Source: Squalus acanthias (lineage: Eukaryota). Taken from it: 64,000 nucleotides of DNA. Under the pieces are notes generated by a model. The model worked only from the letters and a program-made list of their open reading frames with translations. It had not been told where the DNA came from and did not search any database. The stretch covers positions 131,938,001 through 132,002,000 of the forward strand of contig CM059431.1 of the NCBI GenBank assembly GCA_030390025.1, written 5' to 3'. Positions 1 to 64,000 of the stretch are shown here, piece by piece (positions within the stretch are counted from its first letter, which is position 1; each line of letters opens with the position of its first letter). The position numbers and the translations under genes were made by a program.

Positions 1-1950
1 CTGGGCAGTAACGTGACAAAGCGAGTGATGTGCCCATCCGGGAGCGGCAGCAGGCAGGCTTTGCCAATTTGAACGGCTGGGCCCCTTCATGTCGCTTGCT
101 AAGTTCCTGACCAAAACGGCCAGGACGGTGGGACGTGGCTGCCTGCCCATTAGAATTAGGTGGCAGGAGGCCACCGGCGGGGACCCAGAGGTACCAGTTT
201 TTCCTTCCTCCTACAATCTACAGACTGTTTGACCAAGTTTGGCATCACCTAATTACAACTACTTTATCCATCTCATTTTGTCTCCTGCTCTTTTCTACCT
301 TGGTGGTGGTCTGCACATTGGCCTTGAGCTTTCCCCTAGATTTCTTAATTTAAAAAACCACTAATGTTGTCATTTCCGTTTGGTTTGATGGTCATTAAAA
401 AAAAAGTTTATTTTCAGAAAGTGAAGAATCATTTGGGCTTCAATTTTGTGATTTAGCGCTCCAGGCACAAAACTTTGTGCAACAGAAGCACGTAATGGGA
501 ATTAATGGACAGAAACTCGTATGGACCACGAATCGGGTATGCTCAACCTCTGTGCCCGAATTCCCAATATTCCTGTTGCTTGAAGCACTAAATCATAAAA
601 TTTATTCCAATATCTGCAGCAGTGGGAGTTATTCTCTGGTGCCTATCCATGGAGTTAGTGAAAAAGATTCCTGACTATTCCAGTATTTGAGCCCAAGACA
701 ATGATACCTTTTAAGTACAAGATCTCATGATGCTCAAGTGGAGCCTCCTGCTGAATTAAGCATTGTTGGCATCAATGAGGGTAAAGATTACAAATTCTGG
801 TGGAGAGGTCAGCGGGCCCCACAGGATTTTCCATCTATTGATCTTAATCACGTCGCATGCCCTTTCTTTCGCCCTAACCCTTTGTGACTTCCCTCTTCAT
901 CCAAATCAGTTTTGCTGTTTGGTTTTGCCCTCAACTTGTTTCTGGAATGTTATCCCACATGATAGTGAGGAATTGGGTGGGGGAACCAAACCTATGCCAG
1001 CTCAGAAGAGACCCCTGAGATTTCCTCTCAGTTTACAGTATGCATTAACAGCAGTGTTGTGCTGTGAGCTTGTGTCCACTGGGAATTGGGTTAAAACTCA
1101 TTGCACTTTCAACTCATCAGAAAGACTCTTAATCTAAAATGTCTGGACCTGATTCAAACCCAGGTCAAGTGCTGAAAGTACAATGTTCTTCCCCACAACA
1201 CCATCAAACAAGCTTGTGTTGTGAGCTCATACAGCAGATATGTTTTTGATCAGTGAGTCCACAATTCCCATAAACATAGTTTGATGATGAAGTATTGTAG
1301 GTTGGGGTAATTAAAGTTGCATAACCACAACATTCATTATTTATCTGAAGAGTAGTTATTAGAATAAGTGGCTTCTGGGAAAAAATGCACAAAATTTCAA
1401 TTTGACTTCAAAAATATAAGATTTAACATAAAAAAGGATTGTATTATTTATGGATTAATTGGGATATAAGAGAGAGAGCTGGTCATACTTGCCTTCATGA
1501 ATCAGCACTGCTCATCATGCTGTGAAGCAACTATTTTCTTTATAGAAATGTTATTTTAGCTGGGTAAACACCAGCCTTTTATATAACTGTAGTAATTGCC
1601 AATTGTAGGGAATGTTCCGGAAAGTTTCTGAATGTGCACAGAGTTGTTCTCTCTTAAAGCAATGATTACATGATACAACTGACATAACTAGGGAGATGTT
1701 TTCTTCTGTGCATTAATTTTGACAAAACAGTAGTTGTGTGTAAATGGGGGGAAATCAAGAACTTTCTTATTCTGTTGTAACCCTGCTGGGAGTTTTCCTT
1801 CCATTCTAAAATGTGTTAGCCGACATTAACAAAAACATGCTTGTCAAGGTCTGTTAAAGACCAAATCAGAGAGTCTTGTACAAAGTTGCACATAGCAGGC
1901 ACGGGGCAGGGAGGTGATGCAATAGAAAAGTGAGTCCTGAACTGCAGGTT

Positions 1951-3447
1951 ACATAAGAATATTATGAAATAGGAGCAGGAGTAGGCCATTTGGCTCCTCG
2001 AGCCTGCTCCGCCATTCAATAGATCATGGCTGATCTTTTACCTCATCTCCACTATTCCCATATCCCTTGATTCCCTTAATATTCAAAAATCTATCGATCT
2101 CTGTTTTGAATATACTCAATGACTGAGCCTCCACAGCCCTCTGGGGCAGAGAATTCCAAAGATTCACCACCCTCTGAGTGAAGAAATTTCTCCTCATCTC
2201 AGTCCTAAATGGCCAACCCTTTATTCTGAGACTGTGATCCCTGGTTCTAGACTCCCCAGCCAGGGGAAACATCCTCCCAGCATCTACCCTGTCAAGCCCT
2301 GTAAGAATTTTGTATGTTTCAATGAGATCACCTCTCATTCTTCGAGAATATAGGCCGAGTCTACTCAATCTCTCCACATAGGACAATCCCCCCATCCCAG
2401 GAATCAGTCTGGTGAACCTTCATTGCACTCCCTCTATAGCAAGTATCTTCTTCCTTAGGTAAGGAGACCAAAACTGTACACAATACTCCAGGTGTGGTCT
2501 CACCAGGGCCCTGTATAATTGCAGTAAGACGTCTTGGGGGAGAAATTCAGTATCGCCCCATTTGGGGCGCAATTATCAGCCGGGCGCAAAGATTAGCGCC
2601 TGGCGCTAATTATTGCCACCGACTGCAAACTTGACTTTTATCGCCCCTGGAGGTGATTGGAGCGCTAAATCAGGCGCTTCACACCTGTCTTAAGGTGCAA
2701 AGGCCGAGGAGCGAGGCGCTACCTCAGAGCGCTGGCGAAGCTCATGTGATGTCAGTCAGCAATGGAACACACACACAATGGCACGGGCCAGTTCTTAAAG
2801 GGGATGGTTGATCTTGCTTTCCATCCACATCCTGCTCATTGCAGCCTTGAATCTCGGCCTGGAGAAAACTGCACATCAAATCTGCTGGAAAGAACAATGG
2901 AGAGTACCAGGGAAAGAGCTTAGAGTGCAGCCCCCACAGTCTCTTCTAAATATATACAAGGAATGGCAAATCAAAATGAACCTGCAAAGTGCTGCTCAGT
3001 ACCCAAAACTCCTTCACACAGCGTTGAATCTCTCCAGAAGTCTCTCTCTCACTCTCAGAATGCGTGGTTCAAAAATGGCACCAACAATAAAAGGCAGGAA
3101 GCGGTCGCCTTTAAATAGCGCTCCCCCAGTCCCTTCATGACTGCAATTCGCTCCCCTCAACCTGTCGTTACTAGCATCAGGCAGTAAGGCAGGGGGTGCC
3201 ACTCAATATCCGCTCCGGGGCGATACCGGGGCGTTGTGCACTCGACTGACGTCACGATCTGCCGGCGCAGGAGATCGTGGCGGTAGTGTTTAGCGCTGCC
3301 GCAAAATGTCTAGTTAATTTCGCGAGCGGCGCAAACTTCGCCGCGCCTGGGCGCTAGATGCTTTGTGCCCCATTAGCGCCCTCTTAAGGCGCTAACGGGA
3401 GGCGCAACCAACTGAATTTTCCCCCCTTTACTCTTATACTCAAATCC
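1951..3447 (-). mobile_element. CR1-type LINE 3' fragment, interrupted by a MITE (2536-3425)
   Basis: ORF 2024-2395 encodes the CR1 ORF2 C-terminus (RRMRGDLIETYKIL..RNFFTQRVVNLWNSLP). The 3' UTR matches 12050-12146 and 28975-29070. LINE sequence gcagtaagacgtctt resumes as tactcttatactcaaatcc after the MITE. Confidence 0.9.
2536..3425. mobile_element. PIF/Harbinger-type non-autonomous element (MITE family A)
   Basis: TIR GGGGGAGAAATTCAGT / ACTGAATTTTCCCCC, 3-bp TSD CTT (2533-2535, 3426-3428), repeated subterminal TTAGCGCC/GGCGCTAA motifs. Splits a CR1 cleanly. Confidence 0.85.
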
Positions 3448-3679
3448 TGGTGTTCATCAACTGAAGAAAGGGCAGTATTCTGAGATACCATTATAGCACA
3501 GAGAAATGAAAGGAAAAAGGAGTTTTCAGTCCCACAGCATGCATGTGGTGGCCATTCTCAGCCATATTTTAGTGCATGTAGGAGGAGAAAGTGCCTGAAA
3601 CCGCAGAGGGCATAGAAGGTGCAACAAATACAAAACAAACTAAAAAAGCAATTGGTTTTACTGCACCAGAATCACTAGG

Positions 3680-3950
3680 AACATAGAAACGTGAATAACT
3701 TGTTTGGTCCACTGAGCCAACATAGAATTCCATAGAATCTACAGCACAGAAACAGGCCATTCGACCCAACTGGTCTCTACCGATCAGTGAATATATCTCC
3801 TCCCACTCTAATTACCTCTTCCCACCCTGCCCGCATATCCCTCTATTCCCTTCCTGCTCATGTATGCATCAAGCTTCCCCTTAAATGTGTAGTGTTCTCT
3901 GCTTCAACCATTCCATGTGGCAGTGAGTTCCACATTCTCTCCACTCTGCT
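3680..3950 (-). mobile_element. Degenerate CR1-type 3' end (LINE or CR1-tailed SINE)
   Basis: catagaatctacagcacagaaacaggccattcg..gagttccacattctc matches the CR1 3' ends at 13185 and 44260. Confidence 0.7.
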
Positions 3951-4092
3951 ATTTTTGTTCATTTTGTCAGCTCTATATTTTTAATGCTAATTCCCTGTTT
4001 TTTCATATCCCTTAAAATCTTACTTTCCAAGTAAGGATCGATTTCCCTTTTAAACATCTCAGTTAATTTTACACTCATCACCTTCTCACCTA

Positions 4093-4809
4093 GGGCCAGA
4101 AATTGGCCTCCTTAGCACCTCCTGTTACCGCCTCTGGGGGGCGATAACTAGGCGCTAAGCACTTACCGACCGGGTGCGGCAAGAAGATTGACTCCCGTTA
4201 TATTTGGCAGGAGGTTTGCGGTGGCGGTAGGGCATTGTGCCCCATCTCCTTCGCCCGGAGATCGTGACGTCATCGCCGTGCACATCGCCCCAGACCCGAA
4301 CTTCGGTTCTGCCCCCTGCAGCATCACCAGACGAAAACACCGGCAGCTGCAGGAGGCCGGGCACTTCGGGGGTGATACTTAAAGGCGAGGTGGCCGAGAT
4401 AAGTCAAAAAAATTCTGAAATGCTTTTTATCTTTTTCCATTTCTCTTCACCAGCGATCGATCAGCCCGGCACTCTGCTGCAGTGCATCGGGCCGGATCGC
4501 CGCTGCCGTCGGGGACCAGGTAAGTTTTCCTCTTGCAGAGCCTGCAGCGATGGCCCTTCCCTTTAAGGGAGGGAAGGAGCCTTCCAACGCGGCAGTGCTG
4601 CACGGCCCAGTGTGCAGCGCTGCACCCCTACCATCCCGCCTGCTGCTGCGCTCCAGGAAGGAAGTGGAGCGCTTGATTTAGCACTCCACTTCCTTCCTGG
4701 AGCACAAACCCCGAATTTTTAAAAGTTGGAAAGCATTAGCTCCTGCCACTAATTCTTTCAACTTTTAAAAGTTAGCGCCCCAAATGGGGCGATACCGAAT
4801 TTCTGCCCC
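4093..4809. mobile_element. PIF/Harbinger-type MITE (family A)
   Basis: TIR GGGCCAGAAATT / AATTTCTGCCCC, TSD CTA (4090-4092, 4810-4812). Interior is homologous to 36278-36961, 42211-42928 and (inverted) 51754-52486. Confidence 0.85.
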
Positions 4810-4812
4810 CTA

Positions 4813-6060
4813 ATCTTTGTGCGATGAAGATGTTTCTCGATTTGCTCTTGCTCGACTGAGCTTGAATGCTAAGATTATGTCCCCTAGCTGTGAATTCCTC
4901 TACTAGAGGGACAAGTTGTTTTCCTAGCTACCCGGTCAGTTACCTTCATTATTTTCAACAGCACAATCAGACCACCCCTCATAACCAAGGATAAACAGTC
5001 TTTCACTGTAACTTCATCCCAGGTATCATCCTGAGAATTAGTTCCTGGACTTTTTCCAAGGCCCAGTATATCCTTCCCAAGGTGGGGTAGCCAAAACTGG
5101 AACACTGTATTTAATTGAAGTTTTACCAACAGTTTGTTTAATTCAGCAGTACTTCCTTTTATATTCTATACCACTTGTACTGAAACCCAACGTCCTATTA
5201 GCTGTTTTGATCGCTTTTACACCAATAAGCTAGTGTTTTAATCAGTTACGTACGTTGACCCCTAAAAAATGTTGTGCTTCCCCATTTAAATTATACGCCC
5301 ATCTGCCGTTCTTATGTCCAAAGTGTACGACCTCTCACTATGTTAGGTTAAACTGTGTGGTTATAATATGAGCAGGGAGAAGGAGGTGCCTCATTTGCAC
5401 ACAGCGCGCATCAGAAATTTGGATGCAGCGACCCACAATTTTCTCTCCACATGGAGTTTCCCCAACGTTAGCACAAATTCATGAAATTGACCCGTATAGG
5501 TCGTCATTCCTTGCACTCACTTAATCTATATCCTGTTGCATTTTTCTGCTCACGTCTTCACAGTTCACTACACATCCTAGCTTAGTATTATTTGAGATAT
5601 ACATGTCTTTATTTCCAAATATAGGTAATTTATAGGTGAAAAGCTGTAGGCCTGGCACTGATTTGCGGGGGACACCCTTTGCCACTCCTTGCTGTCTTTA
5701 AGTTGGCTTTCTAACCATGCCACACTATGTGTAGTTCTGTGCACCTCAAATGTAGCTAGCAATCTCTTGTGTGGAACTCTCAGATGCCTTCTGAAAATCC
5801 ATGTATAGGACATCTACTGATCCTGATCTATCCAGTACTTTGTCAAAGAAAGTTTGTAGGTTAGTTAGGCATTAGCCACCTTTCACAAAACCATGCATAA
5901 TCTGCCTGATAAGCCCAGACTTCCACAAATGCTCACCTCTTCTTCCCTGACGATGGATTCCAGCAAAACCCACTGACTAATTGCTCGGTTTAACCCTTAA
6001 TTTTTGCCACCTTCCAGTCCTCTGATATGATTATCGAATCCAGTGCATTTTAGAGGATTA
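4813..6060 (-). mobile_element. Old, degenerate CR1 ORF2 fragment
   Basis: Degenerate RT motifs in short ORFs (VFQFWLPHLGKDI; ttctgaaaatccatgta = YMDFQK; VPHKRLL), with many frameshifts. Confidence 0.75.
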
Positions 6061-6199
6061 TAACTATCTTGGCATAACAGAAAATAATTCATGAGTTGGC
6101 TGAGTCTCAGCAGGGAGGCTGTGACTGAGGTGTGTCACCAAGTCTAATATGTGCACGGAGTGTAAACCATCCTCATTGTACTACATTGTACTACTAAGG

Positions 6200-8420
6200 A
6201 CACCAACATCTGGGGACTTGTGCCAAAATTGGGAGAGCTGTCCCACAGACTAGTCAAGCAACAGCCTGACATAGTCATACTCATAGAATCATACCTTTCA
6301 GCCAATGTCCCGAACTCCTCCAACACCATCCCTGAGTATGTCCTGTCCCACCGGCAGGACAGCCCACCAGGGGTGGCAGCACAGTAGTATACAGTTGGGA
6401 AGGAGTGGCCCTGGGAGGCCTCAACATTGACTCCGGACCCCATGAAGTCTCATGGCTTCAGGTCAAGCAAATCTCCAACTGGTTACCACCTACCGCCCTC
6501 CTTCAGCTGATGAATCAGGACTCCATGTTGAACACCACTTGGAAGAAGCACTGAGAGTAGCAACCACTTGGAAGAAGCACTGAGAGTAGCAAGGGCATAG
6601 AATGTACCCTGGGTGGGGGACTTCAATGTCCATCACCAAGAGTGGCTTGGTAGCACCAATACTGACCGAGCTGGCCGAGTCCTGAAGGACATAGCTGCCA
6701 GTCTGGGCCTGCGACAGGTGGAGAGAGAACCAACACGAGGGCAAAACCTACTTGACCTCGTCCTCACCAATCTACCTGTCGCAGATGCATCTGTCCATGA
6801 CAGTATTGGTAGCAGTGACCACCGCACAGTCATTGTGTAGACGAAGTCCCGTCTTCACACTGAGGACACCCTCCATCGTGTTGTGTGACACTACCACCAT
6901 GCTAAATGGGATAGATTCAGAACAGATCTAGCAGCTCAAAGCTGGGCATCCATGAGGCGCTGTGGGCCATCAGCAGCAGCAGAATTGTATTCCACTGCAA
7001 CTGTAAACTCATGGCCCAGCATATCCCTCACTCTACAATTACCATCAAGCCAGGGGACTAACCCTGGTTCAACAACGAGTGTAGAAGAGCATGCCAGGAG
7101 CAGCACCAGGCGTTCCTAAAAATAAGGTGCCAACCTGGGGAAACTGCATCACAGGACTACATGCATGCTAAAAAGCAGAAGCAGCATGCTATAGACAGGG
7201 CTAAGCGATCCCACAATCAATGGATCAGATCAAAGCTCTGCAGTCCTGCCACATCCAGTCGTGAATGGTGGTGGACCATTAAACAACTAACGGGAGGAGG
7301 AGGCTCCAAGAATATCCCCATCCTCTATGATGGTGGAGCCCAGCACGTGAGTGCAAAAGACAAGGCTGAAGCGTTTGCAACCATCTTCAGCCAGAAGTGT
7401 CGAGTGGATGATCCATATTGGCCTACTCCTGTGGTCACCACCATCACAGAAGCCAATCTTCAGCCAATTCGATTCACTCCATGTGATATCAAGAAACGGC
7501 TGAGCGCACTGGATACAGTAAAGGCTATGGGCCCTGACAACATCCCAACTATCGTGCTGAAGACTTGTGCTGCAGAACTAGCCGCGCCTCTAGCCAAGCT
7601 GTTCCAGTACAGCTACAACACAGGCATCTATCCGACAATGTGGAAAACTGCCCAGGTATGTCCTGTCCACAAAAAGCAGGACAAATCCAATCCAGCCAAT
7701 TACCGGCCCATCAGTCTACTCTCAATCATCAGCAAAGTGATGGAAGGTGTCATCGACAGTGCTATCAAGTGGCACTTACCAATAGCCTGCTCACTGTTGC
7801 CCAGTTTGGGTTCTGCCAAGACCACTCAGCTCCAGAACTCATTATAGCCTTGGTGCAAACATGTACAAAGGAGCTAGGTGTTCTGCGGCGAGTGTCTCAC
7901 CTCCTGACTCCCCAAAGCCTATCCACCATCTACAAGGCACAAGTAAGGAGTGTGATGGAATACTCTCCACTTGCCTGGATGAGTGCAGCTCCAACAACAC
8001 TCAAGAAGCTCGACACCATCCAGGACAAAGCAACCCGCTTGATTGGCACCCCATCCACCACCTTAAACATTCACTCCCTCCACCACCGGCGTACCGTGGT
8101 TGCAGTGTGTACCATCTACAAGATGCACTGCATACCACCTTGAAGGACAAGGGCAGCAGGCGCCTGGGAACACCATCACCTCCAAGTTCCCCTCCAAGTC
8201 ACACACCATCCTGACTTAGAAGTATATCGCTGATCCTTCATCGTCGCTGGGTCAAAATCCTGGAACTCCCTCCCTAACAGCACTGTGGGAGTACCTTCAC
8301 CACACAGACTGCAGCGGTTCAAGAAGGTGGCTCACCACCACCTTCTCAAGGGCAATTAAGGATGGACAATAAATGCTGGCCTTGCTAGCGACGCCCACAT
8401 CCCATAAACGAATAAAAAAG
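6200..8420 (+). mobile_element. CR1-group LINE family B (APE endonuclease + partial RT), internally deleted pseudo-element
   Basis: NIWGLVPKLGEL..PDIVILIESYL, GDFNVHH, LDLVLTN and SDH endonuclease motifs; ANYRPISLLSIISKVME in the RT N-terminus; the RT core is missing at ~7875 (TKEL|GVLRRV). The 3' end aataaatgctggccttgc..gaataaaaaa is shared with 14460, 15140, 24390 and 33090. Confidence 0.9.
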
Positions 8421-8684
8421 TCAGGACTACTCTGAAGTTTAATTCCACACGGACCCTTCACTTAACCAGAGGCAAAATTAAATGGCTGAATCATGTGATG
8501 TTACCTGTGATTACTCCATTAAGGAGGTAACTAAGATCCTGTTTTATTACATACCAACTTACATGCATACATTTGAGCAAGCACCACCAACAATGGCAGC
8601 AAAAGCAGTTTTATTACATTATGGCTCTCCTGAGGGAAAGGGCATGATGGATGAATGCATTACCCCCCCAATCAGAAAATAATG

Positions 8685-8935
8685 CATGTCAGTGCACATT
8701 TCCTGGGGAATATATGATGCTTTTATTCTGCTAACATTAAATAGGATGTGATCCTTTGAAGAAGGGACGATGACGCTTCTACAGTATTGACCCTGCAGAC
8801 CCCCATACAATACCACATGGGTAAATTAGACATGAACAGACATCTGGGATGCTAAAGTAATGCCTCAGATATTCAGAGGGTAAGTACTTAAAATATACCC
8901 CAGAGAAAGTTGGCAAAGTGCTAAATATATATGCC
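8685..8935 (+). pseudogene. Harbinger (HARBI1/DDE_Tnp_4-like) transposase relic, C-terminal part
   Basis: Manual translation across stops and frameshifts gives VSAHF.G..YDAFIL and EQTSGMLK*CLRYSEGKYLKYTPEKVGK, resembling the Harbinger motifs A.FPGS.HDAFIL and EQTIGMLK.RFRCLD.SGG.LQY.PE.V. Confidence 0.55.
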
Positions 8936-9104
8936 GCATGGACAGAGGCCTCACCATTGTGCAGCTGCAAGCCAAAGAAGACCAGGAAGATGATAGAGCA
9001 CAGCAGCTGAGAGCCACTTCAGCTATGGGGACAGAGGCAGGAGGATCTCATTGCCCATTTTCTTGTGGGTTCCACAATTGACCACTATTATTTTCTATTG
9101 GGAT

Positions 9105-9545
9105 ATTGTATTGGCTTGCCTCATTGGTAACACTTTTACCTCTGAATCAGAAGTTTGTGAATTCAAGCCTTATTATGACATGAGTTTATGATCTTGGCTG
9201 ACATTTCATTGTATTACTGGGGAGGACTGCACTTTCAAATGTGCCATCTTTTGGATAAGGTGTTAAATCGTGGTTCTGTTTGCCTGCTGAAGTGGATAGG
9301 AGGGATCCCATTTGAAGAAAAGCAGGAATTTCCCCCAATGTCCTGGCCAAACTTCCTCCCTCAACAAACACAACTAAAAACATTATCCTCTTTTCTATTC
9401 ATTAATTTGCTCTTTATGACTTCTTGTTGTGTATTGATTGGCTACCATGTTTGCCTATGTAACAATAACTACATATATAATTTAGTGATTGTAAAACATC
9501 TGGGATACCATTTGGACATGATAAAGTGCTAGATAAATGAAAATA
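9105..9545 (+). mobile_element. tRNA-derived DeuSINE-like SINE (SacSINE1-like), degenerate
   Basis: Reverse-complement homology to 17200-17630; tRNA-like head (ctcattggtaacac..gaattcaagcc). Confidence 0.65.
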
Positions 9546-9928
9546 ATTTTTTCTTTCTCAGACTTGCTAGTTGCTTTACCTGCTTAGTTTTTGCCTGGGA
9601 CTAAATATTTTCAGTTTGTTAACTGTTTGTTTATTTTAGAATCAAAGAATGATAACCTGCAACATATATTAGGAGTGAAATAATTGTGTTTGAATACATG
9701 TGTCTGTGCTTTTGCTGTTTATGTTGATTGCATTTTGCTGTTGCACCTACCCTTTAGAACTACTGAATGAACCTTTTTCAGGTGCCCTACCCCTAAGGGC
9801 TCCTCTAGCTGATGAAGTACAATGGTAGGTGGGTGCTCAGGCAATGGGGGACCTGCAAGGGAATCACAGGATCTGCTAACTGTATCTGCAACTTTCCTGA
9901 TAGACTTAAATCAGTGTCAAGAGTCTTT

Positions 9929-10470
9929 GGGGGAAAAATTGGGTCGTGCCCCCTTTTAGCACCCCGAATAAGTTAGCGCCCCCGCACCCGAAGTTCACTG
10001 GTAGTGCCCCAAGAGGGAGGCGGGGCGCTACTGGAAGCGCTCCGCCTCCCTCTTGGGGCGCTGCCGGCACTCCACGGGGGGACTGCACAGAAGGCTGGGG
10101 ATGGCAAAGCGGGCAGATGCTGGCACGCAGCCAGCAGCAAAAATGGGCGCCCGGCATCTTCCCTTTAATTTGCGCCGCCCTAGCTGCAGGTAGGCCCCCC
10201 TGACCCTGTCGGACATAGCATCCGGCGGTAAGTCAGGGGGCGCTACCGAAGATCGCAGCCGGGGCGCGAGCGGGGCCCTGCGCATGGCGATGATGTCATT
10301 GCCGGCGGCGCAGCATCGCGAGGCGCTAACGGTTACCGCCGCCGCTAACCTCCCGTTGAATTTCGCGGGAGGCGTTAGCAGCGCCGCGCCCAGGCGCTAG
10401 TTGCTTTGCACCCCGTTAGCGCCCTCTTAGGGCACTAATGGGAGGCGCAAAGCAACCGAATTTTTCCCCC
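9929..10470. mobile_element. PIF/Harbinger-type MITE (family A-related)
   Basis: Perfect 12-bp TIR GGGGGAAAAATT / AATTTTTCCCCC, TSD TTT. The right end is nearly identical to 3340-3425. Confidence 0.85.
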
Positions 10471-10945
10471 TTTGTCTTTGGATTCACTGGGGGCTCATTG
10501 CAGTCACCTGTGCAGTGCTGTGTCATGCCACAGAGCCGCTGCTAACATGAGTAGCTTCTGGCTACTCTTCGGTTTCTCAAACCAAGCCACTGCCTCACCA
10601 TGCCCACTGATCCTTCGGAATGTAAAATGGGTAGTGCAATTCCTCAGCACCTGTTCTACTCTTTACCCCAGGGTTAACAGTGGAATGGGTGCTGGGCCCT
10701 TCCAGAAGATCAGTGTGGATTAATACAGGATGATTTGGCAGAGGGGAATTAATTAATTACTCTGTGTGAGCATTTATTTTGCATTTAAATCTACAAATGC
10801 CACTTAACGTCATCTCCATATATATCCTTCACCTCAATATTTAGATAGGGTAATTTCACATGTGGAAATTCATTTTTTTCTCTGAGAGTGCAGAGATTTT
10901 CTAAAAAGATCTGTGACAGATACCAATTAACTCCCTCTCCATGTA

Positions 10946-12412
10946 CAGGAAACTCTTTATTAACCGGCACCGACGGGACCGGCGTGGTGCCGGTTAATCA
11001 AAAAGTCCGGATAACGGAGAGTTATATCTCCCACGTGGATAGAGAACTGGCTGTCAGATAGAAAACAGAGAGTTGGAATAAACGGCTCATTTTCTGAATG
11101 GCAGGCAGTAACAAGTGGGGTACCACAGGGATCTGTCCTGGGTCCCCAGCTGTTCACAATTTACATTAATGACCTGGATCAGGGAGTCGGATGCAGCATT
11201 TCCAAATTTGCAGACAACACTAAACTAGGAGGGGGGGTGGGCTCAGAGGAGGAGACCAGGAAGCTCCAGAGCGATTTGGACAGACTGGGTGATTGGGCGG
11301 ATAAATGGCAGATGCACTATAATGTGGACAAGTGCGAAGTTATCCACCTTGGGTGCAGGAACGGGAGGGCAAATTATTATTTAAATGGCAATAAATTGGG
11401 AGAGGGGGAAGTACAGAGAGACCTGGGTGTTCTTGTACACCAGTCACTGAAGGCGAGCATGCAGGTGCAACAGGCGGTCAAGAAGGCAAACGGTATGCTG
11501 GCCTTCATAGCAAAAGGGTTGGAATACAGGAACAGGGATACCTTGCTGCAGCTGTACAGGGCACTGGTGAGACCACACCTCGAGTACTGTGTACAGTTTT
11601 GGTCGCCTCATCTGAGGAAAGATGTTCTTGCCATGGAGGGGGTGCAGCGGCGATTCACCAGGCTGATACCAGGAATGGCGGGATTGACCTATGAGGAGAG
11701 ACTATGTAGTTTAGGGATGTACACACTGGAGTTTAGAAGATTGAGAGGGGACCTCATAGAAGTGTATAAAATTCTGACAGGTCTAGACAGACTAGATGCA
11801 GAAGGAATGTTTCCCTTGGCGGGTGAGAACAGAACTAGAGGACATAATTTAAGGATAAGGGCTGAACCATTTAGGACAGAAATGAGGGGGAATTTCTTCA
11901 CTCAGAGGGTGGTGAACCTGTGGAACTCATTGCCACAGAGGGCAGTGTACGCCAGCTCATTAAATATATTTAAGAGGGAATTAGATATATTTCTACAGGC
12001 AAAAGGGGTTAAGGGTTACGGAGAGAAGGCGGGGACGGGATACTGAATTGGAGGATCAGCCATGATCTCATTAAATGGCGGAGCAGGCTCGAAGGGCCGG
12101 ATGGCCTACTCCTGCTCCTATCTTCTATGTATCTATGTATCTATGTAACGTACGAGAGCCCCGTACACATTGACATGCGCCTGCATTCGGAGCTCCGTCT
12201 CCCCGGGAACCGCCAGCTGACCATCTGTCGATACCGGGCTGCACATTCACCTCCCAATCTACACGCTCCGATACAAGGCAAACGCCTCGGGGTTTTTTTA
12301 AAAGTTAATTTTAAACGAGAGATGAAGGAAAACCCCGGTTACCTACTCAAGAATTTTGCCGGTTAAGAGAGATTTCCGGATATTTGGGTGCCGGTTAATA
12401 AAGAGTTTCCTG
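10946..12412. mobile_element. Tc1/mariner-superfamily (pogo/Tigger-like) MITE of ~340 bp, split by a CR1 insertion
   Basis: Perfect 26-bp TIR CAGGAAACTCTTTATTAACCGGCACC (10946-10971 / 12387-12412) flanked by TA on both sides. Confidence 0.9.
11021..12146 (+). mobile_element. 5'-truncated, relatively young CR1 LINE
   Basis: GVPQGSVLGP region, a 269-aa uninterrupted RT C-terminal ORF (11237-12046), 3' UTR and (TCTATGTA)n 8-bp tail. Confidence 0.95.
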
Positions 12413-13184
12413 TATGCCCTTTGCAGTAATATACTTGTCTTAACTTGGTGCCCTTTCTCACTCTTGAAACTTTTTCTGCATCTCCTTCCAGCTCTTCACA
12501 GGAGTCAACCCGAATTCACAAGTACTATAAGATATTGTCACACTCCTTGACTCTGGTTCATGCTTGGAAGCTATCTTGCCTGGCCAAAAAAAATCACTGT
12601 TTCTCCATTAACAATCCTCAAAACCTTCCATTTCTGTTATTTATGTACCAGTTGAGTGTTTCATTAGCCTTTTGGGGAATGTGAAGAGAGCATTGGGCAT
12701 TTAACCACTTATTTCAAAATAAAGAAAATATGTCCCTGGATGAATTCTAATAGGGCTAAGAAGAAAGTAGATATGTTTGTAAATTCAATGTTTATATAAA
12801 TCATATATATAATGAATAGAATAATCAATTATTAAAAGGGTATTTATACAATCCCGGAGCCAGATTGGTGGGGAGTAACCACCAATGTATGCTGACAGGT
12901 GCTATTCGCATTCATGCTATTGGGATATTAAGAAACAATTTCTGAGCTGTTTCCAGCAGGAAGCCTCACCCGCTGGCCATGCATATCAAGAAACTGCAGG
13001 CGTTCCAACCACGATTTTCTGATCAGGTGATTTCCTAATATGCGCAGCCGGTGAATAAGGCTCTTTGCCAGTAGCTTAAATTTGGAAAATTACTCCCATT
13101 GTCTCTGTATTATTGACTTTTCAGAAAGGCTGAGTTGTTTGATCAGCCAAGAACTGCCTGGTCAAAAACTCTTGCCATATTAGC

Positions 13185-13560
13185 CATCACAGAATCTATA
13201 GCACAAAAACAGGCCATTCGGCCCAATTGGTCTACGCTAGTGTTTGTACTCCACATGAACCTCCTCTCACTCCAATTACCTTTTCCCACCCTGCCCCTGT
13301 TTCCTCTATTCACCTCCCTCATGCATGTAACAAGCATCCTCTTAAATACAGCAATGCTGTTTGCTTCAACCACTACATGCAGCAATGGCTTTCACATTCT
13401 CACCACTCTCTGGGCAAAGAAATTTCTCCCAAATTCTTTAATTGATCTGTTAGTGGCTATCTTATATTTATGCCCCCTTGTTCTGGACTCACTAACGAGT
13501 GGAAACCATTTCTACACATCCTGCCTTTCAAGCTCCTTCATAATTTTAAAGACTTTAATC
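13185..13560 (-). mobile_element. CR1 3' fragment, degenerate
   Basis: Homologous to 44260-44640; ORF 13143-13385 VVEANSIAVFKRML. Confidence 0.8.
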
Positions 13561-13562
13561 AG

Positions 13563-15190
13563 CTCAGTAGCATAGTGGTTATGTTACTGGACTAGTAATC
13601 CAGTGGCCTAGACTAATGATCCGGAGATGAGAGTTCAAATCCCACCACGGCAGCAGGGGAATTTAAATTCCGTTAATTAAATAAATCTGGAATAAAAAGC
13701 TCGTATCAGTAATGGTGACCATGAAACTGCCGGATTGTCGTAAAAATCCATCTGGTTCACTAATGTCCTTTAGGGAAGGAAATCTGCTCTCCTTACCTAT
13801 GTGACTCCAGACCCACAGCAATGAAGTTGACTCTTAACTGCCCTCTGAAATGGCCTAGCAAGCCATTCAGTTGTACGAAAAACAATATGAGAATTAAATT
13901 ATGAGAATTAGACCACCCGGCATCAACCTAGGCACCGGCTTCAGACCCGACAAAGGCACACCCAGCCCAGTCGACCCAGCAAAGTCCTCTGGGGATTTGT
14001 GCTAAAATTCAGAGAGCTGTCCCACAGACTAGTCAAGCAACAACCTGATATAGTCATACTCATAGAATCATACCTTTCAGCCAACGTCCCAGACCCCTCC
14101 ATCACCATCCAATCAGGATAGACCAAGCAGAGGTGGTGGCACAGTGGTATATAGTCAGGAGGGAGTTGGCCCTGGAAGTTTTCAATATTGACTCACCAAG
14201 GCTTCTTCGGCAGCACCTCCCAAACCCGCGACCTATTCCACCTAGAAGGACAAGGGCAGCAGACGCCTGGGAACACAAGCTCCCCTCCAAGTCACACACC
14301 ATCCTGACTTGGAAGTATATCGCCGTTCCTTCATTGTCGCTGGGTCAAAATCCTGGAACTCCCTCCCTAACAGCACTGTGGGAGTACCTTCACCACACGG
14401 ACTGCGGCGGTTCAAGGCGGCTCACCACCACTTTCTCAAGGGCAATTAGGGATGGGCAATAAATGCTGGCCTTGCCAGTGACGCCCACATCCCAGGAACG
14501 AATAAAAAAAAAATCCCCAGACCCCATGAAGTCTCATGGCTTCAGGTCAATCATGGGCAAGGAAACCTCCATGTTGAACACCACTTGGAAGAAGCACTGA
14601 GGGTAGCAATGACACAGAAAGTACTCTGGGTGGGGAACTTCAATGTCCATTACCAAGAGTGGTTCGGTAGCACCACTACTTACTGAGCTGGCCGAGTCCT
14701 GAAAGACATAGTTGCCAGACTAGGACTGCGGCAGGTGGCGAGAGAACCAACGCGAGGGGGGAAAAAACCGACTTGACTTCATCCTCACCAATCTAGATGA
14801 TGGTGTTGTTGCAGTGACCACCGCACAGTCCTTGTCGAGACGAAATCCTGTGTTCACACTGAGGACACCCTCCCATCTTGTTGTGTAGCACTACCACCGT
14901 GCTAAATGGGATAGATGCAGAACAGATCTAGCAGCTCAAAACTGCACATCCATGAGACACTGTGGGCCATCAGCAGCAGCCTGACTTGGAAATATATCGC
15001 CGTTCCTTTATTGTCGCTGGGTCAAAATCTTGGAATTCCCTATCTGTGGCACTCCCTTCCTAACAGCACCACACTGACTGCAACAGTTCAAGAACACGGC
15101 TCACCACCACCTTCTCAGCAGCAATTAGGGATGGGCAATAAATGCTGGCCTTGCCAGTGATGCCAACATCCCATGATCTAATAAAAAAAA
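13563..15190 (+). mobile_element. LINE family B copy with tRNA-derived 5' head, internal deletion and a nested same-family 3' fragment (~14195-14512)
   Basis: A box TAGCATAGTGG (13568-13578) and B box GTTCAAATCC (13633-13642). The endonuclease start at ~13990 matches 6205 onward. Jump from the endonuclease region to the 3' UTR at ~14980; poly(A)-like end ~15181-15190. Confidence 0.8.
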
Positions 15191-15363
15191 TTTAAAGGGC
15201 GCACACCCAAACTGTCACCACCTGTCTTTTCTCTTTATAGGTACTGACTACATCTATTTTGACTATATGTATATTTTGAGCATTTTCTGACTTATTTCAG
15301 GTTTCTTGCATTTGCAGTTTATCCTTTTCATTTTATTGTACTCATTTTGCTGTTATTAGGAGT

Positions 15364-15581
15364 TTAAAGCTTTTTGGAGTACTTTTCTACATTTTGATTG
15401 TGGAGTTTCTTTTTCTTTAGGGAGCCATTTTTCCCATTTTGTTTTGTTCTCATGTTCCTCCATTTCCCACCATTCCAGTTGCTGTCAACGACAGGTTTAC
15501 TTGCAGCAGCTACATCTATGAGAGTATAAATTCCTTTGGATGCGGTTTTAATTGTACCAATGGGAATGCCCCTGTGTGATG
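15364..15581 (-). CDS. Candidate terminal coding exon of an unidentified host gene (weak)
   Basis: Acceptor ttttattcttttccAG, then 2 nt and 71 open codons (SHRGIPIGTIKTASKGIYTLIDV..KKKKLHNQNVEKYSKKL*), with AATAAA ~27 nt after the stop. No homolog recognised. Confidence 0.25.
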
Positions 15582-15944
15582 CTGGAAAAGAATAAAATTT
15601 GGTTGATAATGCCTAATGTAATGCAAGAATGGTAGTTCACTTATTCCCCATCTTCAACCAAAGCAGCACAGAGTCTTGTGTTAATGGAGTGATGAAGAAA
15701 TAAAACTGGACAGGCTTTAGATCATGCAACTAACAACAAAAAACAGTGGCTCACATCAAGTCATAAAATCTACAAGTGGAATCAAATCTTGTCCTTTAAA
15801 TGTGTGTGAAAAAAAATGAGGATCCCACTTATTAACCAAAATATGTGTTTTGCAGAGCTCCCATTTACCTGCCTGAACCCTGGCTCTCTGAGTGAGGTTG
15901 CTAAATTGGATACCATTTCTAGTTTTGCCAATTTTGTGCACACT

Positions 15945-16127
15945 GGGATGAATTTTCAACTTGCCTCGGTATAAAACTGGATCGGTGCATTGGCCGCCCA
16001 TTGTAGAAAGTGCCCAATCTTTACTTCCATTTGAAATCAGTGGAAATGAAAATCAGGAGGTAGCTATAATGGGTGGCTGACCCACAACGCCAGTTTAATG
16101 CCCAGGCGGCAAATTGAAAATGTATTC
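15945..16127. mobile_element. Short fold-back (palindromic) MITE
   Basis: Imperfect palindrome over its whole length (attttcaacttgcc..ggcaaattgaaaat); related copy at 17853-18016. Confidence 0.6.
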
Positions 16128-16732
16128 TATGGTGTCATTTAAGAGCATTAATAGTAGGCAGATACAGGGTACGTATTGTATAATGAGCTTAATTTGAACA
16201 GATCAAAAATGGAAAATGGCAATTTTCTAATCCACTGTACCAACTAATATCCACATCTGCCAGAGGTGGGCACATCTAATTTTGTTGGAGCCAATTCCTG
16301 AAGCTCTGCAACCAAATTCTATTTTTAAACTATTTAACAAGCCTGCCTTCACTTGTGGATTGATCATGCCACATGTCCATCTTTAACAATAAATATATTT
16401 CCATAAAAAGTGCATAGTTTATGCAAGTTACATCAGATGATCTGGGGTATATTATCTAGTTCATCAAGCCTCATGCTTTAAAATTGTGCTGACATACAAC
16501 AATTACTACACTTCAAAAATAAGTCCTTGGATGTGAAGTGCTTTCGGAGATCCTGAGAATATGATAAAGGACTATATAAAAATAGAAAGAACTTACATTT
16601 ATGTAGTGCCTTTCACATTCTCTGGAGTCCCAAAGCTTTAAAGTGCAATCACTCTTGTAATGTAGCGAAACGCGAGAGCTAATTTGTGCCCAGTGAGGTC
16701 CCACAAACAGCAATGAGATAAATGACCAGAAA

Positions 16733-17155
16733 AATATAGAGTTCAACAATTTCAGATCATAACCCCAGCCCCTATCACATATATATATATATATTTTTTT
16801 TCATCCACCCTTTTGTTTGGCCTTTTTTCTTCCCTCCCAGAAGCTGGCAGCTGTCCTTCATTCTGCCAGCGCATTTCACACTTCATCTAGCCTCAACCTG
16901 TCACATTACCACCTCCTCTTGCCTTGAATATCTCTTAATCTCTCCTGCTTTCTATCCTACCACTGACCTTCCCTTTTGTTCTTTCATCCCCTCCCCCTTT
17001 TCCCAGCATTATACTTGCTTTAAATCTATTTCATTTCCTGCTTTTTTCCAGTTCTGATGAAAGGTCTTCGACCTGAAACGTTAACTCTGTTTCTCTCTCC
17101 ACGGATGCTGCCTGGCCTGCTGAGTTTTTCCAGCGTTTTCTGTTGTTATTTCAGA
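16733..17155 (+). mobile_element. Penelope-like retroelement 3' end / pseudo-LTR
   Basis: NIEFNNFRS* (16733-16762) resembles the C-terminus of a PLE GIY-YIG ORF. It is followed by a pyrimidine-rich UTR, a hammerhead motif and the tail ggatgctgcctggcctgctgag..atttcaga, also seen at 25505-25590 (-) and 35420-35525. Confidence 0.75.
17050..17086 (+). ncRNA. Minimal type I hammerhead ribozyme motif (PLE-associated)
   Basis: AGTT-CTGATGA-A-AGGTC-ttc-GACCT-GAAA-CG-TT-AACT: both core boxes, stem I AGTT/AACT, stem II AGGTC/GACCT and palindromic AACGTT stem III. Confidence 0.8.
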
Positions 17156-17199
17156 AAAATATGATGTTGATTGAAGAATAAATATTGGCCAGGACACCA

Positions 17200-17630
17200 G
17201 AAAGAAAGAAAGATTTGCATTTGTATGGCACCTTTCATAACCACCGGATGTCCCAAAGCGCTTTACAGCCAATGAAGTACTTTTGAAGTGTAGTCACTGT
17301 TGTAATGTAGGAAACGCGGCAGCCAATTTTGCGCAAAGCAAGCTCCCACAAACAGCAATGTGATATGACCAGATAATCTGTTTTTGTTATGTTGATTGAG
17401 GGATAAATATTGGCCAGGACACCGGGGATAACTCCCCTGCTCTTCTTCAAAATAGTGCCATGGGATCTTTTACATCCACCTGAGAGGGCAGACGAGACCT
17501 CGGTTTAACATCTCATCTGAAAGATGGCACCTCCGACAGTGCAGCACTCCCTCAGTACTGCACTGGAGTGTCAGCCTAGATTTTTGTGCTCAAGTCTCTG
17601 GAGTAGGACTTAAACCAACAACCTTCTGAC
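17200..17630 (-). mobile_element. DeuSINE-like SINE (SacSINE1-like), best-preserved copy, nested in an older copy (16520-16730, 17160-17200, 17650-17850)
   Basis: tRNA-like head (B-box-like gtttaagtcc on the minus strand), a conserved central domain repeated in several places, and a (TCTT)n tail. Confidence 0.7.
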
Positions 17631-17852
17631 CAGCAGAATGACACAGCTCTTTTCCAATAGTGCCTTGAGATCTTTTACATCCACCTGAGAGGGCAGACAG
17701 AGCCTCAGTTTAACACCTCCTCTGAGAGACAGCATCTCCAACTAAACTCTCACCCGAGATTATATGCTCAAAACTTCCTCAGTACAGTACTGAAGTGTTA
17801 ACCTAGATTATGTGCACAAGTCTCTTGAAAGGAGCTTGAACAATGAGCTTCT

Positions 17853-18016
17853 GGGAAACATTTTCAACTTGCTGCCTGGGTGTAAAACTGATGTTGTGGA
17901 TCAGCTGCTCGTTATAGAAGCCGTCCGATTTCCACTTCCATTGAATGACATTTCTGTAACGGGCAGCTGGTCTGCAATGGGAGTTTTATACCTGGGTAGC
18001 AAAGTTGAAAATCTAC
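17853..18016. mobile_element. Short fold-back MITE, same family as 15945-16127
   Basis: attttcaacttgctgcctgggtgtaaaact..agttttatacctgggtagcaaagttgaaaat; inserted in a SINE head. Confidence 0.6.
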
Positions 18017-19084
18017 TGAGAGAGAGTACTACCACTGAGGCAAGGCTGACGCTTGATGCCTAGTTTCTTTTTCTGCCGTTTGGATTGAATTTCCACCCAG
18101 TTGCATTCCTCCCCATCGGGTATTAAAGGGAAGCTGTTTAAAGTCCCAACTTGCAAGAGTAGAAGGAAATGATTTTTAATGTACTTTTTTGAAAAACATT
18201 CTATTGTTTAGCCAATGCTTGGTATGTTGATGCTTTTTTTTCTTAGCTAATGTTTAGTGTTTTTATTTTACAAATTTTTGTGTATAAATTTAATAATCAA
18301 TTTTGTTTGCAGCTGTTATGTGTGTGAATTAAATATTCTTTTTGGCTATACATCCTGCATTTTTCAGATCAACCCATAGTGGGAATGTTTATGTAATGAC
18401 AGATGGAGCAGAATGAGTGTCATCAATATCGCAGTGTTCGGAGCTAACCTGCTTAAATTTAAATATATTAAATGCATCAACCTCGGAAGAACCAGTGTAG
18501 TTGCCATTCAGGCAGGCATAAAACCTGCCACACCAGAGTCTTGCCACTTAATGGGCCTAGTTTAAAAAATACAGTATAATTTGTTGTAAATGATTAGTGC
18601 CATTCCTTTAGCTTTTCTCAATATTTCGTTAGGATACGGCAGTATGAATGTGTGGCAAAATAAGATTTGTGACTGGGTAATCTTGATGTCTGTGGATCCG
18701 AGTGGGTTTCTCTGATCACCAATGTTCCACCATTATAATTACATCCAATTATCTGGGTTTCTGAATCTGAATGATATTCACCTGATACCAATTTTTTAAT
18801 TCCCTGTTCATTAAATCAAATAGTTGCCACTTGACACCTAGCTGTCTCATCCTCCTTTTCACTTAGCCAAGAGAGATTTCTTAGTGTTAAGTAGCAACTA
18901 GCTAAACCTGAATCTTATTATCTTGCAGCACATGAGGGACTTAGAGGCTGATCATGTTAAATAGTTTAAAAACGGTCTCGCTATTAGAAATGAAAAGATT
19001 ATCACTTTTCTGAAAATGATATAGCTGCAAAGTTCCTGGAAAACTTCTTCTCTCCCATGCGCTTCTCAGCTGTTTAACGTGCTG

Positions 19085-20921
19085 GGCCTGGAGTTTCCGC
19101 ATGATTTCCACCCAGATAACAGCTTTCTCTGGGCGGAATTAAATCAACTAGCACTAAAGATCGCGGAATTTTAAGTGTATGTGAGTAACGTCCATAACCA
19201 CTTTACGCTAGAGTATCCACGAAGCACTTCCCACCCACAAAACTGGCTATGCCCTCAAGGTGAGTTTACACCGATTTCACTCATTCAGGGGTGTTAACCA
19301 CATCACATTGTGGCCAGATTCTCGGGCGCACAGGCACCCGTGGTCTCATGAATCCAGCGTGACCAGCAGTCAATTAAAGTGACTGACCCAGGTCTGTTTC
19401 TCCTGCTGCAGCAATTAGTTTAAATTCGTTTAAATTCAATCAATTGATCTTCCCTTGGTACCTAAGACCTGTGACCAACAATCAATTGAAGCCACAGGTG
19501 TGTCCTGCTGTGCTGCAGTAATTAGTTAATTGAAGACAGCAGTGACCAGCGTTCAATTGTACGACAGAGCACACTGCCCAGAATGGGATTTAAATCTCAT
19601 TGTATAAGCTTTAAAAGTTTGCAAGGCAGCACACTGCTCTGCTTGTGATTTAAATCAATTTGCACACTGCTCAGAGTGATTACAATCAATTAACTGTTAT
19701 AAGATTATCATGGATCAGTTGGTTTTTAGAATAGTTGTTTTGCTATCTTTATCATCAGTATTTTATAATCATCAGTAATGGATTTATAATTGTGTGTAAG
19801 AATTAAATGTAAAATGTCTGTAATTGTAAACTGTATGCAATGGGAACCTGAATTATATTAGAAATGTAACCTTTTGCCTATAATTAAAGTCTGTGAGGAA
19901 AACGTAACCCAGACAGCCTGGGGTGAGAGAGAGGACTGCTATAGTTGAATAGGGAAGCTGTGGGTGAATTAACCAAAGTTGGATATTAGCCAACAGTAAG
20001 GATGGGGCATAGAGTGTATGGGAACCAAGGTCAGTTGCAGTTGTAACCATGTTGGAATGTTATGAGAAGGAAAAAGGGAGGACTGGTGTCTGGCTGTAAG
20101 CCTAAACATGGGCCTCTCAGGACCATCAAGGACGCCATATCTTCAGTATGGAGACATGTTCTTTTGTGTTGCCATAACTGCCCCAGATAGCCATCATGGT
20201 GGTCATAAACAGATGAGACCAGGGGGACATAAGACCAGAACCTGAATAAGCAGAGGTGCTGTGTACATGGCATCTTCATGCTTGGATTTTGGGGAATTGG
20301 GTGTAAGCCAGTGATTGGTTCAGTAAGACTCCATAGGTTTTGAATGATAGGAAGGGGGTCCCGACAGCCACAAAGGGTAGAAGATTTCAGGAAGAATCCA
20401 GGGGACACCCGAGAGACAAGCAGAGACGAGAAGCACAGGGTGCAGCCTACTCCCCGTCGTGACTTCTACCCAGAGCATAACAGGGTAATATAAGTCTCAG
20501 TTATACTCTGTAAACTACTGCTCTAATACAGTAATGTATTAAGTCTTGCTTGTGCTGAATAAAGTTTAATCACAGTTACCAATACGGGTCAACTTCAAAC
20601 CTTACATTGTGTAAAAGCTGTAAAAAGTTAGCAGGACAAAGAACAGTGGCTATAATCTTCAGCTTCCCTCTGAAGGAGAACTTGTTTTCACTTGCCTTTT
20701 ATATTTCCCCACCCAGAACCTTGTGTCCCCATTGGTCCTGTTCCAATCACAAATTGATTTAAGTTTGATTGTGCTGATTCAATGGCGATTTTACGTTTGG
20801 GATTATACTAATAAGTTTACGCAGAAATTTCAGTTTAACTTCACCTCGGCAAACGTGGCACAGTGTCCAGCGCATTCTGGGCGCATTTTGCTGATCGCAC
20901 CCCTAGCGGAAACTCCAGGCC
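19085..20921. mobile_element. PIF/Harbinger-type non-autonomous element (~1.0 kb without the nested LTR)
   Basis: Perfect 16-bp TIR GGCCTGGAGTTTCCGC / GCGGAAACTCCAGGCC, TSD CTG (19082-19084, 20922-20924). Confidence 0.9.
19795..20606 (+). mobile_element. Solo LTR (812 bp)
   Basis: Ends TGTAAG...CTTACA, 5-bp TSD TTGTG (19790-19794, 20607-20611), AATAAA at 20558-20563. Confidence 0.9.
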
Positions 20922-21541
20922 CTGGTGAACAAAGTGCACTGTTTAATGTACAATAAACAACTGCTGTTTTTCCTGGGGTTGCATGTAGGGTTCCAGCTAA
21001 TATTTGCCATGGAGGTGGAGGTGGGGTGGTTGGGAGATTGGGAATAGAAGAGAACAGAAATTTTGATATATTCAGCATCTTAAGAAAACCTGCAAAATTG
21101 GGTCCAAGGATACAACTAGATTGAACTTTATTCTGCCACATTTCTCTGCCCCACAACACAGCACCACACAACACCAAAGAACAACTGACACATTGTACTG
21201 AATACACCCTGTCCTTCCGCATTCCTAAAAAATAACACAGGGAACTCAGAAAGAAGTATCAAAAGCTTGGTAGGTACTCAGTTTTTTAAATAAATGAAGG
21301 GCCACACGGAGAAACAAAATACAAAAGAATAGCATGGGGCTCAGCACCCCATGCCTCACCAAAAACTAAAAAAAACTCTCGCGACAGCCAAAGAAAAAAG
21401 TAGAAATACACACTACCAATAAAAAATTGGACTTGTAACTTGACCAGTCTTTGCAGTTATGTACAGGTGCTTACCTTGCAGATTCAGTACCTCTCAGTCT
21501 CTTGGGCCCATATTCCAGCGGGTAGATTTTATGAATTTGCG

Positions 21542-21830
21542 CTACTGTGTCCTGTCGAGCTGAGGCCTCCGTTCCACAGGAAAAATGACAAATGTGTTGC
21601 CCGATGTAAACAAGGCCTCCATCACTTGCTTAATGCATCTGTGGACAGCTGACAAATTTATTTGACCCACATTACCGGAGGTGGCTTGGAAAGATCTGGT
21701 GGCATAAAGATTTAATGCAGTAGTGACCTTCAAAACCATGGGAAGAGCTCTTTGTGGTGAAAGTTGCCCAGGAGATGGCATATGTGACAGCTGCTTTGTG
21801 AAGCAGAGGTACTAAAACAAGATCTCGCCT
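21542..21830 (-). pseudogene. Harbinger transposase relic, N-terminal part
   Basis: ORF 21542-21781 ALPMVLKVTTALNLYATRSFQATSGNVGQINLSAVHRCIKQVMEALF resembles the HARBI1-like AL.FYATGSFQ...GD..GISQS.V.R.I..VT.AL segment. Confidence 0.8.
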
Positions 21831-23412
21831 CAATGAATATCTCAACTGCTGCATTCTTAAAGCAATTAAAGTAATCTTAGGAAAAATGAATGATTATGGT
21901 CACAATCAGGTTAAGAGTATATGGGATAGAGTTCTGATGAAGTCACTTTTTGGATGCTTATGAACCTGTTGTACGTTCCCAGCATTTTTCCATTTTTATT
22001 TCAGGTTTTTATAATTTCTATTTATCTCTATGTAGAATAGCAGGTAGGTGGAAGGGAGCAGAGAATTCCAGATCATGTCGAAAAGACAAAAATAAGCTTG
22101 AGCTCTTTATGCACCTTTTCTGAATCCTTAGTTTATTTTATAGCCTTTAGTTCCATCCTAATTACCTGTATGTCTGTTTTAAATTATATTCAGACATTTT
22201 TGTTTCTATCTGGGCAAGTTGCAAATTGTGAGGTATTTAGAGCTGCCTCAGAATCCTTGTGGAGTCATATCAGAGCTTGGCTAAAATATGCACGTGTGAC
22301 TTAAGCGAAAGTACAGTATCAATTTACCTAGAGAACTGAATATCACAAAATTATATCTTTTCCATGACTTACCTTGTTATTCAAGAAAGATAACAAAAAC
22401 TTGCATTTATATAGTGCCCTTCATATCCTCAGGATGTCCCAAAGTGCTTTACAGACAATTAATTAAGCACAAGGGGAATTCTAACCCCAAAAAACGGGTG
22501 GGTTGGGGTCGGGTGAGAGGTTAAAGTGTTAAAGATCTGAATCCCAACCCCAATCCGCCCGCTGCCAGTTTTAACGGAGGCGGGACGGAGGGTGCGTGGG
22601 GGCAGGTGGCCAACCCACTCCCAGGAGGCGGGTTGCCCATTAAATATTATAATGAGGCTGGCGTGCCTCATGGTGATCCACCATTACAAATTTAACTCTG
22701 GCTGGTCGGGTTCACCAGGCCTCGGGGAACCTGACAGCTAATGGGAAGCGAGGACTGCTGGATCCAGGAGATAAGTGCCTTTGCACTTACCTGCTGGATC
22801 CAGCGTTCCTGCCTCACCAATCACCTGCGATTGGAACCCTGACCACCCCCCCCAAGCCTCCGATCTCCCCACGAGGCCTCCGATCCCCTCCCCCGAGGCC
22901 TCCGATCCCCCCCACGAGGCCTCCGATTTCCCAGCGGCCTCCCTTCCCTCACCCCCCACCCCCACCCCCCCCCGAGGCCTTCGATCTCCCCTTGACCTCC
23001 CCCCTGCGGCCTCTGATCCTCTCTCTGGCCCCGATTGCCTTCCTGGCCTCCCCCCTCCAGCCTCCCCCCTCCAGCCTCGATGCTCCTCCGGAGTCTGACA
23101 CCCCCCCCGCCCCCCCCCCCACACAATGCTCCTCCAGCTCTCAACCACCTGCTACCCCCAATGTTTCTTTGGCTCCCGAGTCCCAACCTCACCATCCTCC
23201 CCCCCACCCCCCACCCCAATGCACATCCGGCCCGCGATGCACCTCTGGCTCCCGACTGCTCTCCCCCACCCCCCCCCCCCGATGCCTGCCCCCCTCCTCT
23301 CTGAGGCCTAGTGCCGCAGGCCTATCCGCTTGCAGCCAGCCAGCCTCTCTATCTGGCTGGCTGCGGGTGGGAAACAGAGCCTTGAAATGTTAATGATCCC
23401 TGCTGTTAAATG

Positions 23413-23626
23413 CCATGATGCGGAGATGCCGGTGTTGGACTGGGGTGGACAAAAATGAGAAGTCGCACAACACCAGGTTATAGTCCAACAGTTTTATTTG
23501 AAATCACAAGCTTTCGGAGCTTACGTGGCCCTTCCTTCACCTGAGGAAGGGGCCACGTAAGCTCCGAAAGCTTGTGATTTCAAATAAAACTGTTGGACTA
23601 TAACCTGGTGTTGTGCGACTTCTCAT
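23413..23626. mobile_element. Young Penelope-like inverted pseudo-LTR insertion (fold-back)
   Basis: 12-bp TSD TGCTGTTAAATG (23401-23412, 23627-23638); perfect 77-bp inverted arms 23455-23531 / 23550-23626; AATAAA in the arm. Confidence 0.85.
23537..23577 (+). ncRNA. Minimal type I hammerhead ribozyme motif
   Basis: TCAC-CTGAGGA-A-GGGGC-cacgtaa-GCTCC-GAAA-GC-TT-GTGA: core boxes, stem I TCAC/GTGA, 5-bp stem II and palindromic AAGCTT stem III. Confidence 0.75.
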
Positions 23627-23732
23627 TGCTGTTAAATGTGGCAGGGCCTGCGGGAAACCCATTCTCCCAGGTTTCCTGACCGCTTTCTAGGCCCCCCGCT
23701 CCCAACCCACCTTCAGATTAAAATTCTGACCA

Positions 23733-24095
23733 TAGTCTCTGTTGTTGTGTAGGCTAACACAGCAGCAAATTTGAGCACAGTGAGGTCCCAGGAGCAACAA
23801 TGAGACAAATGATCTGTTACCTGTTTTGTTGGCATAGTTTGAGGGATGAATATTGGCCAGAACATGGGAAACCCCCCCTGCTTTAATTTGAATAGTACAT
23901 TGGAATCTTTTATGCCCACCTGAACAAGCAAATCGCGTCTCAGTTTAACATTTCATCCGAAAGATGGAACGTCCACCAATGCACCGCTCCCTCAGTACTG
24001 CACTGAAGTGTCAGCCTTGATTATTTGTTCAAGCGGGGCTTGAACCCACAACCTTTTGACTCAGAGGTGACAGTGTTATCACTGAACCAAGCTGA
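23733..24095 (-). mobile_element. DeuSINE-like SINE
   Basis: Homologous to 17290-17630. Confidence 0.7.
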
Positions 24096-24377
24096 TGCTT
24101 GAACCTTTATATCTATATGTATGATTAATATAATAATTTTAAAAGGAGCAGTCTAATTTGGATATTTTTTTGATGTGAAACAAAGAAATCCTTTTCTTAT
24201 AATATGCGGTGCCACATCATGTGCTGTGCTGTATCTAGAATGTTACACAAGTCAACAGTATGGAAGATCTTTGATAGAAATTGCTCTGTTAACAGCTGAA
24301 GTTGTCCCAAAATTCCCACTCCTACTCTCGTGCCCTCAAGATGACTTGGCTCGGAGTCTTACTGTGTCCAAGTAATT

Positions 24378-25195
24378 TTTTTTTATTCGTTCATCGGATC
24401 TGGGCGTTGCTGCCAAAGCCAGCATTTATTGCCCATCCCTAATTGCCATTGAGAAGGGGGTGGTGAGCCGTCTTCTTGAACCGCTGCAGTCTGTGTGGTG
24501 AAGGTACTCCCACAGTGTTGTTAGGGAGGGAGTTCCAGGATTTTGACCCAGCGACGATGAAGGAACGGCGATATACTTCCTTCCAAGTCAGGATAGTGTG
24601 TGACTTGGAGGGGAACTTGGAGGTCGAGGGTTTGGGAGGTGCTGCTGAAGAAACCTTGGCGAGTTGCTGCAGTTCATCTTGTAGATGGTACACACTGCAG
24701 CCACGGTACGCCGGTGGTGGAGGAAGTGAATGTTTAAGGTGGTGGATGGAGTGCCAATCAAGCAGGCTGCTTTGTCCTGGATGATGTCGAGCTTCTTGAG
24801 TGTTGTTGGAGCTGCACTCATCCAGGCAAGTGGAGAGTATTCCATCACACTCCTTACTTGTGCCTTGTAGATGGTGGAAAGGCTTTGGGTAGTCAGGAGG
24901 TGAGACACTCTCCTGCTCTTGTTGCCACAGTATTTATGTGGCTGCTCCAGTTAAGTTTCTGGTCAATGGTGACCCCCAGGATGTTGATGGTGGGGGATTC
25001 AGCAATGGTTATGCCATTGAATGTCAAGGGGCGGTGGTTTGACGCTCACTTGTTGGAGATAGTCATTGCCTGGCACTTGTGTGGCGCGAATGTTACCTGC
25101 CACTTATCAGCCCAAGCCTGAATGTTGTTCAGGTCTTGTTGCATGCGGGCATGGACTGTTTCATTATCTGAGGAGTTGCGAATGGCACTGAATGC
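24378..25195 (-). mobile_element. LINE family B 3' fragment
   Basis: ORFs MQQDLNNIQAWADKWQVTFAPHKC and STIYKAQVRSVMEYSPLAW; same 3' end as 8360-8420. Confidence 0.9.
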
Positions 25196-25839
25196 TGAAT
25201 AATGAAGCACAATCATGTTCTGCACTTTGGGAGCCAAAAAGAATGAATCAGCAATTATTTTGTTGTCTTTCCCAGACTCATTTATTCAGCATTTTAGCAA
25301 CTATCACAGTTGTTTCATAACTGATCTGTCATTATTTTTCTTTAAGTAAGCAGTGCTGACTATTTCCTGTGGTTCAGAAATTTTTGTTTCTGTACATATC
25401 TCTAGAGGTAAGAAAAAAAGACCAGGCTTCACAGAGACTGGTAGGATGCTGATCAATGGTCCATGGTGGGATCCTAGTTGGAGTACTGGTTAACATTAAA
25501 ATAATTTGATAGCAAAATACTGCGGATGCTGGAAATCTGAAATAACAACAGAAAACGCTGGAAAAACTCAGCAGGCCAGGCAGCATCCATTTGTTGGTTG
25601 ATGGAGACACAATGGATTAATGATGTAGTCCCCATATTGTAATTATGGTTAAATTGAAGTATCTTGGAGTTGGGGGATGGGCAACACGAATATTAGAAGT
25701 TGTAATGAAGTAAAGTTTCTGGGTTAGGAATTTGACAAGCCCTCAAATAAAATTTAGGCTTTCTATTTATTGCAGAGACTTTGGGGGTAATTTCCACATT
25801 GACTTCAGCAGAAAGGAACATTGGGCATTGGTGATCCCA

Positions 25840-28645
25840 GTAGCCCTGCAAATTTTTTTCTTCCGGTACTTATCCAACTCACTTTTGAAAGCCACAATTG
25901 AATCTGCCTCCACCACCCTTTCAGGCATTGCATTCTGGATCATAACCACTTGCTGTGTGAAAATGTTTTTCCTCATGTTGCCTTTGGTTCTTCTGCCAAT
26001 CACCTTAAATCTGTGTCCTCTGGTTCTCGACCCTTCCACCAATGGGAACAGTTTCTCTCTATCTACTCTGTCTAGACCCCTCATGATTTTTAACAGCTTT
26101 ATCAAATCTCCTCTCAACCTTCTCTGCCCTAAGGAAAACAACCCCAGCTTCTCCAGTCTATCCACGTAACTCAAGTCCCTCATCCCTGAAATCATTCTTG
26201 TAAATCTTTTCTGCACCCTCTCTAAGGCCTTCACATCCTTCCTAAAGTGCGGTGCCCAGAACTGGACACAATATTCCAGTTGAGGCTGAACCAGAGTTTT
26301 ATAAAGTTTCATCATAACTTCCTTGCTTTTGTACACTATGCCTCTATTTATGAAGCCCAGTGTCCTGTATGCTTTTTTAACCGCTTTCTCAACCTGCCCT
26401 GCCACCTTCAACAATTTGTGCACATATACCCCCCCAGGTCTCTCTGTTCATGTACCCCCTTTAGAACTGTACCCTTTTAGTTTATATTGCCTCTCCTCGT
26501 TCTTCCTACCAAAATGTATCACTTTGCACTTTTCTGCGTTAAATTTCATCTGCCACGTGTCCGCCCATTCCACCAGCCTGTCTATGTCTTCTTGAAGTCT
26601 ATCACTATCCTCCTCACTGTTCACTATACTTCCAAGTTTTGTGTCATCTGCAAATTTTGAAATTGTGCCCTGTACACCCAAGACCAAATCATTAATATAT
26701 ATCAAGCAAAGCAGTGGTCCTAGTACCGACCCCTGGGGAACCACACTGTGTACTTTCCTCCAGTCCGATAAACAACCATTCACCACTACTCTCTGTTTCC
26801 TGTCACTTAGCCAATTTCGTATCCATACTGCCACTGTCTCTTTTATACCATGGGCTTCAACTTTGCTGGCAAGCCTATTATGTGGCACTTTATCAAACGC
26901 CTTTTGGAAGTCCATGTACACTACATCAACCGCATTGCCCTCAACAACCCTCTCTGTTACCTCATCACAATTTGCCTTCAACAAATCCGTGCTGGCTTTC
27001 CTTAATTAATCCACACTTGTCCAAGTGACTGTTAATTTTGTCCCAGATTATCGTTTCTAAAAGCTTCCCCACTACTGAGGTTAAACTGACTGGCCTGTAG
27101 TTGCTGGGTTTATCCTTACGCCCTTTTTCGAACAAGGGTATAACATTTGCAATTCTCCAGTCCTCTGGCACCAGCCCTGTATCTAAGGAGGATTGGAAGA
27201 TTATGGCCAGTACCTCCGCAATTTCCACCTTTACTTCCCTTAGCACCCCAGGATGAATCCCATCCGTTCCTGATGACTTTTCTACTTTAAGTACAGCCAG
27301 CCTTTCTAGTACCTCCTCCTTAACAATTTTTATCCCATCCAGTATCTCAACTACCTCCTCTTTCTCTATAACTTTGGCAGCATCTTCTTCCTTGGTAAAG
27401 ACAGATGCAAAGTACTCATTTAGTACCTCAGCCATGCCCTCTGCCTCCATGTGTAGGTCTCCATTTTGGTCTCTAATCGGCCCCACCCCGACTCTTACTA
27501 CCCGTTTACTATTTATATGCCTATAGAAGACTTTTAGATTCCCTTTTATGGTAGCTGCCAATCTATTCTCATACTCTATCTTTGCCCCTCCCCGGCCTGT
27601 ACAGGTCCCACCTCCCCCAGAACCGGTCCCAATGTCCCACAAATCTAAAGCCCTCCCTCCTGCACCATCTCTCCAGCCACGCATTCATCTGCTCTATCCT
27701 CCTATTTCTATACTCTATAGCTCGTAACACCGGGAGTAATCCGGAGATTACTACCTTTGAGGTCCTACTTTTTAATCTCTTTCCTAGCTCCCTAAAATCT
27801 CGCCACAGACCTCATCCCTCTTTCTACCTATGTCATTGATACCGATATGGACCACGACCTCTGGCTGTTCACCCTCCCCCCTCAAAATGTTCTGCAGCCG
27901 CTCAATGACATCCTTGACCCTGGCACCAGGGAGGCAACATACCATCCTGGAATCACGTCTGCGACCGCAGAAACACCTGTTTGTTCCTCTAATTATCGAA
28001 TCTCCTATCACTATTGCTTTTCCAATCTTCCTCCTCCCCCCCTGTACAGCTGAGCCAGCCGTGGTGCCATGGATTTGGCTCTGGCTGTAATCCCAGAGGA
28101 ACCATTGCCCTCACCAGTACTGGTTGGAGAGGGAGATGCACTCAGGGGACTCCTGCACTACCTGCCTGGTCCTCCTTGTCTGTCTGACGGTCACCCATTC
28201 CCTCTCTGCCTGCACACTCTTACGCTGCGGGGTGACCACCCTCCTGAAACATGCTATCCACGTAGCTCTCAGCCTCACGGATGCATCGCAATGACACCAG
28301 CTGCTGCTCAAGCTCTGAAACCCAGAGCTCGAGCTCCTCCAGCTGACGACACTACCTGCACATGTGGTTGTCCAGGACACGGAAAGTGTCCTGGAGTCAC
28401 CACATGGCCCAAGATGTGCATTCCACGTACCGAGGTGCCCTGCCATGCCTCTACTTAATAGACTATTAAGTAACTTAACAGAAATAAACTTAAGACTTAA
28501 AAAAAACACCAACTACTCACCAAGCAGCTCCTTCCTTTGCACTGACATCACTTTCCTCGCTCCCTGACACTCGCGCTCCCTCCGGGCTCTTGGGCCTACC
28601 TTTATCTGCGGTCACTCCTCTCGCTCTCCCGCAGGTCTGCTCTCG
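25840..28645 (-). mobile_element. Near full-length CR1 with ORF1 (zinc finger/esterase) and an internal deletion of the endonuclease
   Basis: ORF1 motifs GDSIIRG, CLPGARV, VVVHIGINDIG. The junction at ~27590 fuses the ORF1 end to the post-endonuclease linker. RT motifs DFQKAFD, PQGSVLGP, FADD. Confidence 0.9.
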
Positions 28646-28974
28646 TGTCTATTAACTTAGAGACCTTGGGTTTTGTGGCTCCACTCCTCCTTTTCAGTCA
28701 GATGTCTCCAAAAATGACCATGAAAGATGCCAAAATGTTGTAATTCTTGGCTGAAGGGTCTTGGGATCCATTTTTCATGGGTCCTACTTTTAAGAGAATG
28801 ATGTTTGCAGAGCATCAATATTGGTGTGGACATTGGGGGCTGTATCAGACCATGTACTGTTGGGTAGCTCGGGTGGAGCACATGGAGCATGACGTCCACC
28901 ATTGAGCATCTGGCAACTCTGGGAACATCTGCACTGGAGAACACATGACAGACACCCTAAGGCCAGTCTGTACT

Positions 28975-31900
28975 TAGAAACATAGAAACATAGAAAAATA
29001 GGAGCAGGAGTAGGCCATTCGGCCCTTCGAGCCTAATCCGCCATTCAATATGATCATGGCTGATCCTCTATCTCAATACCATATTCCCGCTCTCTCCCCA
29101 TACCCCTTGACATCTTTTGCGTCTAGAAATCTATCTATCTCCTTAAATATATTCAGTGACTTGGCCTCCACAGGTTCACCACCCTCTGAGTGAAGAAGTT
29201 TCTCCTCATCTCAGTCCTAAATGTCCTACCCCATATCCTGAGACTGTGACCCCTCGTTCTAGACCCCCCCAGCCAGGGGAAACATCCTCCCTGCATCCAG
29301 TCTGTCTAGCCCTGTCAGAATTTTATACGTTTCAATGAGATCCCCTCTCATTCTTCTAAACTCTAGTGAATACAGGCCTAGTCGACCCGATCTCTCCTCA
29401 TACGACAGTCCTGCCTTCCCAGGAATCAGTCTGGTGAACCTTCGCTGCACTCCCTCTATGGCAAGTATATCCTTTCTTAGATAAGGAGACCAAAACTACA
29501 CACAGTACTCCAGGTGTGGTCTCACCAAGGCCCTGTACAACTGTAGTAAGACATCCTTGCTCCTGTACTCAAATCCTCTTGCAATGAAGGCCAACATACC
29601 ATTTGCCTTCCAAACTGCTTGCTGCACCTGCATGTTTGCTTTCAGTGACTGGTGTACAAGGACACCCAGGTTCCTTTGTACATCAGCATTTCCCAATCTA
29701 TCACTATTTAAATAATACTCTACATTTCTGTTTTTCCTACCAAAGTAGATAACTTCACATTTATTCACGTTATACTGCATCTGCCATGTATTGGCCCACT
29801 CACACAACTTGTCTAAATCGCCTTGAAGCCTCTTTGCATCCTCCTCACAACTCACAATCCCACCTAGTTTTGTGTCGTCAGCAAACTTGGAAATATTACA
29901 TTTGGTTCCCTCATCCAAATCATTGATATATATTGTGAATAGCTGGGGCTCAAGGACTGATCCCTGCGGTACCCCACTAGTCACCGCCTGCCACCCCGAA
30001 AAAAACCCATTTATTCCTACTCTCTGTTTCTTGTCTGTTAACCATGCCAGTATATTACCTCCAATCCCATGTGCTTTAATTTTGCACACTAACCCCTTAT
30101 GTGGGACTTTATCAAAGGCCTTCTGAAAATCCAAATACACCACATCCACTGGTTCTCCCTTATCTATTCTACCAGTTACATCCTCAAAAAACTCCAGTAG
30201 GTTTGTCAAACACAATTTCCCTTTCATAAATCCATGTTGACTTTGTCTAATCCCGTTGATATTTTCTAAGTGTCCTGTTATCACATCCTTTATAACAGAC
30301 TGTAGCATTTTCCCTACTACTGATGTTAGGCTAACTGGTCTGTAGTTCCCGGTTTTCTCTCTCCCTCCTTTTTTAAATAGTGGGGTTACATTTGCCACCC
30401 TCCAATCTGCCGGAACTGTTCCATAATTTATAGAATTTTGGGAGATGACAACCAATGCATCCACTATTTCCATGGCTACCTCTTTTAGTACTCTGGGATA
30501 CAGATTCTCAGGTCCTGGGGATTTATCAGCATTCAGTCCCATTAATTTCTCCAGCACTATTTTTTTATTAATATTAATTTCCTTTAATTCCTCCTTCTCA
30601 CTAGACCCTTGGTTTCCTCGCATTTCTGGGAAGTTATTTGTGTCCTCTTCCGTGAAGACAGAACTAAAGTATTTGTTTAATTGCTTGCCATTTCCTTGTT
30701 CCCCATTATAAATTCTCCCGTTTCTGACTGTAAGGGACCTACATTTGTCTTCACTAATCTTTTTCTTTTTACATACTTGTAGAAGCTTTTACAGTCCACT
30801 TTTATGTTCCTTGCAAGTTTACTCTCATTCTCTATTTTTCCCCTCTTAATCTCTTGGTCCTTTTTTGCTGAACTCTAAACTGTTCCCAATCCTCAGGCTT
30901 GCTACTTTTTCTGGCAACTTTATATGACTCCTCTTTGGATCTAATACTATCCTTAATTTCTTTTGTTAGCCATGGTTAGGCCGCTTTTCCTTTTGTGTTT
31001 TTGTGCCAGAAAGGAATGTATAACTGTTGCAATTCATGCATTCGATCCTTAAATGTTAGCCATTGCCTATCCACTGTCATGCCTTTTAATGAAGCTCCCC
31101 AATCTATCATAGCCAACTCACTCCTCATACCATCGTAGTTTCCTTTGTTTAGATTTAGGACCCTAGTTTCGAATTGGACTTCTTCACTTTCCATCTTAAT
31201 GAAGGATTCAGCTTGTTATGGTCACTCTTCCCTAAAGGACCCCGCACAACAAGATTATTAATTAACCCCTTCTCGTTGCACAATACCCAATCTAGGATAG
31301 CCTGTTCCCTAGTTGGCTCCTCAACATACTGGTCTAAAAAACCATCTTGTACACACTCCAGGAATTCATCCTCCACAGTATTATTGCTAATTTGGTTTGG
31401 CCAGTCTATATGTAGATTAAAGTCTCCCATGATTACTGTAGTACCCTTGTTACATGCATCTCTAATTTCCTGTTTGATGCCGTCCTCTACATTACCACTA
31501 CTGTTTGGAGGGCTATAGACAACTCCCACCAATGTTTTCTGCCCCTTGGTGCTCCTTAGCTCCACCCAGACTGATTCTACATCTTGATTTTCTGAGCCAA
31601 TATTCTTTCTCACTATTGCTCTGATTTCATCTTTTACTAACAACGCCACCCCACCTCCTTTTCCTTTTTGCCTGTCCTTCCTAAATATCGAATATCCTTG
31701 GATATTCAGCTCCCAACCTTGGTCACCCTGCAGCCATGCCTCCGTAATTGCAATTATATCGTATCTGTTTACATCTGTTTGCGCTGTTAATTTGTCTACC
31801 TTATTATGAATGCTTCGTGCATTCAGATACAGTGCCTTTAGATTTGTCTTTTTAACATTTTTAGACATCTTAACATTTTTTTGTACTATGGCCCTATTTG

Positions 31901-32150
31901 TCTTATTACCATTTTTTCTTCCCCGGATCCTATTTGTTAGTGCACTCTTTTGTTTGTACACTCTGTCCCTTCCTGACACAATCTGGTTATCCTTACCCCC
32001 AATCACTTTCCTGCACTGCTTCCTTGTCTTTTCTCTTTAGCATTCTAAATTTCTCTCCACCGGGACCCTCCCCCCAGTTAGTTAGTTTAAAGCCCTAGTT
32101 ATTCAATTTGCTAGAACTCTGGTCCCAGCACAGAACAGCTCTCTCTTTCC
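28975..32150 (-). mobile_element. CR1 LINE with frameshifted ORF2 (EN+RT)
   Basis: ORF 31155-32006 (YLNARS, GDFN, SDH) and ORF 29496-30623 (QHGF, DFQKAFD, FADD); (TTTCTATG)n tail at 28975-28996. Confidence 0.95.
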
Positions 32151-32799
32151 TCTTTCCTCCATTGATGCAGACTGCTGCCATAGAAACCTCGGGCATCAGA
32201 TTGGAGACTGTTCTGTCTTCGGACTTTGAATGGCCTGGGAACTGGTTACAGAAAACCATGCGTTAGGGCTTCACTGGTCTCACTCGTACCATTATGTCTG
32301 CTTTCTCACAGTTCAGCCTCCCCGGTGAGCTAGTGCCCAGTATTAGTGACATGGTAGAGATGGGCATAGATGATGTTGCTGTCTCTCAAGCTAGATGCAC
32401 GCCCTCCTACCATCACTCCTCTGATGTTTGCACATGTAGCTCAGGAAGTGCATCCTGCAGCAGGTTCACATTAAGACATAGCTGACATGAAACAAGGGCT
32501 GCCTCAGTTCAGAAGGCTCCTATTGTAACACAGCAGTCAGTAACCTCATGCACTTCTGTCATCAACAAAGCAGAAGACTACATTTGAAAGTACATGCATC
32601 ACAGACTGTCATCAAGGGGAAGAACCATGGAAGCACCCATACAATATGATTTCACATTAAGATTATAACTGCACTAAAGGTGCATTCTTTTGAGATGTTG
32701 CGGAAGCAGTTTTCATGTAATAGTATGAATGGGAACTTTGTGAGTTGTGTAGAGAAAGATCTTTAGGTGATTGCATATTCATTGAGGGAAGGAGGAAGA

Positions 32800-33135
32800 T
32801 GTACATAAGACAAGTTTACTTCAACAGCACCTCCCTCCTCCGCGACCTTTACTACGGACAAGAACAAGAGCAGCAATGTCATGTGAACATCATCAAATCC
32901 AAGTTCCTTCTGAGTCACACACCATCCTGACTTGGACATATAACGCCATTTTCTCATTGTTGCTGGCTTGATATCCTGGAATTCCATACCTAACATCATT
33001 GTCGGTTCACCATCACCACTTGGACTACAGCAGCTGATGGAGAATGGCAACTATCACCTTCTTAGGGTAGCTGGAGCGGGACAATAAATATAGCCTTGCC
33101 AGCATCACCCATATTGCGAGAACAAGTTAAAAAAA
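32800..33135 (+). mobile_element. Degenerate LINE family B 3' end
   Basis: agtcacacaccatcctgacttgga..aataaatatagccttgccagc..aaaaaaaa. Confidence 0.75.
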
Positions 33136-33299
33136 AGGACTCTTAATACATTAGTCCTATATGGTAATCAGGAAAAGGTCTCCTGCATGAGGGTGGCACA
33201 GATATTTCTTGCAACCAGTAGCAGATTGTACTTTGCATCCTTCAGGCTGCTGCTCTATTTGTTGCTTTTCTTGCTCTTAGGGACCTTCCTCCTCCGGGG

Positions 33300-34960
33300 C
33301 ATCACTGATGACTCCTCCCTGTAACACAAAGTTGTGCAACATGTAGCATACAATCATGATCCTGGAGACCCAAGCAAGATGCCCCAGATTGATCTAGGCA
33401 CCTAAAGCTTACATTGAACATGCCAATGCTGTGCTTAATTATTACTCTGATGTATGAATGGACTTTGTTATACCAGCGCTCAGCTCAGCTCAGGAGTATT
33501 GGCATGGTGGATTGCCTAAAAATGAACACATTGTGGCAACTCCCAGGGTAGCCTAATGCAGTTATGCCGTCGCAAACAATTTGTGCACTGAGAGTTGAAT
33601 CATTTTCTGTTGATGTAGGTGGTGGTGGCATTGAGCAAGGGAGCATATAGGGCCACATGGGTGCAAACAATGGGTCCTTGGATCTTTGAGAATCCTGCTA
33701 CTCTTTAAAGTTGCAATGTCCTGTCATGGTGCTGCTGGTTGTCCATGGGGATAGAGATGAAACTGCTTGCTCTAGCATACAATGGTCCAGAATTTGCAGT
33801 GGGTATGACGGTGTACTCGGAGTACGCTGCCATACCGCCTTTGAAATGGACAGAAAATTCGGGATTTCCGCATGTACTTGTGCATGCGCTAAATCCCGAA
33901 CTTGCGATCTGTCAAGTTACAACTTGACAAATGATCTGCACCGATGGGGAAATCCTCACGGCTGCCGCAGAGTTGGGCTAATTGCCCACCAACCGCTCAG
34001 CATAAGGGGATAACTCAAAAGATCGAAATCATCCTTCGGCATGTTTTAACATCATTTTCATCTCGGATTGTTTGGTTGTCTAGGAGGGAAATTATATATC
34101 AGTCATTTGCAAAAGTGCTGTTGTATTTTTCCCCCCATTGCCGAGATTTTGTACTGAAGTCTGTGGCTAATGCAAAGGGACCATTATTAAATAAGAGGCG
34201 GTCAGGGCCATCAGTGAGACTACAGACCGTCAGAGCAGCGGTCTGCTATTGATGCAGTTCCTTGTTGAAGCACTTCTCCCAATATATTCTCAGCAGTTGG
34301 ACTCTTCAATTTTCTGCGATCCGAGTGTACCTTTTGAGGTGTTTGAATTGATTCATAGATCGCCATCCCCATTCATAACTCAACTTCGTTAATTAAACAT
34401 ACACAAAAATGTATAGATGTTTATGCACATTTAAATCATGGAAGGCTCTAGTAATGAGGGTTTAAATGAATGAGAGACCTTCTGTTTCCTGATTGGAACA
34501 CCAGGCCCTCATAATCCCATGTATGCTTACGCCCATGCTGCTCCCCTGGGGTCCGTGGGCTATTACGCTGCCCTCTAATACGCAGCATCAAACAGCAAGT
34601 TCATGAAGGAGGGTCCCCATCAGGTAAGTGCGCATTCTATTCGGATGCCAGCGGCATACTCCGTAGATATGCCGCCGACCGCAATGTCCAGGCCAATGTA
34701 TCAGTAACTTGATTAGTGCATCAGTGCACAACTGATCAGCTAAAGCAGGTAATGTCCCTCACGGCAGCCTGGAATGTTGAGGGATGTTGTGTCCTTAACA
34801 ACCACTGGCAGTATGCTGCCTATGATGGAGATGGGCTGGTAGGCATGTGATGTAACTAAGTGACAGCTTCTTTTATAAAGCAAGGCCTCCACATGTACTG
34901 TTTCTCTTACAAATGCAGGTATGTGTGCCTCTTGCTATATATTCTGGTGTGGGGTACTGG
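33300..34960 (-). pseudogene. Nearly complete but decayed Harbinger transposase gene, split by a MITE (33784-34694)
   Basis: Manual translation in order: RIYSKRHTYLHL*EKQYMWRPCFIKEAVT, LPVVVK..FQAA, QVTDTL|YARASSFISIP, RVAGFSKIQGPIVCTHVAL..YINRK, VCD..YPGSCHNVFIFRQS, EHSIGMFNVSFRCLD, IMIVCYMLHNF. These are colinear with HARBI1/DDE_Tnp_4 motifs. Confidence 0.85.
33784..34694. mobile_element. Harbinger-type MITE (family D)
   Basis: TSD AAT (33781-33783, 34695-34697); ends and an internal gatctgtcaag..cttgaca hairpin are shared with 63346-63691; removing it restores the transposase frame. Confidence 0.8.
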
Positions 34961-34979
34961 TAAGTGGTGCTGTATCCTC

Positions 34980-35290
34980 TGCTGAAAACTGAGGCAAGGC
35001 ACTTTTTTAATGTCTCTGCCATTTCCTCATTTTCAACTACGTGCTTGCCTCCTTCATCCCTTAATGCCTGTAACCCTGCCTTGCCTATCCTCTTGCTACT
35101 AATGCGCCTACAGAAAGCCTATTTATTGCCCTTCTTGTTGTTTGCTAATTATATCTTATACTGTCTCTTAGCCTTTGTAAATTTCCTTTTTTGCAGCTTT
35201 CCTTGATTGTTATTATCTTCCCTGTAAGCCCTAATTGCTTCTTTCTTCAGTTTCACATTTGATCTAATCTTTCCATTCATCCATGGATAG
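34980..35290 (-). mobile_element. Old CR1 linker fragment
   Basis: PWMNGKIRSNVKLKKEA and aatgtctctgccatttcc (EMAETL) resemble the CR1 EN-RT linker. Confidence 0.6.
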
Positions 35291-35419
35291 AGACATTGAA
35301 TGTAAAAGCAACGAAGTGATGTGTTTATATGAGACATTGGTTAAACTACAATCTCAGCATCCCTTTATAGGAAAGATACTAGAGCCATGGGAAGGGTACT
35401 TTTAAAAAGGCCTTGTTTC

Positions 35420-35525
35420 TCAGTTCTGACAAAGGGTTTCGACCTGAAACGTTAACTCTGTTTCTCTCTCCACGGATGTTGCCTGGCCTGCTGAGTGTTT
35501 CCAGCATTTTCTGTTGTTGTTTCTT
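35420..35525 (+). mobile_element. Penelope-like pseudo-LTR fragment with mutated hammerhead core (CTGACAA)
   Basis: Close match to 17048-17155. Confidence 0.75.
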
Positions 35526-35689
35526 GTTTCCCACAGTACTACATGAGTGACATGTTGTGATTGGGCTGCTTCTGAAGAATGAATCAGCATAAATATCTGT
35601 GCCATTAGGCCTGCTGTCACACCTTAAATTGAGATTGGAGCTTCTGTTTACACTACTCTCAATCAGGTGTCCATCCTGCCACGGTACTG

Positions 35690-37265
35690 AAATGGCTTGA
35701 ATCAAATTCACAAATGGCATCCTCTGTGATTATGACCATAGTGCATTATCCCTCCTCAATCTCTCTGCCACCTTTGACACAGTTGACCACACAAACCTCA
35801 TCGAAAGCCTCCATTGTCCAGCTCACTGGGGCTGCCTTCACTTGGTTCCAGTATTAGCTATCTATCCAATCGTAACTAGAGCATCTCCATCAATGGTTTC
35901 TCTTCCTGGCTCCACACCGTTACCTCGGGAGTCTCCTGAGGTCCTGTTCTTCGCCGTTTCTTCTTCCTCAACAACATGCCTCATACCTCAGCCCACCTGC
36001 TGCTGAAACCCTCATCCATGATTTTGTCACCTGCAGACTTGCCTATTCCAATGCTCTCCTAGCTGGCCATCCCATCCTCTATGCTCCATAAACTTCAGCT
36101 CATCCAAAACTCTGCTACTGTATTCTATCCCTCACCAAGTCCTGCTCACCACTCCTGTCCTCGCTCACCTAAATTGACTCTTGGTCCCAGCGTGACCCAA
36201 TTTAAATCCCTGCATGGCCTTGCACCTCCCTATCCCTGTAACCTCCTCCAGCCCTACAACCTCCTCACCCGTATTCTGAGGTAAAATTGGGTGCGGGGCG
36301 CTAATGGAACGCAAATGGCTTTGTGACCGGGCGTGGCACTGACATCGACTCCCAGCATATTTGGCGGGAGTTTTGCGGCGGCGCTATGGCGTCGCGCCCC
36401 GATCACCTTCGCCTGGAGATCGTGACGTCATCGCCGTGCGCATCGCCCCAGTAGCGCCCCGGACCCGAAATTGACTTCCGCTTCCTGCAGCAGTGCCAGT
36501 CGAAAACACCGACAGCTGCAGGAGGCGTGCATTGGGCAGCTGGCCGCTTCGGGGGGGGGTGATCATTAAAGGCGAGGTGGCCAAGGTAAGTAAAAAAACG
36601 TACCTTTCCTGTTCTCGTTTTTTCCGCGGGTTACTGCCAGCGATCGATCAGCCCGGCACTCTGCTTGAGTGCCGGGCTGATCGCGTGGGATTGTGGCTGC
36701 CTTGGTGGTCCAGGTAGGTACTTTTTAAACTGCAGAGCCTGCAGCGATGGCCCTTCCCTTTAAGGGAGGGATGGAGCCTTTGAACGCGGCAGCGCTGCTG
36801 AAGTTTCCGCCCCGCTCTTCGACATTAACGCCCTAAGAAGGAAGTGGAGTACTTGATTTATCACTCATGGCGCTAAAACTCAATTTTGCAGTCGCCGGCG
36901 CTAAAGTTAGCACTCAGGCGATGTTAGCGCCCCAAAATGGTCGATACCAAATTTTTCCTCCTCTATGTTCCTCCAATTTGGCCTCTTATGCATGCTCCCC
37001 CCTCCCATTGCCCCACCATTGGTAGCCGTGCCTTCAACCATCTAGGCCCCATATTCTGGAATTCCCTCCCTAAACCCCTCTACCTCTCCTCCTTTAAGAT
37101 CCTACTTAAAACCTACCTCATTGACCATGTTGTAGGTCACTCCCCCTAATAGCTCCTTCTTTGGTTTTGGCATCCATTTTTGTCTGATTATGGCTCTTAG
37201 AAAAACATCCCAAGGTGCTTCAGTGTTAAAGGTGGTACATAAATGCAAGTAATTGTTATTGTTGC
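35690..37265 (+). mobile_element. L2-type LINE 3' fragment, split by a MITE
   Basis: ctctctgccacctttgacacagttgaccac (LSATFDTVDH), KLQLIQNSA, LHGLAPPY and tail aaatgcaagt..gttgttg. Confidence 0.8.
36278..36961. mobile_element. Harbinger-type MITE (family A)
   Basis: TSD TCT (36275-36277, 36962-36964); interior homologous to 4093-4809. Confidence 0.85.
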
Positions 37266-39892
37266 AGTAGTCATCTGGCAACTTGAGGTCTGGTCCCCTC
37301 TGTAAACAGAAGTGGGTGTGTGGGTAGTTTAAGAGCTGGCACTGCACAGACAAAATGGGCTGAATGGCTTTCTGTGCTGTAAATTCAACGATTCAATGAA
37401 AAATACACCCACAAAATTATATATACTAGTTGTGGCATTGCTCATGGATGAAAGGAAAAATTAAAGACCTGATTTTAACTCCGGGCACAAGTGCAGCGTG
37501 CAGAGGCTGAGGCAGGTGACAAATTAGACAACCATCTGCAAAGTGAGGCCCAGGAGAGTTTGACTCGCAGGCCTCATTTAAATGATGGAACTGGGGCTCT
37601 TACCCGAACCCAGTAGGAAACACTACTTGGCCAACCGGCGGGAGCAGTATTTCTCACAGGAACTCTCTGCTGGGGACCCGAGGCATCGAGCCCTGGCATC
37701 AGGTAAGTTGTCAGGGGGGAGTCCTAAGGCGATTGCGGGTGAAAGAGTGGGAGGGAAGCCCAGGATAGGGGAGGCCCAACATTTCCTTGTGGGGCCCGGA
37801 GGAGTGCTCCGGTTCCTCCAGCCCACAAGGAAGTCTAACAAAAAATTAAGAATAATTACTTCAGTTGGTGTCTTCTTACTCTGCTCCTGCTTTCCGTCAG
37901 ATTTTGCTGGTGGCTCCAGCACAGAGCGTCACTGCTATGATCAGCAGTTAGATGACATCAGAATCCGAATGATATAATCGGGCCCCGACATATAAATATT
38001 GATGTGGTGCCCCCCTGCCTGCCTACGGCAATTAATAGAACACCTCAGGTATGCGGTGGGGAGTGCCCGACCACCATTTTAACCATCCGTCTGCCCCGTT
38101 CCCGCAGTAAAATTGTCCCTAAAATTTCTAACGCTGTCTTCCTGTGACTGTCTCTGCTAGTCTCTAACTCTTTAATTAGCCAAATGAGCACAACTGTAAT
38201 AATGTTGAACATTAACTACTTGACGGGAACAATTCAGTTGCCTATTTTTATTTAGTCCTTCTTTATATCCAAAATATCTACCAAGGTCCTGCCTGAGAAA
38301 CAGTATAAATATTCATAAATATTATTAAGCCTGAATTTTCAATGTAGATTTCAGTACTTTAACTTAATCTATAACCCAATAAAGATTATATAGAGACTAT
38401 AAGAGATAGCGAGGAGTAGTTTACAAGGTTGTAACACACTCGAGGTTCAAATTTCATGTACAAAAAGAGAAAGGCACGTCAAGGCATTCTTTATTTTTTA
38501 CAATATGATAGCAGATTCATTTATTTTTACAGTTGTTTTCTATAGGTTCTCTATAGGGGTTTTAACAGGAGCATTCTCATGTTCCATAATAGCTGCAGTC
38601 AGGGTTGTGTCATGAGACAGGAATGTCAGTGTTTTACAGCAGCGTGAGAAAAGGCATGAGATGTAATGAGATCAGCTGACACAATGATGGTTTTAATGAC
38701 AAATAACACAGTGGGGCTGCAATTCCGCAGAAGTTCCGCCATAACTCTGGTGAAAAATCAGCGAATCCTCCAGGTGACCAGCAGAGACTTGTTGTGCTAG
38801 CTCTCCACTGTTTCTGGGATTTTCCTCCTTCCTTCTTTACGATGGACAAATGACAGTCAGGGGATGGAGTCTCCTAATCCAACAGTTCCTACTCCCAAGG
38901 CTGATAGGGGACCTGACATAGTAGTGGCAGCCAGTACTTCAAGTGAGAGGATGTATACCAGCCTCCACTAAGATGTATCTGGGCCTCACCAGTGAGGTCC
39001 AGGCTAGGGTACTACAGATCATCAGAGGGCTGATTGGGCCATTGGCAGGTCATGGAGGACCTGGGCAACATGCTCTCCCCTCCCCCATGGGCTGACAGAT
39101 GCCAGAGTTTCCAGCAGGCATGGGCAGGTGGGTGCTGGAGATAAACCTGAAGTGGTGTTTGTGCCCGCCTGAACTGTGCAAATGAGATGCCCTCCCACTG
39201 ATTCTGCAAAATCCAGGATTGTGATTCCAAGGACTCTCTATCTTACAAATGTCAAAGATTATATTTTTTTTTGTGGAAAATCCATATTAGGATGCATTTC
39301 CACAATCTGTAATATATTAAAAGTCTTGTATGTAGTGTGCACTTCCTGTCATTGTTACACTATTATAAGGCAGCATATCCTCCGACTCTCTGTGAACAAT
39401 GCCAAGGGAGATCCGCCAGTGAAGTTATTAAAAGTTGCTTTATTTTTCATAAAATCTCAAGGTCACGTATTCATAAGACAATCAATATTTGAAATACTAA
39501 AACTATTGGCAGAGCACTGAAAAGCCTGAAAGTCTTTGATGCCCAAAGAGGTTCACTAAGTCAGGCATGGTAGGAAATAATCTTGTGAAACACCATCCAA
39601 CTGAGCAGCAGGTTGTTGGTTGCAACTACTTTACAGAGTGCCATTATCTGGAAGAAGCAAGGTTTAACATATTACTCTGTCATAGATGTCAATGGCCGGA
39701 ATTTTTACTTGGAGGCAGATGGGGAGCGGGGGCCTGGAATGCAGACGGGAAACCCAGGAGAACAGGTTTCCATCAGGCCTTGATGAATTTGACAGTAGGG
39801 CATGAGTTAATTTTTAAAAATCTGTTTCCCACCTGGAGCCAGCCAGATTGAGAGACTGGCTGGCTGGCGGGTGGAAAGGCTGGGATCGTCAT

Positions 39893-40445
39893 AGGGGTCG
39901 GGGGCCAGGATCGGTGGAGGGGGTCGGGGGCCAGGATCGGTGGAGGGGGTCGGGGGCCAGGATCGGTGGAGGGGGTCTGGGGCCAGGATCGGTGGAGGGG
40001 GTCGGGGGCCAGGATCGGTGGAGGGGGTCGGGGGCCAGGATCGGTGGAGGGGGTCGGGGCCAGGATCGGTGGAGGGGGGCGGGGGCCAGGATCGGTGGAG
40101 GGGGTCGGGGCCAGGATCGGTGGAGGGGGTCGGGGGCCAGGATCGTCCGAGGGGGTCGGGGGCCAGGATCGGTGGAGGGGGTTGGGGCCAGGATCGGTGG
40201 AGGGGGTCGGGGGCCAGGATCGGTGGAGGGGGTTGGGGCCAGGATCGGTGGAGGGGGTTGGGGCCAGGATCGGTGGAGGGGGTCGGGGCCAGGATCAGTG
40301 GAGGGGGTTGGGGCCAGGATCGGTGGAGGGGGTTGGGGCCAGGATCGGTGGAGGGGGTTGGGGCCAGGATCGGTGGAGGGGGTCGGGGGCCAGGATCGGT
40401 GGAGGGGGTCGGGGGCCAGGATCGGTGGAGGGGGTCGGGGGCTAG
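39893..40445. repeat. G-rich minisatellite, 25-26-bp unit GGGGCCAGGATCGGTGGAGGGGGTCG, ~21 copies, inside a family C-like MITE remnant starting ~39693
   Basis: CCAGG recurs at 39905, 39931, 39957 and onward; flank ccagccagattgagag is shared with 62345-62360. Confidence 0.95.
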
Positions 40446-42210
40446 GTTCATCGGAGTGGGTCCCCAACACGTGCACAAACAAGCAGATGAGGTGATCAAG
40501 TGCTGCCTTGTATGAAACAAATGCAGTCTTATCATTAGAAAATGTTGGTGAATTTCAGCACTCAGCAGGCGAAGTGTAATTTATTGCTAATAATTTTAAT
40601 CCACACCTTGCACTTTTTTGCTTGTATCCGACACAGTAAATCACTGCAGATTATCATAGCTATATCCAACTAAATATTGGGAAGACCGAAGCCATTGTCT
40701 TCGGTCCCCGTCACAAACTCCATTCCCTAGCCATCGACTCCATCCCTCTCCCTAGCATCTGTCTGAGGATGAACCAGACTGTTCGCAACCTTGGTATCAT
40801 ATTTATGCTGAAATGAGCTTCTGACCACATATACATGCCATAACTAAGACCGTCTATTTCCACCTCTATAACGGCACCCGATTCCGCCTCTGCCTCAACT
40901 CATCTGCTGCTGAAACCCTCATCAGAGTGGTCTGCACAGAGTGATCTTAAACAGAGTGCTTCTAAACAGAGTGTTAAAGTTGGGAATTTGGAGAGAGGGT
41001 GAATTTGGAGCAGGGTGGAAGAAGGTGCTGCTTTTTGCCTCCAAAAAAAGGACTGCTTTGTGTTACAGGTAAATATTTAACTTAAACTAAACGATATGCT
41101 AAATTAATTAAATACATAAACTTTAATTTCCTAAATAAATAAAACATGATTATATAGGGATGACAGTGCAGGTGGTGTGCCGCAACTGCAGCATGTGGGA
41201 GTTTGTGGAGAGCATCACGATCCCGGACGACCACGTTTGCAGTAAGTGTCTGCATCTCGAGGAACTTCAGCTCAGAGTTGTTGAGCTGGAGTCCGAAGTG
41301 CAGACATTGCGGGGCATCAGGGAGGGGGAGAGTTATCTGCACACTTTGATCCAGGAGGCAGTCACACCCCTTAGCTTAGGTAGTGGTACAGGTCTGGTTA
41401 GTGGTCAGGGACAGGAGGGTGTGACTGCAACTCAGGCAGGTAAGAGGAACCCAGGTACAGTGCTGAGGAGCGTTGACCTTTGCCCTTATCTAACAGGTAT
41501 GAGGTTCTTGCAGTCTGTGTGGATGAGGGAAAAGTCTGCAGGGTGGATGAGCAAACTGGCCGTGGCACAGGTGGCCATTCAAGTGGAGGGAGTGAAAAGG
41601 AATGTTGTAGTGGTAGGGGACAGTATAGTCAAGGGGATAGGTTCTCTGCAGCCGCAACCGGGAGTTCCGAAGGCTGTGTTGCCTGCCCGGTGCCAGGGTT
41701 AAGGATATCATCTCGCAGCTGGAACAGAATTTGGAGTGGGAGGGGGAGGATCCAGTTGTCGTGGTCCACATAGGAAGGAACGACATAGGTAGAACTCGGA
41801 ATGAGGTTCTGCTGAGAGAGTTTGAGGAGCTAAGGTCCAAATTAAAAAGCAGAACGTCACAGGTAATAATTTCTGGATTGTTACCTGAGCCATGTGCAAA
41901 TTGGCATAGGGACACGCAGATCAGAGAGTTAAATGCGTGGCTCAAAGAGTGGTGTGGGAGGAAGGGGTTTCAATTCATGGGGCACTGGCACCAGTACTGG
42001 GGAAAGAAGGAGCTGTTCCGTTAATACGGTCTTCACTTAAACCAGGCTGGGATATCGAATAACTAGGGTTGTAGATAAGGCTTTAAACTGAAAAGTCGGG
42101 GGGAGGGGTCAGATGAGGGGAAATTTAGAAATCTAAAGAGAAAAGTCAAGGCAATGGAGCAGTGTAGCAATTTGGGTAAAGATAAGCAGAGTGTGACAGG
42201 AAGGAACAGA

Positions 42211-42928
42211 GGGGGCAAAATTGGGTGCCTTTGTGCCTCCCGTTAGCACCCCTGACTTTGCGACCGGGTGCGGCGCTGACATCGACTCCCGCCATAATCG
42301 GCGGGAGTTTTGTGGCGGCGCTACAACGTTGCGCCCCGATCTCCTTCGCCCGGAGATCGTGACGTCATCATCGTGCACATTGCCCCGGTAGCGCCCCAGA
42401 CCCGATATTGACTTCCGCCCCCTGTAGCAGCGCCGGTCGAAAACACCGACAGCTGCAGGGGGCATGCATCGGGCGGTCGGCCGCTTTGGGGTTGATGATT
42501 AAAGGCGAGGTGACCAAGGTAAATAAAAAGAAACCTTACCTTTCTTGATCCCGTTTTTTTTGCTGGTTCCTGCCCGCGATCGATCAGCCCGGCACTCTGC
42601 TTGAGTGTCAGGCTGATCGTGTGGGCTCACGGCTGCCTTGGTGGTCCAGGTAGATAATTTTTATATTGCAGAGCCTGCAGCGATGGCCCTTCCCTTTGAA
42701 CGCGGTAGTGCTGCACGGCCCAGTGTGCAGCGCTGCTGAATTCTCCGCCCCTGCCTGCTGCCGATTGCGCTCCAGGAAGGAAGTGGAGCGTTTGATTTAG
42801 CGCTCCACTTCCTTCCTGGAGTGCAAAAACAAATCTTTTAAAAGTTTAGAAACATTAGCACCTGGCGCTAGTTTTCTCAACTTCTAAAATTTAGCGCCCC
42901 AAACGGGGCTATAATGAATTTCTTCCCC
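42211..42928. mobile_element. Harbinger-type MITE (family A)
   Basis: GGGGGCAAAATT / AATTTCTTCCCC, TSD AGA (42208-42210, 42929-42931). Confidence 0.85.
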
Positions 42929-44257
42929 AGAGAGTTTACCAGTAATAATGCATCAGCGAATGAGGTGAACGCAGGGAATAATGGTTAAAAAGTTAAAATT
43001 AAAGGCTCTTTATCTGAATGCACGAAGCATTCGTAACAAGATAGACGAATTAGTGGCACAAATAGAAATAAATGGCTTTCATCTAATAGCCATTACAGAG
43101 ACGTGGTTGCAAGGTGACCAAGGTCGGGAACTAGACGTTTCGAAAAGACAGGCAGAATGGAAAAGGAGGGGGGTAGCCCTGATAATAAAGGATGACATAA
43201 GGAATGTGGTGAGAAAGGATCTTGGCTTGCAAAATCAGGAAGTAGAATCAGTAAGGGTGGAAATAAGAAATAACAAGAGGCAGAAAACATTGCAGGGAAC
43301 TGTTTATTGGCCCAAAAACAGTAGCTATACCATTGGTATTAATCAACAAATAATTGGCGATTGTAATAAATAATCAATAATCATGGGGAACTTTAATCTT
43401 CATATAGACTGGGCAAATCAAATTGGCAAAGGTAGTCTGGAGGACGAGTTCATGGAATGCATTCAAGACAGTTTCCTAGAACAATACATCATAGAACCAA
43501 CCAGGGAACAGGCTATTTCAGATCTTGTATTGTGCAATGAGACTGGGTTAATTAGTAATCTTATCATAATGGATCCTCTGGGGAAGAGTGATCAAAATAT
43601 GATAGAATTTCACATTGAATTTTGAGAGTGAAATACTTCAGTCGGAAACGAGAGTCTTAAACTTAAAGTCAGCTACACAGGTATGAGGGGTGAGTTGGCT
43701 AAAGTAGATCAGGAAATTAGATTAAAATGTATGACGGTATATAAGCAGTGGCAAACATTTAAAGAAATATTCCAAAGTTCTCAACGAATATTCATTCCAT
43801 TGAGAAATAACTCCACGGGAAAAGTAAACCATTCGTGGCTAACTAAAGAAGTTAAGGATAGTATTAGATCAAAAGAAGAGGCTTATAATGTTACGAAGAA
43901 TAATACTAAGCCTGAGGATTGGGAGAGCATTAGAAACCAGCAAAGGATGACCAAAAAATTGATAAAAAGGGAGAAAATAGAATGAGAGTAAACTAGCAAG
44001 AAATATAAAAAACAGATTGTAAGAGCTTCTACAAGTATGTAAAAAGGAAGAGAGTAGCAAAAGTAAACATTGGTCCCTTAGAGGCTGAGACAGGTGAAAT
44101 TATAATGGGGAATAAGGAAATGGCAGAGACTTTAAACAAATATTTTGTATCTGTCTTCACAGTAGAAGACACAAAAAGCAGATGAAAAATAGTGGGGAAC
44201 CAAAGGGCTAATAAGAGTGAGGAACTTAAAGTAATTAATATCAGCAGAGAAAAACTA

Positions 44258-45475
44258 CCTTTACATAGGATATATGGCACAGAAACAGGCCATTCGGCCC
44301 AACCAGTCCATGCCGGCATTTATGCTCCACTCGAGCCTCCTCCCATCTTTCCTTATCTAAATCTATCAGCATAACCCTCTATTCCCTTCTCCCTCATATG
44401 CTTATCTAGCCTCCCCTCAAATACATCTATACTATTCGTTTCAACCACTCCCTGTGGTAGCGAGTTCCACATTCTCACCACTCTTTGGGTAAAGAAGTTT
44501 CTTCTGAATTCCCTATTGGATTTCTTGGTGATTATCTTATATTGATGGCCTCTAGTTTTGCTCTTCCCCACAAGTGGAAACATTCTCTCTGTATCCACTC
44601 TATCAAAACCTTTCATAATTTTAAAGACCTCTATTAGGTCACCTTTTTTCAAGAGAAAAGAGACCCAGCCTGTTCATCCTTTCCTGATATGTATACCCTC
44701 GCATTTCTGGTATCCTTGTAAATCTTCTCTTCACCCTCTCCAGTGCCTCTATATTCTCTTTATAATATGGCAACCAGAACTGTACGCAGTGGTCTAACCA
44801 AGGTTTGATACAGGTTTAGCATAACTTCCCTACTTTCCAATTCTATACCTCTAGAAATAAACGCTAGTGCTTGGTTTGCTTTTTTTATGGCCTTGCTAAC
44901 CTGTGTTGCAACTTTTAGTGATTTCTGTATTTGCACTTTGAGATCCCTTTGTTCCTCTATCCCACCTAGAGTCGCACCCTCCAAGTAATAAGTGACCTCC
45001 CTATTCTTCCTACCAAAATATAATACCTTACATTTACCTGTGTTGAACTTCATTTGCCAATTATATGCCCATTCTGCAAGTTTATTAATGTCCTCCTGTA
45101 ATTTGTTGTAGTCCTCCTCAGTATTGACTATACCCCCCAATTTGGTGTCATCCGCAAATTTAGAATTTGTGTTTTTGATTCCAAAGTCTAAATCATTATT
45201 ATAAATTGTGAACAACAGTGGTCCCAGCACTGATCCTTGTGGAACACCACTACCCACTGTGAATAGCTACCGTTTACCCCTACTCACTGCTTTCTGTCTT
45301 GAAGCCAGCTAGCTACCATTCTGCTACTTGTCCCCTGACTCCGCATTCTCTGACCTTGTTCATCAGTCTATTATGGGGTACCTTGTCGAAGGCCTTTTGA
45401 AAATCTAGATAAATTACATCTACTGTATTACCATTGTCTTCTCTCCCTGTTACCTCTTCAAAAAATTCAATTAGT
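44258..45475 (-). mobile_element. Antisense CR1 3' fragment nested in the 40924-46259 CR1
   Basis: ORFs 44760-45257 (GVPQGSVLGP, FADD) and 44353-44652; 3' UTR at 44260-44330. Confidence 0.9.
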
Positions 45476-47414
45476 TTGATAGGAAAATAGAAAATAGAAT
45501 ATTTTTTAAATGGTGAAAAACTATTAAATGTTGGTGTTCAAAGAGATTTAGATTTCCTGTGTTACAGGAAACACAAAGTTACCAAACAGATACAGCAAGC
45601 AATTAGGAAGGTAAATGGCATGTTGGCCTTTATTGCAAAGGGATTGGAGTACAAGTGTAAAGAAGTCTTACTACAATTGTAGAGGACTTTGGTGAGACTA
45701 CACCTGTGCACAGATTTGGTCTCCTTATCTGAGAAAGGACATACATGCCTTAGAGGCGGTGCAACGAAGGTTCACTAGATTGATCCCTGGGATGAGAGGG
45801 CTGTCCTATGATGTGAAATTGTGTAGAATAGGCCCATACTCTCTGAAGTTTAGAAGAGTGAGAGGTGATCTCATTGAAACGTATAAGATTCTGAGGGGGA
45901 TTGACAGGTAAGATGCTGAGAGGTTGTTTCCCCTGGCTCGAGAGTCTGGAACTAGGGCGCATAGTCTCAGGATAAGGGGTCAGCCATTTAAGACTGAGAT
46001 GAGGAGGAATTTCTTCACGCAGTAGGTTGTGAATCTTTGGAATTCTCTACCCCAAAGGGCTTTGGATGCTGAGTCGTTGAGTATATTCAAGGCTGCGATA
46101 GATATATTTTTGGACTCTAGGGGAATCAAGGGATATGGGGATCGGACGGGAAAGTGGAGTTAAGGTCAAAGATCAGCCATGATCTTATTGAATGACAGAG
46201 CAGGCTCGAAGGGCCGTATAGCCTACTCTTGCACCTACCCCTTATGTTCTTAAGTTCTTATCCATGCCTTTGTTACCTCTAGACTTGACTATTCCAACGC
46301 ACCCCTGGCTGGCCTCCCACGTTCTACCCTATGTAAACTTGCTACCTATCCAAAACTCTGCTACCCTTGTCCTAACTCACACCTAGTCCTGTTCACCCAT
46401 CACCCCTGTGCTCGCTGATCTACATTGGCTTCCAATTAAGCATCGTCTCGATTTTAAAATTCTCACCCTTGTTTTCAAATCCCTCCATGGCCTCGCCCCT
46501 CCCTATCTCTGTAATCTCCTCCTGCCCCACAACCACCGAGATATCTGCGCTTCTCTAATTCTGGCCTCTTGAGCATCTCTGATTTTAATCGCTCAACCAT
46601 TGATGCCCTTGGCTTCAGCTGCCTAGCTGCCTAGGCCCTAAGCTCTGGAATTCCCTTCCTAAACCTCTCCGCCTCTTTACCTCTCTTTCCTCCTTTAAGA
46701 CACGCCTTAAAACCTACTTCCCTAATTTCTCCTTATGTGGCTCGGTGTCAAATTTTGTTGTATAATGCTCCTGTGAAGTGTCTTGGGACGTTTTACTACG
46801 TTAAAGCTGCTATATAAAGACAAGTTGTGTTGTTGTGATTATTGATTGAGCCAGAAGAAGGCTATGCTATAGATCTGGCTGTATCCTTTCTGAACAGACA
46901 AAATCTGGGTTTCTGAATTGACAGCTAACTATTGCTTTGAGAATGACAGCCACTTGAAACCTGTTAAATTCAATACCCGTGAAAGAAAAGGTCATTTCCT
47001 TGCCATCTCTGACTCTCTCAAAAAATGGTGTAGATATTAACCCTGCCCCTCCCCCCATCCTACGACAGGCCGGAGTGGGTCTGGGGGGGTGGTTAAAAAT
47101 TCAAAATAGCGAAACGCGATCCCAACCAGCCACGTACAGCCTGCCGCCATTTTTACAGCGGCTGGTTGCATGGCATGTCTGTGTCCCACTCTCGAGAGGC
47201 GGGCACCTCATTATAATATTTAAATCAGGCTCCCACCGTGCAGTTGGGAGCCTAATTTAAATTTAACACTGGCTGGCTGGCTTACCCAGGGATCGGAAAA
47301 CCCAGCAGCGAATGGAGATAGGAGCAGCTGGATCAAGCAAGTAAATGCTTTTTATTGCACTGCTTGTGAGCCAGGAGGAGCCTCTCCTCGCTGCCGCGAT
47401 CGGCCGATCCCCAT

Positions 47415-48005
47415 CATGTCCCAATCTTTGCCTCCCTCTCTTCTGATTACCGCCCTCCGACACCCCATCATGCCCCAATCTTTGCCTCCCTCTCTTCCGA
47501 TTACCGCCCTCCGACTCCCCCACCATGCCCCAATCTTTGCCTCCCTCTCTTCCGATTACTGCCCTCTGACTCCCCCACCACCATGCCCCAATCTTTGCCT
47601 CCCTCTCTTCCGATTACTTGCCTCCGACTCCCCCATCATGCCCCAATCTTTGCCTCCCTCTCTTCCGATTACCGCCCTCCGACTCCCCCACCATGCCCCA
47701 ATCTTTGCCTCCCTCTCTTCCGATTACTTCCCTCCGACTCCCCCACCATCATGCCCCAATCTTTGCCTCCCTCTCTTCCGATTACTTCCCTCCGACTCCC
47801 CCACCATGCCCCAATCTTTGCCTCCCTCACTTCCAATTACTGCCCTCCGACTCCTCCCACCCTCCCACCATGCCCCAATCTTTGCTTCCCTCTCTTCCAA
47901 TTACTGCCCTCCACACACCCCCCCACCATGCCCCAATCTTTGCCTCCCTCTCATCCAATTACTGCCCTCCACACCCCCCACCCTCCCACCATGCCCCAAT
48001 CTTTA
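47415..48005. repeat. C-rich minisatellite, ~55-bp unit (54-64), ~11 copies, inside a family C-like MITE (~47028-48282)
   Basis: ATGCCCCAATCTTTGCCTCCCTCTCTTCCGATTAC recurs at ~47416, 47470, 47525, 47583, 47638, 47693 and onward. Confidence 0.95.
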
Positions 48006-48959
48006 ACTCCCTCCCGAATACAGCCCTATGACAATTTTTTTTGGCCCGTTGCACAGTTTTGCACATGTGTGAAATTTAACATTGGAACAGCCAGTCCCGG
48101 GCTGTGCGAGGCCACGCTGACCAAGCTGTCAATCTGGCCAGCTGCCGGGCAGAAAATAGAATTAAAAAATGATAAAGGGGTCCTGCTGTTAAATTCGGCA
48201 GGACTTCCAGTTCTCGGGATTTCCAGCTTTCCTGACCGTAAACACACCTTCCCTCCCTGCCTCCCCATAAAAATTTGGGCCAATATGTCTGGAAGGAACT
48301 TCCCAACAAAAGGTCATTATCCAAAACATTTAATCCTTTTGGTAATTTCCTTTACTACATGGAACTTTATCTCTGCATGTCATCCTGAACAATTTGACAG
48401 CTTCAGATAGCTGGTCATGAATTCTTGCTTCCAAAGCTCACTGTTTACCATTTTATTCTGATTTTTTTTGCCTGTGCTCTCAACTGATTCTCATTAACAC
48501 TGGGCACAAATAAATTTGGACTTGCTTTCATAAGCTGAGATACAGATTGCTCTTTCAGTGAATCTACAATTTATTTTTAATGCACTGAACTTATTTTGAT
48601 ATAAAGAAAATCCTTTATAATAAAATCCTTTATAAGAAACAAGAAAAATGTATTTTGATCTATCAAGCCTGACCATTTTTCATAATTCAACCCCACCTAC
48701 TCATATTCTCAACATGGAGTAAAACTTTCTCTGTGCATTGTGTACAACAAAATTGTAAGCCCATTTATAAGGAACCAGTTTAGAATTTCATAACATATAG
48801 CACATAGGCTACCTTCCTATATCCCTCATTCTTTTCTCTGGAAAAGCAACAAGTTGTACTGTTCCTTTCAATTGCCTTCTCTAGTAACTTGTTTGACAAC
48901 TCTATTACCCTTTGAGTCAAAAAGTTATATCTGATATCCCTTTTTAGTCCAAATTTATG

Positions 48960-49185
48960 CCCTTTAAATAAGACATTAAATTGAGGCCTCTCTGCGCAGG
49001 TGAATTTTAAAGATCCCATGCTACTATTCAAAGATCAGAGACTTCTCGATGTCTTGGTCAACATTTGTCCCTCAACCAACAACATATTAACTAAGCATTC
49101 ATATCAGAGCTGTTTGTCATATGCACCAAATGACTGCCCATTTATCTACATCATAATAGTCACCACTTCAAAGTAATTCACTGTC
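48960..49185 (+). mobile_element. Degenerate DeuSINE-like SINE; its tail resumes at ~49765
   Basis: aaagatcccatgctactatt..cacttcaaagtaattca, homologous to the reverse complement of 17270-17520. Confidence 0.6.
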
Positions 49186-49765
49186 TGTTGTACAGGGCCT
49201 TGGTGAGACCACACCTTGAGTACGGTGTGCAGTTTTGGTCGCCTTATCTGAGGAAGGATGTTCTTGCCATGGAAGGAGTTCAGCGAAGATTCACAAGGCT
49301 GATACCTGGGGTGGCAGGAATGACATATGAGGAGAGATTGGGTCGATTGGGCTTATACTCACTGGAGTATAAGAATGAGAGGGGATCTCATCGAAACATA
49401 TAAAATTCTGACAGGTCTGGACAAACTAGATGCAGGAAGAATGTTCCCGATGGTCGGAGAGTCCAGAACCAGGGGTCATAATCTACGGAACGGGTAAACC
49501 ATTTAGGACAGAAATGAGGAAGAATTTCTTCACCCAGAGAGTGGTGAACCTGTGGAATTCTCTACCACAGAAGGTAGTTGAGGCGAAGTCATTAAATATA
49601 TTCAAGGATGAGTTAGATATATTTCTTAAAGCTAAAGGTATCAAGGGATATGGGGAGAAGGCAGGTACAGGGTACTGAGTTTAGATGATCAGCCATGATC
49701 TCATCGAATGGCGGAGCAGGCTCGAGGGGCCGAATGGCCTACTCCTGCTCCTATCTTCTGTGTAT
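49186..49765 (+). mobile_element. CR1 3' fragment
   Basis: [29 protein letters not shown]; 3' UTR as at 12050-12125. Confidence 0.95.
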
Positions 49766-50839
49766 TGCTGAGAAATGTGATAAAGTGCTATATATGCGCA
49801 AGTTTTTCTTTTTTCTAATTTTTAAGATGTATCCCCTGGTATTTGAATCCCTCACTATGGTGAATATGGTATAATTCTTTCACATTGTCTCGATCTTTGA
49901 GATTCTAAACACCCACTAAAGCAGTGCCCTGCAGGAGGTGCTATTTTCTGTCAGCGTGCAACCCTAATCCCCCAGGCAACCATTGGTTGAGCTTCAGATG
50001 TGATGAGCATTTTGTTTGACATGCAAATCACTTCTGAAGATCTCAGAGTGAAGTAGAATGTAAAGGCAGAATTTTAATACCCAAAAGTGTGCATTTCTAA
50101 AACATACTTTCCATCATATTTTTACTGGATCTGTTTAGGAGTTATATAAGCTTTTGAATCCTTAATAAATGAGCTTTATATTGGTTCCTTGTGTAATTGG
50201 CTGATTGGTTTTGATCTGCCTCAGAATTTCTCACCACGGAGCTCTAAAGTTACAGGGAAATCATAATTTGATTCAGGTCTGTTCATTTTAACTTGAATCA
50301 ACCAAATATGTTGCAAAACCTGGACTTTCACTGCCTTCAACTGTACCACAACACATTCAGGTAACAAATTTCAAAATAGGCTAACACTGATTTTCCACCC
50401 TGCCTAGAATTAACAACATTTAGGCTGGCAACATCCATGATGGATTTAGTAATCAATTTGTATCTTTCTGGAATGGTTCTTTAGTCTATGCTTGGAACAG
50501 ATGTGTTGACTAATTAATTGATTGATTGGTCATGACTAGATACGTAGTACATTGTTAATTGGTCATGTGAATTTAGAAAAATTAGCATGATTTATTGTAC
50601 TTCGGTTTATTTACCCATCAGAAGAGGTGGTGTGGGAAAAATGGCATTCATGCAAGCCCTTTTAAGTCAACATTTACAATGACAAAAATAAGTAACTGTC
50701 AGTTATTATCAAGAACAGTTATTCAAATTACCCTCTTTTCATTCAACTATTTATATCAGAGGTCCCTCAATCTTGGGCAGTGCCAAAATGTTGACCCGAC
50801 CTGAACTTAGACCCTATTGTTTCACCATGTTCACCTTAC

Positions 50840-52759
50840 GCAGTATATATGAAAATTCAATAGAAAAGGGAAGAGTGCCAGAGGACTGGTGGACAGCTAA
50901 TGTTATTCCTATATTAAAAAAGGGAGATAGAACAAATCCAGGGAACTATAGATCAGTTAGATTAACGTTGGTGGTAGGAAAGATATTGAAATCTTTACTC
51001 AATGATATAATAGAAAAACATCTAGAAACCGAAAATATAATAAAGAATAGTCAGCATGGATTCCAAAAGGGAAGGTCATGCTTGACCAAACGTACTGAAT
51101 TCTTTGAAGAAGTAACAGAAAGAGTAGACAAGGGTAATGTAGTGGATGTGATATACATGGACTTTCAAAATGCCTTCGATAAGGTACTACATAGTAGACT
51201 CATGACTAAGGTCAGAGCACTTGGAATCAGGGGACAAGTAGTAGAATGGGTAGCAAGCTGGCTACAAGACAGAGAGTAGGGATTAAAGGTAGTTACTCAG
51301 ACTGGCAGAAGGCAGGAAGTGGTGTTCTTCAGGGATCGGTGCTTGGACCACTGTTCACTATTTACATAAATGATTTGGACTCAGGAATCGTAAGTACAAT
51401 ATCAAAATTTGCAGATGACAGTAAATTGGGGATATCGTTACTAGCGTGGAGGACTGCGACAAAATACAAGATGTTAATAAATTTGCAGAATGGGCATGTA
51501 AATTGCAAATGAATTTTAATATAGATATGTGTAAGTGCAGCATTTTGGTAGGAGGAATATGGAGGCCACCTACCCCTTGGAAAATAAGAGTCTAAATGGG
51601 GTAGAGGCGCAAAGGGATCCAGGGGAACGAATACACAAATCATTAAAAGTAGCAATGCAGGTTAAGAAAGCCATAGAAAGTACAAACAAAGCACTGGGGT
51701 TCATTTCTAGAGGAATAGAATTCAAAAGCAGAGACGTTATGTTAAACGTATAGGGGGGAGAAATTCCCCTCGAGCCCCGTTTGGTGCGCTAAATCAGAAA
51801 AGCAGGAAAAGTTAGCGCCAGGCGCTAACCTCTTCCAGCCTCTCTGAAATTCCCATGTTTTGCTTCAAGAGGGAAGTGGGGCGCCAAATCAAGCACTCCA
51901 CTTCCTTCTTAGAGCGCAAGAGGGGGGGAAGTTTGTCACCCGGGGCGTGGCGCTGCAGCGTTGCAGGGGCTCTTCCCTGAATTAAAGGGAAGGGCCCCAC
52001 GCTGCAAACTCTGCAGTTTAAAAAAAACTTACCTGGACCACTGGGGAGCGGAGGTGCCGCACGATCAGCCCGGCGACTCAAGCAGAGTGCCGGGCTGACC
52101 GATTGTGGCACGGACTCCGCGTCCGGAGGCGCAAAAAAAAGTTTTGAAAAATCCGACTTTTTTCCAGGGCGTCCGGCCACCTCACCTTTAACTCCGGCTC
52201 CACTAGCGGCCGGCAGCCCTGCTCGCGTCCCCTGTAGCAGTCACTGCAATCGCCCGGCGCTGCTGCAGGGGGCGAAGGGGAATTTTTGTGCTGAGGCGCT
52301 CCCGGGGCGATGCGCCCGGAGATGACGTCACGATCTCCAGGCGCATGAGATCGGGGCGCATACCGGTAGGAGCACAACCTGCTATCGCTGCCACTAACCT
52401 CCCACGGAATTTGGCGGGAGGCACGGTCAGCGAAAAGGCCTTTGCGCTCCCCATGGGAGGCGCAAAGGAGGGGAATTTCTCTCCCCTAGAATCTTGGTTA
52501 GACCAGAGTTCTGGCATCCATATTACAAAAAGGTTATAGAAGCATTGGCAAAAGTACAAGAAAGATTTACAAGGATGATACCAGAACAAAGAGGATACAA
52601 CTATCAGGAAAGACTGAACAAGCTGGGGCTCTAGAAAAGAGAAGACTGAGAATTGACCTGATTGAGGTCTTTAAAATTATGAAGGTGTTCAACAGGGTAG
52701 ACGTAGAGAAGATGTTTCCACCTGTGGGGAGTCCAAAACTAGGGGCCACAAATATAAGA
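50840..52759 (+). mobile_element. Decayed CR1 RT fragment, split by a MITE and truncated by a duplicated segment
   Basis: PEDWWTANV, SQHGFQKGRSC, DFQNAFD and FADD. Confidence 0.9.
51754..52486. mobile_element. Harbinger-type MITE (family A, inverted)
   Basis: TIR GGGGGAGAAATTCCCCTC / GAGGGGAATTTCTCTCCCC, TSD TAG (51751-51753, 52487-52489). Confidence 0.85.
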
Positions 52760-53445
52760 AGGCCTGAGGGGGTGATCAGAGGCCTCGTGGGGGAATCTCT
52801 GATCTCAGGGGGTGGGTTAGGTAGGGACCCTGGATCCAGGAGGTATGTATCTCCTGGCACTTACCTCCTGGATCCAGCATTCCCCGCCTTGTTGTAACTG
52901 CCGGGTTTTATGAATTGTGCAAAACCCATCCACATGCAGTTAAAAACAAAATGGAGATTAAAAAAGAGGCTTCCAGCCTCATTATAATATTTAAATTGAC
53001 GTCCCCCTCCTGGGAGCAGCTTGGCTGCCCGCCCCGTCCCGCCTCCGTTAAAATCGGAAGTGGGCAAGTTGGAGGTGGGTTCAGGTTGGGAATCCCATTT
53101 TTAACAATTTAACTACCCCCACGCCCCCAACCCATCCATTTTTATAGGTTAAAATTCCCTGTCTGACTTAATATGCATTGTTAACTCGCTATAATGTTTC
53201 TGTTGTTGCCACTTTGTATGTACTTCCTTTATGGCGTTAAGCATTTTACAATATTGCCTGAGGGTCCAGGTGCTGCAGAAAAGGCTCTATTTGGATTATG
53301 TACAGCACCAGACAAGTTCATATGCAGGTTCATGGCTTTGTTTTTAGCAGCCGTACGTTCCCCAGTGAGGACTTTCCTTGTCTGTACTGGCAGGCTAAGT
53401 GGATCAATCTGCTGGTGACTAGAAAAATTGACCATCTGCACTCCT
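52757..53445 (+). repeat. ~690-bp direct duplicate of 62639-63327
   Basis: About 97% identity by manual comparison; covers half a MITE plus ~285 bp of flank. Confidence 0.95.
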
Positions 53446-55506
53446 GATATTTTTCATTCATAATTTTAAAAATTGTTTTTTTTTAATTTATTTTGGTGAA
53501 AAGTTAAAAATAATTTATTATTATTCTCAACAGCAACTTTGAGCACAGGCAGATTGTAATACTGGGTGTAAATGTGTAATCTGGGTAATAAATATTAACA
53601 CAACAGGAATTTACAACTCAAATCATTGGTTTGCCAGCAATGACCCGTACAGTGGCTGAGTGAGGACAATTGGTGGAATTCCAGAATCTCCTATTTGGAA
53701 TAGCCAAAGTGATTTATTTCAATCAAGTGAAAAGTACTATCATGTTGGGGTTTGATAGGGAGTGAGAACATCAGTCCTTCTAAATGGCAGTGCCTGCTAA
53801 TTATGGAAAGTCTTCCAGAGTGTTGATTACAGGAGCTGTGCTGAGAAGTGAGAAAAAGACTTTTGATTTGTGTTCAAACAAAGAAAATATTCATTTTATC
53901 AACCATTCACTTCAATCCAATCAAATGAACAATACCCATCCCACAAAGCTCATTGAAGACATGCTGTGCTCGTAACTGTTTCTCAGACCCCTTTTATATT
54001 ATTGAATCATTTCCAGTAGAAGTGGTTCTATAATTGAGTTGGTTTCCATTGTGCTGAATCTGTGCTGCTTAGAGTGGATTTAGCAAAACCAAGAGTGCAC
54101 AGAATCTTTTGTGCGTGCATAATTGCTTTAAAATCGTGTTCCCGACTTTGTCACTCTGGCAATGTCAAAAGTGAATTTCTGGCCTGTACAGGCCACAAAC
54201 CACCAATGGCCAGAGCTCAGATACAGACCTGATGTGAGTGATGCCACCAGCAGTCATGGTAAGATCTCTCAATGAGATTTCAGTGCTGCCATTGGCACTG
54301 CATCATTTACACCATGGGGCCACTTCTGGCAATCATCAAAAGTGCTCTGTTGTGTACATGAGCCAGTGCCGATCAAGGATTTTCCAAATTATCACACACC
54401 GTTTCAATGCATACAAAATCATGGGCACCAAGGCCATAATTTGTAATCTATGTTGGTGGCAGGTTATGTGCTTTGCTGCAGGCAAGGACTTGGAAAATCT
54501 ACCCTTAAAAGTAGAGGGTATCAATTGAAGGGATAATTACTTGTCCTAGCCCTTTCGGACTACCCCAGATCAGGTGTATTCCCCAGACGTTTACCCTCAA
54601 CTAAAGTTAGCGGTAGCCGGATCCCATAAGACGCTTAATTGGGTCTAAAGGTCAGACTACCTCTCCCTAAAGGAAAGAAACGGTCTAAAGATGTTACCGT
54701 ACTCCAGATAGTACTTTTAATAAGTTTAACTAGACTGTAACCTTCCTTATATTATAAGGGTCCGGAATACCCCCCAGAATTCTGCAACTCCTTTGAGTGT
54801 ACAGAAATTGAGTTCGCAAGATGATACAGAAATGCTCTTTGAGACTATTCTAAAAATATATAGATTTATTACCGAACCGACATTCAGTTTAACATTATGG
54901 CAATCGCAACTTTAATCGTTCAAAATACAAATAGCTTACATTATCTTATTCTCAGAGATCCTTATTCTCAAATCTTAACTTTGTTAAATTTCCACATTTC
55001 TACTTATTTCTTAATCCAGAATATCCACCAAATCAAATAAGAGTACTTTGATCCCCGAGACTCAAAAGTTAAAAACTTACAGAGAATGTCTGTTAAGTTG
55101 AGAAACGCTTGCCTTCTCAGCGACTTCTGACTTTTCTGTCTGAAAAGCTCTATTTTTATACTCTTCTTTGGTGGCTTATTCTTTGAAGTTTTCGTGTTTG
55201 TGTAAGCTTAATTGCATTAAGTCATTCTTTGCTGACTTTGTTCTATTCTTTATTGTCATTTCAGCTGTCAGCTTTTAGACTTGTGTCCTGTTTAGGTGTT
55301 TCCAAAACCATCATAAACACAATGACAGCAATGGTTTCTGTTTGATGCAATTCTTATCGAAGTCTTTCTATTGAATTTCTAATACTACTTTAACTGGTTA
55401 TTAGACGTTGTGACTCCGTGGTATTACATATAGAACATAGAACAGTACAGCACAGTACAGGCCCTTCGGCCCTCGATGTTGTGCCGAGCATTGTCCGAGA
55501 CCAAGA

Positions 55507-58500
55507 TCAAGCTATCACACTCCCTATCACTCTGGTGTGCTCCATGTGCTTATCCAATAACCGCTTGAAAGTTCCTAAAGTGTCCGACTCCACTATCACA
55601 GCAGGCAGTCCATTCCACACCCCAACCACTCTCTGAGTAAAGAATCTACCTCGGACATCCCTTCTATATCTCCCCCCATGCACCTTATAGTTATGCCCCC
55701 TTGTAACAGCTGCCTCTACCCGAGGAAATAGTCTCTGAACATCCACTCTATCTATCCCCCTCATCATCTTATAAACCTCTATTAAGTCGCCTCTCATCCT
55801 CCTCCGCTCTAAAGAGAAAAGCCCCAACTCCCTCAATCTTTCCTCATAAGACCTCCCCCCCAAACCAGGCAGCATCCTGGTAAATCTCCTTTGCACTCTT
55901 TCCAATGCTTCCACGTCCTTCCTATAGTGAGGTGACCAGAACTGCACACAATATTCCAAATGTGGTCTCACCAAGGTCCTGTACAGTTGCAGCATAACCT
56001 CACGGTTCTTAAACTCAAACCCTCTGTTAATAAACGCCAACACACCATAGGCCTTCTTTACTGCTCTATCCACTTGAGTGGCAACCTTCAGAGATCTGTG
56101 GATATGAACCCCCAGATCCCTCTGCTCCTCCACGTTCCTCAGAACCCTGCCGTTGACCCTGTAATCCTTATTCAAATTTGCCCTACCAAAATGAATCACC
56201 TCGCACTTATCAGGGTTAAATTCCAACTGCCATTTTTCGGCCCAGCTCTGCATCCTATCAATGTCTCTTTGCAGCCTACAACTGCCCTCCACCTCATCCA
56301 CTACTCCACCAATCTTGGTGTCATCAGCAAATTTACTGATCCACCCTTCAGTCCCCTCCTCCAAGTCATTGATAAAAATCACAAACAGCAGAGGACCCAG
56401 CACCGACCCCTGTGGCACACCGCTGGTAACTGGTCTCCAGTCCGAAAATGTTCCATCCACCACCACCCTCTGCCTTCTATGAGATAGCCAGTTACTTATC
56501 CAATCGGCCAAATTTCCCTCTATCCCACAACTCCTTACTTTCTTCATGAGACGACCATGGGGAACCTTATCAAACGCCTTACTAAAATCCATGTATATGA
56601 CATCAACTGCTCTACCTTCATCTACACACTTAGTTACCTCCTCAAAGAATTCAATCAAATTTGTTAGGCAAGACTTACCCTTCACGAATCCGTGTTGACT
56701 ATCCCTGATTAAGTTGCCCCTTTCCAAATGGTCATAAATCCTATCCCTCAGGACCTTTTCCATTATCTTACCAACCACCGAAGTAAGACTAACCGGCCTA
56801 TAATTACCAGGGTCATTCCTATTTCCTTTCTTGAAGAGAGGAACAACATTCGCCACTCTCCAATCCTTTGGCACCATCCCCGTGGACAGTGAGGACCCAA
56901 AGATCAAAGCCAGAGGCTCTGCAATCTCCTCCCTTGCCTCCCAAAGAATCCTAGGATATATCCCATCTGGCCCAGGGGACTTATCGACCCTCAGGTTCTT
57001 CAAAATTGCTAAAACATCTTCCCTCAGAACATCTACCACCTCCAGCCTATCCACCTTTATCACACTCTCATCCTCAAGAACATGGCCCCTCTCCTCGGTG
57101 AACACTGACGAAAAGTATTCGTTCATCACCTCTCCTATCTCTTCTGACTCCATGCACAAGTTCCCACTACTGTCCTTGACCGGCCCTACCCTCACCCTGG
57201 TCATTCTTTTATTTCTCACATAAGAGTAAAAAGCCTTGGGGTTTTTCTTGATCCGACCCGCCAAGGACTTCTCATGCCCCCTCCTAGCTCTCCTAAGCTC
57301 TTTTTTTAGCTCATTCCTTGCTACCTTGTACCCCTCAATCGACCCATCTGAACCTTGTTTTCTCATCCTTACATACGCTTCCTTTTTCCTCTTGACTAGA
57401 CATTCAACCTCTTTTGTGAACCATGGTTCTCTCACTCGGCCATTTCCTCCCTGCCTGACAGGGACATACCTATCAAAGACACGCAGTAATTGCTCCATGA
57501 AAAAGCTCCACTTTTCGTTTGTGCCTTTCCCTGATAGTTTCTGTTCCCATCTTATACTCCCTAATTCTTGCCTAATCGCATCATAATTACCCCTCCCCCA
57601 ATTATAAACCCTGCCCTGCCGTATAGCCCTATCCCTCTCCATTGCAATAGTGAAAGTCACTGAATTGTGGTCACTATCTCCAAAGTGCTCTCCCACATAC
57701 AAATCAAACACTTGGCCCGGTTCATTAGCCAGTACCAAATCCAACGTGGCCCCACCTCTTGTCGGCCTATCCACATATTGTGTCAGGAAACCCTCCTGCA
57801 CACACTGTGCAAAAACTATCCCATCCGAACTGTTTGACCTATAAAGGTTCCAATCAATATTTGGAAAGTTGAAGTCACCCATGACAACTACTCTGTGACC
57901 TCCACACCTATTCATAATCTGCTTTGCAATTTCTTCCTCCACATGTTTATTACTATTTGGGGGCCTGTAGAAAACTCCTAACAACGTGACCGCTCCTTTC
58001 CTATTTCTAACTTCAGCCCATATTACCTCAGACGGCAGATCCCCCTCGAACTGCCTTTCTGCCGCTGTTAAACTATCCTTGATTAACAATGCTACTCCTC
58101 CACCTTTCTTACCAACTTCCCTACTCTTACTGAAACATCTATACCCCGGAACTTCCAACAACCATTCCTGTCCCTGTTCTAACCATGTCTCCGTAATGGC
58201 CACCACATCGTAGTCCCAAGTACCAATCCACGCTCCAAGTTCTCCTACCTTATTCCGGATGCTCCTTGCATTGAAGTAGACACACTTCAAGCCATCTTCC
58301 TGTCTGCCGGTACATTCCTGCGACCTTGATACCCTCCTCAGTACCTCCCTACACTCACCACTGGCTCGTGGACTACAGCCCTTTTTCCCATCCCCCTGAC
58401 AAATTAGTTTAAACCCCCCCGAAGAGCCGTAGCAAATTTCCCTCCCAGGATATTGGTGCCCCTCTGGTTCAGGTGCAAACCGTCCTGTTTGTACAGGTCC

Positions 58501-58524
58501 CACCTTCCCCAGAATGTGCTCCAA
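55507..58524 (-). CDS. CR1 ORF2: APE endonuclease + reverse transcriptase, uninterrupted 1005-aa frame (true start uncertain)
   Basis: YFNARS, ITETW, GDFN, SDH; NYRPVSLTS, QHGF, DFSKAFD, GVPQGSVLGP, FADD; no stops or frameshifts. Confidence 0.97.
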   Translation of the reverse strand: MEHILGKVGPVQTGRFAPEPEGHQYPGREICYGSSGGFKLICQGDGKKGCSPRASGECREVLRRVSRSQECTGRQEDGLKCVYFNARSIRNKVGELGAWIGTWDYDVVAITETWLEQGQEWLLEVPGYRCFSKSREVGKKGGGVALLIKDSLTAAERQFEGDLPSEVIWAEVRNRKGAVTLLGVFYRPPNSNKHVEEEIAKQIMNRCGGHRVVVMGDFNFPNIDWNLYRSNSSDGIVFAQCVQEGFLTQYVDRPTRGGATLDLVLANEPGQVFDLYVGEHFGDSDHNSVTFTIAMERDRAIRQGRVYNWGRGNYDAIRQELGSIRWEQKLSGKGTNEKWSFFMEQLLRVFDRYVPVRQGGNGRVREPWFTKEVECLVKRKKEAYVRMRKQGSDGSIEGYKVARNELKKELRRARRGHEKSLAGRIKKNPKAFYSYVRNKRMTRVRVGPVKDSSGNLCMESEEIGEVMNEYFSSVFTEERGHVLEDESVIKVDRLEVVDVLREDVLAILKNLRVDKSPGPDGIYPRILWEAREEIAEPLALIFGSSLSTGMVPKDWRVANVVPLFKKGNRNDPGNYRPVSLTSVVGKIMEKVLRDRIYDHLERGNLIRDSQHGFVKGKSCLTNLIEFFEEVTKCVDEGRAVDVIYMDFSKAFDKVPHGRLMKKVRSCGIEGNLADWISNWLSHRRQRVVVDGTFSDWRPVTSGVPQGSVLGPLLFVIFINDLEEGTEGWISKFADDTKIGGVVDEVEGSCRLQRDIDRMQSWAEKWQLEFNPDKCEVIHFGRANLNKDYRVNGRVLRNVEEQRDLGVHIHRSLKVATQVDRAVKKAYGVLAFINRGFEFKNREVMLQLYRTLVRPHLEYCVQFWSPHYRKDVEALERVQRRFTRMLPGLGGRSYEERLRELGLFSLERRRMRGDLIEVYKMMRGIDRVDVQRLFPRVEAAVTRGHNYKVHGGRYRRDVRGRFFTQRVVGVWNGLPAVIVESDTLGTFKRLLDKHMEHTRVIGSVIA

Positions 58525-58778
58525 TTATCCACATAACTGAAACCCTCCCCCCTACACCATCCCTGCAGCCACGTGTTTATCTGCACTCTCTCCCTGTTCC
58601 TCAACTCGCTAGCACGTGGCACCGGCAACAAACCAGAAATTACAACATGGTTTGTACTGGCTCTCAGCTTCCAACCTAGCTCCCTAAATTCCTGTTTTAA
58701 ATCTCCGTCCCTTCTCCTACCTATGTCGTTGGTACCGATGTGTACCACGACTTGTGATTGTTCCCCTTCCCCTTTGAG
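58404..58778 (-). CDS. CR1 ORF1 C-terminal SGNH/GDSL esterase domain (5'-truncated)
   Basis: VHIGTNDIG and DGLHLN esterase blocks. Confidence 0.9.
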   Translation of the reverse strand, partial: LKGEGEQSQVVVHIGTNDIGRRRDGDLKQEFRELGWKLRASTNHVVISGLLPVPRASELRNRERVQINTWLQGWCRGEGFSYVDNWSTFWGRWDLYKQDGLHLNQRGTNILGGKFATALRGGLN

Positions 58779-59593
58779 TTCAATACAAGAACAATGTAAT
58801 TGCTAGGTGTATCCATTGAAGTAATATTTTCAAAGTCATCTTGTTTGTGTACTTTTTACAACTTGTAAATTAAAACCACTTCTCTAGTATCTTCATGCAT
58901 TTCTAATTTACTTCAATTGGTTTTTTATCAGACCTTGGGACTCCATCTTTCAAGCTTAACATTAAAACTATTTGTTCAGCAGGCATTTCTTTTACTTGAT
59001 GTCATATCTTCAAAGCCTTCTGTAGGTATTATATTTACAATATGTAAATTGAAAACACTTCTCTCAGTGTTTACTTGTTTTCTAGCTAGCTCAATTGGTT
59101 GCATATTTAATCGTGTTTCCTGTCTTTAAGTTTAACATAAACTATTTTACGACAGGTATTTCTTACTTGATTTCATTCTTTCAAAGGCACTTGTTTTTTT
59201 TAATGTTCTGTGCACCTGTTCGACGTGTTAGATTATAACACTTTACTTGAGTCATTCCATTGTTTTGATTCCAATGTTCAGACGCTCTGGAAGCAAACCT
59301 TTGCTTTATCAATCGGGCTTGTTTCTTGGTCAATATCCCATTCCCATTTCAAAGCCTGTGGTGTTTTACAACTTGTGAATAACTGATCTTTATCTCAGAA
59401 GCCTGTATTGTGCCTTCAGCCTGTGTCGCCGAGGCTTATGTCTTTTAAACCCAGTATGCTTTTTATTAATAATTTCAGAAATCTGTTCGTAGTATCGTGT
59501 ATTTTTCTGAATCCTGGCTATTCCTTCACACAATATCTGCAGGACTTGATTTTACCCAGATTAAAGTAAACATTAACTCGAAGGGGAAGTAAT

Positions 59594-60247
59594 GGCCTGT
59601 AATTTCCGATAGGAGGCTTCCTGCGTGCGGATGCCTCCTATCGGGAAAAAATTTACGCCCTTACCTGAGGGCTCCCGAAGTCCAGACACTTCCGATCCTG
59701 GGCCTCTCCACAGTCGAAATGCACAGGGCCCAGGTATTCCAGGGGCGCAGGCGGTTCGCAAGCGTCCCTGGGATCACATGGGCCAGGCCAGCCAATGAAA
59801 GAAGGGAATCCCCCTTCATACTTTTGACAGATAGACCTGTCAAAAGTATGAATGGGGATCACTGAAAAAAGACATTAAAACATTAAATACATTTTTAAAA
59901 ACCATCACGTTTTTAAAATGAGTTAAAATTACATTAAATTAAATATTTTGAACAAAAATTTTATTTTTGGAAAAAAATAATTGAAGTTTTTACAGGGCTA
60001 AAAATAAACGTACCTTTTTTAAAAGTATTTTTAAATTATAAATGAGTGAATTTTTTAAAAAAGTTTTTTAAAACTCTTATGCTGGTAAAAGCAGGCCTTA
60101 CGCCTGCTTTTACCAGAGGATTCTTGACAGATTGGAAATGCCGGTTTTCAGCGCATGCACTTCGCATGCCTGAAACCGGCATTTCCGATGTCCCTATGTG
60201 TGTGTACACAGCGCGTAAACACCCGTAGGCATAGGAAAATACAGGCC
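59594..60247. mobile_element. Harbinger-type MITE (family D-related)
   Basis: TIR GGCCTGTAATTTCC / GGAAAATACAGGCC (13/14), TSD AAT (59591-59593, 60248-60250). Confidence 0.85.
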
Positions 60248-62208
60248 AATATTACTGACCAACAGGAACACATCATTGGTTTAATTTTATTTTTAAAACC
60301 TTGCAGCTCCATGCACATCCACAAGAAGCACATGTGACATACAACAAAAGGAAATGTTTGTTGGGCATCATATTACAAGCTCTGGGATTTGTGCTCATAG
60401 TCTATTTCTTTTCAGCAAAATTATCTAAGCATTAGAATGTAGCCTGATGGAGGGGTTCACCTTGCCTGTTGCACTGTGGACTAGTAGGACAAAGGATCAT
60501 ACCCATGGGTTTCCAGGTTTGCAGGGGAAACCCATCTGGGCCACGCATCTTTTGTTGGCTGTCTTGTTTCGTCATATGCTTTTTTCATGGGGCCATTTAG
60601 TGCAGAGCAGGGTCTGAGTGAGATTTAAATAATTTGATTTAAATGGTGAGAATATTTTTTCTCAGGCTATATTGTTCTCACATGAAAGGGGGGTTTATGA
60701 TCCAGGTTAATGCAAAGCGTCACTAAAATGTGGCTTTGACAAGACTGGGCGACGTGTAAAGGATGGAATTAATGCAGGGTCGGTGCCCTGGCTATTGGCT
60801 TTGCCCATGGGATCCTGCAGAAATGTAGTACATTGTTTAATTAGGTCTTTATCTCACTACAAATGGCTATCACATGAACCTGTTTTTATCCTTCAGTTCT
60901 GCAATGTGATCTATCAGCACACAGGGATGAAAGGCAATGAAGCACGCATTCAAGTTTGCTATTCTACATGGGCTGTAGGAATACAGCGACAGTGAAATCA
61001 TTCCACTACTGGAAAGTTTCAGATTGTTTACTCTTTAAAGTCACAGAATGCCTTAACTTAGCATTGTTGGTGGCAGAATCAGAAATAATATTGTGATTCG
61101 GCTGCTGAGCTGCTTAATAAAACATTATTTTAAATAAATAATTTCACTATAAGTTCTTCAGTAGTGCTGTTGCTTCCCTTTGGAGGCTGATGTTCTGTAC
61201 ATGGGTGGACATTCCACCCACCTGCAGAAACCCTTGCTCCCTAGGCAGCATGTCATGTAATGACAGGTGCAATACAACCTGGATTAGGGAATCAGCCCCA
61301 AGTACTTCAGTATTAAAAATATACAATATTTTTCAAGTTTCTTTTGAGATACTTTACCCTAAGGAGAAATGTTGGGTACATTTATCAATCTGGACTGAAT
61401 GCCAGTGATAGAGTTTCACACCCCAATACTCCTGTGAAACTTTCTGTCACACAATGTCATCCCCAGACCGTCTGATTCAGAGAAAACCCTCACTTGGTGA
61501 ACCAAGCTTGGTAGAGCATGCATTAGGTTATCGGAAATCTGGACCTTGCCTGTCGATACCCAGTATAGTTTCTCCCAGTATTTCTGGTTACCTCTGGCTG
61601 CACACTATTGTAAATGCCACCTTTTAAATATATAAAATATTAAAAAGGGATAGTGGGGCCCAGACCTCATTTTACTCATTCTTAGAGTTGGTAAAAGAGT
61701 TAAAATGGTAGATTTCATTTCTGTCAGTAGTATGAGAGCCCCAGGCAGCAAAGAAATGTGCTGCGCTACAAATTTTCTGAGGGCAGACAGGCAGTCAGTA
61801 AATAAAATGAATTTCAGCCTCTGCTGTAGGGATTTGTTCTAAATATTTTAGGAAGGTAAGAAATTGAATGATGTAAGAGGGGTGATCATCACAGCCCTCT
61901 TATATCCCATTTACTTTGTGACAGTCCTATGGTTGGTGGCAAAGCAACACAGTAAATGATGCAGAATGGTGGCGTGGTGGATCGGCACACCACCAAAAGA
62001 GCCGGTGTCAGCACATAGCTCAGACATTAATATTTGCCAGCAGGTGCAGCCATGTTTTGTGGTGATGACAGCCTCAAGTGCTCATAACCACTCTTTATGT
62101 AGCAGCAAATTGATTTCATACCCAATGTCCTGTGGAGTACTGTCTCGAACAAAGAACAAAATATTGGTAATGTTTACCAAAGTGGGTCTGGAAGATAAAT
62201 GCACCATA

Positions 62209-63042
62209 AGGGTGGATTTTAAGGAGGGGGAGCGGGGGGGCACTGAGGCGGTCAGGAAATCAGACCTCCCGGGTTTCCCACAGGCCCTACTGACTTTAAC
62301 GGCAGGGCCTGATTTGCATGCAAGGCCTCAGTTTCCCGCCTGCAGCCAGCCAGATTGAGAGGCTCGCTGGCTGCGGGTGGGTAGGCCTGTGGCACTAGGC
62401 CGCACAGAGGAGGGAGGGGGAGGGATTGGACCGGGCTGTTAAAAGGATTGAGGGAGGGGGGTCGTTCGGGGATCGGGCCGTGCCATTAAAAGGATCGAGG
62501 GAGGGGTGTCGGGCAGACGACCAGTGGGGGGTAGGGTGGTAGTGAGAGGATCGGGGCCAGATGATCGGGTTGGTGAAGGGAAGATCGCAGCCGGCCACCA
62601 GAGGATCGTAGCTGGCCTCAGCATCATCGGTGGGGGGGAGAAGGCCTGGGGGGTGATCGGAGGCCTCGTGGGGGAATCTCTGATCTCAGGGGGGTGGGTT
62701 AGGTAGGGACCCTGAATCCAGGAGGTAGGTATCTCCTGGCACTTACCTCCTGGATCCAGCAGCCCTTGTCTTGCTGTAGCTGCCGGGTTTTATGAATTGT
62801 GTAAAACCCATCCACATGCAGTTAAAAACAAAATGGAGGTTAAAAACGAGGCTTCCAGCCTCATTATAATATTTAAATTGACGTCCCCCTCCTAGGAGCA
62901 GCTTGGCTGCCCGCCCCGTCCCGCCTCCGTTAAAATCGGAAGTGGGCAAGTTGGAGGTGGGTTCAGGTTGGGAATCCCATTTTTAACAATTTAACTACCC
63001 CCACGCCCCCAACCCATCCATTTTTATAGGTTAAAATTCCCT
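62209..63042. mobile_element. MITE family C, complete copy
   Basis: Imperfect TIR AGGGTGGATTTTAA / TTAAAATTCCCT; inverted homolog of 22473-23731; G-rich core. Confidence 0.7.
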
Positions 63043-63345
63043 GTCTGACTTAATATGCATTGTTAACTCGCTATAATTTTTCTGTTGTTGCCACTTTGTA
63101 TGTACTTCCTTTATGGCGTTAAGCATTTTACAATATTGCCTGAGGGTCCAGGTGCTGCAGAAAAGGCTCTATTTGGATTATGTGCAGCACCAGACAAGTT
63201 CATATGCAGGTTCATGGCTTTGTTTTTAGCAGCCGTACGTTCCCCAGTGAGGACTTTCCTTGTCTGTACTGGCAGGCTAAGTGGATCAATCTGCTGGTGA
63301 CCAGAAAAATTGACCATCTGCACTCCTAATGGCAATAATTATATT

Positions 63346-63691
63346 GGGCCGAAATTTGCGGTCCCTACGGGTGCATATGAGGTGCGTATGCGCTAAAACC
63401 CGGAACTTGAGATCTGTCAAGAATTTTCTTGACAGATCATTCGCATCCCCGGGAAAAGGGCATCCGCGGGCGGAGAGTTCTGCCCAGCAAATGCCCATGA
63501 AATTCTTATGTCTGGTAAAAGCAGGCGTAAGACTGCCTGCGCCCAGAGATACGTGGGACTCTACCCGCGGTACCCGGAGCGGCCCAGGACCGCGAGTTTC
63601 CGTGGATCCCGAGGCCCCAGGTACGCGGGCATTTTATTTGCGGATCGGAGGCATTTCCCCGTGGGAAGCCTCCGACCGCAAATTCAGGGCC
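63346..63691. mobile_element. Harbinger-type MITE (family D)
   Basis: GGGCCGAAATTTGCGGTC / GACCGCAAATTCAGGGCC; shares interior motifs with 33784-34694 and 59594-60247. Confidence 0.75.
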
Positions 63692-64000
63692 AATGTCATC
63701 ATTGGTGGTGCTGCCTCTGGAGGGGTCCACAAAAACAACATTGTTTGCTGAGTCTTAAACCCTTTCCTGCGCTTCCACTTCCACTGAAGTTGCTGTTGTC
63801 AACAGTTCTGTAAAGTGAACATAGCACGAGAACATTATTATAGGGAGGATAGGCTATTGCCACTTTTGTATTGTTAACTCACTTTCATTGGAAGTGAGTC
63901 AGCTCCAGTTGAAGTAGTTAAACTGAGTCAGTGCCAGTCGCTGCCAAATTACCCCATTTACACTGAGCCACAGATTTAGCAACAACAGGGAAACTATGTA

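What the first reader, a model, noticed from the sequence alone, without database searches (positions are those of the whole stretch)
13563..14170. tRNA(Thr)-derived Pol III head running directly into a LINE endonuclease: a candidate ORF1-less, tRNA-headed LINE
Seen: A box (13568-13578), an anticodon-like arm CTGGA-CTAGTAA-TCCAG (13587-13603, anticodon AGT) and B box (13633-13642). About 350 bp of SINE-like body follows, then the APE endonuclease N-terminus (~13990, matching NIWGLVPKLGEL at 6205) with no poly(A) tail or TSD in between and no room for an ORF1. Known: CR1-group LINEs normally have a Pol II 5' UTR and an ORF1, while tRNA heads define SINEs. Inference: family B may be an autonomous retroelement with a SINE-type promoter, or a SINE/LINE pair sharing both ends. 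This is the most architecturally unusual element here. I cannot tell whether it is already catalogued.
Basis: partly seen in the sequence, partly recalled or inferred. Interest (0 to 1): 0.7.

Follow-up and report, generated by a model that had tools for sequence, protein, structure and literature searches.

The report
Shark LINE with tRNA-type start
This is a broken copy of an abundant shark jumping gene that codes for its own copying enzymes yet begins with the tRNA-like promoter piece normally found only on small non-coding repeats, so it may be read by a polymerase that is not thought to make protein-coding RNA.

Summary
Confirmed, and a family trait, not a chance join. The stretch is the 5' end of a decayed elasmobranch Zenon LINE (CR1 group). 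All 7 of 7 shark and ray Zenon consensus sequences published in PMC13343379 begin with this same A-box/arm/B-box head, body and leader; the 3 hagfish and coelacanth ones do not (first 400 letters, by eye). The window matches SquAca_Zenon-1 at about 92% over 232 nt. Lack of ORF1 is already known for Zenon; the tRNA head is not mentioned in that paper's text or in my nine literature searches. Contigs from four species show a shared sharp 5' end and head-to-tail deletion forms, that is, ready-made SINEs. Coding-strand TTTT is rare (1 in 4,371 bp against 26 in 10,084 bp of neighbouring CR1), but some T-poor relatives are equally low. The conserved AUG before the endonuclease is out of frame with it. 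Best model: Pol III transcription with non-standard translation (about 0.5, not shown). This scan reported the same family at ten other places in this genome; one note gave me the paper.

The parts
13188..13566 (-). Older CR1 LINE 3' fragment that abuts the element's 5' end (host sequence, not part of the element)
   Evidence: 70% match to 44264-44641 and other CR1 pieces, ending at 13566
13567..13653 (+). tRNA-derived head; first ~7 nt of the family consensus missing
   Evidence: Rfam tRNA 19.3 bits, sub-threshold; shared sharp 5' end at 13567 in contigs of two runs; start of 7 of 7 published elasmobranch Zenon consensus sequences
13568..13578 (+). A box
   Evidence: canonical in 7 of 7 consensus sequences (by eye)
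13587..13603 (+). Anticodon-like arm, loop with AGT
   Evidence: perfect hairpin, extended to 9 bp in the fold; unique in the window
13608..13624 (+). Second hairpin in the variable loop, a duplicate-like copy of the anticodon arm; damaged in this copy
   Evidence: two both-side changes between SquAca and CarCar/ScyCan consensus keep the pairing (by eye, not tested statistically)
13633..13641 (+). B box
   Evidence: canonical in 6 of 7 consensus sequences, one letter short in HypSab
13654..13875 (+). Conserved non-coding body, shared by the LINE and its short head-to-tail forms; not the Deu domain
   Evidence: Deu motif hits 17455, 17660 and 49009 but not here
13876..13910 (+). A-rich linker; diverged and partly duplicated in this copy, with the family's conserved AUG lost
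   Evidence: by-eye comparison with SquAca_Zenon-1; poor cover by contigs
13911..13989 (+). Leader: Arg-rich peptide in the endonuclease frame, overlapped by a short AUG-started frame in the consensus
   Evidence: multi-copy in 4 of 4 runs; translations; HypSab consensus
13990..14194 (+). APE endonuclease, N-terminal part (12-nt and 20-nt deletions against the sister copy)
14191..14513 (+). Nested 5'-truncated 3' fragment of the same Zenon family with poly(A); 4-nt microhomology at its 5' joint
   Evidence: 89-90% to 8132-8419 and 24376-24619; junctions
14516..14980 (+). Endonuclease resumes, to the start of the linker domain
   Evidence: 83% to 6563-6980
14974..15190 (+). 3' end with poly(A), joined after an internal loss of about 2 kb (all of RT)
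   Evidence: 78-82% to the other tails; junction
6205..8419 (+). Sister copy: 5'-truncated at the endonuclease start, internal deletion in RT, poly(A) tail
24373..24933 (-). Sister copy: 3' fragment only
   Evidence: 90% to 7887-8419

Best explanation
A decayed, nearly 5'-complete copy of the elasmobranch Zenon LINE, a ~3.3-kb single-ORF (endonuclease + RT), poly(A)-tailed CR1-group retrotransposon whose master elements carry a tRNA-derived head as their true 5' end (shown; about 0.97). Most likely working (inferred; about 0.5): the A and B boxes recruit TFIIIC and RNA polymerase III starts at the first base of the head, as in a SINE; the coding strand is kept nearly free of TTTT so the polymerase can run to the tail; the uncapped RNA is translated by a non-standard route, since the only conserved AUG before the endonuclease is out of frame with it (non-AUG start or a -1 shift from the short AUG frame), probably helped by the conserved body; the protein then copies its RNA by target-primed reverse transcription at the 3' tail (family knowledge). 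Internal deletions give head-body-tail forms that are SINEs at birth. The head was probably gained in or near the elasmobranch lineage, because hagfish and coelacanth Zenons lack it. The confidence given is for the whole statement including Pol III.
For: 7 of 7 elasmobranch Zenon consensus sequences (5 species, 2,870-3,314 nt) start with the head; 0 of 3 hagfish/coelacanth ones do. Window against SquAca_Zenon-1: 18 differences in 232 nt, no gaps, counted by eye. The 5' end falls 7-10 nt before the A box, where a tRNA-type transcript begins; contigs with unrelated flanks end at 13567 (1,010 in X9, 38 in X16). In X6, 510 contigs leave the body at 13875 into letters that match the published linker. 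Joints 13875 to 14414 and 14439 occur in 4 of 4 runs. A box canonical in 7 of 7, B box in 6 of 7. TTTT on the coding strand: 1 in 4,371 bp against 6.5 expected from base composition (Poisson P 0.011) and 26 in 10,084 bp of neighbouring CR1; median 7.7 per kb in 68 related elements, only 2 of 68 as low. No TTTT in the first 400 nt of 7 of 7 headed consensus sequences, present in 3 of 3 headless ones (by eye). AUG conserved in 6 of 7 consensus sequences; out of frame with the endonuclease in HypSab, the one where both are visible, and the window's frames agree; the sister copy's endonuclease has no Met.
Against: No transcript, start site, cap or polymerase data. TTTT scarcity is not significant against dinucleotide-keeping shuffles (P 0.11), and among the 5 relatives with a similar T share 2 have no TTTT and 1 has 0.62 per kb. 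The seven headed consensus sequences are close kin, so they count as about one event. No contig listed bridges body and leader with 31 letters on each side (this copy's linker is diverged). The head and body fold no better than shuffles (z 0.21 and 0.31). The ray consensus has an imperfect B box. Kojima 2018 (PMC5786205) treats LINEs and their bipartite forms as Pol II-transcribed and says SINEs cannot encode protein. The reading-frame point rests on majority consensus sequences of old copies, seen for 400 letters only.
Confidence: 0.5

Rival explanations
1. The head is a passenger: a SINE 5' part was fused once to a Zenon LINE by template switching, and the LINE is made by RNA polymerase II from an internal promoter in the head or body, as is assumed for other LINEs. 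Pol III would serve only the short forms.
For: LINEs and bipartite forms are regarded as Pol II-transcribed (PMC5786205); headless Zenons exist and the lepidopteran Zenon derivative Persaeus has no Pol III promoter (PMC6740152); T-run scarcity also occurs in some T-poor relatives; capped RNA is easier to translate.
Against: It needs a Pol II start that coincides with the first base of a tRNA; A and B boxes are kept in the LINE consensus across sharks and a ray; it does not explain the out-of-frame AUG or the T-run scarcity against local CR1.
Confidence: 0.33
2. The tRNA-like head is an RNA processing or protection signal: the element is co-transcribed from host promoters and an RNase P-like cut at the head makes the exact 5' end, as HDV-like ribozymes do for R2, RTE and Ingi.
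For: Exact 5' end; hairpins with paired changes between lineages; precedent of self-cleaving 5' ends in six LINE clades (PMC5786205).
Against: The acceptor stem is poorly paired in the Rfam alignment; the best-kept features are the two promoter boxes; no need for T-run avoidance.
Confidence: 0.1
3. The published consensus sequences are chimeras: automatic extension walked from the LINE into an abundant SINE that shares part of its sequence, and true LINE masters have another 5' end.
For: Consensus sequences were extended by MCHelper with an extra round at 5' ends (PMC13343379 methods); head and body are more deeply covered than the leader.
Against: Five genomes gave the same collinear result; the window copy is a real molecule with head, body, linker, leader and endonuclease in that order; 510 contigs in X6 run from body into linker.
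Confidence: 0.04
4. A one-off juxtaposition of a SINE and a LINE fragment at this locus.
For: The locus is full of nested insertions and the sister copy at 6205 has no head.
Against: Same junction in 7 of 7 consensus sequences; the sister copy is simply 5'-truncated.
Confidence: 0.01

Closest known systems
Elasmobranch Zenon LINEs: SquAca_Zenon-1/2/3, CarCar_, ScyCan_, RhiTyp_, HypSab_Zenon-1 (Stuart et al. 2026, PMC13343379)
   Same: Same family: head, body and leader collinear, about 92% to SquAca_Zenon-1 over 232 nt; no ORF1; poly(A) tail.
   Different: The paper's main text never mentions tRNA or polymerase III (0 hits each). This copy is decayed, interrupted and lacks RT.
Zenon and its short internally deleted element Persaeus in Lepidoptera (PMC6740152)
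   Same: Single-ORF Zenon that spawns 5'+3' deletion forms.
   Different: Persaeus has no tRNA homology and no Pol III promoter; here the deletion forms inherit a tRNA head.
SINEs built from a tRNA head plus the 5' and 3' parts of a LINE: Bov-tA/Bov-A/Bov-B, SINE2-1_ACar/Vingi-2_ACar, SINE2_Gav (Kojima 2018, PMC5786205)
   Same: Short element shares both an inner 5' part and the tail with its LINE.
   Different: There the head is added to the non-coding derivative only; here the coding LINE itself carries it, and the clade is Zenon, not RTE or Vingi.
SacSINE1 / LmeSINE1 (DeuSINEs of sharks and coelacanth; PMC5499810, PMC3747384)
   Same: tRNA-derived head, shark genomes.
   Different: Deu body and an L2/CR1-4_DR-like tail; the Deu motif is absent from this element and marks a separate repeat at about 17200-17630.
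R2 elements (PMC5786205 for co-transcription and ribozyme; their cap-independent, AUG-poor translation is recalled)
   Same: Protein-coding LINE whose RNA is not a normal capped Pol II product.
   Different: R2 is co-transcribed with rRNA and cuts itself out; no tRNA head.

Membership tests
Elasmobranch Zenon LINE | High nucleotide identity to the published consensus | tested here: met
   214 of 232 nt identical to SquAca_Zenon-1, collinear through body and leader; by eye, first 400 letters only
Elasmobranch Zenon LINE | No ORF1 | tested here: met
   423 nt from 5' end to endonuclease, no long frame; only a short AUG frame of about 46 codons in the consensus
Elasmobranch Zenon LINE | Poly(A) tail | tested here: met
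   A runs at 14504-14513, 15183-15190 and the sister's end
Elasmobranch Zenon LINE | APE endonuclease followed by RT in one ORF | tested here: met
   endonuclease; RT start in the sister copy, weak Pfam RVT_1 E 0.013, with full EN-RT relatives at 38-42%; RT lost from the 13567 copy
Elasmobranch Zenon LINE | RT groups in the Zenon clade on a tree | not tested
   No tree built; placement taken from PMC13343379 through nucleotide identity. Only 26% identical to the window's canonical CR1
tRNA-derived SINE (SINE2) | tRNA-derived head with A and B boxes | tested here: met
tRNA-derived SINE (SINE2) | Short and non-coding | tested here: not met
   runs into endonuclease; consensus 2.9-3.3 kb. Met only by the head-to-tail forms seen as joints
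tRNA-derived SINE (SINE2) | Transcribed by RNA polymerase III | not testable with these tools
   only indirect signs (boxes, 5' end, T-run scarcity)
DeuSINE (SacSINE1) | Deu central domain | tested here: not met
   16-nt Deu motif from PMC7245038 Fig. S4 has 3 hits in the window at up to 3 mismatches, none in 13567-13990
V-SINE (HE1) with HER1 | V central domain and HER1 tail | not tested
   no V-domain sequence was available from a call
Functional tRNA-Thr gene | Cloverleaf passing tRNA detectors | tested here: not met
   ARAGORN 0; Rfam below cut-off

The most novel reading that the evidence does not exclude
Elasmobranch Zenon is an autonomous, protein-coding LINE transcribed as a 3.3-kb uncapped RNA by polymerase III from a captured tRNA head, with its reading frame purged of T-run terminators and translated without an in-frame AUG; its SINEs arise by simple internal deletion, so LINE and SINE share one promoter and one tail.
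Probability: 0.45. Interest if true: 0.85.

Novelty: new variant of a known kind. Interest (0 to 1): 0.6.

Why it matters
The working division is that LINEs are Pol II-made and code for protein while tRNA heads and Pol III belong to non-coding SINEs. A successful vertebrate LINE family (hundreds to thousands of long copies per genome in the paper's Table S3) with a fixed tRNA head breaks the structural half of that rule now and makes the transcriptional half directly testable. If Pol III does make it, it is a natural case of a long uncapped Pol III RNA being translated, and it gives a second route to SINE birth: deletion of an already headed LINE rather than adding a head to a LINE remnant.

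Tried and rejected
No whole genome is held, so copies could not be counted or aligned genome-wide. First guess that the head is SacSINE1/Deu: rejected. Short body motifs are not in the hagfish UCON3/Meta/Deu alignments (the three hits in file 2 lie in unrelated sequences) or in any paper's main text. DNA pattern scans for the body in viral contigs and for the leader-endonuclease joint in metagenome contigs: 0 hits. Protein search with the leader-endonuclease peptide: 2 candidates, none significant, weak evidence. Sequencing runs: no RNA holder listed; X16 is only guessed to be RNA, so it says nothing on expression. Depth is not copy number and was not used as such. My first A+B box pattern (whole-window scan, upstream scan) missed the known head, so those blanks are void; the corrected pattern finds the head and finds 0 of 25 upstream regions of distant metagenome relatives with such boxes, and ARAGORN finds 0 tRNAs in 28 loci but also misses the shark head. 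These relatives are 23-42% identical to the query and not shown to be Zenon. No target-site duplication and no continuation of the host CR1 after 15190 were found. RNA folding gave no unusual stability. The paper's top ORF lengths (324-747 aa) cannot separate decay from a missing start codon, so they were not used. A search for R2 translation papers returned nothing usable in the 10 listed. Look-ups of earlier scan notes by sequence and by nearby place were blank.

Full report
Setting. The window is shark DNA: the family's protein has 72-84% matches inside gene models of Heptranchias, Pristiophorus and Heterodontus and 56% in Mobula, and full-length endonuclease-RT relatives at 38-42% in amphioxus and unnamed contigs. 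No whole genome is held.

Observation. The box pair occurs once in the window, with 0.01-0.065 expected by chance. It is a degenerate tRNA: none by ARAGORN, Rfam 19.3 bits against a cut-off of 29, with an extra 22 nt in the variable loop. The endonuclease begins at 13990 and matches the sister copy at 6209. No poly(A) and no T4 run lie between.

Anatomy of the copy. It abuts an older CR1 fragment ending at 13566. Order: head 13567-13653, body to 13875, A-rich linker to 13910, leader to 13989, endonuclease to 14194, a nested 3' fragment of the same family with poly(A) at 14191-14513, endonuclease again 14516-14980, then a jump to the 3' end, 14974-15190. About 2 kb with the whole RT is missing. 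The copy is dead; the question is what its master looked like.

Is the join a family trait? Head, body, leader and endonuclease are all covered by very many contigs in 4 of 4 runs. Contigs with unrelated flanks end at 13567 (1,010 in X9, 38 in X16). Joints from 13875 to 14414 and 14439, and nearby ones, occur in 4 of 4 runs: head and body joined straight to the family tail. In X6, 510 contigs leave at 13875 into other letters. No listed contig bridged body and leader by 31 letters on each side, because this copy's linker is diverged, so alone was not decisive.

The decisive test came from a paper named in an earlier scan note. Supplementary Table 2 of PMC13343379 lists 10 vertebrate Zenon consensus sequences; only the first 400 letters of each can be seen. 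All 7 elasmobranch ones (CarCar, HypSab, RhiTyp, ScyCan, SquAca-1, -2, -3; 2,870-3,314 nt) begin with this head and body and go on through the linker into the leader; HypSab and SquAca-3 are visible as far as the endonuclease start. The 2 hagfish and 1 coelacanth ones show no such head. By eye the window differs from SquAca_Zenon-1 at 18 of 232 positions from 13567, then shows deletions of 12 and 11 nt and a diverged linker. The X6 loose-end letters match the published linker.

What is known. That paper states that Zenon elements lack ORF1 and have a poly(A) tail, that elasmobranch Zenons group with crustacean elements, and that they had not been submitted to a repeat repository; its main text has 0 hits for tRNA and for polymerase III. 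So ORF1 loss is ordinary and the head is unremarked there. Nine literature searches listed no title describing a tRNA-headed LINE; the library lacks most subscription papers, and Repbase, Dfam and SINEBase could not be queried. The body is not the Deu domain of SacSINE1.

Signs bearing on mechanism. (a) The 5' end lies 7-10 nt before the A box; the A box is canonical in 7 of 7 and the B box in 6 of 7 consensus sequences. (b) TTTT on the coding strand: 1 in 4,371 bp over three family pieces (a fourth, 69%-alike piece at 32811-33136 was left out), against 26 in 10,084 bp over 7 of 9 listed CR1 pieces (2 skipped for unassigned strand); the single run at 14179 is not in the sister copy. Expected from base composition 6.5, P 0.011; against dinucleotide shuffles P 0.11. 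In 68 of 81 fetched loci with at least 1,200 matched bases, the median is 7.7 per kb and 2 of 68 are as low; but of the 5 with a similar T share, 2 have none and 1 has 0.62 per kb. Suggestive, not decisive. (c) A second hairpin in the variable loop keeps its pairing through two both-side changes between SquAca and CarCar/ScyCan (by eye; absent in HypSab; two lineages, no statistics). (d) An AUG after the linker is kept in 6 of 7 consensus sequences. In HypSab, read by eye, it is out of frame with the endonuclease and opens a short frame that, by the sister copy's sequence, stops about 17 codons into it; the window's frames show the same offset. The endonuclease frame upstream is Arg-rich and has no AUG, and the sister's endonuclease has no Met, whereas invertebrate relatives start with Met just before the domain. 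This rests on consensus sequences of old copies and needs young copies. (e) 0 of 25 distant relatives have A+B boxes upstream.

Model. Shown: a Zenon LINE family with a fixed tRNA-derived 5' end, and short forms sharing both ends. Inferred: Pol III starts at the head and reads a T-run-poor 3.3-kb unit; the uncapped RNA is translated by a non-AUG start or a frameshift; deletion forms are SINEs at once. I give this about 0.5. Rivals: passenger head on a Pol II LINE (0.33), the view implied by Kojima 2018; head as a processing signal (0.10); chimeric consensus (0.04); local chance (0.01). The direction of events (SINE head captured by the LINE, or SINEs shed from a headed LINE) is not settled; headless Zenons in hagfish and coelacanth suggest the head was gained.

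Papers as seen. PMC13343379: abstract, 12 of 19 found passages, sections 32 and 43, rows of Tables S2 (cut at 400 letters) and S3. PMC5499810: parts 1-3 of 6; supplement not available. PMC5786205, PMC6740152, PMC11481361, PMC4824008, PMC3747384, bioRxiv 10.1101/443036: found passages only (the preprint's supplement was not seen and may bear on how whale-shark Zenon was annotated). PMC7245038: passages and supplement passages. Recalled without a call: TFIIIC/A-B box mechanics, T-run termination, target-primed reverse transcription, RNase P specificity, R2 translation.

Earlier scan notes. Ten notes on other places of this genome describe the same family and the Pol III idea. They are not independent support; the paper lead was theirs and I checked it. 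Verdict: real, family-wide, a new variant of a known kind; interest 0.6.

Noticed in passing
window 55507-58802 (-): Near-intact canonical CR1: a 1,005-codon open EN-RT frame with a GDSL esterase ORF1 upstream; a young element that serves as a local contrast (12 TTTT in 3 kb).
   Followed up: partly
window about 17200-17630 (-): A Deu-domain SINE, probably SacSINE1-like (exact Deu motif at 17455-17470), with related pieces at 17646-17853, 9191-9387, 23733-24060 and 48968-49188.
   Followed up: partly
window 15195-15620 and 12830-13160 (-): Two coding-looking stretches with scattered stops flank the CR1+Zenon insertion on the minus strand; possibly one broken gene or element split by the insertions. 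No Pfam match.
   Followed up: partly
window 52757-53448 and 62639-63330: A 693-bp repeat pair at 97% identity, much younger than most repeats in the window.
   Followed up: no
window 39894-40446 and 47409-48013: GC-skewed tandem arrays with 26-bp and 55-bp units, next to members of a dispersed repeat.
   Followed up: no
window 6534-6592: Exact 29-bp tandem duplication inside the sister Zenon copy's endonuclease.
   Followed up: no
proteins P0001, P0009, P0030, P0052, P0060, P0061: Several shark and ray gene models include pieces of this LINE as exons, probably annotation artefacts or exonisation.
   Followed up: no
L045 and L057: Two metagenome non-LTR elements with no TTTT in 1.8 and 1.35 kb of coding strand; the matches do not reach the endonuclease start, so a head was not looked for.
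   Followed up: no
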